The position numbers were made by a program, and so were the translations under genes. A stretch of DNA of 63,791 bases, filler included, from Asterionella formosa (Eukaryota): NCBI GenBank assembly GCA_002256025.1. It is 19 parts of 19 records of this genome, joined end to end, with 100 filler letters (N's around TTAATTAATTAA, not from the genome) between each part and the next. Parts side by side here need not be neighbours in the genome. Positions count along the whole stretch, not along the records: positions 5,790 to 34,898 come from NKIB01001083.1; 18 more parts are not named here. One strand, written 5' to 3'. Under the pieces are notes generated by a model. That model did no database searches and was not told the DNA's origin. It saw nothing but the letters and a program-made list of their open reading frames with translations. Position 1 is the stretch's first letter; every line of letters begins with the position of its first letter. Shown here in pieces: positions 1 to 63,791 of the stretch.

Positions 1-309
1 ATACAGTGGTCTCCACATCAACAGTTGTTGTTTGCGTTTGTGTGACTGGTTCCATACTTTGCGGTTCCATTTGCCTTGCTTGTAGTATCTTCAGGGAGAT
101 TCAAATGACTGATCTGTAGTAACAAATACACAAAAACACTTGGGAGTTATAAGATCGCCAAGTATAACTTTCTGTCTGGTGCTGTATAATTGTATCAATG
201 GTGTTGCTTGGACAATGTACGCAGCCAGCATAAAATTGAAGGAATAGTATATGCCATTTATATTATCACTGGTGCCTTGCCTTGCAGGCTTATTTTCGGT
301 TATTTTATT

Positions 310-524
310 AGTGACAACGGAAATGATACCCGCGTGAAAACGTCAGTATCACTGATACCGTTTTTGGAGGGGGCAAAAAAAGGTATCAATTTTGTATCAA
401 TTTTGTTGATACAAAATTGATACCATCAAGTTACCGTTGCTGATACCGTGTTTTGATACCAACCGTCACTTTTTGCCCGCAACCCGGAAATGATACAGCA
501 AATTCGGAATGATAAGAACGACCC
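310..524. mobile_element. Terminus of a PIF/Harbinger element (TIR plus subterminal TGATAC motifs)
   Basis: Ends AATGATAAGAACGACCC followed by TTA (525-527). This is the exact reverse complement of TAA|GGGTCGTTCTTATCATT at 35504-35523, upstream of a Harbinger transposase. About 10 TGATAC/GTATCA motifs lie at 323-496. Confidence 0.75.
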
Positions 525-1051
525 TTAGATTTAATGTACCGGTACTTGGTAGGTAAAATAAGTACTACCGGTAGTTTCATCATCCGTCGTCATTGGTACC
601 GGTAGGTACCTTGGTACACCGTTGCTACGGTATTGGTTTATATACCGGTATGTGCCTTTGAGTCTAGGGTAATACCGGTGTGCCTTTTGGGGATGGATAA
701 TATTAAATCTACATGCAGCAACAAAGATTCAATATAAACTGATGAAAATATCATGAACATACATTTAGGCATACTCCTGATTTATATATGTGTTATGGCA
801 TGGAACAAAATTATGTCTACATTCAGCAACGTAGATACAGTATAAACGTTTCAATATCATTTTTGTTTGTTTAAAATGGAACTCTCTCTATCTGGCGCCG
901 ACTCCTATTTAATTCAAATATTCAAATGGACACTCGAATCATGGGAACTCATAGCAGCAAACTCCCTATTCCAAGCCTTTTTACAACCCTAGCGACGTGT
1001 TCTCCAAACTAGGGTTAAGCCGACGGCCGCAACCTTAAAATACAGGTAGGT

Positions 1052-1317
1052 TGTTGAAATTGCGTCCCGAAGCACTCTATGCTTTCTTGTATCCTGTAAG
1101 GACACGTCAGGGACCAAATAGGCTGTAGATATAACAACGATGTCTCCGTGATCGATTGTAATCGTTCCTAAGAGTTTTAATAGAATTATGGGTTTTTACT
1201 GTTGGCGTAGATTGTTTTCGAATTCTCTGGTACCATATTCTTTCTTGATTCATTCGATTCAATATGTAGTAGGTAATTTATACCGGGATTTTCTTTCCTA
1301 AAATATTTTCTCCAACA
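1052..1317 (-). repeat. 3' LTR of a Ty1/copia (CoDi-like) element, family A
   Basis: Reads TGTTGG...TTCAACA on the minus strand, directly after the RNase H stop and a purine-rich tract (AGCAGGAGTG). The same sequence occurs at 59007-59283, 38632-38756 and 56196-56322. Confidence 0.9.
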
Positions 1318-1339
1318 CACTCCTGCTGGACACGGATGC

Positions 1340-1830
1340 TCACTTTGAATTCATAATTTGCTGACGAAAATGAATAAATTTCATTCCAACCAGTGGTTTC
1401 GTCATGTAGTCTGCTAACATTGCATCCGATGGACAGTACTTGATTTGTACTTCCTTTCTTTCAATAAGATCAGTAATATAAAAATATTTGATGTTGAAAT
1501 GTCGCGTGCGTTTTCCTGAACTTGCTTTTCCATTTGCTTCTAGCTTCATTGCGCTAGTGTTGTCACGGTAAATGACATTCGTAGTCACCTTGTGTCCTTG
1601 TGCTTCAATAAATAATTTCGTCCACAACACCTTTGATATGATGTCATCGACACCAACCAATTCTGCTTCAGTCGAACTTCTAGTGTTCACTTTCTGTTTT
1701 GTAGACATAGAACAAATAATTCCGTTTCCAAGTGACATTGTAGCTCCTGTGTGACTTTTAAAATCTTTGTGCACTGCAAACGCTGCATCAACGTACCATT
1801 TAATGCTCTGAGTGTCATCAGCACTCATAG
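1340..1830 (-). mobile_element. Ty1/copia pol C-terminus (RNase H), 5' truncated by the contig end
   Basis: Motifs WYVDAAFAVH.D.KSHTG, KQK.NTRSSTEAELV, DNTSA, KRTRHFNIKYF and MLADYMTKPL. Confidence 0.95.
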
Positions 1831-1930
1831 NNNNNNNNNNNNNNNNNNNNNNNNNNNNNNNNNNNNNNNNNNNNTTAATTAATTAANNNNNNNNNNNNNN
1901 NNNNNNNNNNNNNNNNNNNNNNNNNNNNNN
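1831..1930. other. Artificial contig-joining spacer, first of 18. Others: 3761-3860, 5690-5789, 34899-34998, 36828-36927, 38757-38856, 40685-40784, 42613-42712, 44540-44639, 46468-46567, 48394-48493, 50320-50419, 52246-52345, 54172-54271, 56096-56195, 58021-58120, 59946-60045, 61871-61970
   Basis: Identical N44-TTAATTAATTAA-N44 blocks with stops in all six frames. The short flanking contigs decrease almost monotonically from about 1830 to 1821 bp. Confidence 0.99.
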
Positions 1931-2137
1931 TGGGAAGTGTGCCGTTGAAAGTATTGTCATACAAACCTAGACCTGTGAGACTTGTCAAGAGTCCAATCTC
2001 TGTGGGAAGTGTGCCGTTGAAAGTATTGTCAGACAATTCTAGATCAGTGAGACTTGTCAAGAGTCCAATCTCTGTGGGAATTGTGCCAGTGAAAGTATTG
2101 ACAGACAAATATAGAACAGTAAAACTTTTCAAGAGTC
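1931..2137 (-). CDS. Leucine-rich repeat protein fragment (three 24-aa plant-type LRRs); may be a pseudogene
   Basis: 72-nt units encoding GLL(T/K)S(L/F)TxLxLxxNTFxGT(L/I)PTEI. Runs off the contig end. Confidence 0.85.
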
Positions 2138-2887
2138 CAGTGGTGATTGTTACAACTACTGACTTGTCAATTACTTCATCAATATTGGAGAAATCCATAC
2201 CTAAGAACCACTCAACTCATTGGAAGATAGTACCGAGTAAGATGGTATTCCGTTGATTCACAATGGAACAATGCTACTCAAAATTTACATGTCACAGCCC
2301 GGAATTTTTCACCTACACCCTACACAGTGGTGATTGTTACAACTACTGACTTGTCAATTACTTCATCAATATTGGAGCAATCCATACCTAAGAACCACTC
2401 AACTCATTGGAAGATAGTACCGAGTAAGATGGTATTCCGTTGATTCACAATTGTTCAATGCTACTCATCATTTTCATGTCACAGCCAGGATTTTTTCACA
2501 TACACCCTACACGGTGGTGATTTTTCATACTACTGATTTGTCAATAGCTTCATCAATATTGGAGCAATCCATACCTATGAACCACTCAACTCATTGGAAG
2601 ATAGTACTGAATAAGATGGTATTCCGTTGATTCAAAATAAAATCAATGCTACTCATCATTTACATGTCACAGCCCGGGTTTTTTCACCTACTCCCTACAC
2701 ATTTGTGATTCTTACAACTACTGACTTGTCAATAACTTCATCAATATTGGAGCAATCCATACCTATGAACCACTCAACTCATTGGAAGATAGTACCGAGT
2801 AAGATGGTATTCCGTTGATTTACAATGGATCAATGCTCCTCATCTTTTTCATGTCACAGCCCGGATTTTTTCACCTACACCCTACAC
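2138..2887. repeat. Tandem array of four ~187-bp units
   Basis: Units start at about 2138, 2325, 2512 and 2700. All share CCACTCAACTCATTGGAAGATAGTAC and AAGATGGTATTCCGTTGATT. Confidence 0.95.
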
Positions 2888-2939
2888 ACATCTAAGACGC
2901 CGTTTACGGCACTTTTTCGAATTTATGTGTAAAGTGACG

Positions 2940-3180
2940 TATTTATGCTACTTTTTTAAAATATTATGTTACTTTTCTAAAATATTATGTTACTTTTTTG
3001 AAATATTATGCTACTTTTTCCCTAATTTATTCGGGTTAAACAAAAATTTTTTTCACTTATCGAATAATTATGTGATCACACCAATAATTATGTGTGTTCG
3101 TGACAATATATGTTGACCAACTAGCCATCGCAACAGTTTAAAAGCGAAATTATGCTGCTCTGCCGCAATATTATGCTGCT
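2940..3180 (+). repeat. Dispersed repeat, probably a DNA-transposon subterminal region with short AAATATTATGYTACTTTT repeats; second copy at about 61000-61210
   Basis: Both copies contain TTTCACTTAT..AATAATTATGT, CCAATAATTAT and GACCAACTAGCCATCRCAACAGT. Confidence 0.7.
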
Positions 3181-3440
3181 TTCACCATATAATGAACGAA
3201 AGAGTCGCCAATTCCGATACACTTATTATTTTTTCCGCTCCGACATATCTCTTTGATCTGAACTGGCAAAGAAGAACACATGCAAGAGGAAGATTCACAC
3301 TGTAGAATTCAGCACACGTAGTAGTAGTAGTTGATGTTGTAGACACATTGTTTAGTCATTGTTGATTGTAGAGATTACAATAGCCTGCCAGATTGGAAAT
3401 AAAGCACTGTTGGTCCTCGTTGAGCATCGTTTAGCATTGC

Positions 3441-3760
3441 ATGTCGCCGTAGCTAGTGAGTCAAAATTGAGATGCGCCGCAATGGCCTTCTCCGTTTCGG
3501 AGCAGCTACAAATAGTCTGCAGCAATAAGTCGAGCAAGTACAATATAGAAAAAGAAGGAAAGGATGCTGAGTAGCTCACAATAAGGAATTGAATCCGTTA
3601 TTTCGTTAAGAAACAGCTGTTGCATATTTCAACCTTGGATGTCGCCGTAGTGAGTCAAAATTGAGATGCGCCGCAATGGCCTTCTCCGTTTCGGAGCAGC
3701 TACAAATAGTCTACAGCGATAACTCTAGCAAGTACAATATAGAAAAAGAAGGAAAGGATG
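3441..3760 (+). repeat. Direct duplication of about 125 bp (3441-3566 and 3639-3760)
   Basis: ATGTCGCCGTAG...GAAAAAGAAGGAAAGGATG occurs twice with few differences. Confidence 0.9.
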
Positions 3761-4089
3761 NNNNNNNNNNNNNNNNNNNNNNNNNNNNNNNNNNNNNNNN
3801 NNNNTTAATTAATTAANNNNNNNNNNNNNNNNNNNNNNNNNNNNNNNNNNNNNNNNNNNNGTTGAAATCAGTCGAACAAAATCGGCAAATACAATCAAAG
3901 TATGCTTTATTGACAATTGATCCACATTGATCTATGTAAAGTTGCATTGGAGTCCCTAAATGGGCCCCAAGGGATTGATGAATGAGGGTGAGGCCATTGT
4001 GGGATGTTTTTGGGCTGCAGACTGGGAAACTATCCATAGAGATGGCACGCAAGGAGAAGGAACCTATTGTGGGACTCTTGAGAGGATTT

Positions 4090-4191
4090 TTCAAAATTAG
4101 CTCGTAAAAATTCCCAGTTCCCAGGAAATTTGGCAACCATAGGCAATTTTTTTTAAATTTTTTCCTAGGGGTTCAATGCAGGAAAAGAACC
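4090..4191 (+). mobile_element. End of a dispersed non-autonomous DNA-transposon/MITE family; other copies at about 10835-10968, 11045-11087, 20180-20328, 21956-21980 and inverted at 11091-11113
   Basis: Shared TTCAAAATT...AGTTCC.GG.AATTT...CTAGGG(G)TT(C/G)AAATGCAG.AACC, usually followed by TTA. Confidence 0.7.
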
Positions 4192-4821
4192 TTAATCTAC
4201 AAATCGAGCTCCTTGGCTGTAGTATGCTGCCACATGGCATGTGTCAACAACATGTAGCATACTAGGTGACAGGGAATGCACTGAAAACACTGCTCTGAGT
4301 TGACCTGTGGCCACTGATTCTTCTTTATAAATGTATTCATTTTCTCTGTATCTTGATATACCGGTATACATAACGGAAATGGTCGAATACACAAAACATC
4401 ATGGATTTTTGTATGGTAGAATCTACAGCAAGGAGTACCGGTATTTGTGCTGATTTTTTAGCTTTTTTAATCCAATATTAAATTGTTTATTTAAGCGAAA
4501 TGACGACAACTTGCCAGGTATCAACCCTTCTTTTGTTGTATAGTAATGTAAAACATCAGTTATTCGACTTATGTAGAATGTTGTGTGGAAGTATAGTTTT
4601 TTGTGGACTGTCTACTGCCCTGGGAATTCATACAGTCCTAATGCAAAACGAGAGGATTTTCCTGCTCTGTTTTGCATTATGGCTGTATGATAAAGAACGT
4701 CAGAACCTCACATACAAAATTGCAGAAAGAACGAAGACGAAAGCGCAGTGTCGTTTGCCTGATCAGTGGTCGAAGTGGTACAAGTTGTAGCACCAATTTC
4801 TGATCTTGTGGTCCGTCGACC

Positions 4822-5649
4822 ATGTCCACCGACTACAGCCGCATTGCAGATCTACACGGAGACTCCTATTTTCTTCCTTGGAATCACTTGTCAACTTGCG
4901 TACTTCCAGGGCTGGTATTTGTCACGTTGGTGCTCACGCTCTTCTATTGTACGCACCTTTGGCTGCAAGCTTCCAGATCACTCGATGTGAAGCAACAACG
5001 CAAATCAGCCTATCAATTTACCAATCTTTGTGTCAATGCCGTCTTGGGAGGACTGGGGTTGTACTATTTCTTGCGCCTGCCGTCGGAGCCGACCCTAGAG
5101 GAGAAAATCGTTGGACACAATGAATTCTATCCAATAGTGTGTTTACAGATTGGGTTTCAGCTTTGGGCCATCCCTGTTGGAATGTTCTATGTCGACGAGT
5201 CACCAGCCATGATTTTGCATCATGTCTCAGTGGTTGTTGTTGGTTGTATGGCGGGATTTACTTCCTTTGGCTTTCGATACTTCACGCCCTTCATGTTTGG
5301 CATGCTCGAAATGAGCTCAGTCCCGTTAGCAATCATGAATACCTTCAAGGACAATCCAAAATTGATTGAACGGTACCCTCTATTCTATACTGTGATAAGG
5401 CTGGTATTTGCTATCATGTTTTTAACTATTCGGTGGTACATGTTGATGCCCAGAAAGTATGACTACCTTCGGTTGAACTTACTTGCCATTATGAGTTCCC
5501 CTAGTGTGGGGTTTAGAATCTATTATTGTTTTTGTTGGTTGTCAGCCTTTTTCTTGATGATTTTACAGATCTTTTGGGGATCGCTCATTATCAAGGGGCT
5601 TGCCAAAATGGTTTTCGTCAAGGAGCAAAAGACCAAGAAAGTATTGTAG
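4822..5649 (+). CDS. TLC (TRAM/LAG1/CLN8) domain membrane protein, TLCD4/TMEM56-like
   Basis: 275-aa multi-TM ORF with MILHH, GMLEMSSVPL and RLVFAIMFLTIR motifs. Confidence 0.85.
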   Translation: MSTDYSRIADLHGDSYFLPWNHLSTCVLPGLVFVTLVLTLFYCTHLWLQASRSLDVKQQRKSAYQFTNLCVNAVLGGLGLYYFLRLPSEPTLEEKIVGHNEFYPIVCLQIGFQLWAIPVGMFYVDESPAMILHHVSVVVVGCMAGFTSFGFRYFTPFMFGMLEMSSVPLAIMNTFKDNPKLIERYPLFYTVIRLVFAIMFLTIRWYMLMPRKYDYLRLNLLAIMSSPSVGFRIYYCFCWLSAFFLMILQIFWGSLIIKGLAKMVFVKEQKTKKVL

Positions 5650-6189
5650 ATGAAGAATATTCCGCAGTACTTGTAATCCTGTTAAGGAGNNNNNNNNNNN
5701 NNNNNNNNNNNNNNNNNNNNNNNNNNNNNNNNNTTAATTAATTAANNNNNNNNNNNNNNNNNNNNNNNNNNNNNNNNNNNNNNNNNNNNGTGATCACATA
5801 ATATAGTGATGATCAGGAATGCATGCATGATACTTTGATCAAATATTTAACGTGATGTATTCAGATAATATATAGATATATTCAACTACGTATTTTGATG
5901 TATTCAACTAATTCATGTGATGCATTCAAAATCAACTAGGCTTATTTATGTGATGGTCACTTCACGTAATACGCGGCTTAGATGTGTTGTTGCAAGAATC
6001 AGATTGAAGATTGGCGAGGATGATGAGCCAAACCACATTACTTTAACAGGTACATTATCCTACCAACAAATGTAAATAAAGGAAAACGGGTTACTATTTA
6101 AATTACGAGGGCGAAAAATTATAATCAGATGATCATAATCCTATGATGCATCATAGGAATATTATTGTTTTTATTTGCAGATGCTATGT

Positions 6190-6780
6190 CCCAGTCCAGT
6201 TTTCCCAATCCATTTGGATCATGTCTTTGGCGATTCTCTCGCTGTCCAACTCATTGATCCTCCCCAGGATATTGTGGGTTCTCCAGTATTTTTTAACTTT
6301 AGTTAGATATATTTTACAGTCCTCCTGACTTGTTGACTAAAAATGTCTAAGCTTTGCTGACACTATGATATCTTTTTGATTTCCTCCGAAATTTTTTTTC
6401 GGGTCAAAGTCGATGTATATGGGGCTCTGTGGTCCACTTGAATGTTCTTATAAAATGATAAGATACCTCCTCTTTCGACCGCATCTCAGCAATGTGCACA
6501 TCCTAGAATATAGTCTCCTACAGCCCAGGTTTCTTGGTTCCTCTGTTGTAGGTAACCACCAGACTTTGCAGTTCTTGGTGGTGTTGGTGACGAAGTAAAT
6601 CTATGAGTGAGCATTTGCTCAGAATGGTTGATTTTCCTGAGGAGGTTGAGCCAATTTCCTCATTTGCATCGAGCATGAGTAGGATTTCCTTGTTGTCCTG
6701 TTGAAGTGCTTGAATGAACTGTACAAATAGTTGCTTGTTATCACCTTTTCATTTTCTTGAGGGTTCTCTGCAGAACTGGC
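6190..6780 (-). pseudogene. Degenerate non-LTR retrotransposon (LINE) ORF2 fragment, APE endonuclease region
   Basis: Minus-strand translation gives QFIQALQQDNKEILLMLDANEEIG and PIYIDFDPKKNFGG...KYWRTHNILGRINEL, broken by stops and frameshifts. Confidence 0.65.
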
Positions 6781-8126
6781 ATTCTTTCAAGTTGGTGACA
6801 CGTTTTTATATTTACATGATGATTTCGGACCCAAAGTGATGGGTGAATGCACTTGGAAAGGCATGAAACAGCAGCACCATTACATGTTGTTGTCAATTTT
6901 TATTTGCACACCATCCCACACAGATTTTTGAGATGATTTTAGTAGGCAGATTTCTTAAGTATTAAAATCAAAAATTTTAACACTAGAAACTTACTTCCAC
7001 GCATACTTGCAGAGCATACTGTTTGGTAGATATAGATGAACTTTCTAGGATGAAATACCTACTATCCAATGAGTGGAACAAGGTGTGATGGTGGATTACA
7101 GACTGAATCAAGTCTATTAGACGGAATTCATCCTAGCCTAAAAGAATCTGATATCACCAGCCAAAAGGAAATATTTACTGTTATTAGCGGGTATATCACT
7201 CATCGACGTAGACATACCCGTATTACAGTACATATTGGGTTGACATCCTACGTACATGCCCCAGTATCTATGCCAATGACAGCGATGTTTTCCTACATAC
7301 TACTTCAGTACTACCTCGTCATTCCCGTAGATCCGCCGTTAAAAATCTATCAAACACGATCTTGTTCGGCGATTTTCTACTGGCACGCGCGACGTTCGTA
7401 ACGGATTTATCTCTGAAAATGGACGCTGCGGGTTACGAAAAATGAAGGCATGTAAAATTGTTGTATGTAGGAGTCTACGTCTCGAACCTTCTACCATGGA
7501 AGGAATAGGTGGCATGTACCAGTGACTGTATCAGGGCACTCCAGTAAATACCAGTTTAGCACATGATTGCACCTGAAGGTACGCGTTTGCGTGCGGTTAA
7601 CTACCGGTACCGCTACTACCTGCCGGGCGATTTCTATTAAATTTAGAAGGGACCGTTGCAAGATACCTCATATTTCGTCATTTGATAATCGTCCACAAAT
7701 TTCGTTTTCCTTTATCTGCGGGTAAGTGAAGGCTCATTCGTGAATCTGCTGTTTGATGCTGCCAGTATCAGGACGTTTAGCTCGAGATATTAGAAACAAA
7801 CCAGTATTCGATTGATATGCATGCGTTCATAGGAATGTTGCGATGGCTTTACATTATGTTGCCGCTACAATCCTCGAGCCATACTGCACAGCCACAGCAT
7901 AGGGCGTTATATGTCACCTTTAGCATTGGTGCTTAGTGGAAAGTGATGTGGACCCCGCCGTTGAATACTTCCATTAGACCGACATATACGCTCTTGGGCT
8001 CGGCGAAAGCAGTCAAATTTGCGCTCAAAGGACTTAGAATCGTGTTGGTTCCCTTTGACTGCTGCATAACGCCAATGCGCTCACACATGTTCTCCTCGCT
8101 GACATCGTATAACAGAGTTTACCATC

Positions 8127-10055
8127 ATGGCATCGCCACTTTACGACGAGGAAAAAGTCAGCATGGTTCCAGCCATTGAATCCGCCAAGGATGCTTCCAA
8201 GAAGGTCTCTTCCCTCAGAACTTGGGGACCTGCCATGGCTGCCATTGCGTTCGTCATTGTTATCAACGGTGCTATGTTTGGGCCTCGCTTCAACCAGCTG
8301 CCTCCGACCAGCGAGAAGTATTTGAACAAGCAACGTCTTATCGCTGAACGACACTCCGCAATCATGGAGATGGATTTCGACCCTGTCGCTGACATGAAGC
8401 GCGGAAAGTCATTCGGTCCCCGCAACCTCAGCGAAGCCGATGGTGGAGTGTTGGAGTACACCCGCCGCCGTCATCGATACCTAGGAGAGTACACTCATCA
8501 GGATGTTTCAGGCGAGTTCACTCTTTTCGGAAAAATCTCAGTGTCCCTCATTTACTTCGCATTTTGGGTCTTCCTCATGTTTCCAAACTGGTTCCTTCCT
8601 ATTGGTCGTCCTGGTATTGCGCTTGGAGGTGGACTTCTCTCCGTTGTCTGGCGCTTCCTCTTGCACAAGACCGGCCAGGGACCAACCTTTTTCCCTGAAC
8701 ACGTTATCATCATGGAACCACTTTTCTTGCTCTTTGGTCTCATGCTCACAACGATCTACCTTGAAAAAATGGAACGAGGTGGACTTTTTGATAAACTCCG
8801 AGAGTCCCTTGACGACCCAGTCAACTGGAAGCGCTCAGCTAAAATCATGACAATGTCCACCATTGGCTCCGCCGCGGTCATGAATGATTCCATCGTTCTT
8901 ATCTTTTCTGGAGTTGTCGTCGATCTTTGCGTCCGTCACAAGGTCGCCAACTCTATCCCCTACCTTCTCTCCCTTGCCACAACTGCAAACATTGGATCTG
9001 CGTTGACAATGACGGGTAACCCACAGAACATTCTTATCGTTTCTCTTGCCTATGATGATATTGGCTGGTTGGAGTTCGCAAGTAACATGGTTTTGCCAGT
9101 TCTTGCCGGTACCATTATCAACACAACTATGGTCTTCACCTACTACGCTAGCGAACTGTTCCCTGGTTCATCCGGATTTGGAGAAAATATTGGAATCATG
9201 ATGGGAGGAAACAGAACACCCGAGATGCTTGCCCAAGAACATGCATTCTATGCCCGCCAAGCCGCTGCAAACGATGGAAAGGATGTCATCGAAACCCATG
9301 GATGGACTCTTTGGTCTAAGATCCAAGTGCTAATTGTTACACTTTTCTTGATTTGCTTTGCAATGGGACTGGATGTCTGTGTTGTCTCTTCCTGCGCAGG
9401 AGCACTTCTCATGTGCGTTGCCGCTTACAAGCGCCAACACTATGACCCTAAACCAGACACCAGCGAATATGATGCCGACGGCAATGTTATCCCAACCAAG
9501 AAGACCTATGACATGAATGGAAACGAAATCGAGCCAGAAGAACAGGAGCTCATTACCGAATCTGAAACTACTTTGACTGAAGTTGATTATGGTCTGCTTA
9601 TGCTTTTCATTGGGCAGTTCATCCTGATTGGTTCTTTTGATGATACCGGCGTTCCTCAAGCATTCTTCAACGTCACTATGGGTGGCTGTGCTGATAAGAT
9701 GACTGAAGGAGCTTGCGTTTACTGGTTTGTCATGATTGTTACAATCTTGTCAAACATCGCATCTAACGTGCCCATTTGCCAAATGCTTGCTGCCACTTTC
9801 CCTTTTGCAAGTCCATATGACTGGCTTCAAGTGTCTTTCTCTGCCACTGTGGCTGGAAACTTGACAATGCTTGGATCTGCAGCCAATATGATTGTTGCAT
9901 TCCAGGCCGCCAAGGTTGGAGATCGAACCTTTACCTCTGAAAGGCATGCTCCATTTGGAATTCCCTCAACCCTCCTTGTGTTGTATGCCGGTACATTTTT
10001 GCTTGCAACTGTCCATTTCTCGCCTGATTGCTCTGTTAAGCTTGGTGAATGTTAA
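8127..10055 (+). CDS. Lsi2-like putative silicon efflux transporter (ArsB/NhaD/CitMHS ion-transporter superfamily)
   Basis: 642 aa, intronless. Motifs LPIGR, LLFGLM...YLE, PYLLSLATTANIGSALTMTGNPQNILI, SNIASNVP and ATVAGNLTMLGSAANMIV match the plant Lsi2 pattern. Confidence 0.85.
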   Translation: MASPLYDEEKVSMVPAIESAKDASKKVSSLRTWGPAMAAIAFVIVINGAMFGPRFNQLPPTSEKYLNKQRLIAERHSAIMEMDFDPVADMKRGKSFGPRNLSEADGGVLEYTRRRHRYLGEYTHQDVSGEFTLFGKISVSLIYFAFWVFLMFPNWFLPIGRPGIALGGGLLSVVWRFLLHKTGQGPTFFPEHVIIMEPLFLLFGLMLTTIYLEKMERGGLFDKLRESLDDPVNWKRSAKIMTMSTIGSAAVMNDSIVLIFSGVVVDLCVRHKVANSIPYLLSLATTANIGSALTMTGNPQNILIVSLAYDDIGWLEFASNMVLPVLAGTIINTTMVFTYYASELFPGSSGFGENIGIMMGGNRTPEMLAQEHAFYARQAAANDGKDVIETHGWTLWSKIQVLIVTLFLICFAMGLDVCVVSSCAGALLMCVAAYKRQHYDPKPDTSEYDADGNVIPTKKTYDMNGNEIEPEEQELITESETTLTEVDYGLLMLFIGQFILIGSFDDTGVPQAFFNVTMGGCADKMTEGACVYWFVMIVTILSNIASNVPICQMLAATFPFASPYDWLQVSFSATVAGNLTMLGSAANMIVAFQAAKVGDRTFTSERHAPFGIPSTLLVLYAGTFLLATVHFSPDCSVKLGEC

Positions 10056-10240
10056 GTTGATTGATCATTTTTTGTGACCAGCAGATAAAGTAAATGAAAG
10101 CATACAATCGATTTTCTCTCTTCAATCGTAAATTACATGAAAAAATTAAAAGGATAAAAAAGCCTTACCGGAACCTTGTTTTGTATTCCCATAAAATAAT
10201 AGTCCTGTAACACACACCCCACACTCCTTTGAACATCTAT

Positions 10241-10526
10241 CATCTGATAAATGCTCCCAAATATTTTAAGTAAACGAAATAATAAAAACAGCATATTACT
10301 TTATTCTAGCTAGTTGTTAATGTATTTATACAATAATTGTTTTCTCACTGGTCACCGCCATGAAAAAAATCAATAACAACAACATCTGATAAATGCTCCC
10401 AAATATTTTATGCTAACGAAGAAATAAAAACAGCATATTATTTTATTCTAGCTAATTGTTAATGTATTTATACAATAATTGTATTCTTATTGGTCACCGC
10501 CATGAAAAAAATCAATAACAACAACA
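10241..10526 (+). repeat. Tandem duplication, 2 x ~142 bp
   Basis: CATCTGATAAATGCTCCCAAATATTTTA...CCGCCATGAAAAAAATCAATAACAACAA starts at 10241 and again at 10383. Confidence 0.9.
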
Positions 10527-11036
10527 TGAGTGATGCCAATGACATTTGCGATGGCGAGATCCTTGGCTTGAGATATATTTCAACAGTCGAAGCTGCAAGT
10601 TGCAAGCTTGTTGTGGCGCGATCATCAAGCTGAATGCTACAGGCTCATGTAGTGCTGGCCTCGATGTTGTTGGCTTGCCGGAAGCATTTAAGAGAATCAT
10701 TTTCGTCGTCTGCCTAATGATGCAGAAATATTTCATGTATGGCATATTTCTGGTCCAATAATCATATAAGCGATGTGATTGGCTTATATATATCCATCAC
10801 GATCCAACTTGTAGCATCAACACAAATTATTAAAATTTCCAGTGATTCAAATATTTCAATTGGAATCACGTTATTCAAAATTAACTCATAAAAATTCTTA
10901 GTTCCAGGGAATTTCGGCAACCCTAAGCAATATTTTAATTTTTGCCTAGGGGTTCAAATGCAGGAACCTTAAGTACAAACGGGTACACACTCTAGGAATT
11001 ACTACAAATGCCATCAAAAAACTCGAGCGCACCACC
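10430..11036 (+). repeat. Dispersed repeat with a diverged inverted copy at about 27345-27830
   Basis: GATGCCAATGACATTTGCGATGGCGA and GGCTTGCCGGAAG here match TCGCCATCGCAAATGTCATTGGCATC and CTTCCGGCAAGCC on the other strand at 27570-27735. Confidence 0.85.
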
Positions 11037-11302
11037 TTACCGGTAGGCAATATTTTGATTTTTGCCTAGGGTTCAAATGCAGGAACCTTTAGTTCGCTGC
11101 ATTTCAACCCTAGATTAGAGATTAGAGAAGTAGGGTTAAAAATGTAAAGTCAAAGTAGTCAAACACACAGCCACTTCTTACAACTAAAACATAAATGTAT
11201 ATCATTAAACGGAGCTTTCACCAATTTACACCATTTCCATATGCTTAAATACAGTCATTGATCAAATTAGGGTATAGGTTAACTCTATATAACGTAAGGA
11301 AT

Positions 11303-12089
11303 TAGGATCTGGCGAGAAACTACAGAAAGTAACTTTTGGTTTTTTATAATTTAATCATTCTTATAGCGCATTCTTACTATTCTATTTCTAGATTTGCCGT
11401 CATTGCGCTCCATAGCCCATGTAAGGTGCTGGGGCAGTGGAAAGTTTGGCGGGTAGTCACTTCCTTGAATAGAAGCAATGTAAATTTTTTGTGATAGCTT
11501 TGTTCTTGAAGCGATTCTCTATGGCTGCACATCGAATGTCAACCTGAGAATTGAATTCGTAGCTTGGATTACTTGCCGTAAAGATTTCCTCTGCCACTCC
11601 GCTATCCTTGGTGTTTTTGAAGTGATAGATTGTGTTGTGCTTGGAAAATATGTAGCTGTAGATTGCTGGCCGGTTTCTACAGCCACTGTCGAGGCTGCAA
11701 AAAGATATGTTGTTCGTTTCGTCAGAAACCGCCTTTTTTTCCTATCCTCACGTTTAATAGATCCTACATTTTTGTACAAAAAGATGCGCATCCCTGGTCA
11801 AGACTTCATCCTTCCTTGCGTAATATTTTCTGATTTGTTCATCATATGCTGATTGAGATATCGTATTATTTTTCCCGTTGTGAAGTACCTTATTTCTTTC
11901 TTGCCATGCGCTAGTGGTCCATAGCCATATTTGAGCAGTGGCGGTATTCGCCCAATTAGTGCTCGTTGCTTGAACTTCAGTTTGTTACTATGCTATAAAG
12001 ACTAGAAATTTCCTGGGAAATCATTTTATTTGGCAAAGTAAAAAAACCGAAGTTCCTTTCTGCAGTTTCTTGCTAGAAGTTATATACTG
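11303..12089. mobile_element. Element bounded by ~43-bp imperfect inverted repeats, non-autonomous or decayed
   Basis: Left TCTGGCGAGAAACTACAGAAAGTAACTTTTGGTTTTTT; right AAAAAACCGAAGTTCCTTTCTGCAGTTTCTTGCTAGA. Confidence 0.7.
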
Positions 12090-12720
12090 ATGCTATTTGA
12101 AGGTTAGTACCTATGTATTGAATTTGCCTTCAAACCCAGTCAGCCAACGTTGGGTCTTTGCTAGTATCGTCTCCAAAATATCGGTTTTTAGTTGTAAAAT
12201 CTCCTGTACAAAAAGTTACATTGTAAGGGCCCGCTACATTTTTCATATTCTGCGTTATAATACTTATATCCGTTTGATTGGCCCGGTTGGCAGGGTTTTT
12301 CAATCCCACGCTGGCCACACTAGATAAGCTGGATCCACATGCAACAATTTTCTTGCATGTTGGCCGATGCTATATATCCACTATCAGAGTACCTGTTACG
12401 GAGTAGCTAGGAGTTCTGAGTTACCTCGTACTCCCTGTGGTTGAAAATAACTGCGTCGAATCGCCGGCACCACTAGCGTCTTGACTGTTCGCATATGAAG
12501 GATTATGTAGCCAACATACCATCTGTCTACGTGAGGATTGGTGGCTTGCTCGAAAAAATGCGTTTTTTATGAGTTACATACACGTGAACATATACTCTGT
12601 TTATGTAATTAAATTAATCGCATTTAAGTAAATTATTCGAACCCAGTTCAACATATAAATATTCAACAGTATATGAGTATAAATTCATATACAAATGACA
12701 ACCAACAGTTGACAAAAAAG

Positions 12721-13164
12721 ATGACGACTCGACGTAACTTTCAGCCAAACAACATTGTTGCCGACGATGTTGTTGTTGGGAGGGAGCCAGATGGAGAGAT
12801 TCTTGGGCTAGGGGCGTGCAACAATCGGAGTACTTGCAAGTTCCACTATCCATGTGGAAGTGCTGTTTCTGTTGGTAGTAAGGTTCTGTTTGTGTCTACC
12901 TACATCGATGACGAGATCACTAGTGAAAAATAACGCGTTATTCAAGTCAAGATGGAGAGCGCGAAAGCTCTAGGAACACTGTTTGTTGTGGGTTAAATCT
13001 CAAGGTATAACTCAGGAAACAGAGATAGGGCTCTCAATCATGTTGGCCGGAGTGCCACGGTTTTGGAGCTACTACACAATTCCTCCAATTCGGCAAAGCG
13101 GCGCATGAACATTCGAGGTTATGGAGTATCTACTTTTGTCTTCGATGATCTAGTTGAAAAATAA
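12721..13164 (+). pseudogene. Accessory ORF2 inside the mariner TIRs (about 147 codons, two in-frame TAA); unknown protein with CxxHxxC and VGY.SR motifs
   Basis: One frame: ...DGEILGLGACNNRSTCKFHYPCGSAVSVGSKVLF...VVG*ISRYNSGN...VGRSATVLELLHNSSNSAKRRMNIRGYGVSTFVFDD. Collinear homologue at 48494-48915. Confidence 0.85.
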
Positions 13165-13487
13165 TTTATATAGCAACACACATTTATGTGTAGTAAATAT
13201 TTAAATGGTAGTTTATGGTTCATAAATCGTAAATTTTAACAAATTTATGTGGATATATGATAAATAAGCCATGTTGATACACAAAGTATTTATATGGATA
13301 ATGACTGTTTACTAAAGTATAATTAACACAAAGTAGCTATATAGATAATAACTGTGCACTATAGTATGATTAGTAAAAAGGACGACAGGGGAATGTTTTG
13401 AATCTTTTGCAGCCATAGTACGGCGCCAGAAAAGAAAACCCCTGTCCCCTGAACGAAATTATCAACTGACATCATTCCGACCAACCC

Positions 13488-14314
13488 CTAGTCTATATCT
13501 TCTCCATCTCCATCTAACTCATCTATGGAAGTACTTGCCAATTCAATCGCCTCGTCACTTGCGTCCAGTCGCACTGGTAGTATTCCTTGTCGTTCCAGTG
13601 CTGCTTTTTTCCCCATATGCGGAATGTCATAATCGTTGTCTCCCTGCCTGTTAGTCACCTCCTCAAGAATTCCCGGTAAAGTAAGAAACAAACAATTCAA
13701 CCTCATCGGTTCAAAAGATTTATATGCTGCTGTCAATGCCTCCACCAACCCATCCACATCATGATTAGCGTCCTCCACTCAATCCCATTGCCCACTCTGA
13801 AGTGCCCGAAAAAAAAACTGAGATTGTTGATATTCATTTCTGGTGAGTTTGCCGGTTGCCCTGTTAAATTTATATCCATCCATCCAAAGTAGCTGCGTCT
13901 AGCTAGAAACGGAACATAATCGCTTCCGAAATGAGTGCTTGCGTTGTCGTGTTGGATGTATACTGTCTTACAGCCATTGACACCAACCGGCCATTTCTCT
14001 CGAATTGCTGGAATTACATTTTTGATGATCATGTCTGCGTAGCTCTGCTTTGTAACCTGTAGATTCATCGTTATCATTGTCCCTGCTAGTCTGTGCGTTT
14101 ATCGAGTTCCTAAGAGCCGGAGTCTGCTGAATGAAGGGCCATATACCAATCTTCCCATCAAATACATGTGCACACTCGATTTTTGTCATATCTGGGGCGA
14201 ACAATGATTGCGGAGAGAAACATCACTTTTCAATGTGATCCTTGTGTTTAGTTCTACGAATGGGTCCCCTCGCTCCCTTAGTCAAGTAGAACCGCAAGGT
14301 AACAGCATTTGTAT
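13488..14314 (-). pseudogene. Mariner transposase, C-terminal catalytic part (frameshifted)
   Basis: KHKDHIEKVMFL, FDGKIGIWPF, VIPAIREKWP, YIQHDNASTH, QPANSPEMN and GDNDYDIPHMGK are plant/stramenopile mariner motifs. Confidence 0.92.
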
Positions 14315-14735
14315 TGACAAAATATCGAACCGTGTATTCTATTTTATGTGATTCGATCAAATCGATTAAATGACAATATGATTATATTTGAATGAACGAT
14401 GGCGCGTAAGAATTCAATGGAATGAATCTAGGATTTGACATGAGATGACAATTCATTTATTGTAAAGTGTGAAAACCAAGACACTGGAGAAATCATGGTG
14501 GGGAAACAGACCGTGTTCGGGAGTTAACAGTTGTTGCTATGGACAACAATCTGAGAAAAGTTGATCTTTGGAGTTTTAGTTTTAGCTCATAACAAGTAAA
14601 GTGTGAAATCTGTTTTCAAGTTTAGTTTGGAGTCTTAAAACGTAAGACAAGTGAAGTTATCAACAAAGCTACTAGCAATACGAATAGTTGGACAAGTAAG
14701 CTTGCAGCTATTAACGTAAACTAGATACTTTAACA
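14315..14735 (+). repeat. 5' LTR (421 bp)
   Basis: TGACAAAATATCGAA...AGATACTTTAACA; direct repeat of 18815-19239, roughly 90% identical by eye. Confidence 0.95.
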
Positions 14736-14772
14736 CATTTATAAACGAACCTTTGTATCTACAACGTCTACC

Positions 14773-17700
14773 ATGGTGGAAGAAGATAAAAGTGAGTCTA
14801 TTCATCATTATAAGTTTGATGGCGATGAAGACAAGTGGCATGAGTGGAGCTCCAAAGCTCTATCTCTAGCCAAGACAAAAGGATTCAGGAATGCATAGTA
14901 CGCTATTGACACCAAGCCATGCAGTGACGATGAATACTACAAGACGGCTGAAAAATTGATGAAAGCAACCTACAAAGCCAACGACAAGGCATTTGAGTTT
15001 CTGATGATGAGTTCCTCTGGAATCGCATATGGGCTAGTCAACCAGGCAAAGAAAGCAACACTCAAGGATGGAGATGCTTATCTTGCTTGGAAAAACCTAT
15101 GCGCTCGCTATGCACCACACGAAGTCTTGGATTACATCTATCTATCAGAAAATTTCAATAGATGCAGACTTGAGACGACCAGAACGGACCCAGAAACTTG
15201 GTTCATCAAACTTGAAACGCTACGGAACCAGATGCAAATGATTGATGTAAAGTTCACGAAGTCAGATGAAGAAATCGTGGCTCACATCATAGATCGACTT
15301 CCAAAGGAATACAGTGAAGAAGTCACTGTGGTTGAGGGAATTCAAAATGTAACTTACAGGAGGAAAGGGAAGATTCGAGCATTTCACAAACGTGGATTCA
15401 AGAAGGACGTGAAAGACAAAGAAGAAATTGCTCTCTATGCAGGAGGAAAGTTCAAAGGTACATGTCGCAACTGTGGAAAACAAGGTCACAAATCGGCAGA
15501 CTGTTGATCGAAGACAAACACAACTGGCAACAAAGACGGAGGCGGTCGTGGTATCAAATGCTTTAATTGCAACAAATACGCAGGTCATGTGGCAAAAGAT
15601 TGTCCAGAAGAAAGGAAAATCAAGATGTCACCAGGCGAAACAAAAGAAAAGGAAACCGGCATGTTTGTTGGAATGGTTGATGGGGTATGCTCCAATGACG
15701 CATGGCTGGGACACAATTGATGATTCACACACGAAAGAAAATCATGAGGATGAAAATGAAAGTGATGGAACCTACGAGCTCATTGGTGTTTCGGTTGAAA
15801 TCATCGAAAATGAGAATACGGAAAATAATGCGACGATGATGCATGAAACAAAAAATTGGTGCACACACATGATGAGTTTTTTGCTATGCATACTGAATCC
15901 GAAATATGGTTAGCTGATATGGGAGCTATGAGCCATGATATTATCACGTGCGACAAATTTATGACTAATGTCCAGAAAGTCAATGTGAAAGTGATCGTGT
16001 GAGATGGCAAGGAAGTTACATGTAACAAACGCTGACAATAAGGAAGCATTTATGTCTCAAACATCTACTTTATGCCCCTCTTCTTCATAAAAATATTGTC
16101 AGCATTGAAAAATTTGTCCAACAAAGGCAACAATACGGCATGGAAATGCGCGGAATGTTATTGACAATCAAGAAAAAGGGTCATTCTGATGTCTTGAATT
16201 TCACACGTGATGACCAACAGATCTTGTATTATTTTACGGGCAAACGGGCTCTACCTAAACAAGTGACGTCTGTAAATGTCTCTACGGAAATTGTGGTACA
16301 AGACTACGTTGAGAAACACAATATCAAGATTGAATTCACAGCTCCAAACACGCCACAGGAGGGGGTTTGTGACGATTCGTCAACGTGCTTGTGCTGCTAT
16401 GTTCGCACCAAGTTTTTCAGATGAATTCCAAGGTCTTTTGTGGGCAGAGGCTACTAGCACTCTCATAAGATTATCAAACAGTGTGGCATCGACCAAAGAT
16501 GTTAAAAGTGCTGACAAACTATTTTATTGTCATTTACCTACGGTTTACAAGCATCTTATTCAGTTCGGTTGTGTGGGCTGGGTGAAGAATAGTTCAAAGA
16601 AGGTTACTAAACTTGATGCCAAGGCTATTAAGTGTGTAATGATTGGTTACAGTCATAATCATTCCGGCGTTACGTCTAGAATGTTCAACCCAAAAAAGAA
16701 AGAGGATAATCAACAGTTGCAAAGTGAAATGGGCTGATTGGCACGGGACATTGGATCCTATGGCAAAAATGCAAAATTTTGACATTCACAAGTCCACAAT
16801 CGAGATTATTGAAGAATATTGTGATTCTGATGACGACCTCAAAAAGATAGTTGATACAGAGGATACTGAAAACGACAACCTTGGCTGGTGTTGAGAATGC
16901 AAATGATTCTGTGACTACCCCTGCAGTTCGTTTTGATAATGATGTTTCTTTCAGAAATAATTTACTTGAGAAAAATGCAAATTTTGCACGAGCATTATTG
17001 AAATTGGATGGAATGGAAAAATGGACAGAAGTTATTGGTAAGGGTGCTCAACGCTCCCTTCGCTTCACACCTAAAAAATCTTCACTCTGAGAATCTGTTG
17101 TTTGTGTTGAAGAGAAACCAGATTCTGTGGAACTTCTATGCAACCCTGAGGGTTTTGAGATTTATTATGCATATTCTACGACGCTTGCTTCCAATGCTAG
17201 TGAACCTAGAACATATAAGGAGGCCCTTAAACATCAGGATGTTGCTAATTGGACATTGGCAATTAAAGGGGAAATTGACAACTTTTACAACAGGATGTCT
17301 GGAAAAAGGTCCCCAGGACTATTTTAAATGGCCGGAAATCTCTTGGTACACGTTGGGTGTTCAAACAAAAACCAGAACAAGACAAGAGTTTTCGATATAA
17401 AGGTCGAATTGTGGTCAAAGGATATGTTCAAATACCTAATCATTTGCTCCTGTTGCTACTGTTGCTTCTATGTGGAGCATTCTTTTCCATTACGCGATAT
17501 AATTGGCATCAACATGTCAAAGATCAATGGATTTGCGAAATTATTGATGTGGAAGATGCATTTCTCGAAGGAGATATGGATGAAAGCATTTACATTGAAT
17601 GGCCTGATGGAATTCTAGATTACGGTTTTGAATCTTTTGACACTATAAAGATCACATACATCTTACTGGAGAAAGCCATGAACGGTACGGTGCAGGCCGC

Positions 17701-18817
17701 ATTAGAATTCTTCAAGAAGCTGGTTGAGAATGTTACTCTCATTGGTTTGGAACAAAGCAAAGTGGACCCATGTGTTTTTTTCATGAAGAAGCAGGGTAAA
17801 ATGATACTGATTATTTGCCCTAATGTTGATGATTGTGCTATTGCAGGCAAACTTTCCAATGTTCAGTGGTTCATATCTTTGATCAAGAAATATTTTACAA
17901 TTAAGGGACTCGGCATTCTACATACACTTTTGGGTGTACGAGTGGGGTGAAGACACAACCGGTCGATCATATTTAGAAGCAAGCATGGAAAATTTTGTGA
18001 CAGTTATGATTAAAGACTTTAAAGCATTGTTTAAGAAACTACCACGCACAGCAACGACTCCAGCTCTTCCATGTACTATTTTGAGAAAGAATGATGGGAA
18101 TACTATTCTACACAAAGAATTTCGTTCTATGGTTGGGAAGCTGCTATATTTGTGAAGAAAATTGGCACAGTATGTGCCAACGCATATCGAGAACTATCAC
18201 AACACTTGGAAAATTCGGGAGAAGCGCAATGGAACGCTGTGAAAAGGCTTCTTGGATATTTTTCTATGATTATATGACATCGAAAATTGAAAATGAGACC
18301 ACGTTGAGCAATGAGAGTTCAAGACGTTGTGGATAGTTCATTTGGTGACAATCCTGATACTCGGAAGTCAACAAGTGCCTACATGGGAACAATTGGTGGT
18401 TCTGCTTTGATTAACTGGATTTCAAAAGGTCAACCAATTGTGACAGTATCAAGCACTGAAGCTGAATACGTGGCTTTATCTGATGGATCAAAAGAGACAA
18501 GGTTTATTACAAATCTACTTTCTGAGGTGACCAATGTGATAATGTCAAGTCTTCTGTCTGAAGATAATACTGGTGCAATTTTTCTATCGAAAAATCCACA
18601 GGTTGCTTTTAGAACCAAACATATTGATGTCCCTTATCACTTTATTCGAGTGAAAGTGAAAGCAGGGGCCATAAAAGTTTCATCTGTCAATACATTAAAG
18701 AATCCCGTCCGCGATTTGCTGTCTAAAAATGTGACACAAAAAGTGCATGATGCGCATGCCTTTCATATTTTGAATGGATTCATGGATTGCTGGGATCGAG
18801 ATCAGGAGGGAGAGTGA
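14773..18817 (+). pseudogene. Copia gag-pol with many stops and frameshifts and a partly deleted integrase
   Basis: Zinc knuckles CRNCGKQGHKSADC and CFNCNKYAGHVAKDC; protease WLADMGAMSH; integrase EFTAPNTPQ and KLDAKAIKCVMIGYS; RT YKGRIVVKGYVQIP, DVEDAFLEG and NVDD; RNase H DSSFGDNPDTRKST and SSTEAEY. Confidence 0.93.
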
Positions 18818-19239
18818 CAAAATATCGAATCATGGATTCTTTTTTATGTGATTCGATCAATTTGATTAAATGACAATATGATTATATTTGAATGAACGAG
18901 GATGGCGCGTAAGAATTCAATGGAATGAATCTTGGGTTTGAAATGAGATTTCAATTCATTTATTGTAAAGTGTGAACAACCATGACATTGGAGTAATCAT
19001 GGTGGGGAAAAAGATCGTGTTCCTCGGGAAATAACAGTTGTTGCGATTGACAATAATCTGAGAAAAGTTGATCTTTGGAGTTTTAGTTTTAGCTCATAAC
19101 AAGTAAAGTGTGAAATCTGTTTTCAAGTTTAGTTTGGAGTCTTAAAACTTAAGACAAGTCAAGTTATCACCGAAGCTAGCAATGCAAATAGTTGGACGAG
19201 TAAGCTTGCAGCTATTAACTTAAACTAGATACTTTAACA
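18815..19239 (+). repeat. 3' LTR (425 bp)
   Basis: Directly follows the PPT and has TG...CA termini. Confidence 0.95.
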
Positions 19240-19689
19240 TTGTCTGAGGTCGTATCACATCCCGCTGTTGCTTGTCTTTTGCGATTGAATAAACTGTGGA
19301 TTTTGGCAAATTAAGTGCTGACGCTAGCTTACGATATGTAGTGCGCTTCTGGAAAGGAATTTCCTTTATAGCTGCAATCACGTCGTCACGATTATATTTT
19401 TGCTTACGATCTGACCCGTATTTGCGGGAAAGCGAGGAAAATTTGTCACTATCCTCTAAATAGTAAGAGGTGAGGGCGCGATTAAATGTACGCTGCGCGG
19501 TACTCTTATTAACTCTAACCAATGCGACATGAATTTAACGGTTTTAGGCAACAAAACGAGCCGACCGTTTATTTCGTCTCTTCCATCAGGCCCTTTTTTG
19601 AGGTTCCGTAAATCATAATCGAGAATCATTTGACGCTCTTCTACTGTCAAATCCCTTCTCTTAGACTTGTTAAGATTGAGTTGTGACAA
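19240..19689 (-). pseudogene. Mariner transposase, N-terminal DNA-binding part (frameshifted)
   Basis: RRDLTVEERQMI and IKEIPFQKRTTYRKLASALNLPKSTV...VIRP form the HTH region typical of plant-type mariners. Confidence 0.9.
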
Positions 19690-21630
19690 AAACTGGGGGG
19701 TGAGGCATCTGCATTTTGCTTGAGATAGGCAAAAGTGAAAATCGAAAAGCCGAAAAACATTTCTTGAAACGTAGTTGCCAATTTAAAATATCTTCATCTA
19801 TATTATACATAGATCTGTAGCTTTTTGGATAGCGTACAATAGGGCAATTGAACCGGAGAATATCGTAGGAATCAAAATTGAAATGGATAAATTTTTCCAA
19901 TTGCCGCAAATATTTTCAATCAGAGGGAGTACCTGGTACTACCAGGTACCTGGGCGATACCTTGCTTTAGCTGATCATCATTGGCCATAGTAGTGTACGC
20001 ATACCAGTAAATTGTTAGTAGAATGCACTTTTAAATATTTTTCCAAGCGGCTAGGTCATATAAATGACAGATATTTGTTGATTTGAGCATAATACCGGTA
20101 GAGTAGCTATGTTTACATTCAGCGATGTAGAATCTATATAAGTCTATTTAGGGCATTTGAAAAGGCATCTATGTTCATACGCGCAAATCTCCACTGATTT
20201 AAATACTTCAAATGGAATCATCGATTTTCAAAATTATGGCATAAAAGTTCTTAGTTCCAGGGAATTTCGCTCGGTAACCTTAAGCTATTTATTATTATTT
20301 GACGTACTAGGGTTGAAATGCAGCAACCTTACAAATCTTACATAAAACCTGTGGTCCCGTCTCCTCTAAAATGAACAAGAAACACCTCAAGACTATATTG
20401 CTCACCTCTGGGTATTGATCGAAACTATCCCCACTCACGTGGAACCCTTTTCGTTATGGATAGTATTTTTGATCACAGATGTAGCTTTTTTGTTTAGAGA
20501 AGCGATTATTTTAGTTTCTCTACTTTATCTGATAGGTGTCTAATTTAACAGGCTTTTTGTCCCCTGTTTTGATGCCTGAACCTTTGACTCACCATGGTAT
20601 TCACCATGTGAATTGCTTGCATTTGTTAACAAGAACAAATCTCATCCAGGAGTATAGCTAATTAAGATGACATCTTTTTGCTAGTCTAGAAAAAGCTAAT
20701 GCACTAAGACACAACAGTAGAAACTCTGTATTTATAGAAGCTATATATACTACAGTCGTATGCAACAATGTCAAAATTTTCCAGTTTTCCGGGTTCGTTG
20801 TTAAAGCTAAAACTTGCTTTGCTAGTTTCCCTGATTTTTTGATGAGGCTTGTCAATAAGACCCTACAGCACTTTTTGGACTGGCTAGTTTATAGTAATCA
20901 TTGGTCAAAATTGATTTGATCGGAAATAAGCGCATAAATACATAGATTCATTTTAAATTCGCTAAATATAAATTTAAACATTCTACATCACTCAATGCAA
21001 AGCATTCTAGTACTGGTATTCATACAATCAATGATGATCAGCTGCAGGTAGTGGATTCAGTACCTACAAACTCCAAAAAAATGTTCCATGTCATCCAGTG
21101 GTGTGGCCAGTGTGGGTTTGCAAGACCGCACAAACTGGACCAATGAAACAGAGGTAAGTAATTCACAATAACCAATCAGAATACAGTAAATAATGCAGCA
21201 TGCACTTACCATGGAATTTTTTGTACAGGACGAGATTTCAAGACTAAAAATTTTAGGACAAGACTAGTACTATTCCGATTTTGACGTTTTGGCGCTTAGT
21301 GATTCTGATTCTGATGCAATTGCTCAATGTTGGCTGGGTTTGAAGAAGAATTAAATACATAAGTAATCTTCACATTGATCATCATATTATATATGTGGAA
21401 GCAGGCACTTACAATGGAATTTGTTGCACAGGAGATTTTAGGACCAAAAATTCCAGTTCACAACTACTATTCTGATGATGACATTTCAGCTCATAGTAAG
21501 CAATTCGGATTCCGAAATTTTGGTGACTGTAGAAATGGCCAATTTTGTCGAATTTTTGGATGATGATAGCTTAATGTTGGCTGGGTCTGAAGGCAATTTA
21601 GACACATAGTAGGTAATGTTCAAATAGCAT

Positions 21631-21783
21631 CAGTATATAACTTCTGGCGAGAAACTGCAGAAAGGAACTTCGGTTTTGCAACTATACCAAACAAATAGAT
21701 TTCCCCCGAATTTTCGAGCCCTTTTAGCATGGTTAAAAAACCGAAGTTCCTTTTTGCAGTTTCTGACCAGATCCTATATACTG
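21631..21783. mobile_element. 153-bp MITE-like hairpin, an internally deleted relative of 11303-12089; lies in a larger inverted repeat (about 21090-21780 versus 11990-12340)
   Basis: CAGTATATA..TCTGG..AGAAACTGCA.AAAGGAACTTCGGTTTT at one end and AAAACCGAAGTTCCTTTTTGCAGTTTCT..CCAGA..TATATACTG at the other. Confidence 0.75.
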
Positions 21784-22455
21784 ACAATATATTAAGTAGA
21801 CCTACCTCTACTTTGTCCGAAGGCTCTATTTAAGAGTATGGAAAGGGTGTCTATTGGTGAAAGCTCTGTTGAGCATTATACATATTTGAATTATATTTGA
21901 AAAGTACGTGTTTGATTAGTCTGACTGAATACTATTTTGTTAACCCTACCTCGAGCTAGGGGTTCAAATGCAACAACGTTAAAACGCAATTTTTTTTTAA
22001 AGCTTTGGTGTTGTTTCTGTCACCACCATGCAGGTATCATGTGCAAGTTCGTCTCGTATGTGCATTTTATACGGTCGTTTGAAGAAGGAGAACGTTGATG
22101 TGTACGTGTCTATTATGTTGTGGCCGTCCATCCTCGCTCTGCTCTCAGGAGGTAAATTTCAAAAAGGAGCCAGGTATACGGTACCTGGTACCCAGCCATG
22201 GACTAGGTACGGGTACCAGTTACCATTGTACCTGTGGTTCATTTCATACGTAAAATTTTGAGCGTAAAATCAATATAACGAACAGAGACTGTGTCATTCT
22301 CTAGCACCTAAACCACGATTCCTTGACAACCAGACAACATCCTTTTCCTTCCACCATTTCTTGACAAGACTATCAAAGGTACCGGTAGAACAATCGTTTG
22401 TCGTTGCTCTCATCTGAAATTACATATCTATAGGAAGGGTCAAGGGAAAATCGCC

Positions 22456-24326
22456 ATGCAGGTCCAAGGAATCCGTCGTGTCGTCAGTGAGGCAGTTGCC
22501 TCTTTTGAAGATGTGCTTCCCGAATCAGTCGATGTCTCCTCCACTTCCAGTGGCGTCGCTTCCCAGCACTCAGACACCGATCAGTCCGACGAACAATATA
22601 CGTTGGATCCCTACGCCGACGTGCGTGACCACATAGAAGCCCTTGCCGCACGTGACAAGGCGGCGTTCACACTCGGGACGAAGTCTGGCGAGTGCGGCCG
22701 CAGTGATGAGCCCACCATTCCGTCCTTCGCGGCTGTCACTACTTACCTTGGTTACGCCGTCTTGATTTTGTGTGGGCACATTCGTGATGTCTTTGCTCGT
22801 CTTTTTCAACGAGGAAGATATGTGCGACAGAAGAAACATTTTCCTTCGGATGATGTCGCACTCTTTGCTCCTCTGCTAAAGTCGTGGGAGAACTTTTACA
22901 CCCGTCGTCTGTATCACCGGATACAGGATTGCTTCAATCGTCCCATTGCGTCCAAGCCTGCTGCTCGAATCCAGGTTCTGGAGAGAGTCTCTAGGGACGG
23001 CAACAAGACAATGGATATTTTAGGCCCTCTGCACAATCTGGACAGTGACCGACAAAAGTTGGAATATACCTCTGGTTCGCACTATATTGCATTAGAAAAT
23101 CATCGCGTTGCCCGCAGCTGTTTGAATTTGGGATCGTACAATTACTTGGGATTTGCAGATGATTGGGAAGTTACTTGTCAAAAGGGAGTCGTAGGATCCT
23201 TGGACGACTTGCCCGTCAGTACATCATCGTCGCGAATGGAGTTCGGAACTACAACGTTGCATCGACAAGTGGAGCAATTGGTATCTTTGTTTTTGGGAAA
23301 AGAAGATACCATGTGCTTGAATATGGGCTTCAATACAAATGCAACAACGATTCCTGCCTTGGTGACTAGGGGGGATTTGATTATTTCCGATGCCCTCAAT
23401 CATACATCCATTGTCAATGGTGCACGCGGGTCAGAAGCCGCTATACGAACCTTCCGTCACAATGATACCGTGCATTTGGAGGAAATTTTGAGAGAAGCTA
23501 TTGTCATGGGCCGTCCCCGAACTCGGCGTCCTTGGAACAAGATTCTTGTCATTGTCGAAGGAATTTACTCCATGGAAGGTGAATACTGTGATTTGCGAAA
23601 CGTTGTCAGTGTCTCGAAAAAATACGGCGCCTACGTGTATTTAGACGAAGCACACTCAGTTGGAGCCATGGGGGCTACAGGACGTGGATGTGCTGAATAT
23701 ACTGGAGTGGACACGGCAGACATTGATATCATGATGGGAACATTTACCAAGAGCTTTGGAGGCATGGGAGGATACATCGCTGGATCGAAGGACGTAATCT
23801 CCTTTTTACGCCATAAGTGTGCCGGAAGCGCTTACCACAACTCTCTCAGTCCGGTGGTTTGTCAACAAATTATTAGCAGTTTTAAGGTAAGGGTAGCTGG
23901 CGACGTCCAACCCCGACCATCAGGGACCCAGCTCACACAACCTTTTCCATTTCGTAATAGGTAATCATGGGTCAGGATGGAACAGACATTGGCAAACAAA
24001 AGCTTCGAGCGCTCCGAGATAATGCAAACTACTTTCGCATGAGATTGACCGAGATGGGCTTGCATGTCTTGGGTCACTTCGACTCACCCATCATGCCGGT
24101 TATGCTGTACAATCCCACGAAGATTGCCGCCTTCTCCCGCGAATGCTTGAAACGCGGCCTTGCTGTCGTTGTGGTGGGTTTTCCCGCCGTTCCAATTCTG
24201 ATGTCGCGCGCTCGATTCTGTATTTCCGCAGGTCATACCCGCGAGGAACTTGACCGAGCTTTGGTAGAAATTGACGAGATTGCTGACATCCTCAAGTTGC
24301 GCTATGCTCGATCTACCTTTGGTTAA
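22456..24326 (+). CDS. LCB2: Serine palmitoyltransferase catalytic subunit; exons 22456-23886 and 23961-24326
   Basis: [35 protein letters not shown] and the PLP-lysine motif GTFTKSFG. A 74-nt intron (GTAAGG...TAATAG, 23887-23960) joins SFK to VIMG in frame. Confidence 0.95.
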
Positions 24327-25240
24327 TCTAGTTCGTACCTATCATTATTATACGGAGTGAACCGAAGCAAAACTACCATGCATACTAAAAAGTGCAAACT
24401 CTCGAAGAGCAGTAAAAGGAAACTCCTTACAGTCTAGAGAGTTTCTGCAAAGAATATATAGACAAACGTGGCAACGCGAATTAAAGCGATATAACAAGTT
24501 ACCCCCTAATTTGGAATCAAATATATATTTACGGAATATGGCATATGCATGAAGCTACATTTATTTGGCAGAAGCACTCAACGGTGTGGGGCCATAACAA
24601 TTGTGTCTAACGATGTAACATGTTCCCTGAATGAAGAGCCAAATTGTAAATTTTCGTCGTCGTGAAAGCGAACAACTTAATCAGTATATAGGAGCAGTAC
24701 ATTGCACGCGGTATACTGCTTAAGTTTGATTGGAATAGCTTTGCCTATATTACATTATGCTGGCTAACCTTCTTCCATAGTTATCTATTGAATCCAGCGT
24801 ACAAAAAAGATTTATAACACCGCCTATGGAGATTCATGAAAGAACAAAAAGAATCGAACTCTCAAAATCAGTTTCGAAACAATCTACAGTACCATAGCTC
24901 CGAATCTATCATCCACTGGTACACAGTTAATTAATAGTAGATAAGGAGATAGGACCTCATTTAACAAGGCCTGACTTTGGCCAACGAAATGTACCAATTT
25001 TCTTAAATGTATATTTATTTAGATAACTAATGAAACAAAATTGTACTCTTCCTTGAATCATGACACGTGTACGTGCAATAAGACGACACGGAAAAGGTGT
25101 AACAAACGAAAAGGAGCGGTCGTGGAAGCTTATCGCATCCGTGAGTGATACAACAGGGCTTAATATGAAAAGTTGGGAGCTGTGATTGTTGCAACAGCCA
25201 CTACGAAATCATCTCCATGCTAGGTAGGTGCGACATTTGA

Positions 25241-25765
25241 CTAGGCACCATCCTCATCAACAGGGACAAGGTCGCAAAGAATTCCTTGCTTTCGAAGGGC
25301 ATCATGATACATTTCCGCAATCTCATAGACCCAAACCCCGACGACAGCAATCCCATTTTGATGTGCTTGCATCATGGTGTTATAAGCATCTGATTCCGAC
25401 ATGCCAGTGACTTGTACCAGCGAACGAGCCACGTGCTCGCGAGTGTTCAGGCCATCATTGTAGATTCGAACTTCCCACGCCTTGCCACCAGCATCCTTGC
25501 GCTCCTTGACGGGATCGTCGGTGCGAGTCTTGCGTTCCGTCTCGGGTCTGTCAAGAACAGCTGGTCCACCACTCTTCTTGATTGTCTCACGTTCAATAGT
25601 TGAACGCGCCATGATAAGAGGCTGGCGATCAGGCACTGCAGGAGTTGCCGCTCCCCAGAGACTGACGGAACTGGGGCGAAGAGTTGCCGAGAATGGCGAC
25701 AAGGCCACAGACGCTCCAGTGGTGACAGCGACGATCATGCCGAGGAATTTGAAAGCGTGAACCAT
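25241..25765 (-). CDS. clpS: Clp protease adaptor ClpS, probably plastid-targeted
   Basis: C-terminal ClpS core WEVRIYNDGLNTREHV...AYNTMMQAHQNGIAVV...AEMY. The N-terminus is a hydrophobic signal peptide followed by a Ser/Thr/Arg-rich transit-like region. Confidence 0.9.
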   Translation of the reverse strand: MVHAFKFLGMIVAVTTGASVALSPFSATLRPSSVSLWGAATPAVPDRQPLIMARSTIERETIKKSGGPAVLDRPETERKTRTDDPVKERKDAGGKAWEVRIYNDGLNTREHVARSLVQVTGMSESDAYNTMMQAHQNGIAVVGVWVYEIAEMYHDALRKQGILCDLVPVDEDGA

Positions 25766-28108
25766 GTTGTAAATAAAAAGAAGACGAAATATGTTTGCAA
25801 CGTAGAAACAAAAGTCCCTGATGTCTTTGCCTTCGATCTCAACAATATCTGTGATGCAACAGAAGTATTTTGTCGGTGAAGAAATGGGAATTATGACGAG
25901 AGAAGGGAGAGTCCAGTACTGGAAATCAACGCAGCAAAACGGCGAGGAGGCTATCTTTTCTGTACTTGCTAGGGGGAAGTACCTGGTACCCTGGTACCAG
26001 GTACCTGGTAGTACGCCTAGCGAAATGCAAGATGAGGATTGATTCGCTGACGACAGTAGAATCTATTCAGGCGATAAGGAATAGCTAATCAATCCACCAT
26101 GGATGATTTCGTTGGCTACAAAACACTGACGTTGCATTTTCGTGACACTCCAGAGCGTGTAGCGGTTGTGGACTTGCAATAAGATTACATAGTCTCGCTC
26201 GTGTTAAGGGGTGCGTTCAGCACTTAGTCGGACATCTGGATGGACATCCCATTTGTCACAATCGTGGTGTATGGGAACCCCAATTTGAAATTTGCGAAGA
26301 CAAGCGTTGACATACCGGCACTGCCGATACCAGCTTCCCTGGTACCTGGTACCAGGGACCGGTACCTGTACCTTGCAAGTTGCGGTCATTTGGCTTAAAT
26401 AAACAAATTAATTTCCGAGAAAGGAAGCTAAAGTTTTAGTTTCAGCACAATTACCGCAACTTGCTGGTACCATACAGGAACTCCGAGCACCAGGGTGCAG
26501 TAGTACTCTTACGACCAGCCTATCCATATTCCGGTGGTACAAGGGTACCGGGTACCTGGTATGGTACCTGGTGCCTTGTGCCTTGTGCCTGGTACCAAGT
26601 AAGCAGGTACCTATGTACCGACACTGTGTAGTATGTAGTACCTGGTACTGCAAACTTCATTGTCGTGCCCCCCCCCCCCAAATGTATACTGCCGTGACTG
26701 AATTTGACTTATTTTACCTCAAGGGGGGGGCCAGGACAATAACGAGATTTCCCTTATAATACTGGGTAGACCTAGCTGGACTACTTAAATTTTATCGGTT
26801 CTACAGGGTGGTGCGCATTTTTCCAATAAATATTAAAATATGATCATTATCTCCATAAAGTGAAAAATGGGAAAGTTCTTCAGCTTGCCAGAAAGACGCG
26901 ACTTCATGTTGCTATCACTGATCTCAATTTTCAAAGGCATTATTAGTGTTATTACTTTACTTCTGTTACGATGGTATTTTCTATTTTGTGCTTAATATAC
27001 TGGTATGTAGCAAGTAGCAAAGCTTTGTTCTCAATTTTCGCAGAGATAATTTGTATTTTTGTCATGGTCAAGGTTGCGACAACCACCAACATGATGCAGG
27101 GTTCTCCAGGAAGGTCTGGTACTGCACATTTTTGCGCATCTTTTCAGTTACAATTCACTCCCAATGATTTGTACTTATAAGGGGGTGTACAAGACATTGG
27201 ACCTTTTTTGAAAATCCAACACTGGGAGCAAACCAACTTCACCACCGTTTTCGCCTTAGTCTAAAACATTAACAGCAACATTAAAAGATTTATTGTTGTT
27301 GGTTGAAACAGTTTCTATGACCAATAGAATTTCTATTTTTGGTGCACTGGTGCGCCCGAGTTTTGTGATGGCATTAATAGCAATTCCTAGAGTGTGTACA
27401 AATTTGGACCTAATCCCACAGCGATATTAACTTTTGTAGACTCTACGACTTGGATCGTGATGGATATTAATATAAGCCAACCACATCACTTATATGATTA
27501 TTCGACCAGAATCATGACATGCACGAAAGATTTTTGCATCATGGCTGAGGCAGCAGACAAAATGATTCTGTCAACACTTCCGGCAAGCCGACAACATCAA
27601 TACCAGAACTGCCTGACGAGCCTTTAGCATTCAGCTTGATAATCACTCCACAACAAGCATGCAAGTTGCAGCTTCGACTTTTGAAATAGATCTCAAGACA
27701 AGGATATCGCCATCGCAAATGTCATTGGCATCGCTCGTGTTGTTGTTGATTGTTGTTTCATGATGGTGACCAGTAAGAATTCAATTACAGTAAATACATT
27801 GACAACTAGCTAGAATACAATAATATTCTTTTTTTTCTGTAGACATAAAATATGTGGGGTTGTTGTGCCAGATGTACGAAGGGGTGTACAAGGTATCTGG
27901 GGTGACACGAGAGACCAGGTTTTACGGTAATCCCATTCCTACTTAGAAAACCGAGGGGCAATTGCAGGAGACCACCTCGGGCGTGTATTGCCTTCAGCAA
28001 AAGCAATTATCGCAACTGTTGGCTGGGCTGCGCCTGCCGGTAGAATAATGGATGCACCACCACTGCCTAATAATGCATACGCCTACAGCATGTGAGAATA
28101 ACAACACC

Positions 28109-29314
28109 ATGTCATCGGTCGTCCATTCCATCACGTGCGCTTTTTGCTTTCTTGACTTGGATTTCGACAACGACAGATCTAAATTAGCGACAGGAGCCGC
28201 CTTTGTTGATGCGACTGACTCACGCTACGGCTTCAGCAGCAAAGACCTCCGCCTCTTGGGTGGATCTGAAATCGCTCGGATACCAGATCTGATTGCTACT
28301 GATCATGAATGGGCCCCCAAAAATGCAGCATGTGGGATTGTCAAAGTGCAGCCGCCGACGTATGGTAACCGAATCGTTGTCCAACTGTATTGGGATGTAG
28401 CGCCACTAGCATGTGAGAATTTTGCGACTCTTTGCTCGAATGGTTCGATCTTGCCCAATGAAAAGAAAGCCAAACCAGTTCCGATTGGCGAATCTGGCAA
28501 GCCTCTGAGCTACAGAAATTCAAATGTTCACCGAGTACAAACCGACTTTGTAATTCAAGCTGGCGACTTTGTCAAGGGAAATGGATCGGGAGGTGAGTCC
28601 ATTTACAATGGAAAGAAGTTCAAGGACGAAAAGGCAGGCCTACTACTTAAACATGATAGAAAGGGAGTCTTGTCCATGGGAAATAATGGAAAGAATAGCA
28701 ATTCCAGTCAATTCTTTATCACCTTCAAAGCTACACCACAGTGCGATGGGAAACACGTCGTCTTTGGGGAAGTCGTGAGTGGATTTGAAATCTTAGACTA
28801 TGCCCAGACGATTGGAACGTCAAGCGGTGCACCAACAATCCCGGTGACGATAACCGATTGCGGTGCCTATACTCCACTATACACCCCAGGCTCTGGATAT
28901 TGGTATGATCAACCCGATTCTGAATCCTTTGGAGGGATATCACCAGTATTCATGGTGCGACCTCGTGTTGCAGTTGTGGCTCCATCTACATCTGTGCTAG
29001 CGAAATTCAGCAAGGCAATGGATAGCTTTGTGTCATTTACGGGGATAGCTGTAGACAAGTTGGGAGGAAAAGAATCAGTTCAATCAAAGGTTAAAGAGCT
29101 GCTAGAGAAGTTTTGCATCGATGCCATTTTAGTCGCTCCCGCCTGCAAAGATATTCTGGACTCGATCAATGTACCAAGTTCGTGGGCCGGCATAGACCAA
29201 AGCATATCATTGGACGAAATCATTCTACATAGCAAGCCGGTTGATGCCTTGGTGGCAATTCGAACCCAGTCATGGCTATCTAATAGGCCAGCATGGCATA
29301 TAGACGGGGCTTAA
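28109..29314 (+). CDS. Cyclophilin-type peptidyl-prolyl isomerase with N- and C-terminal extensions (alternative start at 28052)
   Basis: APLACENFATLC, HRV..DFVIQAGDF..GNGSGGESIY, LSMGNNGKNSNSSQFFIT and DGKHVVFGEV. Confidence 0.93.
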   Translation: MSSVVHSITCAFCFLDLDFDNDRSKLATGAAFVDATDSRYGFSSKDLRLLGGSEIARIPDLIATDHEWAPKNAACGIVKVQPPTYGNRIVVQLYWDVAPLACENFATLCSNGSILPNEKKAKPVPIGESGKPLSYRNSNVHRVQTDFVIQAGDFVKGNGSGGESIYNGKKFKDEKAGLLLKHDRKGVLSMGNNGKNSNSSQFFITFKATPQCDGKHVVFGEVVSGFEILDYAQTIGTSSGAPTIPVTITDCGAYTPLYTPGSGYWYDQPDSESFGGISPVFMVRPRVAVVAPSTSVLAKFSKAMDSFVSFTGIAVDKLGGKESVQSKVKELLEKFCIDAILVAPACKDILDSINVPSSWAGIDQSISLDEIILHSKPVDALVAIRTQSWLSNRPAWHIDGA

Positions 29315-30180
29315 TTGCGTGAGGCACTACATATGCAGTGTAAATTACATTCGTCCTGAGCTCAATCACTGTTCCATACGTACTAGTATCCCAAGAGGGT
29401 ATTCACAGTTTTTAGTACTTTATATTCACATCAATAGTTTCTTCTGATTCCATATCAGCATCAGCTGTTATTTGATTCATAGTATCTTCTAAGGTGAATT
29501 GGATAGCCTTCGAGGACACAATCTTGTCCTTCTTTCGATATATATGTTCAAATGCATGTGAAAAATACTTAGGCGGTCAACCAAATTGGCGCAGAAGTGT
29601 CGCAGGCAGTGTATTTATTGACTACCGGTATGATCGGTATGTAGCTAAATAATTATATAAAAGCATTTAGATTTTTGAAGTACGTCGGCAAATCAAAACC
29701 TCTATGTATTCGTAAGATGCTTACTACATATATACCTATCGTCGTGCTTTTTGCACATATCATTGCTTGCCCTTTCAATGGTACCAGGGTACCGGTAAAG
29801 TAGTTTTTTACATACTGGTACTCCGCCGTAGGACATAATATGTATGGCCTGTACAACACATGCTAGACTAACTACAAATGAACGATGAAATACCGTAGCT
29901 AGCTATGTCATTGCGTTCCTTTCTGATTGATGTGTTGCTCGCTCTCCCGCCTCCTGCGCCGCAATTTCGTTTCATCACAGCGTGCAGGCGCATCATATTA
30001 CATACATAATGCCGTCAGTTATTTTGCAAGAGCAGTGATCTGGGAATGATTTTCGTCCCGCTTCGGTCGCTCCAGCCAACGCTCACATTAACACCTACAA
30101 ACGCACACTATCATAACAAATAGGTGTATGCGTTGTTTGTGACGTTTATTACATCGTAGAACAAAGAATAGGGAAGGACA

Positions 30181-31172
30181 ATGTCAGAAAGGCCCTCATC
30201 AGTAGCGGACCCTCGCGCCATTTCGAGAGACATATTCTCGGCCACCATTGGTTCTATCGCTTGTTGCTACACTGGACAACCTCTCGACACCATCAAGGTT
30301 CGAATGCAAACCAATCCTGATAAATTCAGAAGCGTGGTAGGATCGACAATTTCCATCTTTAAAAATGAAGTAAGTCTTTCAATGACTTTGGTACTATGCA
30401 ATGTAGTGTGGTTGATTCGAACCCCTTTTTCAACCATGTTTATCTCATCTCCATTTTTCTTTTGCAGGGAATCACGGCCTTTTGGAAGGGAGCTGTCCCA
30501 ACAGCCATGGGGATGGCTGCTGAAAATGCGATGGCTTTTGGCGTCAACGAAGCACTGAAACGTGCCTTTCCCACCGATCCAGTGATCGCCAACTTAGACG
30601 GGCGACCCGACTTAGTCAAACCCTTTGCCATGGGAATGCTTACTGGGTGCTGTTCAGCCTTGGTCTTGCTTCCGAGTGAAATTGTTAAGGCTAAGACACA
30701 AGTGGTAGTTGGAGGAGGCACATCATCGGGGGATATCATTAAGCAATTGATCAGAGTCCATGGATACAAATCATTGTTCGCAGGACTTGACGCACAACTG
30801 GCAAGAGATTCGTCCTTTTATGCAGTGTTTTTTGGAGGTTACGAACTATTCTGCTATGGCTTTCGGACTTATGTGCCGTCCATACCAGAGGAATTGAACT
30901 ATTTCCTCAGTGGTGGATTCGCAGGTATGCTTGGATGGGTAGTTGCCATGCCATTTGATGTGCCCAAAACAAACGTACAAGCTCGATATGATACAAAGAT
31001 TGTAGGCAGCTATTTCCCGGAACTTATCAGGATTGCCCGTGCACGTGGTGTGATAGGATTGTACGGTGGATTGGGACCAACGCTACTTCGTGCTTTCCCA
31101 GCAAATGCTGCTTTGTTCCTGGGTGTGGAAAGTGGAAAGAAGTTCTTTGATAATTTGGTATGGACTCAGTAG
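30181..31172 (+). CDS. Mitochondrial carrier (SLC25), carnitine/ornithine/basic amino-acid carrier-like; exons 30181-30369 and 30468-31172
   Basis: Three signature repeats PLDTIKVR, PSEIVKAK and PFDVPKT, plus C-terminal LLRAFPANAA. A 98-nt intron (GTAAGT...TTGCAG, 30370-30467) joins KNE to GITAFWKG. Confidence 0.92.
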
Positions 31173-31424
31173 GTTAACGCAAGTAGGGCTGATTTCACTG
31201 GACTCAAATAGATATGTACAGGTTGCTCAGAAAAATTGCAGTACTTTGCGCCAGATTGTAAAAGTTCAAGCATTCCTGGAATGATGGTATCACCCTTGCC
31301 TACGCAGTAATGGACATTGTAGGGATCGAATTTCGTAGCCAGTTGCCGTGGCATCTTGGTTCTTCTTCATTGCTTCCAAGGATATGCAATCAAGACTTAA
31401 ATGGAAAAATTATTTATATAGTTC

Positions 31425-32771
31425 TCAATGCTCCCATTGGTATTGAATTGTTGCAGGTTTTTCATGTCCATCAACATAGTATCCTTTCTTCCTTGGTCCA
31501 TATCGGAATCCCAGACAAGTCATCCAGCAATAGATGGTGGAGGGGCTAACAATGCAGGTAAGTCCATGTATGATTAAAATTTGTTTCAACTTTGACTTGT
31601 ACTCCTCAGAGTCCAAGTCAAGGGCAATGCTAACACTCTGCTCCTCTTCTTCCTCAACAGGTTCATTGAATGTCAAATGGACCAGTGCTGGTAGGACCTT
31701 GTCATGTATATATTCCAAAAGCATTTTGATGGAAAGGGTATCCACGTTTTCTTTGCCATATCGTTGAATCCCCCCTAGCAATAATAGTCTACTAGTTGCT
31801 TCTTTGCCTTCTTCTTCTCCTTCTTGTTGTTCACTTGTCCTTCTCCTTTTCCTTGAATTTAATTCATCGCCTAGACCAGTCATAGTAATTTTACTATCTG
31901 AATCAAAGGCAGTTTTTAGAGTAACTTCATTCTCTAATAGCTGAGGTGAAGTTCTACTACCACTACTAGATGAATTTACATGGTGACCATCACGAAAATT
32001 TTGACCATCATCGGCTTCCGCTTCTTCTTCAATGGAACGCATTTCTCTTCCCATTCAGATGAATTACCAGATGTAGGAAGCTTAGGAACCGCTGATACTT
32101 TCTTTCCTGTAATGAAGATAAATCTTTGCCTACTTTTGACCTTCGTTTGATACTCCTGTCGAAATACCATCACCTTCTTGCCTGTGGAAATTGTGACCTT
32201 GTTTGACTCCAAAGATTAATTTGGAAAAACCTTATTGAGATACCTTATCAATCTAATAGTATTAAATTGTATGTTATTGCCAAAAGAGTACTTTTCGTGA
32301 AGATATTCCCTGAATTGATCGACCGGCAACCAAACACCATGAATGGCAGGGTCACTGATGGCGGCCATAACAGACATTGCTATAACTTTTTGAATATCAT
32401 GTGAAAAGTGATTCCCCAAAAGCATTTCACTCATGACTATACAAACAAATATAAAAGCCTTTGGGGAATCACTTTTGCACAGGAAACGGCGGCAATATTG
32501 AGCAACATGGTGAGCCGATCGAAGCAAATAAATTGGCGTGATAGTCCTTCCTACGGTAGGGATAAGGATAATTGTTTGTACCAGTGCTACGTGGGCTACT
32601 ATTATTATTATTTTGATGCAACCAGCCTTAGTGTTACAGTATTTCTGACTTGGCATATAATAACCATGGTATTTTTATACTTCTTGACGATAATAACCTT
32701 GGTTTTTTGTCTTCAAGTCTGACTTGGTGGCGTGAGACTTTGGACTCAAGTCCACACTTGGTATAAATAAC
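31425..32771 (-). mobile_element. Truncated DNA transposon with a YxDGHE-type (IS630/Tc1/mariner-related) transposase N-terminus
   Basis: STIYCWMTCLGFRYGPRKKGYYVDGHEKPATIQY. The 5' terminal ~135 bp (32640-32771, followed by TA) match 57077-57207 in inverted orientation. Confidence 0.7.
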
Positions 32772-33205
32772 TAGAGGTTATTATTATATTCAAACCACAC
32801 GTCAGACTTCATTTTGTGTGGCAAGTCTGGACGTGTTAAATTAACCAACCCTCACCTCTCTTTTATATCATGTACAGTTATGACGCATTATTATCGGTAT
32901 GTTATGTACATTTGTGGAGTATACCTGGTACAAGGGTACCAGGTAGTACCGGCATATTTTGTTGTTGGACAGAAAATTATACCCGTAGTGACAGCTAGTG
33001 CACTAGCAATCAAGTAGCACCGTTTACACAGGCAGTGATCATGAATGTTTGTAATTTCGCTGTTATCATCATCTTGTTACAACCAAAACCAAACTCTTGT
33101 TCTTCTTTGCCTGTCTCATCCCTTCTTCATTTGAATTGAATTCGTTACCACATAATCTATACAACCTCCTCACAAATTACCAACATCGTTTGTTCCAATT
33201 TAAGC

Positions 33206-34819
33206 ATGTCATACACAAGTGGAAAATTCGCAGCTCAAGCAAAACAGGTTGCAGCAGACGATAAGGCTGGTCGTCCGGAAAACACCATTCTTGTCTATAG
33301 AAGAAAAATGGCAGAATTCCTTGATTTTTCTTGTTATGCCTTTCCGTCCGAGGTGGATGGCATCCCATCTACAACAGTGACAGAAGAAAAGTTCTTTGGC
33401 TTTTTATGGTATCAATCAAGACGTCATCAGCGACCCAGAGGACGACCAGGTCAATGTAAACCTGTGGAAGAACAATTTTCAAAGGATGATTATGAATCTG
33501 TAATTTCCAAAACTGATTGGATTTCAGACAAGCCAATTGGATATAGTGTACTCAATCAATATCGATCAGCCATCCTAGATTTGCATGCACAGCAACGGGA
33601 TGGAGTATGCAACAACATACCCAAGGAAGTACTAATGTCTGGCCATGTCAAAAGATTGCTGAAGAAAGTAAAAATGAGAAAGACACAAATTGCGAAAAGA
33701 AATTGTGATGAAAAATTGACAAGTGAATTCACGCCATACACTGCTGCTCAAGATATACCAAGAGTTGAAGATTTTTTCTTTCAAAAAAATTCTTTATCAT
33801 TCATTTATTCAGTGGCATCTTTACGTGATCGATATTGTCTTTTGATGACAACAAATGGGATCTTAAGAGGCAAATCACTCTTTAAGTGCGAACTTAGCGA
33901 TCTTTGTTCCTTGTTACACAAAGATAAAAATAGTCTAGAGGATATTTCAATTCATGTGATGCGCATTGCTACTGGGAAAAAAATGGTTTAAAGACTCTTT
34001 ATGGACGTTGTATTCGACATCGTAATGTCAATGAGTGTGCTATTGGTGCTCTTGGATTTTATTTAATGGCAAGATTTATGCAGAGTGGAGAAGCAGAATC
34101 ATTTGAACAAAGCCTGGTTCAATATTAAGCTGTTGACAGATTCTCGGGGCTTTGACAACACTATTTCAGTAACTGATCAGGCATATGGGAGTAACATGCA
34201 TGAAGAATGCTTGCAGACACCTTGGCATTATTTCAAAACATTTCGTGTATTTTGGTCGATCGGCTGGTTCAGTCAAAGCAGAATTGGATGAACTTGATGG
34301 CTATAACATCAATGACCTTGGAAATTGGAATGTGGATACTCGACGTAATGTTTATTCAGCTAAACTGCCAATGAAAGCCATGCGTGTTATGGCTGGCCAT
34401 CCAGATGAAAAAGGAAGTGTTTTTTGCCACGAGATCACATCAAACCTTCAATGACCCTGCAACAAACTATCTATCCATTTATTGAAAAAGAAATTGAATC
34501 TATTGATGCAGCTACCAATTCTACCGCCCATGCTTTTCTTAATTTGCTCTCTTGCCTCCGTGTCGTCATTCTGCAAGATGCAGCAACAATGATATTGAAT
34601 GGTCGGGGTCATTTTTTGTTCACATTGGATGTGTTTAACTGTGAAGAGTTCAAAGAATTTTTAAAGAATATGAGTCATCATCTGAATTTGATTCAGGATC
34701 CATTGGATCTTAGAATTGACTCTATTTTACCTGGTGTCAGAGATCGATTTACAAATTTGCATTCTGAAATGCATCTACAACGCCGATTACTGGTACAGCC
34801 GCCACAAAAAAAACGCTAG
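33206..34819 (+). pseudogene. Crypton-type tyrosine recombinase (Ndc10 domain-II-like), frameshifted
   Basis: LRDRYCLL...GILRG.SL...ELSDL, GRCIRHRNVNECAIGALGFYL..RF, WFNIKLL, FGRSAG, LGNW...RRNVYSAKLP..AMRVMAGH and LRVVILQDAA, spread over several frames. Confidence 0.88.
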
Positions 34820-34998
34820 TCAAATATGATCACCCAAATTAATTATTTGGGTGGCCCAATATGACGAATTTAGCTACGTACATAATTTAAGGGTATGANN
34901 NNNNNNNNNNNNNNNNNNNNNNNNNNNNNNNNNNNNNNNNNNTTAATTAATTAANNNNNNNNNNNNNNNNNNNNNNNNNNNNNNNNNNNNNNNNNNNN

Positions 34999-35378
34999 CC
35001 GTTTCCCGCCCCTTCTATAGTACTGGGTTGAACGCTACACCTGGATAGATGAATATCGGCGAGTCGTCCTCGCAACAGAGCAATTTGGGGGGTGTACGTT
35101 TCCGTAAATTGCGCAAGGAGCGGGTCGCCAGCAGGAAGACATGAAAAATACGATAAAACATCTGAAAATCTCGACTCTAGCTCTTCCTTGGTGAGATCAT
35201 CTGCCGGACTTTGGTCGAGCTGCACAATGTTGGTCGTGACGACATCTGCTTGATGCGAGAATTTATCATCAAAGGGTGAAAGGTGCTTTAGTGAACGGTA
35301 CAGTCTCATTGCAAGCGGGGAATGAAAGGCCAGGGTAAGTGGCAGGGCTTGTATTGCCGACAGTGTCAGGAGCTTCAT
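34999..35378 (-). CDS. N-terminal part of a probable plastid-targeted SET-domain-like protein (3' truncated)
   Basis: Signal peptide ending LTLA|FHSP (ASAFAP-like). The fragment ends VQPSTIEGAGNG, the usual start of a SET domain. Confidence 0.55.
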
Positions 35379-35506
35379 CGTAAGTGTTCGGCGATCTATT
35401 CTCATCTGCATAATGGCTGTCGCTGCATAATAATGTTGAATCTCTTGCTATTGTCTTGCTTTTCGATGAGAACTGTGGGTGTCTGAGTAATTTGTGGTAT
35501 CTCTAA

Positions 35507-36827
35507 GGGTCGTTCTTATCATTTTCGATTTGGTATCATTTTTTTTGAAAAAGTATCATGTAACGGCTACTGGATTTAAACCGAAAAAATCCATTCTCCA
35601 CAAAAATAAAAATGAAATTGTATCACCCAAAAAGTATCACGAAAATTCAACGGTTACGGGCTGGCTACAATCATGTGCATATCCCTCCAGGCTTCCCTCC
35701 AGACTATTTCGATAATTTTCCATTACTAAAACCATGTAGGAAAACTACGCGTATTATGTAGCAGTATGGAATATATAGCTGACATACCTGCTTAATTCTT
35801 GATTTGCCATGAGTCAACACAGACATGCAAGATCCTCTATACACTTCTTCTTACACTTCCGCTTGCCATCATCCCCTTTCAAGTTTACAAGCAATCAGCA
35901 CCATGTCATCATTGTCAGTGCACAATGACGAACAAGTGGATCAACATTGGACTGAAGAAGGTGCCGTGAATATCAACAATGGCAATGATGATGATGGTAA
36001 TGATGTCATCAGTAATCAATTTTTTGATAATGAAAACAACCATCAATTCTTTGATTACGATGACCATGATCAATTCTTTATCCTTTGTCATCTGGCTCTG
36101 GAGGCTGAAACGAAAGTTAAAAAGAGGAAGGCGAAATGGGAGCATGAGAGAATGTCATGGCATTCTCATGTCAAGAAGCTGTGTCATGAGGACGCATTTG
36201 AAAAGACTTATAGAATGTCCCTTCGAGCCTTTAAGAAGTTGGTTTACTTGCTGGAGAGTGATGTCATTGGGAATTTCTCCAAGTGCGGTACAGCTACTCC
36301 CATTTACCCAGAAATTGTGCTGGCCATTGGCATTCGATGGTTGGCTGGAAGCAGCTACATTGACATTCGTCATGCCTATGGATGTAGCATAGCTTCAATC
36401 TATAGATGCCGAGATTTATTTCTTGAAGCCGTGCTTAACTGTGATTATCTGAAAATTATATTTCCTAAAACAAGGAGTGATTTGGTGAAATTGGCTATAG
36501 CCTTTGAACAAAAGAGCACAGAAGGGTTGATCAGAGGGTGTCTTGGTGCTATTGATGGTTTTTTAGCCACAATTAGTCGCCCCACGCTACGTGACTGTGG
36601 AAACAATCCAGGAGATTTTTATTCTGGACATTACATGACTTATGGTATCAATGTTCAGGCTATCTGTGATGTTGAGAGTAGATTTATATTTTTTGGGGTG
36701 ATTGCTCCTGGACGATGCAGTGATCAAGTTGCATTTGAGAGAACTGCTCTACCCAACAAAACTGCATTATTTGATTCTGGTTTTTATCTTGTTGGTGATG
36801 CAGCATATACATTGTCAGATGTCATGT
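35507..36827 (+). mobile_element. PIF/Harbinger transposon: left TIR at 35507 and DDE_Tnp_4/HARBI1-like transposase ORF 35825-36827, 3' truncated
   Basis: TAA|GGGTCGTTCTTATCATT; FEKTYRMS, LAIGIRWLAG.SY.DI, GCLGAIDG, GINVQAICD, PGRCSD and YLVGDAAY. The frame is uninterrupted to the contig end. Confidence 0.92.
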
Positions 36828-36927
36828 NNNNNNNNNNNNNNNNNNNNNNNNNNNNNNNNNNNNNNNNNNNNTTAATTAATTAANNNNNNNNNNNNNNNNN
36901 NNNNNNNNNNNNNNNNNNNNNNNNNNN

Positions 36928-38631
36928 TGATACCTTTTGCTTCAGCAATTGCCACCCTGTTCTTTTCATTCAAAGCCAAGTTCTGAAGTGCTGCACATCC
37001 ATAGTGTTGCATATTGATATTAAATGGATGACTTTCCATCCGAGACACAATCATAGCAGTACCTCCTTCATCATTAATCATCACCTGGTTGTTGTCATTC
37101 TCAGCCAATTTCCAAAGTGCTGCACAACCATACTCTTGCACATCCGCCCTGGAGGAATGAGTTATCATAGCTTCAAGAATTGTAGTGATACCTCCTGCTT
37201 TGGCAATTGCCATCCTGTTCTTGTCATAATTCACAGCCAAATTCTGAAGTGTTGCACAACCATTTTGTTGCACATCGGCATTACTCGGATGAGTCTTCAT
37301 AGCAGAAAGAATCATTGCGATACCTCCTGCATCAGCAATTGCCACGCCAACGTCCTGAAGTTTACTAATGATATCCGCCCAACAACGATGGCGCTCTTCT
37401 GGATTTCTCTTCAGCAACCTTATAAGCAGAGGTTTCATGGGATTCCAGTCATTGTTGTCCCGCACATAGGTATCGACCTTTTTAACACAATCTCTGTCAC
37501 TCCAATTTACTATTTTGCTTAGCTCATCCAGCTCCACTTCTTCACGAACATCCATAACAAAAAGTTGTTTACCAGTGCAGAGATAATAAAGAAGGACTCC
37601 AAAGCACCACATGTCATATTCATGACTGGCTTGAACTTTCGGAGGACTCTCACCATGTTCCTTGTTTAGCTTATGGTACTCAACAGCAGCCTGTTCGGGA
37701 GGCAAGTATCCAGAGCTTGTTTGCTTCTGACCAGCATCTTCCAAGCCAATTAATGCCGCATTGTCAAGATCGATTGCAGCATATCCAACACCCTCACCAC
37801 AAGACACAAAATTTCGAGCCTTCACATCTCCGTGCATAACATTACACTCTTCATTAAGAAACTTAAGGCACTTGGCAATTTGGATTGCAATGTAACGCAC
37901 TGCATGCACGTCCTTGCCTGCAATGTTTTGACGTGATATAACATCACTGAGGTCATTCTTATTCCCACAATCCATGACTAGGAGATGATTGAATTCAATG
38001 TCTCCTTGTTTCCATTCGATTGTCTGGTTACAGTCAAACTTAGTATGCGGATAAGCAGATGCATTCAGCCCTTTCTTGCTGTCTGTATATGCAGCTCTCA
38101 CAGTAATTACAAATTGGGTTGCACCAACTTTGCTCCTGATAAAGTCCCGCTTTTCCAATTCACGCAGGAAGGCGGAACTGACTTTGAAGAACTTGAGAGC
38201 TACATTGGTTTCTTTCCTGTTTTCAGATTTATCATTAAATTCTGTTCCAAAATAAACGACACAGCTATCTGACAAATGCTTCTTCTCCTGTATTTGATAT
38301 TTTCCAAGAAACCTTCCGTATTTCTCACCCCACTCTCTGAGCTTGGGATGTGTGGACAACTTTGCCCTATCAGCAACCTTTTGCCATGTTTCTTTTTTAA
38401 CTTGAGCAATGGACTGAAACGACGCTACTTTCGTTGCGCTATGTTTACAGATTGAGATTTCCAGCTGATCTTGTTCTTTGGACCCTCTCAGCTGTTCCTC
38501 TATCTGGAAGAATATATTGGCCGCATCAGCCGTTCCAAGATCCATCAAGATTTCCAAAACAGTCCAGGTAGTTATTGGTTCATGATTCAAATCGAGGAGT
38601 GGGAGAGTCCTGCTTCGATCAAATTCATTGA
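36928..38631 (-). CDS. Protein kinase domain followed by armadillo repeats; 5' part cut by a copia LTR, 3' end cut by the contig end
   Basis: Kinase motifs VALKF, HGDVKARN, IDLD, SSGYLPPE and YDMWCFG, then about 3.5 ARM repeats (GGI..IL.AM.TH...ADVQ..GC..L.NLA). The frame stays open up to the LTR junction. Confidence 0.88.
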
Positions 38632-38756
38632 TGTTGGAGAAATTATTTTAGGAAAGAAAATCCCGGTATAAATTACCTACTACATATTGAATCGAATGAA
38701 TCAAGAAAGAATATGGTACCAGAGAATTCGAAAACAATCTACGCCAACAGTAAAAA
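38632..38756 (+). repeat. 5' half of a copia family A LTR (5' or solo LTR)
   Basis: TGTTGGAGAAATTATTTTAGGAAAGAAAATCCCGG..., nearly identical to 1052-1317 (minus) and not preceded by the PPT. Confidence 0.92.
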
Positions 38757-38856
38757 NNNNNNNNNNNNNNNNNNNNNNNNNNNNNNNNNNNNNNNNNNNN
38801 TTAATTAATTAANNNNNNNNNNNNNNNNNNNNNNNNNNNNNNNNNNNNNNNNNNNN

Positions 38857-40684
38857 TCCACCACAGTGGCTTTCACGGCCTCCAAGGAATTCAATATCAG
38901 ATGGTTGCCTCCACCGCTGGCGCCTTCTCTCGTATGATTCTTGCTAAAAAACTCATCTGTCCTCCAGCCACTCCTAGCTGTCTATTTCCTGGTATGTCCA
39001 AGATGATAGATCTGGAAGCAGGCTTTGACACCTCTGCCGTCATCATGGAGTGCTTAGGATCTACCAATTGTGGCAAGGCTACTGCCTTCTACATGAACGT
39101 TGGTCACGGGCAGCGTATGAGCCTCGAGCTCGTTGATATCCCTCCTGATATGAAGAGACCTTTGAGTAAGGATGTGGTTATACCCTTGTCTAGCAATGGC
39201 CAAAAGGCATCGCCCCATTTCAAGTTTGTTATGGTGGACGACTTTCAAGACGAGGGATACTCCAAAGGCAAGCCACCCACAAAAGTCAAGATGGCTCGAT
39301 CTGTCGCTGGCGCAATCTCAGACGATCAAATCCTTGCATCAATTTCGTCGCTGGGACTTCCGAACACGGATACGAACCCGAATACGCACATCCCTCATAT
39401 TGAAATTCAATTAGACATGGTGTACGTGAAGGCCCGTGAAGTCGATGACCTTCCCATCAACCTCAACTACGGTACTCGCGGAACGGATCTTCGGGTCATG
39501 GACGAATTGGGTTTGGATTGCGACACCGACTTTTCCTTTGCCAGGAGGGCGTTGTCTCCGGAGATCTTCAAGGCGCAGATCAAACTCCGTGAAGCGTCGC
39601 AAAAGCGTATCGCGGCAATGGTTAAGAAGTCAAAGAAGGTTCAAATGGAAGATGCGTCCAACGGTCATTCTTTTCCTGGTATGGAGATGGAGGTCTATTG
39701 TCCAGAGGTTACTGCTGATGGATACGAGATTGAGATTAAAGATGGTACCACTCGTCTGACCAAGAACGACCGAGTCATCATCTCCGATGGGGCTGGGACC
39801 GTTGTTTTTGACAAAGACGACTTGAAGGAGAAAACCGTGATGCTGCCTCGTGACGAGAAGGAAACTCCTTATGCTGTCATCTTCGACCCTGTTTCCGAGA
39901 AGAACATTACCATCGTCGGAACAAACATCACCATCAATAAATCTGATGGTACTATCGGCAAAGAATCAATTGGTTTGTTGTTGGTCAATAATCTGACTTC
40001 CCCCTACTCTGCTACTCTCATCACTGAGGGAGCCTCAGGTAACGTTCAGGTTGGCGAAACACAGACGATTTTCAGTGGAACTGTGATCTCGACTGGTATG
40101 AACCATGCCGATCCAGGTTCCGTTGTCCGTGTCGGTGATGGTTATGCGATCCAAGAAGAGCCTGACCCTGGTGAAAAGCGTTCTGGCTTAGAAGCGCAAC
40201 ACGATACTTGGGACGGATTTAGCAATCGCGATTCTCCGTACGGCACAGAAGAAACCGGTGTTCGCGACTTGGAACGTGATATTGTTAACGGCAAGCAGCC
40301 GAAGGAGATGAGTGAGGAGGAACAGTACAAATACGACGTCAAGCCTGTTGTTAAAACTGATAAACCAACTCCAGTACCTGTTGTGAAAACTGATAAACCT
40401 ACCTCAGGACCTACTCCAGGACCCACCAAAGCCCCTACACCAGGACCAACTCCAGCACCTACCAAACCACCAACTCCAGCACCTACCAAACCACCTACGC
40501 CAGGACCAACTCCAGCACCTACCAAACCACCAACTCCAGCACCTACCAAACCACCTACTCCAGGACCAACTCCAGCACCTACCAAACCACCAACTCCAGC
40601 ACCTACCAAACCACCTACTCCAGCACCTACTCCATTACCTACCAAAGCACCTGTTCCACCGACTCCAATGCCTACTAGGAAGTA
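38857..40684 (+). CDS. Unknown protein with a C-terminal Pro/Thr/Lys-rich repeat (mucin or cell-surface-like); both ends truncated
   Basis: Open frame across the whole contig, with PTP(A/G)PTKP repeats at about 40360-40680. Confidence 0.8.
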
Positions 40685-40885
40685 NNNNNNNNNNNNNNNN
40701 NNNNNNNNNNNNNNNNNNNNNNNNNNNNTTAATTAATTAANNNNNNNNNNNNNNNNNNNNNNNNNNNNNNNNNNNNNNNNNNNNTCATTGGCTTCTGAAT
40801 TATTGTCGCGTATCGCTCATTTCTCACGCAGCTGCCATGTCCACCTTGCCAATCCTTACAGATATATCTTCACAATTAATCTACC

Positions 40886-42361
40886 ATGTCAAAGTCAGTT
40901 ACTGATTTCGAATCGCTCAGTCGTTCATTCGCGGACAATGGCAACAGCGGCGTCACTGCTCGTTGGGAACGAAAGAAGCCACGGCTAGGAGATGATCGCA
41001 AGCCTCTTGGCTCCAACAACAGCAACGACCGTTTCATTCCGAACCGATCCAAAATGAATTTGGATCGAGTTGCTCAGCACTCTGTGTCCTTGCCGGATAC
41101 GAACGGACGCAAGAGCAGCGACGTCGTTCCAGAGGAGCATTTGGGTGCCTACAAGGCTGCTCTTGGCGAAGTCTTACTTGGAAGTGGTGACCCTAGTCGT
41201 GTCCTTGCATTTGGAAAAAAGGCACCTGAGCCAAAGGGTGACGTTTTCAACAATCTCAATGTTTTGTACTCCAACACTGTTGGAGCTGGTGATCGGAAGA
41301 AGGCTATCAATGCCAAGCTGGTCAACCGTCACATCGCATCCGCGCCATCGCGTATTTTGGATGCTCCTGATATGATGGATGACTACTACCTCAATCTGTT
41401 GTCATGGAGCACCACTAACGTCCTTGCGGTTGCCTTGTCGAAGACTGTGTACCTTTGGAATGCTGGTACTGGTGACATTGCGGAACTTTGCACAGTTGAG
41501 GGTGACATCGATGCCCACATTTCGTCCGTTTCATGGGTTCAAGAAGGAGGTGGTCACTTGGCGGTTGGGACCTCGTCTGGAAAGACCCAGCTCTGGGACG
41601 TGACTGCGGGAAAGCAGCTTCGATCGATGGGTGGGCACTCAGACCGTATTGGCGCACTCTCTTGGAACCAACACATACTGAGTAGTGGTGGGAGAGATAG
41701 TCTTGTCATTAACCATGATGTCCGTATTGCTCGTCATGACATTGCGACATTGACGGCTCATCGACAGGAGGTGTGTCAACTTGCGTGGAGCCACGACGGA
41801 AAGACACTGGCTAGTGGCGCAAACGACAACAAACTCTGTCTTTGGGATGCTTCCACTTCGTCAACCGCCACTCCTCGTTTTGAATTTACTGACCACCAGG
41901 CCGCTGTCAAAGCGCTGGCTTGGTCCCCTCATGAACGCAACTTGCTGGCTTCTGGTGGTGGTACTGCCGACCGGACTATCAAGTTTTGGAACACTCACTC
42001 TGGCTCACTGTTGAACTCTATTGACACTGATTCGCAAGTCTGCGCCCTTCAATGGAATCCATTCGAAAAGGAGATACTTTCGTCGCATGGATTCGCTCGA
42101 AACCATTTGTGTCTGTGGAAGTACCCGTCAATGGCCAAAGTCAAAGAGTTGGAAGGCCATACTTCTCGCGTCTTGCACATGGCAGTGAGTCCTGACGGCG
42201 GAACCGTTGTCTCGGCTGCTGCTGATGAAACACTTCGATTCTGGGATGTCTTCGCACCTACAGGCAAATCAAAGTCAGGAAGTAAGCAATCAGCCGGAGA
42301 TGTCTATGGCAAGGAAATCCCACTCAGTGCCGACTTTTTGAGACCTATGCAAATTCGCTAA
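40886..42361 (+). CDS. CDC20: APC/C co-activator CDC20/Fizzy
   Basis: C-box DRFIPNR, Mad2-interaction-like RVLAF, RILDAP..DDYYLNLL.W, WD40 repeats and a C-terminal IR tail. Confidence 0.93.
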   Translation: MSKSVTDFESLSRSFADNGNSGVTARWERKKPRLGDDRKPLGSNNSNDRFIPNRSKMNLDRVAQHSVSLPDTNGRKSSDVVPEEHLGAYKAALGEVLLGSGDPSRVLAFGKKAPEPKGDVFNNLNVLYSNTVGAGDRKKAINAKLVNRHIASAPSRILDAPDMMDDYYLNLLSWSTTNVLAVALSKTVYLWNAGTGDIAELCTVEGDIDAHISSVSWVQEGGGHLAVGTSSGKTQLWDVTAGKQLRSMGGHSDRIGALSWNQHILSSGGRDSLVINHDVRIARHDIATLTAHRQEVCQLAWSHDGKTLASGANDNKLCLWDASTSSTATPRFEFTDHQAAVKALAWSPHERNLLASGGGTADRTIKFWNTHSGSLLNSIDTDSQVCALQWNPFEKEILSSHGFARNHLCLWKYPSMAKVKELEGHTSRVLHMAVSPDGGTVVSAAADETLRFWDVFAPTGKSKSGSKQSAGDVYGKEIPLSADFLRPMQIR

Positions 42362-42712
42362 AAAGAGTTTGGGGATCATCAACACGACAGGAATTGAATT
42401 CGCGTTGCGTTCGGCATATCGGTTTGTTGTATCGTTTGCTTCGTTTGCTTCGTTTTCTTCGTTTTCTGTTTTGTTTGTATTCGCCCCCATCTGTCTTGCA
42501 TTCTCGTGTCTGTATTTCTAAAATAGTAAGCGGCCTCACCGCAAAACGAAAACCTAACCCAACAAACAGGTATGTGTGCTCGTGTGCTTGACTTTTGTCG
42601 ATGATTGAACGANNNNNNNNNNNNNNNNNNNNNNNNNNNNNNNNNNNNNNNNNNNNTTAATTAATTAANNNNNNNNNNNNNNNNNNNNNNNNNNNNNNNN
42701 NNNNNNNNNNNN

Positions 42713-43189
42713 TGTTGACGGATTTGGCGCGAACAAGGTTGTCTAAAATTGAACAGTTTGCATTTTACATGAGAGATCATTTGGACTTGATGAGCGCAGA
42801 AGAGGTGATTGTATCACATGTCATGTATTGTTAAGTATTTGTTCAAGACTTGAAACTAACAAAGATCGTTGCATTTTACTCAGATTAACTACTTGAAACA
42901 ATATGGGGCACTTTTGGAAAGGCACTTTTCCCGGACTGTGCTCGAGCACTTACCCAAGGAGCTGTGGCGAGTGCTTGACGAGCCAGAAATGATTGACTGT
43001 CCCAAGCTTGATCAGTTTGTCTTTTGCCGCACGAAGGAAAAGGTAGAAATAGACAATTTTGATCCGCTAGGTGAGGAAGAGCAAGATGAAATGAATGTTC
43101 AAGAGCATGCGGCAGGGGCCTGTCTAATTGCCAGGTACAATGCTGTTCGGGATTTGCTACGCGACGGGAAAATTGAGTTGTTGATGTAA
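42713..43189 (+). CDS. SLD5: GINS complex subunit Sld5, C-terminal part; intron 42805-42883
   Basis: RTRLSKIEQFA...MSAEE joins INYLKQY across a GT...ACTAAC...CAG intron, followed by P.LDQFVFCR and LIARYNAVRDLLRDGKIEL. Confidence 0.88.
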
Positions 43190-43574
43190 CCAAAAATAAA
43201 TTGACAAATGATTTGAATGATGCGTATTCAAGGCAACATTCGAGTACAATTACAAACCGACACTCCTTATTTACGATCGAAGAATAGGTTATGTTCACAT
43301 GTATACATTATTAGAATAATTGACACTCGGATTGCGTAACGTAAAATTATTCTCATATGATGACTGACTTCTGCTATATATATATATATATATATATATC
43401 CTTTTGGGAAGGTTGTGACAGTTTATAAAGAGGAATCAGCACATTGAAGGACTTTTTAACTTATTACAAACTATGTACTGTACTACGTACTACGTTCAGA
43501 TTATATGTCACCAGCAGATATGAATCAGATAGAATCATGGTGCATGACCATAGTTACCATATCCCCCACAGAAT

Positions 43575-44539
43575 CTAAGAAATAGAAACACCAGTCTCAA
43601 GACGATGAGTGAACCGGACAGGCCCAACCGTCTCGTCATAAGCCAATGCCATCAGATGTCCAACCTTGTCTCTGACTTCTGCATCGAGCACATCGCTATT
43701 GACCAACTCATTTATTTTAACAGTTTGATCCTCGGTGAGCTCCCTTCGCTTCTTAGGAGTGTCCAAATAAGAAACAAGGTCATCGGTCGCGCTCGGAAAC
43801 CAACTAGACGTAAACCATCCGTTAAAGGTTAGGCGCTTCTCTGTGGCTGCCGGATTCACTGGGGTCACCATATGGATCGTTCCGGTAGTGACTGAGAAGA
43901 GGGTCAATGTATTGAAGCTTGCATGCACATACGCATGCGCGTGGTTCTCTGGGCACCAGTAGAGAGCTCCGCCCCATTCTGGAAGCCAATTCCTCGAGAG
44001 ATGCCAAACATACGACACAGTCCTCATTTCGCGATGATCGTCATGAGGCAGGACGTACTCCCTTGGGGCAAACCAGCTTGCCCCACTCATGATGATTCCA
44101 GAAGTGTCTCGATCAGTAAGGTCATGCATAAAGGTTTTGGACTTGGGGTTGTCCATGACATGATGAAACGCCCGCATTAATTCATTGTAATCTTCCCATT
44201 TATAGACATTGTTCTGCGAAACTTGGAAGCCATCGGCATCGAATCGTTCTTGAAGTTTGAAGTTGACTTTGAGCAACTCTTTGTGCATCGCTTCAGCAAA
44301 CTCAGGTTTGAAGGCGTTGTTAATGACAACCGCCTTTCCTGCCCTAAGATTCGCTCTGATTTCATCTAGCTTCGCAGGTTCTGTGACGTTTGGACTCAAG
44401 AGATCTTGGAGTGACGTTCCATAAATATCAAAGCAAAAGTCAGGTCCCGAGCAGATCGTTTTCCCTGAAACCTCTTGCTGAGACACATTACTGGTAGCAG
44501 CCTCCCAGGGCGATTCGCCCTTTTCGCTGGCGGCAGGTT
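43575..44539 (-). CDS. 2-oxoglutarate/Fe(II)-dependent oxygenase (prolyl-hydroxylase/TPA1-like domain), 5' truncated
   Basis: HxD (LPHDD), VSYVWHLSRNW.PEWGGAL, FNTLTLF.V, distal His (HMVTPV) and KRLTFNGWF. Confidence 0.88.
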
Positions 44540-44869
44540 NNNNNNNNNNNNNNNNNNNNNNNNNNNNNNNNNNNNNNNNNNNNTTAATTAATTAANNNNN
44601 NNNNNNNNNNNNNNNNNNNNNNNNNNNNNNNNNNNNNNNAAGAAGATGACAACAATGAAGGTGTGAGTGAGCATTATGATAGTCAGTTTACAATGATGGG
44701 CACTTTGGCATATGAAACTGGAAACAATGGTGTGCTTACCTGGGGAAGTTTGGAGGCAAATACAAACACAACGAAAACAAACAAGGAGGACATGAGTAGT
44801 ACAACTATACAACTGTTGGTGGACGGCCCAAAGGTGCCACCATTGCTGCCACCATTAGCAACAAACCCC

Positions 44870-45660
44870 AGATGCAAAATGCATTGATTGAAGCAACAGA
44901 TGAGTACATGAATAAAATGCTAGACAGCAAAAATAACAACAAACGTACCTCCAAAGGAACAATTTCTTTGATCATTGATGCTGCCAAGGAAAGGAATGGA
45001 ATACCTGCAAATTCTGCCACACCAAACAAGAAAGCAATTTATGAACAAGGATGGTATCCCCTGAACTATAATGTCTTGCTTCACCCTGAGATTCAACTAG
45101 TAACCCAACCACGACACAACAGAACATCAATGCGCCCACAGAGACTGCCACTCTCCCTCCTGATGAGTTAAACCTCCAAACTGGCTTTTCTGGAACAATT
45201 GTTGGAAGAATTAACAAGTTTTGCAAATGCGAGGATGTGCGAAATGGAATCGACCGGGACGCTGCCCAAGCTAGTAGACAGAGAAGGGAGACAGCGGATT
45301 CACACATTGAGGGACACAAGAAGAGGATAACAGCAGGACTTCTGGCCTCTGCACAAACCTTTACCCTTGGGCCAAATATTCTTGCTGTTACACTGGAACG
45401 GAAGCGAATTTCAGACATTGTCATTAGTACAAAAGAAACCAAGCAAAAGGCAACAAGAATTCAATACACTTCGCGGAAAAACACTTACATTAAAAGGGAT
45501 AGAACAGAACAAAACAAAAGAACAGATGTCTGTGCCAGAATTGAAATTAATGGTGCATTGGTACAAACAATCAGGTGATTTGCCGGTTCCACAAACAAGG
45601 CAAGCTCTGATTACAAGATTCGACGACACCAATCACCGTGGTGACCAGCAGCCGCCATTC
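44870..45660 (+). pseudogene. Internally deleted, frameshifted pogo/DDE_1-like transposase remnant
   Basis: KGTISLII..AKERNGI is fused directly to KKAIYEQGWYPLNYNVLLHPEI, followed by KRITAG and ELKLMVHWYK..GD.PVP. No catalytic core is seen. Confidence 0.55.
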
Positions 45661-46199
45661 CCTCTCCATGCACCTCCTATTGCTGTGGTTGTTGTTACTG
45701 CACCTCCTCCTGTTGCTATTCCCTCTCCTTCTACAACTGCTACTGCCGATCCACCATTCCGTGATGAATATGCAATAATATTAGTGACTTTGGAAAAATT
45801 ATTTCTTCATGGCTAGATACACTGAATCAAAACTGATTCCTTAATAGTACAGCAGAGAGCATTGTCTAACATAAGCTTTGTACTTGCGTCAAGTTTTGAT
45901 CGTTGAATTACATAAATATTTTTAGTCGAAAGATAGAGTAAAATAGCGGTGGCTTACAGTTTTTAAGTGGTACCAGGTACCAGTAAATGAACAGGTATTC
46001 CGGTCGGCCGGATTCGTCATAACACGATATGAAAGCGCAGGAGGGTAAGATACGTTTCAGAGTTGTCAGTGTAGGAATGAATGCTCACAATTTTATTACC
46101 TTTAGCTACCAGGTGTGCTGTACATGTATACTTTTGTGATGAAGAACTAGACTACGGTAGACAACGGGTACAGGTACAGATATACTATTATTATGTTTC

Positions 46200-46467
46200 A
46201 TGAATGAGCCGCAAGAACCGATGAACGCAACGGCCGGTACCGCTCCGGCGACCAGTGTCACTGACAACAACAACAACAACGATATGACTTTACGAAATGT
46301 AATTCATCAAGGCTGCAAAAGGATTGATCTTGGTGCAGCGGTATTGCCCCAACCTCTCCTCAATGACTCCCAGTACGCAAAAGTCCTTGGCCGTGAAATG
46401 AATGCCATTGTTGTGGAACATCATTTAAAATGGGGACCACTTTGCCATGATTTACCAGGACCATTGG
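46200..46467 (+). CDS. Glycoside hydrolase family 10 (xylanase-like) N-terminus, 3' truncated
   Basis: LGAAV...L..D..Y...L.REMNAIVVEHHLKW resembles the GH10 pattern GAAV...Y....EFN..T.EN.MKW. Confidence 0.65.
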
Positions 46468-46567
46468 NNNNNNNNNNNNNNNNNNNNNNNNNNNNNNNNN
46501 NNNNNNNNNNNTTAATTAATTAANNNNNNNNNNNNNNNNNNNNNNNNNNNNNNNNNNNNNNNNNNNN

Positions 46568-46786
46568 TAGCCACAGCATTAGTAGAGGAAACTCCAACCG
46601 CCTAGGAAGGCGGCATAAGCTGCTTGTAGGGGGGAAACCCACTATTGCTTGCAAACCAGGCAAGACCGTGCGAGACGGTCAGGAGTGTGGTATTTGAACC
46701 CAAGAATAACTTCTAAAAAATCGCGGAAATAAAACCAAACAAGCTCAGATCAAAGGCAACGTGCTAAACCACTAAGCCATTCCCTT
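46568..46786 (-). ncRNA. tRNA-derived (Gln-TTG-like) Pol III element, candidate SINE or tRNA pseudogene
   Basis: A-box TGGCTTAGTGG (46779-46769), then TTTAGCAC...CTTTGA, a B-box-like GGTTCAAATAC (46700-46690) and GC-rich hairpins. No proper acceptor stem. Confidence 0.55.
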
Positions 46787-47009
46787 AAAGTTTGATTCTT
46801 ATATCCTACTATGCATATGAGGAAAGGATATTGATCCTATGGTCCACGGTTGCGGTGACATTGAAATGAGGGATGATACTGGGTTGGTAAGTAAGTATAT
46901 GAACACAAAGGCTAGCAGCGCCAGGAAGCGCAAGCAAGCTAAGTCCTTAATATAAGTGAAGTTAAACTATTAATATTATTTTTATTATTATTTTTTATTT
47001 TTATTTTAT

Positions 47010-47460
47010 ACTCTGGATTCATACTCAGGGTACCCGAGGTAGAACTTGTAGGCGCTAGTACATAACTATTTGGGTTAGATTTTGCAATTCTTTTGTCTAC
47101 ATATAAAACACTAGTTTAGTGTAGTCGTTGTGAGCGGCTGGAGAATACTGCATCATGTTGTCTCAATATCTCCATGAAAAATGAAAACGACGCTTTGCTA
47201 TTTGGTAAATATATTAAGCACGCATAGACAAAACAATAGTAAAAGAATTTTTTGAACAACTGTAATATTGACAACGACAATTTAAGTGGTCACCAATGGC
47301 GCATTTTTTCATGTAATTTATAGATGCTGCGCAATTCAGAATGATCGAGATAAGAACAGATTCGACACTTTCATAGTAGCTGTATCGACAACAAATAAGA
47401 ATAAACAATGATACTATGATTAATAGAAGTAAAAGATCATGTGAAAAAGCTATTTATGAA
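47010..47460 (+). repeat. Dispersed repeat with a diverged inverted copy at about 61380-61850
   Basis: CTGGATTCATACTCAGGGTACCCGAGGTA matches TACCTCGGGCACCCTGAACATGAATCCAG on the other strand; CTGCATCATGT, AGTGTAGT and ATTCTTTTGT are also shared. Confidence 0.75.
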
Positions 47461-48493
47461 CTGAGAATTGATTGAAAAAGGCTACATTGTGACATGGAAA
47501 TGATGATGGAAGCTTGATGATGAGATTTTAAAATAGTTCATCAGTACGCTAATTATTATCTTCATTAGTTCACAGCGGATATATGCATAACATGCATACC
47601 GATACTGAACATAAATAGCTTATATATGTATTCCTCTCTTTGCACATCCATAACAACGGGGAGTTCATCATGGAGTTCTTATTCAAGGAAAGTTTTCCTC
47701 ATAAGGTCACATGTGTGCTTGCAGTAGTCTTGTGGCATGTGTGCTTGAATCTCCAACTCCAAAAGAAAAGCTAAAAGAAATTTATAATCATATACTAAAG
47801 CTGGAACAACTCATGATTGCGAATATTCTCCAGAATTGGTGTGTAATTCTTTGTGATTGGTAGCTAATGTTGTAGACATATACAGGCTGAACAGATATCA
47901 GTGAATATTATAGCTAATTCTCATAATTTTTGAAGATTGTCCACATGGATGGATAAAGGGATGATTGTTTCATTGTCTCCACATAATCTGTGGTATTGCT
48001 TGGCAATGCTAAACATGCTGGTGACCACAACAAAGTGAAACAAAAAGCAAACCAAGGACCATAAAATCATGTAGGTAATGGTTTATCATGGACCTACACC
48101 AGCACCAGTACCACCAGGTACCAGGTTGGAGTAACGGTACGTGGTACTTAATTTACTGCTTCGTTGGTGTTCGATATGATGTCATGCATACTGTATGCAG
48201 TATAATATTTACATTCCGGCATATAGCGGCCCGATACAGCTAAAATTAAACGGTAATCATTTTACCGAGACCGCCGCCATGTTGGCAGACATGCTACATA
48301 ATGATATATCGGTGTACCTGGTACCTGGTCCTTGTACCAGTACTGTGCACCTGGTTGGTACATGAAGTGATTACTACCAGATACCAGGTACCANNNNNNN
48401 NNNNNNNNNNNNNNNNNNNNNNNNNNNNNNNNNNNNNTTAATTAATTAANNNNNNNNNNNNNNNNNNNNNNNNNNNNNNNNNNNNNNNNNNNN

Positions 48494-49208
48494 TAATCGA
48501 AGGCAAAAGGAGCCACTCTGTATTCTCGAATATTCATGCGCCACTTTGCCGAATCAGTAGAATTGTGTAGTAGCTCCAAAACCATAGCACTCCGGCCAAC
48601 ATAGGTGAGAGTCATACCCAAATTCCCATCATTGTACCTGGAGCGGTATCCCCCAACACACATTGTTCCTGGAGTGTTCGCGTTCTCCATCTTGAATTGG
48701 ATTGCCTGCTTTTTCTCACCAGTGATTTCGTCAGCAATATATGCTGACAGAAACAGGACATTACTGCCAATAGTAACTGCACTTCCTCATGGATAGTGGG
48801 GCTTGCATGTTCTTCCATGGTTGCATGCACCTAGCCCACCAATAATCTCTCCATCCGTCTCCCTACCACTAAACACATCGTCGACAACTTCCATCTAGCT
48901 GTGAGTCGTCCTCATTTTCGTTAAAAATCTACGAGTCTACCAACCGTCATTTCTATATATATTTATACTCAAATAATATTACATATTTATATTTTAAGTT
49001 AGTTTCGATTAGTTTATATAGATGCTAATAAGTCACTTACAGAAACAGGTATATGTTCACATCTATGTAACTCATAAAATATGCTTTTTTTCGAGTAAGC
49101 TAATCCTCATGTACAAAATGGTATGATGTCTACATAATCCGTCATAAATAAAGCTGCTCAGCACTTGGTTCGCTGCAAATCGACACAACTATTTTCAACC
49201 AGAGGGAG
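48494..49208 (-). mobile_element. Second, diverged copy of the ORF2-bearing end of the mariner (ORF2 homologue 48494-48915, TIR ending at 49208)
   Basis: TATTTTCAACCAGAGGGAG TIR, subterminal sequence homologous to 12431-12590, and a collinear ORF2 translation. Confidence 0.9.
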
Positions 49209-49444
49209 CAGCCCTAAACGCTGCGCTGGTAAAATATTCAGCTTTTCAGGCATGATAAAGTTATAAGAAATTTGAACAAACTTAGTGGGACACCACTACA
49301 GTGGAAATAAAGTGGAAACTGTCATGATATGATACCAAATGAGAACCTCCTGGGCTTTCCGGGAAATCTTACAAATTTTGTTACTGTCATCATAAAAAGT
49401 ATAGATATTGCTTGTACTGTACAACCGTTACTCCGGGTACCATG

Positions 49445-50319
49445 TGAGCAATTCTGCGCTGTGATATCTTAATCCATATGGTTAAGGTTATGTCAGATAT
49501 ATTAGAACTTGACTTAGAGCTATTGAACACTTTGATTTTGTCTTCATTGGGTGATGGGCTGGGTATACTCCCTAACTAATAAGCTCATATATTCAATAAA
49601 TGCCACTACTTTTTCTTGGATAGGACATTTTGAATTCAAAAAGAGTCAAGTTAGGATCTATAATGTCAATGTATTCCCAACTCTTTAATGGTCCCATTGA
49701 TCAAAGATTACAATTGACTAAACATACAGACTAAGACCTCTCATATTCCCCTACTACCAGATGGACATTTGGAGTCTTTCAACCAAGATGTGATCCATGG
49801 AAGCTCTGGAAGCTTTGTTGATTGCTAAGATTAAATTCCACAAGATGGCAAACAAAGGTGTCTTCAGCCCAGTAGATACATCTCTTACTTCAAAGAGTGC
49901 CTCGCAGATATCGACTTGCTTGATTAAATGAACACTGAAGTAATCCCAGATGCTCAGTCTTTTGACAGTTTTGATTAATCCATGATGATGTGGTTGAAGA
50001 ACCAACTTCCTTATGATATCTTTGAGCGTAAGCATCAGTGGATGCTCCGAAACTACTCAATAAAACTGTTCAACATGTCGATTATGGACTTCATTATGGA
50101 CTTCATAGACCATCTAAAGACCTTGAATAAACTCCTCAACTCATAATGACTCATCCAGAAGATCAAGATACCTTGCCTATTGAACATTTGATGGTGATTG
50201 TCGTTCTCTCAATGCCCAATGCGTTTTGACAGCACCTGTTTAAATTGAATCATGCAGCGAAAAACAATAACCAATCCATTCACTGGATTTGGCTTACTTC
50301 GATAGTCAATAATCATTCA
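49445..50319 (+). repeat. Ty3/gypsy LTR (5' or solo), a diverged relative of 51472-52245
   Basis: Homology starts exactly at TGAGCAAT.CTGC. Shared blocks GGTTATGTCA, TGAATTCAAAAAGAGTC, CAGATGCTCAGTC and CTCATCCAGAAGATCAAGA. Confidence 0.7.
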
Positions 50320-50419
50320 NNNNNNNNNNNNNNNNNNNNNNNNNNNNNNNNNNNNNNNNNNNNTTAATTAATTAANNNNNNNNNNNNNNNNNNNNNNNNN
50401 NNNNNNNNNNNNNNNNNNN

Positions 50420-51445
50420 GATACTTGGCGTATTGCTATTCCTACATCATTATTGGATCCTATTATTAATTGGTATCATCAGATGTTAGCTCATGTGGGT
50501 ATGACAAGATTAAATGCTACAATTGCTACACATTTTTATCACCCTATATTAAAAACAAGAGTGGAACATATTGTAAGAGTATGTGAAGCATGTCAACGTA
50601 CAAAATTACCTGGTACTGGTTTTGGTGAACTTCCACCCAGGAATGCATTATTATTACCATGGTCAGAAGTCGCAGTAGATCTAATTGGTCCATGGAAGAT
50701 AACAGTGGCTGCTCAAACGATTGAATTTCGTGCTCTAACTTGTATTGACACAGTCACCAATTTAGCAGAAATTTCACGTATCATCAATAAAACATCAGAA
50801 TATATTGCAATGAAATTTGAAAATGATTGGTTAGCCAGATATCCCCGTCCAGAACGTTGTATACATGACAATGGAGGTGAATTTACTGGTGCTCCTTTCT
50901 TACACATGTTAGTATTGAATGGAATCAAAGATGTGACTACCACAGTAAAGAATCCACAAGCAAATGCTATCTGTGAACGTTTCCATCAATCTATCAGCAA
51001 TAGTCTACGAGTTATGTTAAAGGCTCATCCTCCAATCAATGAATTTCAAGCCCAAAATATTGTGGATACATGTTTTGCAGCTGCGTCATATGCAGCTCGA
51101 GCTACTATTCATAGTATATTACGTATTTCACCAGGAGCATGGGTTTTCCAACGTGATATGATATTAAATATTCCTTTGATTACAGATTTACAATTAATAC
51201 ATCAACGTCGACAGGTGATAATTGACGAACGTTTACGTCGTGCAAATTTCCGTCGTCGATCTTATGATTACAAAGTGGGTGACGAGATTTTAATATTATT
51301 GGATAATCCTACTACTTTGGATGATCGTGGACGAGGTCCTTATACTATTATTCAAGTACATGCCAATGGTACAGTTACTTTTCAACGCACTATGCATATT
51401 ACCGAACGAATTAATATTCGTCGTATCAAACCTTTTCATAGGTAA
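50420..51445 (+). mobile_element. Ty3/gypsy integrase (HHCC zinc finger, rve core, GPY/F), 5' truncated, frame intact
   Basis: WYH...H.G...C..CQ, VAVDLIGPW, HDNGGEF, NPQANAICERFH and GPYTI..VH.NGT. The integrase is the last pol domain. Confidence 0.93.
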
Positions 51446-51471
51446 AAGGTTTTCCCTCAAGTGTGGGAGAG

Positions 51472-52245
51472 TGAGCAATCCTGCACATCGATACAGATAT
51501 ATATAGAGTTGGGGTTATGTCAAATATATCGGAATTCAATAATGAGAGAACTCGACTAACACCCATTCTATACTTTGATGTCAGTTCAGGAAATGAGTTA
51601 TACAATTGAATTCAAAAAGAGTCCAATTAGAATTAATATTGTTGATGTCCTCTCAAGTTCCAGTGGTCCCATTGATGAAGGATAACAACATACTAAACAT
51701 CAAGATTCAAACTTCTTTGTGTATCCTTACAAGCCAGGTCGACATTTCGAGTCTTACAGCAAAGATATGATCAATTGACGCTCAGGGGAAGCTTGTTTAT
51801 TGATTTCAGTAAATCCTGTGATATGGCTAACACATATATCTTCAGTCCAGCAGATTCCTTGCTTGTTCACCTACTGCTACAAAAGATGACTCATAGATAT
51901 CGTCCTGTCTGACTGGATGAGCGTGGCAATACACTCAGATGCTCAGTCCCACCATAACAGTCTCAACAAGAAAGTCATAGTGATGTGGCTGGAAGATTAC
52001 CTTCTTCATGATATCTCTGAGAGTCAATAACAGTGGCTGGATGCCATGATAATACGCAATAAAACATTTCAACATGTTTATAATCGACTTCGTTGCATGT
52101 CTCAAGACCTTAAAGAAGCTCCTAAAACTCATGATAACTCATCCAGAAGATCAAGAGGTTTCCGCCAAGGAAGATTTGAGGTTGATTGTCATTTTGCTTG
52201 ATCGACAATGCGTGGCAACAAGTGTTTGAATGGAACAATGAAAAG
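51472..52245 (+). repeat. 3' LTR of the gypsy element (truncated), preceded by a short PPT GGGAGAG
   Basis: Begins with TG 27 nt after the integrase stop and is homologous to 49445 onward. Confidence 0.72.
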
Positions 52246-52345
52246 NNNNNNNNNNNNNNNNNNNNNNNNNNNNNNNNNNNNNNNNNNNNTTAATTAATTA
52301 ANNNNNNNNNNNNNNNNNNNNNNNNNNNNNNNNNNNNNNNNNNNN

Positions 52346-55300
52346 GTTGCTCATATAGCCGTCAAAATAGCGCAGTAATCTTACCAGAACAACTTCCATT
52401 CCGGACCTCATTGTCCCTGCCTGTTGTCAACAACAATGCGTGAGCTGACAAGCCATACTAGCATTTTTCGCCAACTATTCCGTTGTTTGATTGGTTTTAT
52501 GGTCCTATGCAGTTACAGAAACAATGAGAAGGAATGATTTGTTAGCTAGTAGTCATGTTACATTGAAACAACGACACGCAATTCCATCGTATCCTCTTGC
52601 TTCACTTACCACAAATCAATGCAACTGAGGATGCATAAGTCTGTTATAGTAACTTTTCAGTAAGCCAAATTCTTGAATAAGTAAGTTTCGGGTATCCAAT
52701 GTTGTCGAATAAAACTTACCGGTTCATTTTTGTCATCTTCACTTTGAGAGAAGGTAAACGTTTTGTCAGCTTTGTTCCAACAGAAGTGAATAGGTCCAAC
52801 GAGCGACAAGAGCACTTACGCAATTTGGTTCGGTTTTGTTTTACATTGGTGCTCCCCAAGTCAGCTTTGTTCCAACAGAAGTGAATAGGTCCAACGAGCG
52901 ACAAGAGCACTTACGCAATTTGGTTCGGTTTTGTTTTACATTGGTGCTCCCCAACAAGCGAAACGAGCTGTTGAATCAACTGAGAAAAAAGGAAATGTGG
53001 CTGCGTTTAGTTAACAATTTGATGTTGTGCTGCCTGTCTCCCAACGATTGTCATCCTAGTACCACATTGATGGCTTCATTACCTTAAACATTCTCCATCC
53101 TTCGAAGGCACAATGTGTCGAAGTCACAATGTTTTTTTCGTTATGTATTGCGTAAACTTACTTTGCTTTTCATGTGATTTACTACGACATATCTTTTCAT
53201 GAAGCAGCAGGCATTGTTTGTTAACATGACAGAACGATTTCAAAAATAAATATGCCATGAATACAGTAATAGAATTTGTAAATATATGTATATATATATA
53301 TTAAGTAATATACATTTATAAAATTCAAAGGCGCTCTCGATATGGAACATCTGATATGGTTGAGATGGCCATACTCGCATATACATAATTCGAAAATACT
53401 CAATGCACTATATGTCCATTGTTTTCCACAACTACGTGTACCGGAATTGTTTCTGAAATTTGTTTGCATCGATATTTTCTACGTCCGTTGAAACTAATTA
53501 TTTAGACCGTTCAAATGCCGCAAGGGTTTTGGTAGCAAATTGTTTAATCCCCTTTTTTGGGCGGGAGCTCTTCATGTGTACCGGTACATCATATGACAAT
53601 AACAATGTATCATTTATACATACAGAGTACCAGTAGCAGGTAGTAACTGATATACTGGGGGTAGTCGGAGTAGTACCGGTAAACTAGCAACAGAACACCA
53701 TATGTTCAGGACTGTTGCTACTGCAGTGGGACAGTAAATCATCATAGTTTTAGGATTGTATGATCGTAAAATTATGATCCAAAAGAACACCATATGTTCA
53801 TGACTGTTGCTATTGCAGCGGGACAGTAAATCATCATAATTTTAGGATTGTATGATCGTAAAACTAAAAACCAATGGAATACCATATATTCAGGACTGTT
53901 GCTACTACCGTGGGACAATAAATCATCATAGTTCTAGGATTTTATGATCGTAAAACTAAAAACCAATAGTCGGAGTAATAAGCGAGCAACAGAACACCAT
54001 ATGTTCTGGCATACCTACCCGGTAGTTATCATAAAATTGCTTTTATGAATTTAACTGGCGCGATAATTAGCCATGCTGACGAGTTACTACCGGTACCAGG
54101 TAGAACGTCTACATCTTTTATCAGCACCTACAGTTATGGTGGTACAATGTTTTTCCCTATTATTTTCTGTCNNNNNNNNNNNNNNNNNNNNNNNNNNNNN
54201 NNNNNNNNNNNNNNNTTAATTAATTAANNNNNNNNNNNNNNNNNNNNNNNNNNNNNNNNNNNNNNNNNNNNGTTGCTCATATAGCCGTCAAAATAGCGCA
54301 GTAATCTTACCAGAACAACTTCCATTCCGGACCTCATTGTCCCTGCCTGTTGTCAACAACAATGCGTGAGCTGACAAGCCATACTAGCATTTTTCGCCAA
54401 CTATTCCGTTGTTTGATTGGTTTTATGGTCCTATGCAGTTACAGAAACAATGAGAAGGAATGATTTGTTAGCTAGTAGTCATGTTACATTGAAACAACGA
54501 CACGCAATTCCATCGTATCCTCTTGCTTCACTTACCACAAATCAATGCAACTGAGGATGCATAAGTCTGTTATAGTAACTTTTCAGTAAGCCAAATTCTT
54601 GAATAAGTAAGTTTCGGGTATCCAATGTTGTCGAATAAAACTTACCGGTTCATTTTTGTCATCTTCACTTTGAGAGAAGGTAAACGTTTTGTCAGCTTTG
54701 TTCCAACAGAAGTGAAAAGGTCCAACGAGCGACAAGAGCACTTACGCAATTTGGTTCGGTTTTGTTTTACATTGGTGCTCCCCAAGTCAGCTTTGTTCCA
54801 ACAGAAGTGAATAGGTCCAACGAGCGACAAGAGCACTTACGCAATTTGGTTCGGTTTTGTTTTACATTGGTGCTCCCCAACAAGCGAAACGAGCTGTTTA
54901 ATCAACTGAGAAAAAAGAAAATGTGGCTGCGTTTAGTTAACAATTTGATGTTGTGCTGCCTGTCTCCCAACGATTGTCATCCTAGTACCACATTGATGGC
55001 TTCATTACCTTAAACATTCTCCATCCTTCGAAGGCACAATGTGTCGAAGTCACAATGTTTTTCGTTATGTATTGCGTAAACTTACTTTGCTTTTCATGTG
55101 CTTTACTACGACATATCTTTTCATGAAGCAGCAGGCATTGTTTGTTAACATGACAGAACGATTTCAAAAATAAATATGCCATGAATATAGTAATAAAATT
55201 TGTAAATATATGTATATATATATATTAAGTAATATACATTTATAAAATTCAAAGGCGCTCTCGATATGGAACATCTGATATGGTTGAGATGGCCATACTC

Positions 55301-56095
55301 GCATATACATAATTCGAAAATACTCAATGCACTATATGTCCATTGTTTTCCACAACTACGTGTACCGGAATTGTTTCAGAAATTTGTTTGCATCGATATT
55401 TTCTACGTCCGTTGAAACTAATTATTTAGACCGTTCAAATGCCGCAAGGGTTTTGGTAGCAAATTGTTTAATCCCCTTTTTTGGGCGGGAGCTCTTCATG
55501 TGTACCGGTACATCATATGACAATAACAATGTATCATTTATACATACAGAGTACCAGTAGCAGGTAGTAACTGATATACTGGGGGTAGTCGGAGTAGTAC
55601 CGGTAAACTAGCAACAGAACACCATATGTTCAGGACTGTTGCTACTGCAGTGGGACAGTAAATCATCATAGTTTTAGGATTGTATGATCGTAAAATTATG
55701 ATCCAAAAGAACACCATATGTTCATGACTGTTGCTATTGCAGCGGGACAGTAAATCATCATAATTTTAGGATTGTATGATCGTAAAACTAAAAACCAATG
55801 GAATACCATATATTCAGGACTGTTGCTACTACCGTGGGACAATAAATCATCATAGTTCTAGGATTTTATGATCGTAAAACTAAAAACCAATAGTCGGAGT
55901 AATAAGCGAGCAACAGAACACCATATGTTCTGGCATACCTACCCGGTAGTTATCATAAAATTGCTTTTATGAATTTAACTGGCGCGATAATTAGCCATGC
56001 TGACGAGTTACTACCGGTACCAGGTAGAACGTCTACATCTTTTATCAGCACCTACAGTTATGGTGGTACAATGTTTTTCCCTATTATTTTCTGTC
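52346..56095 (+). repeat. Two near-identical contigs (52346-54171 and 54272-56095), each with a 2 x 95-bp and a ~3 x 92-bp internal tandem repeat
   Basis: Same start and end; about 7 substitutions and one 2-nt indel seen. Internal repeats at 52765-52954 and 53692-54006. Confidence 0.95.
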
Positions 56096-56195
56096 NNNNN
56101 NNNNNNNNNNNNNNNNNNNNNNNNNNNNNNNNNNNNNNNTTAATTAATTAANNNNNNNNNNNNNNNNNNNNNNNNNNNNNNNNNNNNNNNNNNNN

Positions 56196-56322
56196 AAAAC
56201 TCTTAGGAACGATTACAATCGATCACGGAGACATCGTTGTTATATCTACAGCCTATTTGGTCCCTGACGTGTCCTTACAGGATACAAGAAAGCATAGAGT
56301 GCTTCGGGACGCAATTTCAACA
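56196..56322 (+). repeat. 3' half of a copia family A LTR
   Basis: ...GATACAAGAAAGCATAGAGTGCTTCGGGACGCAATTTCAACA, then unique flank. Confidence 0.92.
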
Positions 56323-57076
56323 CATTCATCCCGAAACTTTTGTCTATCATTATGTTTGATGCTTTACATTAAAATCATGTTAGGAATGTGCTGTTGAGGA
56401 AAGGGCTATAGTCTCCAAATGAAACGATATATTGTTCGTTATGTTATACACGCATTTATGTCTATGTACTTGAAATATATTCTATATAAACTTATAGAAT
56501 GTAGGATAAATCTTTAATGAAAACGTCGCAATAAGGATAATTTGATAAATTACGAGCTAATATACAATATATCCAGTATACAATGTCCAGTACAGTTAGA
56601 TGTATTGCAAAGATGCCGGTGGTACCTGGAGTGTAATAATCATCGTTGGAGAATGTGGAGGTTTAGTTCAATGCACAGGGTAAATATATATCATAAAGAG
56701 TATATGACCCCTGGGGTCATTTTGCTTATCATCACCGGAGCTACCGTGCAACGGGAAACTCCGTACTTCCTCGATACATGGAATATTCCTTATGTGTACC
56801 GGTATCGTCATATACCTCGTTTCTTTTTCGAGTATCTCGCAAAATTCTAGTCGCACGATGTCTCTGCGAATTTCGTGTACTCGCGACTACTATTTCGTCG
56901 AATCTAGTTTGAGCTTTGATTGGGCATTAAACATCCACGGACAATATCAACATTGATTCCAATACACCGCTAGATATCATGGTGTGTACCGTTGTCAAAT
57001 ACCACGTACCTGTTACGAGGTGCCAGGTACTCCGTGTCAAATAATTCGAACACTCTACCTGTACCAGGTACCAGGA

Positions 57077-57207
57077 GTTATTTATACCAAGTCTGGACTT
57101 GAGTCCAAAGTCTGACGCCACCAAGTCAGACTTGATGACAAATAACCACGGTTATTATAGTAGAGCAGTATTAATAACCTGGTTATTATATACTAAGTCA
57201 GAAACAC
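57077..57207 (+). mobile_element. Terminal segment of the YxDGHE-type transposon family
   Basis: GTTATTTATACCAAGT.TGGACTTGAGTCCAAAGTCT.ACGCCACCAAGTCAGACTTGA is the reverse complement of 32713-32771. Confidence 0.75.
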
Positions 57208-57404
57208 TTTACACTATTATACAGTGATGAACATCAGTATTAAACAGATTGTCGCTCACCATGATTATAGTCTTACCGGTGATACTACAGTACAGGCACC
57301 GGTATGGTAAATCCAATATTGTAGTAATTCTATCTTCCATTAAAATCACAAAACCATCATCCCAATCCATTCCTCCTGCTCCGAAGTCGTCATCATCGTG
57401 ATCG

Positions 57405-57493
57405 TGCTCATGCTCATGCTCATGCTCATGCTCATGCTCATGCTCATGCTCATGCTCATGCTCATGCTCATGCTCATGCTCATGCTCATGCTC
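57405..57493. repeat. (TGCTCA)n hexanucleotide microsatellite, about 15 units
   Basis: Perfect tandem run. Confidence 0.97.
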
Positions 57494-58120
57494 GAGGCAT
57501 AAATTCACGCCTTGTATCATTTGTCATTGTGGATTCTTTTTAGCAGGAGTGCGATGAGCCTTGGCTTTGCAGAACTTTTTCAAAAGCGACTGCTGTGAGA
57601 GCCACACCTCCTCGTCGTTGCGTTGTTGCTACGCAACCACGTCGTCTTCATGTTATCCTTTGTTGTACATTTTTGAATGCACATTCAAATACAAATGCAA
57701 GGAACGTCGGCCTTTTTTGCACTTTGCTACAGATGCTCCACAAGTTTGCAAACATGAACCTTTCCATTGCAGACGATGACACAAAGGTTTTCAGGCCTGT
57801 CAATCGATGAAAATTGGTTGATAATTATGACATACAAAGCGGTTTTGTGACTGCTCATCATCGCATGGCGGCTGCTCTGAATCCTAGAAGGACAGAGGAG
57901 GACATGATATCCTTTCATCATGATGCATGCAAAATGGTACTATTTTGAATCTCTGGCCCAAATTAAACCTGAAACCGGGTTCAACATTGTATTGACACAC
58001 TGCACAGCTGAATTTTCTTCNNNNNNNNNNNNNNNNNNNNNNNNNNNNNNNNNNNNNNNNNNNNTTAATTAATTAANNNNNNNNNNNNNNNNNNNNNNNN
58101 NNNNNNNNNNNNNNNNNNNN

Positions 58121-59283
58121 ATGTGTGGAAAGAAGCATGATTATTTAGCAATGACACTAGATTACTCTCTTCCAGGAGTGTTGAGGGTGGACATGACCAA
58201 ATATGTGAAATTAATGATTGATGATTTTCCAGTGAAACTTGAAGGTGCCCATGGACAGATAAATTGTTCACAGTTGATATCAAATCAAAGAAGCTTGAAT
58301 ATTGAAAAGCAAAAATATTTCATACTTTTTTATGAAAAGAATGTTCCTTTGTAAGCGAGGAAGACGGGACATTCATTCATTCAACCAGGAATTGCATTTC
58401 TGGCAACCCAAACTACTGAACCGAATGAAGGCGATTGGGCAAAATTAGTCAAGATCATGAATTTCTTGAAAGCAACTCAGAATGAGGTTGCATCTATGAG
58501 TGCTGATGACACTCAGAGCATTAAATGGTATGTTGATGCGGCGTTTGCAGTACACAAAGATTTTAAAAGTCACACAGGAGCTACATTGTCACTTGGAAAC
58601 GGAATTAATTGTTCTATGTCTACAAAACAGAAAGTGAACACTAGAAGTTCGACTGAAGCAGAATTGGTTGGTGTCGATGACATTATATCAAAGGTGTTGT
58701 GGACGAAATTATTTATTGAAGCACAAGGACACAAGGTGACTACAAATGTCATTTATCATGACAACACTAGCGCAATGAAGCTAGAAGCAAATGGAAAAGC
58801 AAGTTCAGGAATTCGCACACGACATTTCAACATCAAATATTTTTATATTACTGATTTTATTGAAAGAAAGGAAGTACAAATTAAGTACTGTCCAACGGAT
58901 GCAATGTTAGCAGACTACATGACAAAACCACTGGTTGGAATGAAATTTATTCATTTTCGTGAGCAAATTATGAATTCAAAGTGAGCATCCGTGTCCAGCA
59001 GGAGTGTGTTGGAGAAATTATTTTAGGGAAGAAAAATTCCGGTATGAATTACCTACTACATATTGAATCGAATGAATCAAAAAAGAATATGGTACCAGAG
59101 AAAACTCTGAATTCGAAAACAATCTACATCGCCAGTGAAACCCACAATTCTCCTAAAACTTTTAGGAATTATTACAATCAATTACTGTAACATCGTTGTT
59201 CATATCTACAGCCTATTTGATCCCTGACGTGTCCTTACAGGATACAAGAAAGCAATAGAGGGCTTCGGGACGCGATTTCAACA
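58121..59283 (+). mobile_element. Ty1/copia family A 3' end: frameshifted RT C-terminus, RNase H (to 58984), PPT and 3' LTR 59007-59283
   Basis: GKKHDYLAM.LDY and DMTKYV; RNase H nearly identical to 1340-1830; LTR TGTTGG...TTCAACA. Confidence 0.94.
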
Positions 59284-59631
59284 GATACATTAGGAATGTT
59301 TCCTAAGTTATTCGACACCCAGATCATGACAGTTATACAAAAGTAGATAAAATTGCTCTTGTTTTTCTAGACTCTCCAGTATTTGGGATACCACTCATTC
59401 AGATCAATGGAAATAATGCTAATATCCCATACAATCTTCAATTACTAACTATGATTGGTGCTGGTTGAACTGAATTTGAGGCATCTTTACCTACACAACT
59501 TATGGAAGTACAATTACCAAATTGATCTCCATCGATCTGTAACGCATCACACTATTTTGACTATTAAGGAATCATCTTTGAGCCTACTGTAATGATTTGT
59601 GCTGGCGGTAGTAGTGGGTATGAAAACAAGA

Positions 59632-59945
59632 CTACGTAGGGAGAACAGCACAAACTTGTTGACCATTTGCATCTGCAAGACAAACACCTCCAGCACAGCA
59701 TTCGCTGGATGAAGTACATCCAGCCCAGCGAGCAGTACATGATCGACGAGTGCTTGGGTCTATGAAAAATCCGCTGCAGAAATTACAATTCTGGGCATTT
59801 TGGTTGCACCATTTGTCGTCCCCACAAGTAGCCAAATCCCAAGAACAACAGAACTGGGGAACTTTGCACTGCTTGTACCACTGGTCCAGACGCGTGCATA
59901 CAGATTGGCCGCAGCAAGTGTCATTGACAGTCCCTTCTGAACCGT
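59632..59945 (-). CDS. C-terminus of a Cys-rich, probably secreted protein with a CBM1-like module (5' truncated)
   Basis: CCGQSVCTRLDQWYKQC, then CCSWDLATCGDDKWCNQNAQNCNFC and CTARWAGCTSSSECCAGGVC. Confidence 0.7.
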
Positions 59946-61970
59946 NNNNNNNNNNNNNNNNNNNNNNNNNNNNNNNNNNNNNNNNNNNNTTAATTAATTA
60001 ANNNNNNNNNNNNNNNNNNNNNNNNNNNNNNNNNNNNNNNNNNNNTTCGTCATTAGTTCTTTGTATTATTTTATTATACACGTACTTTATGGTTTGGATC
60101 CCTTTTCCGGTACTCTTCCTTCTTTAGAGGAAGGCAACGCAACGTAATAAAGCAAGAAAAGTAGCGATGATACAGATACCGTACATCAACTAAATCCTTC
60201 AGCCTATTGAAATCAATTGCGGCGATTTGCAGCGACTCCTCAAGCTGTGTCGATGTCTAGCAGCCTACATATTTTTTGGACAGAGCGATTTCGTAGAAAG
60301 CATACAATTCTTCCACGTGAGGGATGGCTTCTCAAAAATTCGTATTTGTATATATGTAGTATTAAGTCTGTTTCTGTAATTAAAATATTAGCATCTAATA
60401 AATTATTCGAAACCAGTTGACGAGATATTTAAACAATATCTTTATGAATATAATATAAAACTGATAGCTAGATTCCTCCAGTAGCAAAAGCAGGAGAACC
60501 ACATTCTGAAATGATTCATGGCTTTCAGGAGATTTCAGGAAACTTAAGGAAAGGCATAAGGAAATGTCAGCAAGCAAATTTCAGGAAATGCTTACAGTTT
60601 TCCTACATCTCCAAAATTGGACTTTTCAGGCCAAAGTGATCAAAACCCCTTATTCCATGATATGGTTTCAAAGCCTTTGGGATCCTTTGAAAAACTACTG
60701 GTAGTTCCTAACTATAATAGTACATATGTAGTCTGTAAATGCTATATGTAGTCTGTAAATGCTTTTTGTACACTGGTACCATCATGGTAGTTACAGAGTA
60801 CTCCAGAGGTTGCTATGAACCTGTACCATCAATTGTGGATTTCATGTTGCAGACGATCGAAAGGGTTCTACCCACCATCAAGATGTTTATGTTGAACTTT
60901 TCATTTCTTCCCAACCGCTGTTGCGGAACGAAAACATGTCCTTTTCTTGACCTCAGAAAGCAACAGAGGATTTTGGGGCAAGTTGGAACTGAATTTCTGT
61001 CTAAAATGATGTATTTTTGTTACTTTTCTAAAATATAACGGCAATTTTTTCGGAATTTATTAGGGTCAAACCATAATTTATATGTTCTAAAACAAAATTT
61101 ATTTCACTTATTAAATAATTATGTATTCAAACCAATAATTATATGTGTTTGCAGCAATATTTTTGGACCAACTAGCCATCACAACAGTATAATGGCAAAA
61201 TTTTGTTGCTTAGTGCTGGCCACATCATGCTGGTCTCCCTACTTTCTATTCAATTATTATTTTTAACCCTTCACATTTTTCTTTGACATCAACTTCTAAA
61301 GAACACCTTTTTGTCACCACTGATCACTCCATCCACCACGACTACACAAATTGCCAGTATTATCAATCAATTCACTGTGTATAAATAACCATTTTCATAT
61401 CTCTTGCTTCAACTTGTCGTGCTATTGTTATAGTCGTCGTCTTAGTCATTTTAGAGCTACAGTAAAATTTTCAAATCTGTTTGTATTGTTTTGAAGTGCA
61501 TGGCAAGAATATAAGCGGAAAATGTGCAATCGGCAAATTCAATTTTCGTTCTCAATATTGGTGCTGTTTCAGTAATTCTTTTACGATTGTATTGTATATG
61601 TCGTGATTGATACATGTACTGAAATGAAATAGGAAAGGCGCGCGTCGTTCTAAATTTTGTAGAGGTTTCCGCTATTTTCTTCATGGTCAAGCCTGAACGA
61701 CATGATGCAGGATGATCCAGCCAATCCCACCAACTACACTGTAGTAGCGTTTTGTTTAAACAAAAGAATCGCATCATCTCAGCTAAGCAATATTATTATT
61801 GGTAACGCTTAAAAGGGATACCTCGGGCACCCTGAACATGAATCCAGCCTTACTTATTTTCCTTATGTATNNNNNNNNNNNNNNNNNNNNNNNNNNNNNN
61901 NNNNNNNNNNNNNNTTAATTAATTAANNNNNNNNNNNNNNNNNNNNNNNNNNNNNNNNNNNNNNNNNNNN

Positions 61971-63791
61971 ACCTTGGATCCCTACAAGATCCACCACCTT
62001 GGATCCCTACAAGATCCACCACCCTAAATCCCTACAAGATTCACTCTTCTTGACCTTTCACACAGTTTGTCACTTAAGTTCTACACAACCTTGGATCCTT
62101 CTACAATCTGTAATCTTCTGGAAATTTCTACTTTTCATTACCTTCCATTTAAGACTCAATCTCTTATATATATCACTACATCATCAAGTGATATACTGAC
62201 TGGTTATCAAGCCCAATTGCGCTTATTTTCTGTGAAATAAAAGCAACCTCTACAAGATTAAAACAATCTCAGTCACTTTCCTTTCTATTACTCAAGGAAA
62301 TCTTCTTTATAGTCCTTTCTCATCATGTCTGGCAATATTCCTGATCCTCTCCCTTATTCCATGACCATCGACAAACCTATTATGGGAGGACTCACCATTT
62401 GTCCAACCGAAATTGTTGCATGGACTGGAGGTCAACCTAACATAGATTGGACTGGATTGACCAACGTCAAAGCAATCAAGCATTCTCCCAACTGCTCTCG
62501 TCCAACTAAGTCCAGTGATCAGTCAAGGAACTGGAACTACCGCACAGCTCCACCTCTCATTCTGTTTAAAAAGGATGGCAAGGACCTAGACCTATACTCC
62601 TATGGTGTTAAGGTTTTGGCACATCTTGAACTCACAGGTATGGACTCCATCATGTATGTCAAGAGTCTCAGTGATGGCACCAATATGGTCAATGTCATCA
62701 AGGACTTTGAGCAGGTCACCCTTTCCCATGTCCTTGACGAATCTGAGTACTACAAGAACAAATTTGATTCATATGACCAGGACAATGACACAACTGCTCG
62801 CTTGTATCTTGAATCCACACTTGATCCCTCACTCCTCAAGGAACTTAACCTTCGTCAGGAACCAGGTGCTGACTCTGCTGCCGTTACCTGGCTGGATGCG
62901 CATCCTTTGTCTGGTTAGCAGTGGATCTGTTGAGCGATTCAACCGAAAGAAAGATGAACTCAAGCAGCTGTCTCCAATTAAGGAACCTGGTGAAAGTGTC
63001 TCACTTTATGCAAACAAGATCCGCAGAATTTGCCGTGAACTTGAAAATGCCCATCAGTTTGAATGGGTGTTAGTGTTGGCAATCATTAAGGCACTCTGTC
63101 AGGTTTCAGTTGAGAGTTTTCGTGCCATTTGGCATCCCAAGCGTCTTGACCTTGACTCTGCTCTCTCAGACTCAGCCTACCTATCCAAAGATTCAGCCAA
63201 AAGGTTCATGGTCAGAAAGGGTTTTCACTACACAGCTATCCTTGATCTTGCTGAAGAAGCCTACCGCTCTCTCTTGGACAATGGTGATTGGTCCCCTGCC
63301 AGCACTGTAAAGGATATGCAGCAGGCCCCTTCCCTGTTTTATGCTGGAATGGACCAAGCATCATTCAATGCCCTTGTTCAAGCAGCCATTACTGCTAAAC
63401 CTTGTGGTGATGTGCCTGTTCCTCCTCCCAAGCCCACAGATCCTAAGAAGCACAACTGGCGTGAAGTAGCACCCAAGCCTGGAGATCCAACTGTCAAAGT
63501 TGTTGGTGATAAAACATTCAATTTCTGTAACAAGTGTCGCAAAGGCCTGGGACTTTGGACCTCAACACACCTTGGATCTACTCATGGAAAACCTCCAAAT
63601 GCGGTTGTTCCTGCTTCTCCTGCTGCCCCCACACCTGCTCCTGCCATTGAAGCACCTGTTATAAGTGCAAACCTTGCTGGTGTCAATGATGGATTTGGAA
63701 TTTGTGCAACTCAATTTTGACTTGGGGGTCGGGGGGGCCCCGATCCACTTTCATTTCTTCTTTGGATACTTTGTCAGAGATTGACCCTTTC
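61971..63791 (+). mobile_element. 5' part of a CoDi-like Ty1/copia element (family C): partial LTR with short tandem repeats (61971-62201), PBS-like 62202-62222 and gag 62325-63720 with one frameshift
   Basis: HLELTGMDSI.Y, FDSYD..ND and C-terminal FCNKC...WTSTH...TH. The frameshift comes from a CTGG duplication near 62890. GGTTATCAAGCCCA follows the putative LTR. Confidence 0.82.

Follow-up and report, generated by a model that had tools for sequence, protein, structure and literature searches.

Tc1/mariner and pogo elements are textbook one-gene transposons and provide the basis of common gene-transfer tools. In a 63,791-nucleotide stretch of DNA from Asterionella formosa (the window), which consists of pieces joined by N spacers, an element of this group contains a second reading frame, ORF2, that faces the transposase gene. 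The locus raises the question of what ORF2 is and whether it belongs to the transposon. We conclude that ORF2 is the decayed form of a transposon accessory protein that was under selection and that has a HIRAN-like fold, and we assign a probability of roughly 0.6 to this statement as a whole, leaving aside any binding of DNA ends.

The window element and its ORF2 copies

The first-pass annotation described TA-flanked CTCCCT ends that enclose a minus-strand transposase and a convergent ORF2, and this arrangement was borne out. The inverted-end pattern CTCCCTGTGGTTGAAAATA is present at 12431–12449 with its partner at 19911–19929, and a TA adjoins each. The TA target duplicate (12429–12430) and the left inverted end, CTCCCTGTGGTTGAAAATAACTGCG, together span 12429–12455 on the plus strand (34 nt, 82% inverted match), and the right inverted end, detected by an inverted-repeat match and reading CTCCCTCTGATTGAAAATATTTGCG on the minus strand, spans 19905–19931 with the TA at 19930–19931. 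The copy at 12431–19929 has both the TA target-site duplication and the terminal inverted repeats of the IS630-Tc1-mariner group. The 19-nt end pattern occurs a third time at 49190–49208; three matches in the window compare with 0.34 expected, and none of 100 shuffles gave three. The bounds and ends of the annotated element (12431–19929) thus stand, but its full length is in part not mariner DNA: a nested Ty1/copia LTR retrotransposon (14315–19239, plus strand), recognized by its LTRs, gag, zinc knuckle, integrase SH3, and RVT_2, splits the transposase and accounts for the element length of 7.5 kb. The copia LTRs (14315–14735 and 18815–19239) are approximately 91% identical. Read cover was examined in DNA run X5, which is labelled as an algae metagenome, and in three RNA runs. 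In run X5, the depth of the left terminal and subterminal DNA (12431–12620, plus strand) was 113,000 to 253,000, versus approximately 1,100 to 8,800 across 12620–14300, an excess that would be expected if short MITE-like derivatives share the left terminal DNA.

The window transposase is decayed, with frameshifts and stops, and its halves are parted by the copia insertion. The 3' part (13488–14314, minus strand; frameshifts and a stop) contains the QHDNASTH ... QPANSPEMN region, and the frameshifted 5' part (19240–19689, minus strand) contains a helix-turn-helix region with a weak match to HTH_23. These pieces, being too decayed, gave no Pfam match for a DDE domain and no PDB match. The nearest Atlas clusters had a score of 0.93, with DDE_3 in 23 of 30 matches and with the motifs read by eye. 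In the plant-type DD39D family, 39 residues separate the second and third catalytic Asp; in this decayed copy, the spacing from QHD to NINN-L is approximately 40 residues by eye, with Asn at the expected third Asp, on a tentative alignment with the family motif. Plant-type mariner-like elements and Stowaway MITEs are characterized by a TA duplication, CTCCCT-type ends, and the motifs QxDNAxxH and QPxNSP, and plant-type mariner-like elements have to our knowledge been described with a transposase only. The window element resembles them in its TA, CTCCCT ends, motifs, and abundant short derivatives that share its ends, but differs in that its transposase has decayed beyond a Pfam match. Judged from the nearest DDE_3 clusters and the motifs, the transposase may be of the plant type. 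The element itself is probably mariner-type (DDE_3-like), with CTCCCT ends. A pogo transposase, searched for both as protein and as profile, had no match anywhere in the window, and the window transposase pieces had none in the 40 metagenome loci described below; given that the searches were negative in both directions, we rejected the possibility that the element is a decayed pogo.

ORF2 copy 1 (P0001, 147 codons; 12721–13164, plus strand) has TAA stops at 12931 and 12994, and its fourth Cys is replaced by Phe; the two halves matched the family HMM with E values of 1e-13 and 4e-10. Copy 2 (P0002, 133 codons; 48496–48894, minus strand), also found with the family HMM, lies on a separate 1.83-kb piece and ends at the piece edge. 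It is followed by subterminal DNA and an inverted end (48895–49208, minus strand; the end itself at 49190–49208). The second copy (48496–49208) had been annotated as sharing its end, subterminal DNA, ORF2, and ORF2 distance with the first. The end, subterminal DNA, and ORF2 are indeed shared, but the distance from ATG to element end is 314 nt rather than the 290 nt of copy 1, and the flank is CA instead of TA. Each stop in one copy is matched by a sense codon in the other, exactly as claimed (TAA/AAG, TAA/TAC, and TGT/TGA), with the single TGA of copy 2, at codon 36, corresponding to Cys in copy 1. In line with the claim that neither copy has a frameshift, every indel within the conserved part is in frame.

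The copies are 73% identical in DNA (737 nt) and 64% identical in protein (131 amino acids). The noncoding subterminal DNA upstream of ORF2 is also conserved between them, as would be the case if what is conserved were the DNA itself, for instance sites bound by the transposase, rather than a protein. Such an explanation is, however, extremely improbable: differences at codon positions 1, 2, and 3 number 27, 20, and 39, respectively; dN/dS is 0.37 in frame (NG86, bootstrap range of 0.22 to 0.61, 129 codons) versus 1.39 and 1.21 in the two off-frame controls; and a family profile built from proteins of other organisms matches both copies with an E value of 1e-13. The ancestor with an intact coding sequence that the annotation had proposed is supported. 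ORF2, enclosed by inverted ends, represents a genuine coding gene that was formerly under selection, and both window copies are now dead. RNA-library contigs span 12726–13144 with the stops retained; they were not counted as expression because DNA carry-over is possible. The window also contains a decayed ORF2-like relic (10463–10758, plus strand, in a repeat at 10398–10832) in which DGEILGL is followed out of frame by NSRSCKLQACCG, as well as its inverted partner (KSRSCNLHACCG; 27542–27721, minus strand, in a repeat at 27425–27858).

Genomic context and selection in ORF2 relatives

A convergent pogo-like (DDE_1) transposase gene lies downstream of the ORF2 homologue in 32 of 40 metagenome loci, which are not independent because they come from few sample series and were found with search patterns from the main clade. 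Of the eight loci without a transposase, six end within 111 nt downstream of ORF2, and the other two extend 544 and 722 nt beyond it with no transposase detected there. The same gene order was apparent in both real loci of the genome collection; the third match there (L043) covers 14 residues and was set aside as chance. When loci with less than 172 nt of downstream sequence are set aside, a transposase is present in 34 of 36. The DDE_1 cutoff of 22 was passed by 9 of 24 scanned flanking ORFs, all downstream of ORF2 and with scores of 64.7 to 102.8 bits (L001, L003, L004, L007, L009, L011, L021, L022, and L023; eight to nine loci), and CENP-B_N was detected in L009 and L004 at 22.4 to 22.5 bits (cutoff of 21.2). 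A separate upstream DDE_1 ORF in L023 (575–1336) matched HTH_Tnp_Tc5 at 64.4 bits. Both ORF2 and the transposase lie within TA-flanked inverted ends at 12 loci. Inverted ends of 24 to 27 nt that begin with CCGTA after the TA were found at nine loci, and the inverted arms of L023, L041, and L035 are 28 to 30 nt long and 93 to 97% complementary. The elements of these metagenome relatives show the features of the pogo superfamily, namely DDE_1, a CENP-B-type NH2-terminal helix-turn-helix, and TA-flanked enclosing ends. Four of them (L001, L002, L003, and L005) are 99.1 to 99.8% alike over 2.5 kb with ORF2 intact, and L001 to L003 have three different right flanks. In both L001 and L003, the pogo element has as its neighbor a Harbinger-type transposase that belongs to a separate element.

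These loci agree with the proposal of the first-pass annotation that ORF2 is a heritable part of the transposon, given its recurrence as a convergent second gene inside inverted ends, and we consider it very probable that ORF2 is an accessory gene. In a phylogenetic tree, window ORF2 falls, at 99% support, within a clade in which the members of known context are pogo-borne, and the gene may have moved as a module between pogo and mariner lineages. ORF2 occurs in two transposase lineages, pogo and mariner-type, with the mariner-type context known from the A. formosa genome alone and the context-known relatives being pogo.

Among pogo-borne relatives, omega for ORF2 was 0.054, 0.085, and 0.046, and that for the transposase was 0.087 in the pair with the ORF2 value of 0.054. 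The pN of ORF2 was below that of the transposase within the same pairs. Purifying selection on ORF2 is thus shown to be as strong as that on the transposase. DNA transposons do pick up host fragments, and ORF2 might be a captured host gene carried along without a role in transposition. We regard this as very unlikely. The annotation had named single-copy host homologues and a dN/dS near 1 as signs of such capture, whereas the homologues are paired with transposases and omega is 0.05 to 0.09. The place and orientation of ORF2 are moreover the same across element groups whose transposases are only 31 to 38% alike. A search for larger, fused, or host-type forms of ORF2 (432 to 2000 amino acids) found none, which is weak evidence in the same direction.

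The ORF2 family and its predicted fold

HMMER identified 32 homologues of ORF2 among 1.84 billion representatives, and a profile search yielded 163 matches; a scan of viral contigs revealed no relative. The family is an unannotated single domain of approximately 125 residues. A Pfam scan of 132 members gave no consistent family, with the 25 families listed each matching four members or fewer. The conserved CxxHxxC motif that had been annotated is present as a nearly invariant C-x2-H-x2-C with one later Cys: C28 is invariant, and H31, C34, and C78 are conserved in at least 90% of the 132 sequences, with the same pattern in a set of 73. The family thus has the four conserved Cys/His ligands of a zinc-knuckle-like site, and this conservation suggests that CHCC is probably a zinc site. 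A short NH2-terminal strand (EIVGL) precedes CHCC, the later Cys is located in a C.VGF.PR strand, and the COOH-terminal helix is basic (KRRKS).

To gain insight into the fold, we obtained an AlphaFold model of the closest intact relative of window ORF2 (pLDDT of 90.7, pTM of 0.83). A structure search of 48,161 chains placed three HIRAN proteins on top, namely 3k2y (Z of 6.6), HLTF (4xzg, Z of 6.3), and residues 183 to 289 of Rad5 (6l8o, Z of 5.1), with the next match at a Z of 4.3; values of 6 to 7 are middling by the scale of the search tool itself. In a second comparison, the top five solved entries were all HIRAN (Z of 5.1 to 6.8, 84 to 91 residues covered). Foldseek returned no match for the model at an E value of ≤0.001, with TM scores of 0.40 to 0.44. 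Weak viral structural matches include two named HIRAN proteins. At the sequence level, HIRAN (PF08797) was absent from the Pfam families of the 132 members and from all 15 further scans, and the family profile had no match at an E value of ≤10 among PDB sequences. Of the annotated HIRAN likeness, the beta-barrel fold is therefore seen in the model but a sequence match to HIRAN is not, and it is likely, on the basis of the model, that the family adopts a HIRAN-like fold. ORF2 resembles the HIRAN domains of HLTF, Rad5, and bacterial Lp_0118 in size and predicted beta-barrel fold, and its single-domain form resembles stand-alone HIRAN proteins such as Lp_0118. It differs in its probable CHCC zinc site, in being transposon-encoded rather than fused to an SNF2 motor, and in that sequence likeness is not detectable.

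Possible role of ORF2 and comparison with known transposons

The pocket of HIRAN for the 3'-OH end is formed by N90, N91, and neighboring residues of HLTF. Cut-and-paste elements of the IS630-Tc1-mariner group, mostly pogo (DDE_1), carry ORF2 close to their left end as an additional gene that faces the transposase. Single-stranded DNA is bound by HIRAN at its 3'-OH end (PMC11237066). In the mechanism that we propose, the ORF2 protein might likewise grip the 3' ends that transposase cleavage leaves, whether on the excised element or at the break in the donor DNA, and, bound there, might protect these ends or steer their repair, with greater success of the element as the outcome. Binding of free 3'-OH DNA ends is put forward only tentatively, by analogy with HIRAN, as are the roles in targeting, gap repair, or antisilencing that the first-pass annotation suggested.

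ORF2 might instead bind its own subterminal DNA sequence-specifically, or act as a regulator, in the manner of the Myb-like second protein of Harbinger/PIF elements or of an antisilencing factor, and so recruit or restrain the transposase. Its position close to one end is fixed, at 290 nt for the window element and 292 nt for L009, and the zinc-knuckle-like CHCC motif and basic helix would suit such a binder. In L009, the stops of ORF2 and the transposase are approximately 70 nt apart, so that overlapping transcripts might regulate both genes, and two-gene DNA transposons exist in other superfamilies. The best fold matches, however, are to end-binding HIRAN and not to Myb or a homeodomain. ORF2 also remains conserved (pN of 0.05 to 0.15) between elements that differ in ends and subterminal DNA, and it occurs with both CTCCCT and CCGTA ends, a pattern more readily explained by recognition of a generic DNA feature than of a particular sequence. 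We therefore judge sequence-specific binding or regulation to be unlikely. A complex prediction for the transposase and ORF2 of L009, run without alignments or controls, gave a score of 0.00 and a mark of 0.34 and bears on binding neither way.

Harbinger/PIF elements are two-gene DNA transposons that encode a transposase and a Myb-like protein. They resemble the ORF2 elements in being cut-and-paste transposons with a second gene for a small DNA-related protein inside inverted ends, but they belong to the DDE_Tnp_4 superfamily and have another target duplication and another fold of the second protein. Within the Tc1/mariner group, TBE and Tec of ciliates have three ORFs and so depart from the one-gene rule (PMC7325037). 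As far as the available text of that source goes, their extra ORFs encode a protein with a zinc finger, a small product of unknown nature, or a site-specific recombinase, with no HIRAN-like protein among those described; Tec has very long inverted ends, and both are confined to ciliates. Lemi1, a pogo-like element of Arabidopsis described with "two orfs", was rejected as a two-gene precedent, since these are exons of one transposase in the accessible portion of its description (PMC1636448). We found no printed description of the ORF2 family or of its pairing with a transposon, although supplements to pogo surveys (such as Table S1 of PMC7386202) may list extra ORFs. That ORF2 elements form an undescribed, widespread two-gene class of Tc1/mariner/pogo transposons, in which a HIRAN-like zinc protein handles 3'-OH ends and the module has moved between lineages, is a doubtful proposition when taken with all of its parts.

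Our findings provide a name and context for a family with at least 163 members that, in data from environmental eukaryotes, had been mere "hypothetical proteins", and the ORF2 family would extend the HIRAN fold by a branch that stands alone and is borne by transposons. The conservation of a second gene under transposase-strength selection in active copies suggests that, in natural hosts, a transposase by itself does not suffice for these transposons. If ORF2 does bind 3' ends, transposition would be directly linked to the handling of its own breaks, which decides whether a transposon gains copies.

The window element and its ORF2 copies

Inverted ends starting with CTCCCT, each adjoined by TA, lie at 12431 and 19929 and enclose ORF2, the small second gene of the element, together with minus-strand transposase pieces interrupted by frameshifts and a stop. 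The window contains three occurrences of the 19-nt end pattern (both element ends and 49190-49208; expected, 0.34), a number that none of 100 shuffles gave, in agreement with the first-pass annotation of TA-flanked ends around the two genes. The element measures 7.5 kb because of a Ty1/copia LTR retrotransposon (14315-19239, plus strand) that splits the transposase pieces, with LTRs about 91% alike and matches to gag, zinc-knuckle, integrase-SH3, and RVT_2; this insertion has broken reading frames, and the 5 bp on either side of it read TTGTA and TTGTC. Between ORF2 and the transposase stop, a 47-nt unit is present in two tandem copies (13279-13372, 83% alike), and an 88-nt stretch at 60367-60453 is 77% alike to the left subterminal DNA of the element (12596-12682). 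In X5, a DNA run labelled algae metagenome, depth over the initial 190 nt (12431-12620) was 113,000-253,000, against about 1,100-8,800 elsewhere in the element, a 15- to 200-fold excess that would be expected if short derivatives have the same end; a short MITE-like derivative with this left end probably exists in very high abundance.

The element lies within the one long piece of the window (5790-34898, 29 kb), and a second copy opens one of about 20 short pieces of about 1.83 kb. Given that the pieces are merely chained via N44-TTAATTAATTAA-N44 spacers (1831-1930, 3761-3860, 5690-5789, 34899-34998, and then every ~1.93 kb), distances between them are meaningless. The neighbouring pieces 52346-54171 and 54272-56095 are 99.5% identical across 1826 nt, and another pair (1052-1830 and 58494-59283) has 791 nt in common at 93%; such pairs represent either repeats or one locus sampled twice.

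ORF2 copy 1 (12721-13164, plus strand) faces the transposase in convergent orientation and contains two TAA stops. Copy 2 (48496-49208, minus strand) has the same end, subterminal DNA, and ORF2, as first annotated, contains one TGA, and is truncated at the end of its piece. The complementary stops of the two copies were found exactly as described in all three cases, and indels of the conserved part are in frame in both, consistent with the claimed lack of frameshifts. An equal distance of about 290 nt from the end to ORF2 in both copies did not hold, the ATG of copy 2 being 314 nt from the end, and copy 2 is flanked by CA, not TA. Likeness between the copies is 73% across 737 nt of DNA and 64% across 131 residues of protein. 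Their dN/dS (NG86, 129 codons) was 0.37 (bootstrap, 0.22-0.61), compared with 1.39 and 1.21 in the two other frames of the same alignment. ORF2 was therefore a protein-coding gene on which selection acted for some of the period after the copies diverged. Both window copies are now dead.

Two more decayed relics of an ORF2-like gene (10463-10758 and 27542-27721) lie in an inverted repeat pair (10398-10832 and 27425-27858; 82% alike), whose arms are separated by 17 kb and each comprise an N-terminal relic plus upstream DNA. One X5 contig has G instead of T at 12931, so that the first TAA reads GAA, and X5 therefore contains further copies. Contigs from RNA libraries of two runs span 12726-13144 with the stops retained, DNA carry-over being possible. 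Public runs containing the stretch included X5 and several labelled freshwater metagenome.

ORF2 relatives and their transposon context

A Pfam scan of both window copies gave no match, and a word-based search with ORF2 returned one close fragment. A HMMER search of 1.84 billion representatives yielded 32 proteins at E ≤ 0.001, including full-length proteins of 120-200 residues, and a profile built from 25 of them gave 163 matches about 120-300 residues long, every one either unnamed or called "hypothetical protein", lacking a precomputed Pfam domain, and located on short environmental contigs. The family profile had no match among PDB sequences. Residues conserved in at least 90% of a 132-sequence alignment, numbered according to the closest intact relative of window ORF2 (P0009), were E15, I16, G18, L19, N24, G25, R26, S27, C28, H31, C34, G35, A62, C78, P84, R85, Y108, S111, K116, G125, and A127. 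The CxxHxxC motif that had been pointed out (C28, H31, C34) is thus conserved, and with C78 it plausibly forms a putative four-ligand zinc site.

Patterns based on 14 family members matched 40 loci when JGI metagenome contigs were scanned. A pogo-like transposase was located downstream of the ORF2 homologue on the opposite strand in 32 of these 40, which represent few sample series and main-clade patterns and are not independent draws. Six of the other eight have at most 111 nt after ORF2, the remaining two having 722 nt (L016) and 544 nt (L034). Pfam analysis of 24 flanking ORFs placed nine ORFs 3' of ORF2 above the DDE_1 cut-off (L001, L003, L004, L007, L009, L011, L021, L022, and L023), with the CENP-B_N cut-off also being passed in L009 and L004. 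Locus-versus-locus comparison revealed a common, sharply bordered unit of 2.47-2.50 kb; at its borders, inverted ends of 24-27 nt (TA|CCGTA...) were present in nine loci with differing flanks. In the more distant elements L023, L041, and L035, inverted ends of 28-30 nt and of that same type (TACCGTA/TACCATA) enclose both genes. Four loci with intact ORF2 (L001, L002, L003, and L005) are 99.1-99.8% alike across 2.5 kb, and this likeness together with three distinct right flanks among L001-L003 points to recent movement of a two-gene pogo element. The same gene pair is present in L041 and L042, short contigs of a bin labelled Sphingobacteriaceae that, from their size and content, are probably stray, mis-binned eukaryotic DNA.

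Several further features of these loci were observed. A Harbinger-type transposase (DDE_Tnp_4) adjoins the two-gene element in L003 (472-3059), where it is accompanied by a DUF6818 protein, and in L001 (151-1468). In L019 (588-806, minus strand), a distant second ORF2-like fragment (DIVGIKEPSRGRSCEEHAVCG) was located upstream of the main homologue and in opposite orientation to it. The NH2- and COOH-terminal halves of the ORF2 homologue fall outside one open frame in L028, L032, L034, L037, and L040, as a result of either introns or decay.

The omega values of ORF2 between sub-families were 0.054 (L001/L013), 0.085 (L022/L020), and 0.046 (L011/L021), that of the transposase being 0.087 for L001/L013, and the non-synonymous distance of ORF2 was below that of the transposase in all pairs compared. 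Given the convergent transposase, the shared inverted ends, and these omega values, ORF2 is a transposon gene that is inherited with the element, as the first-pass annotation had proposed, and that is selected as strongly as the transposase.

Fold and possible role of the ORF2 protein

AlphaFold modeling of P0009, which is 37% identical to each window copy, gave a pLDDT of 90.7 and pTM of 0.83 with 132 sequences (pLDDT 30.2 with a 3-sequence input), and the model comprises six strands and three helical stretches. A Foldseek search of PDB returned nothing at E ≤ 0.001; the highest-probability rows were HIRAN entries of HLTF (0.82, TM 0.40-0.44) and 3k2y, and the first five entries of the re-examined list were HIRAN (Z 5.1-6.8). 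In VIA-align against 48,161 representative chains, the top three places went to HIRAN proteins, namely 3k2y (Z 6.6, 91 residues, 3.6 Å), HLTF (4xzg, Z 6.3), and Rad5 (6l8o residues 183-289, Z 5.1), followed by a row with Z 4.3, the HIRAN values being middling by the tool's own warning. Comparison with viral models gave weak rows only, two of them named HIRAN. Because all HIRAN representatives outrank everything else and cover most of the domain, the predicted fold of the family is HIRAN-like. The earlier HIRAN guess thus stands for the fold but not for the sequence: a Pfam scan of 132 members at E ≤ 10 found no family in more than four members, and HIRAN was absent from the 25 families listed.

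Transposases of the IS630-Tc1-mariner group cut both strands; the element keeps 3'-OH ends, and the donor site is left with short 3' overhangs. HLTF's HIRAN domain is described, in PMC11237066, as binding single-stranded DNA at its 3'-OH end and guiding the protein there, and the origin of the domain is thought, in PMC3417536, to be phage replication systems. The ORF2 protein may bind the 3' ends left by the transposase and, once bound, would either shield the excised element until integration or steer repair of the donor break, a role that we infer from the fold with a probability of roughly one in three. The main rival, which we consider somewhat unlikely, is that the protein binds the subterminal DNA of its own element or acts as a regulator; the stops of the convergent ORF2 and transposase are about 70 nt apart in L009, and overlapping transcripts are thus likely and could allow self-regulation. 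That ORF2 is a passenger gene is very improbable in view of the convergent transposase in 32 of 40 loci and omega values of 0.046-0.085, and conservation as a non-coding signal is hardly credible with a dN/dS of 0.37 in frame against 1.39 and 1.21 off-frame.

Transposon lineages carrying ORF2

A full-text literature search found no such gene described, and an earlier mention, for instance in supplementary tables or Repbase, is possible. In the portions of the sources available, ciliate TBE and Tec elements with three ORFs are named as exceptions (PMC7325037), a pogo survey contains no extra ORF (PMC7386202), the two orfs of Lemi1 are exons of a single transposase (PMC1636448), and brown-algal transposons carry other accessory proteins (PMC12477816).

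Searches for the pogo transposase in the window, as protein and as profile, and for the window transposase pieces in the 40 loci gave no match, and a decayed pogo identity of the window element was therefore rejected. The window pieces also matched nothing in Pfam or PDB; clusters neighbouring a 114-residue piece in the Atlas carry DDE_3 (score 0.93, 23/30 hits). The motifs QHDNASTH and QPANSPEMN and the CTCCCT ends resemble those of plant-type mariner-like elements, a putative label for the window element. A quick maximum-likelihood tree was built for 55 family members; with the root not fixed and context known for a minority of rows, it places both window copies on a long stem inside a 19-row clade (SH-aLRT 99%) that also includes the pogo-borne L023, L024, L026, and L033. 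This placement hints at a transfer of the gene between transposon lineages. The original observation of a two-gene element is thus confirmed and its interpretation supported, with a broadening to pogo elements: ORF2 is mainly a pogo accessory gene, which in the window resides within a probable mariner-type element.
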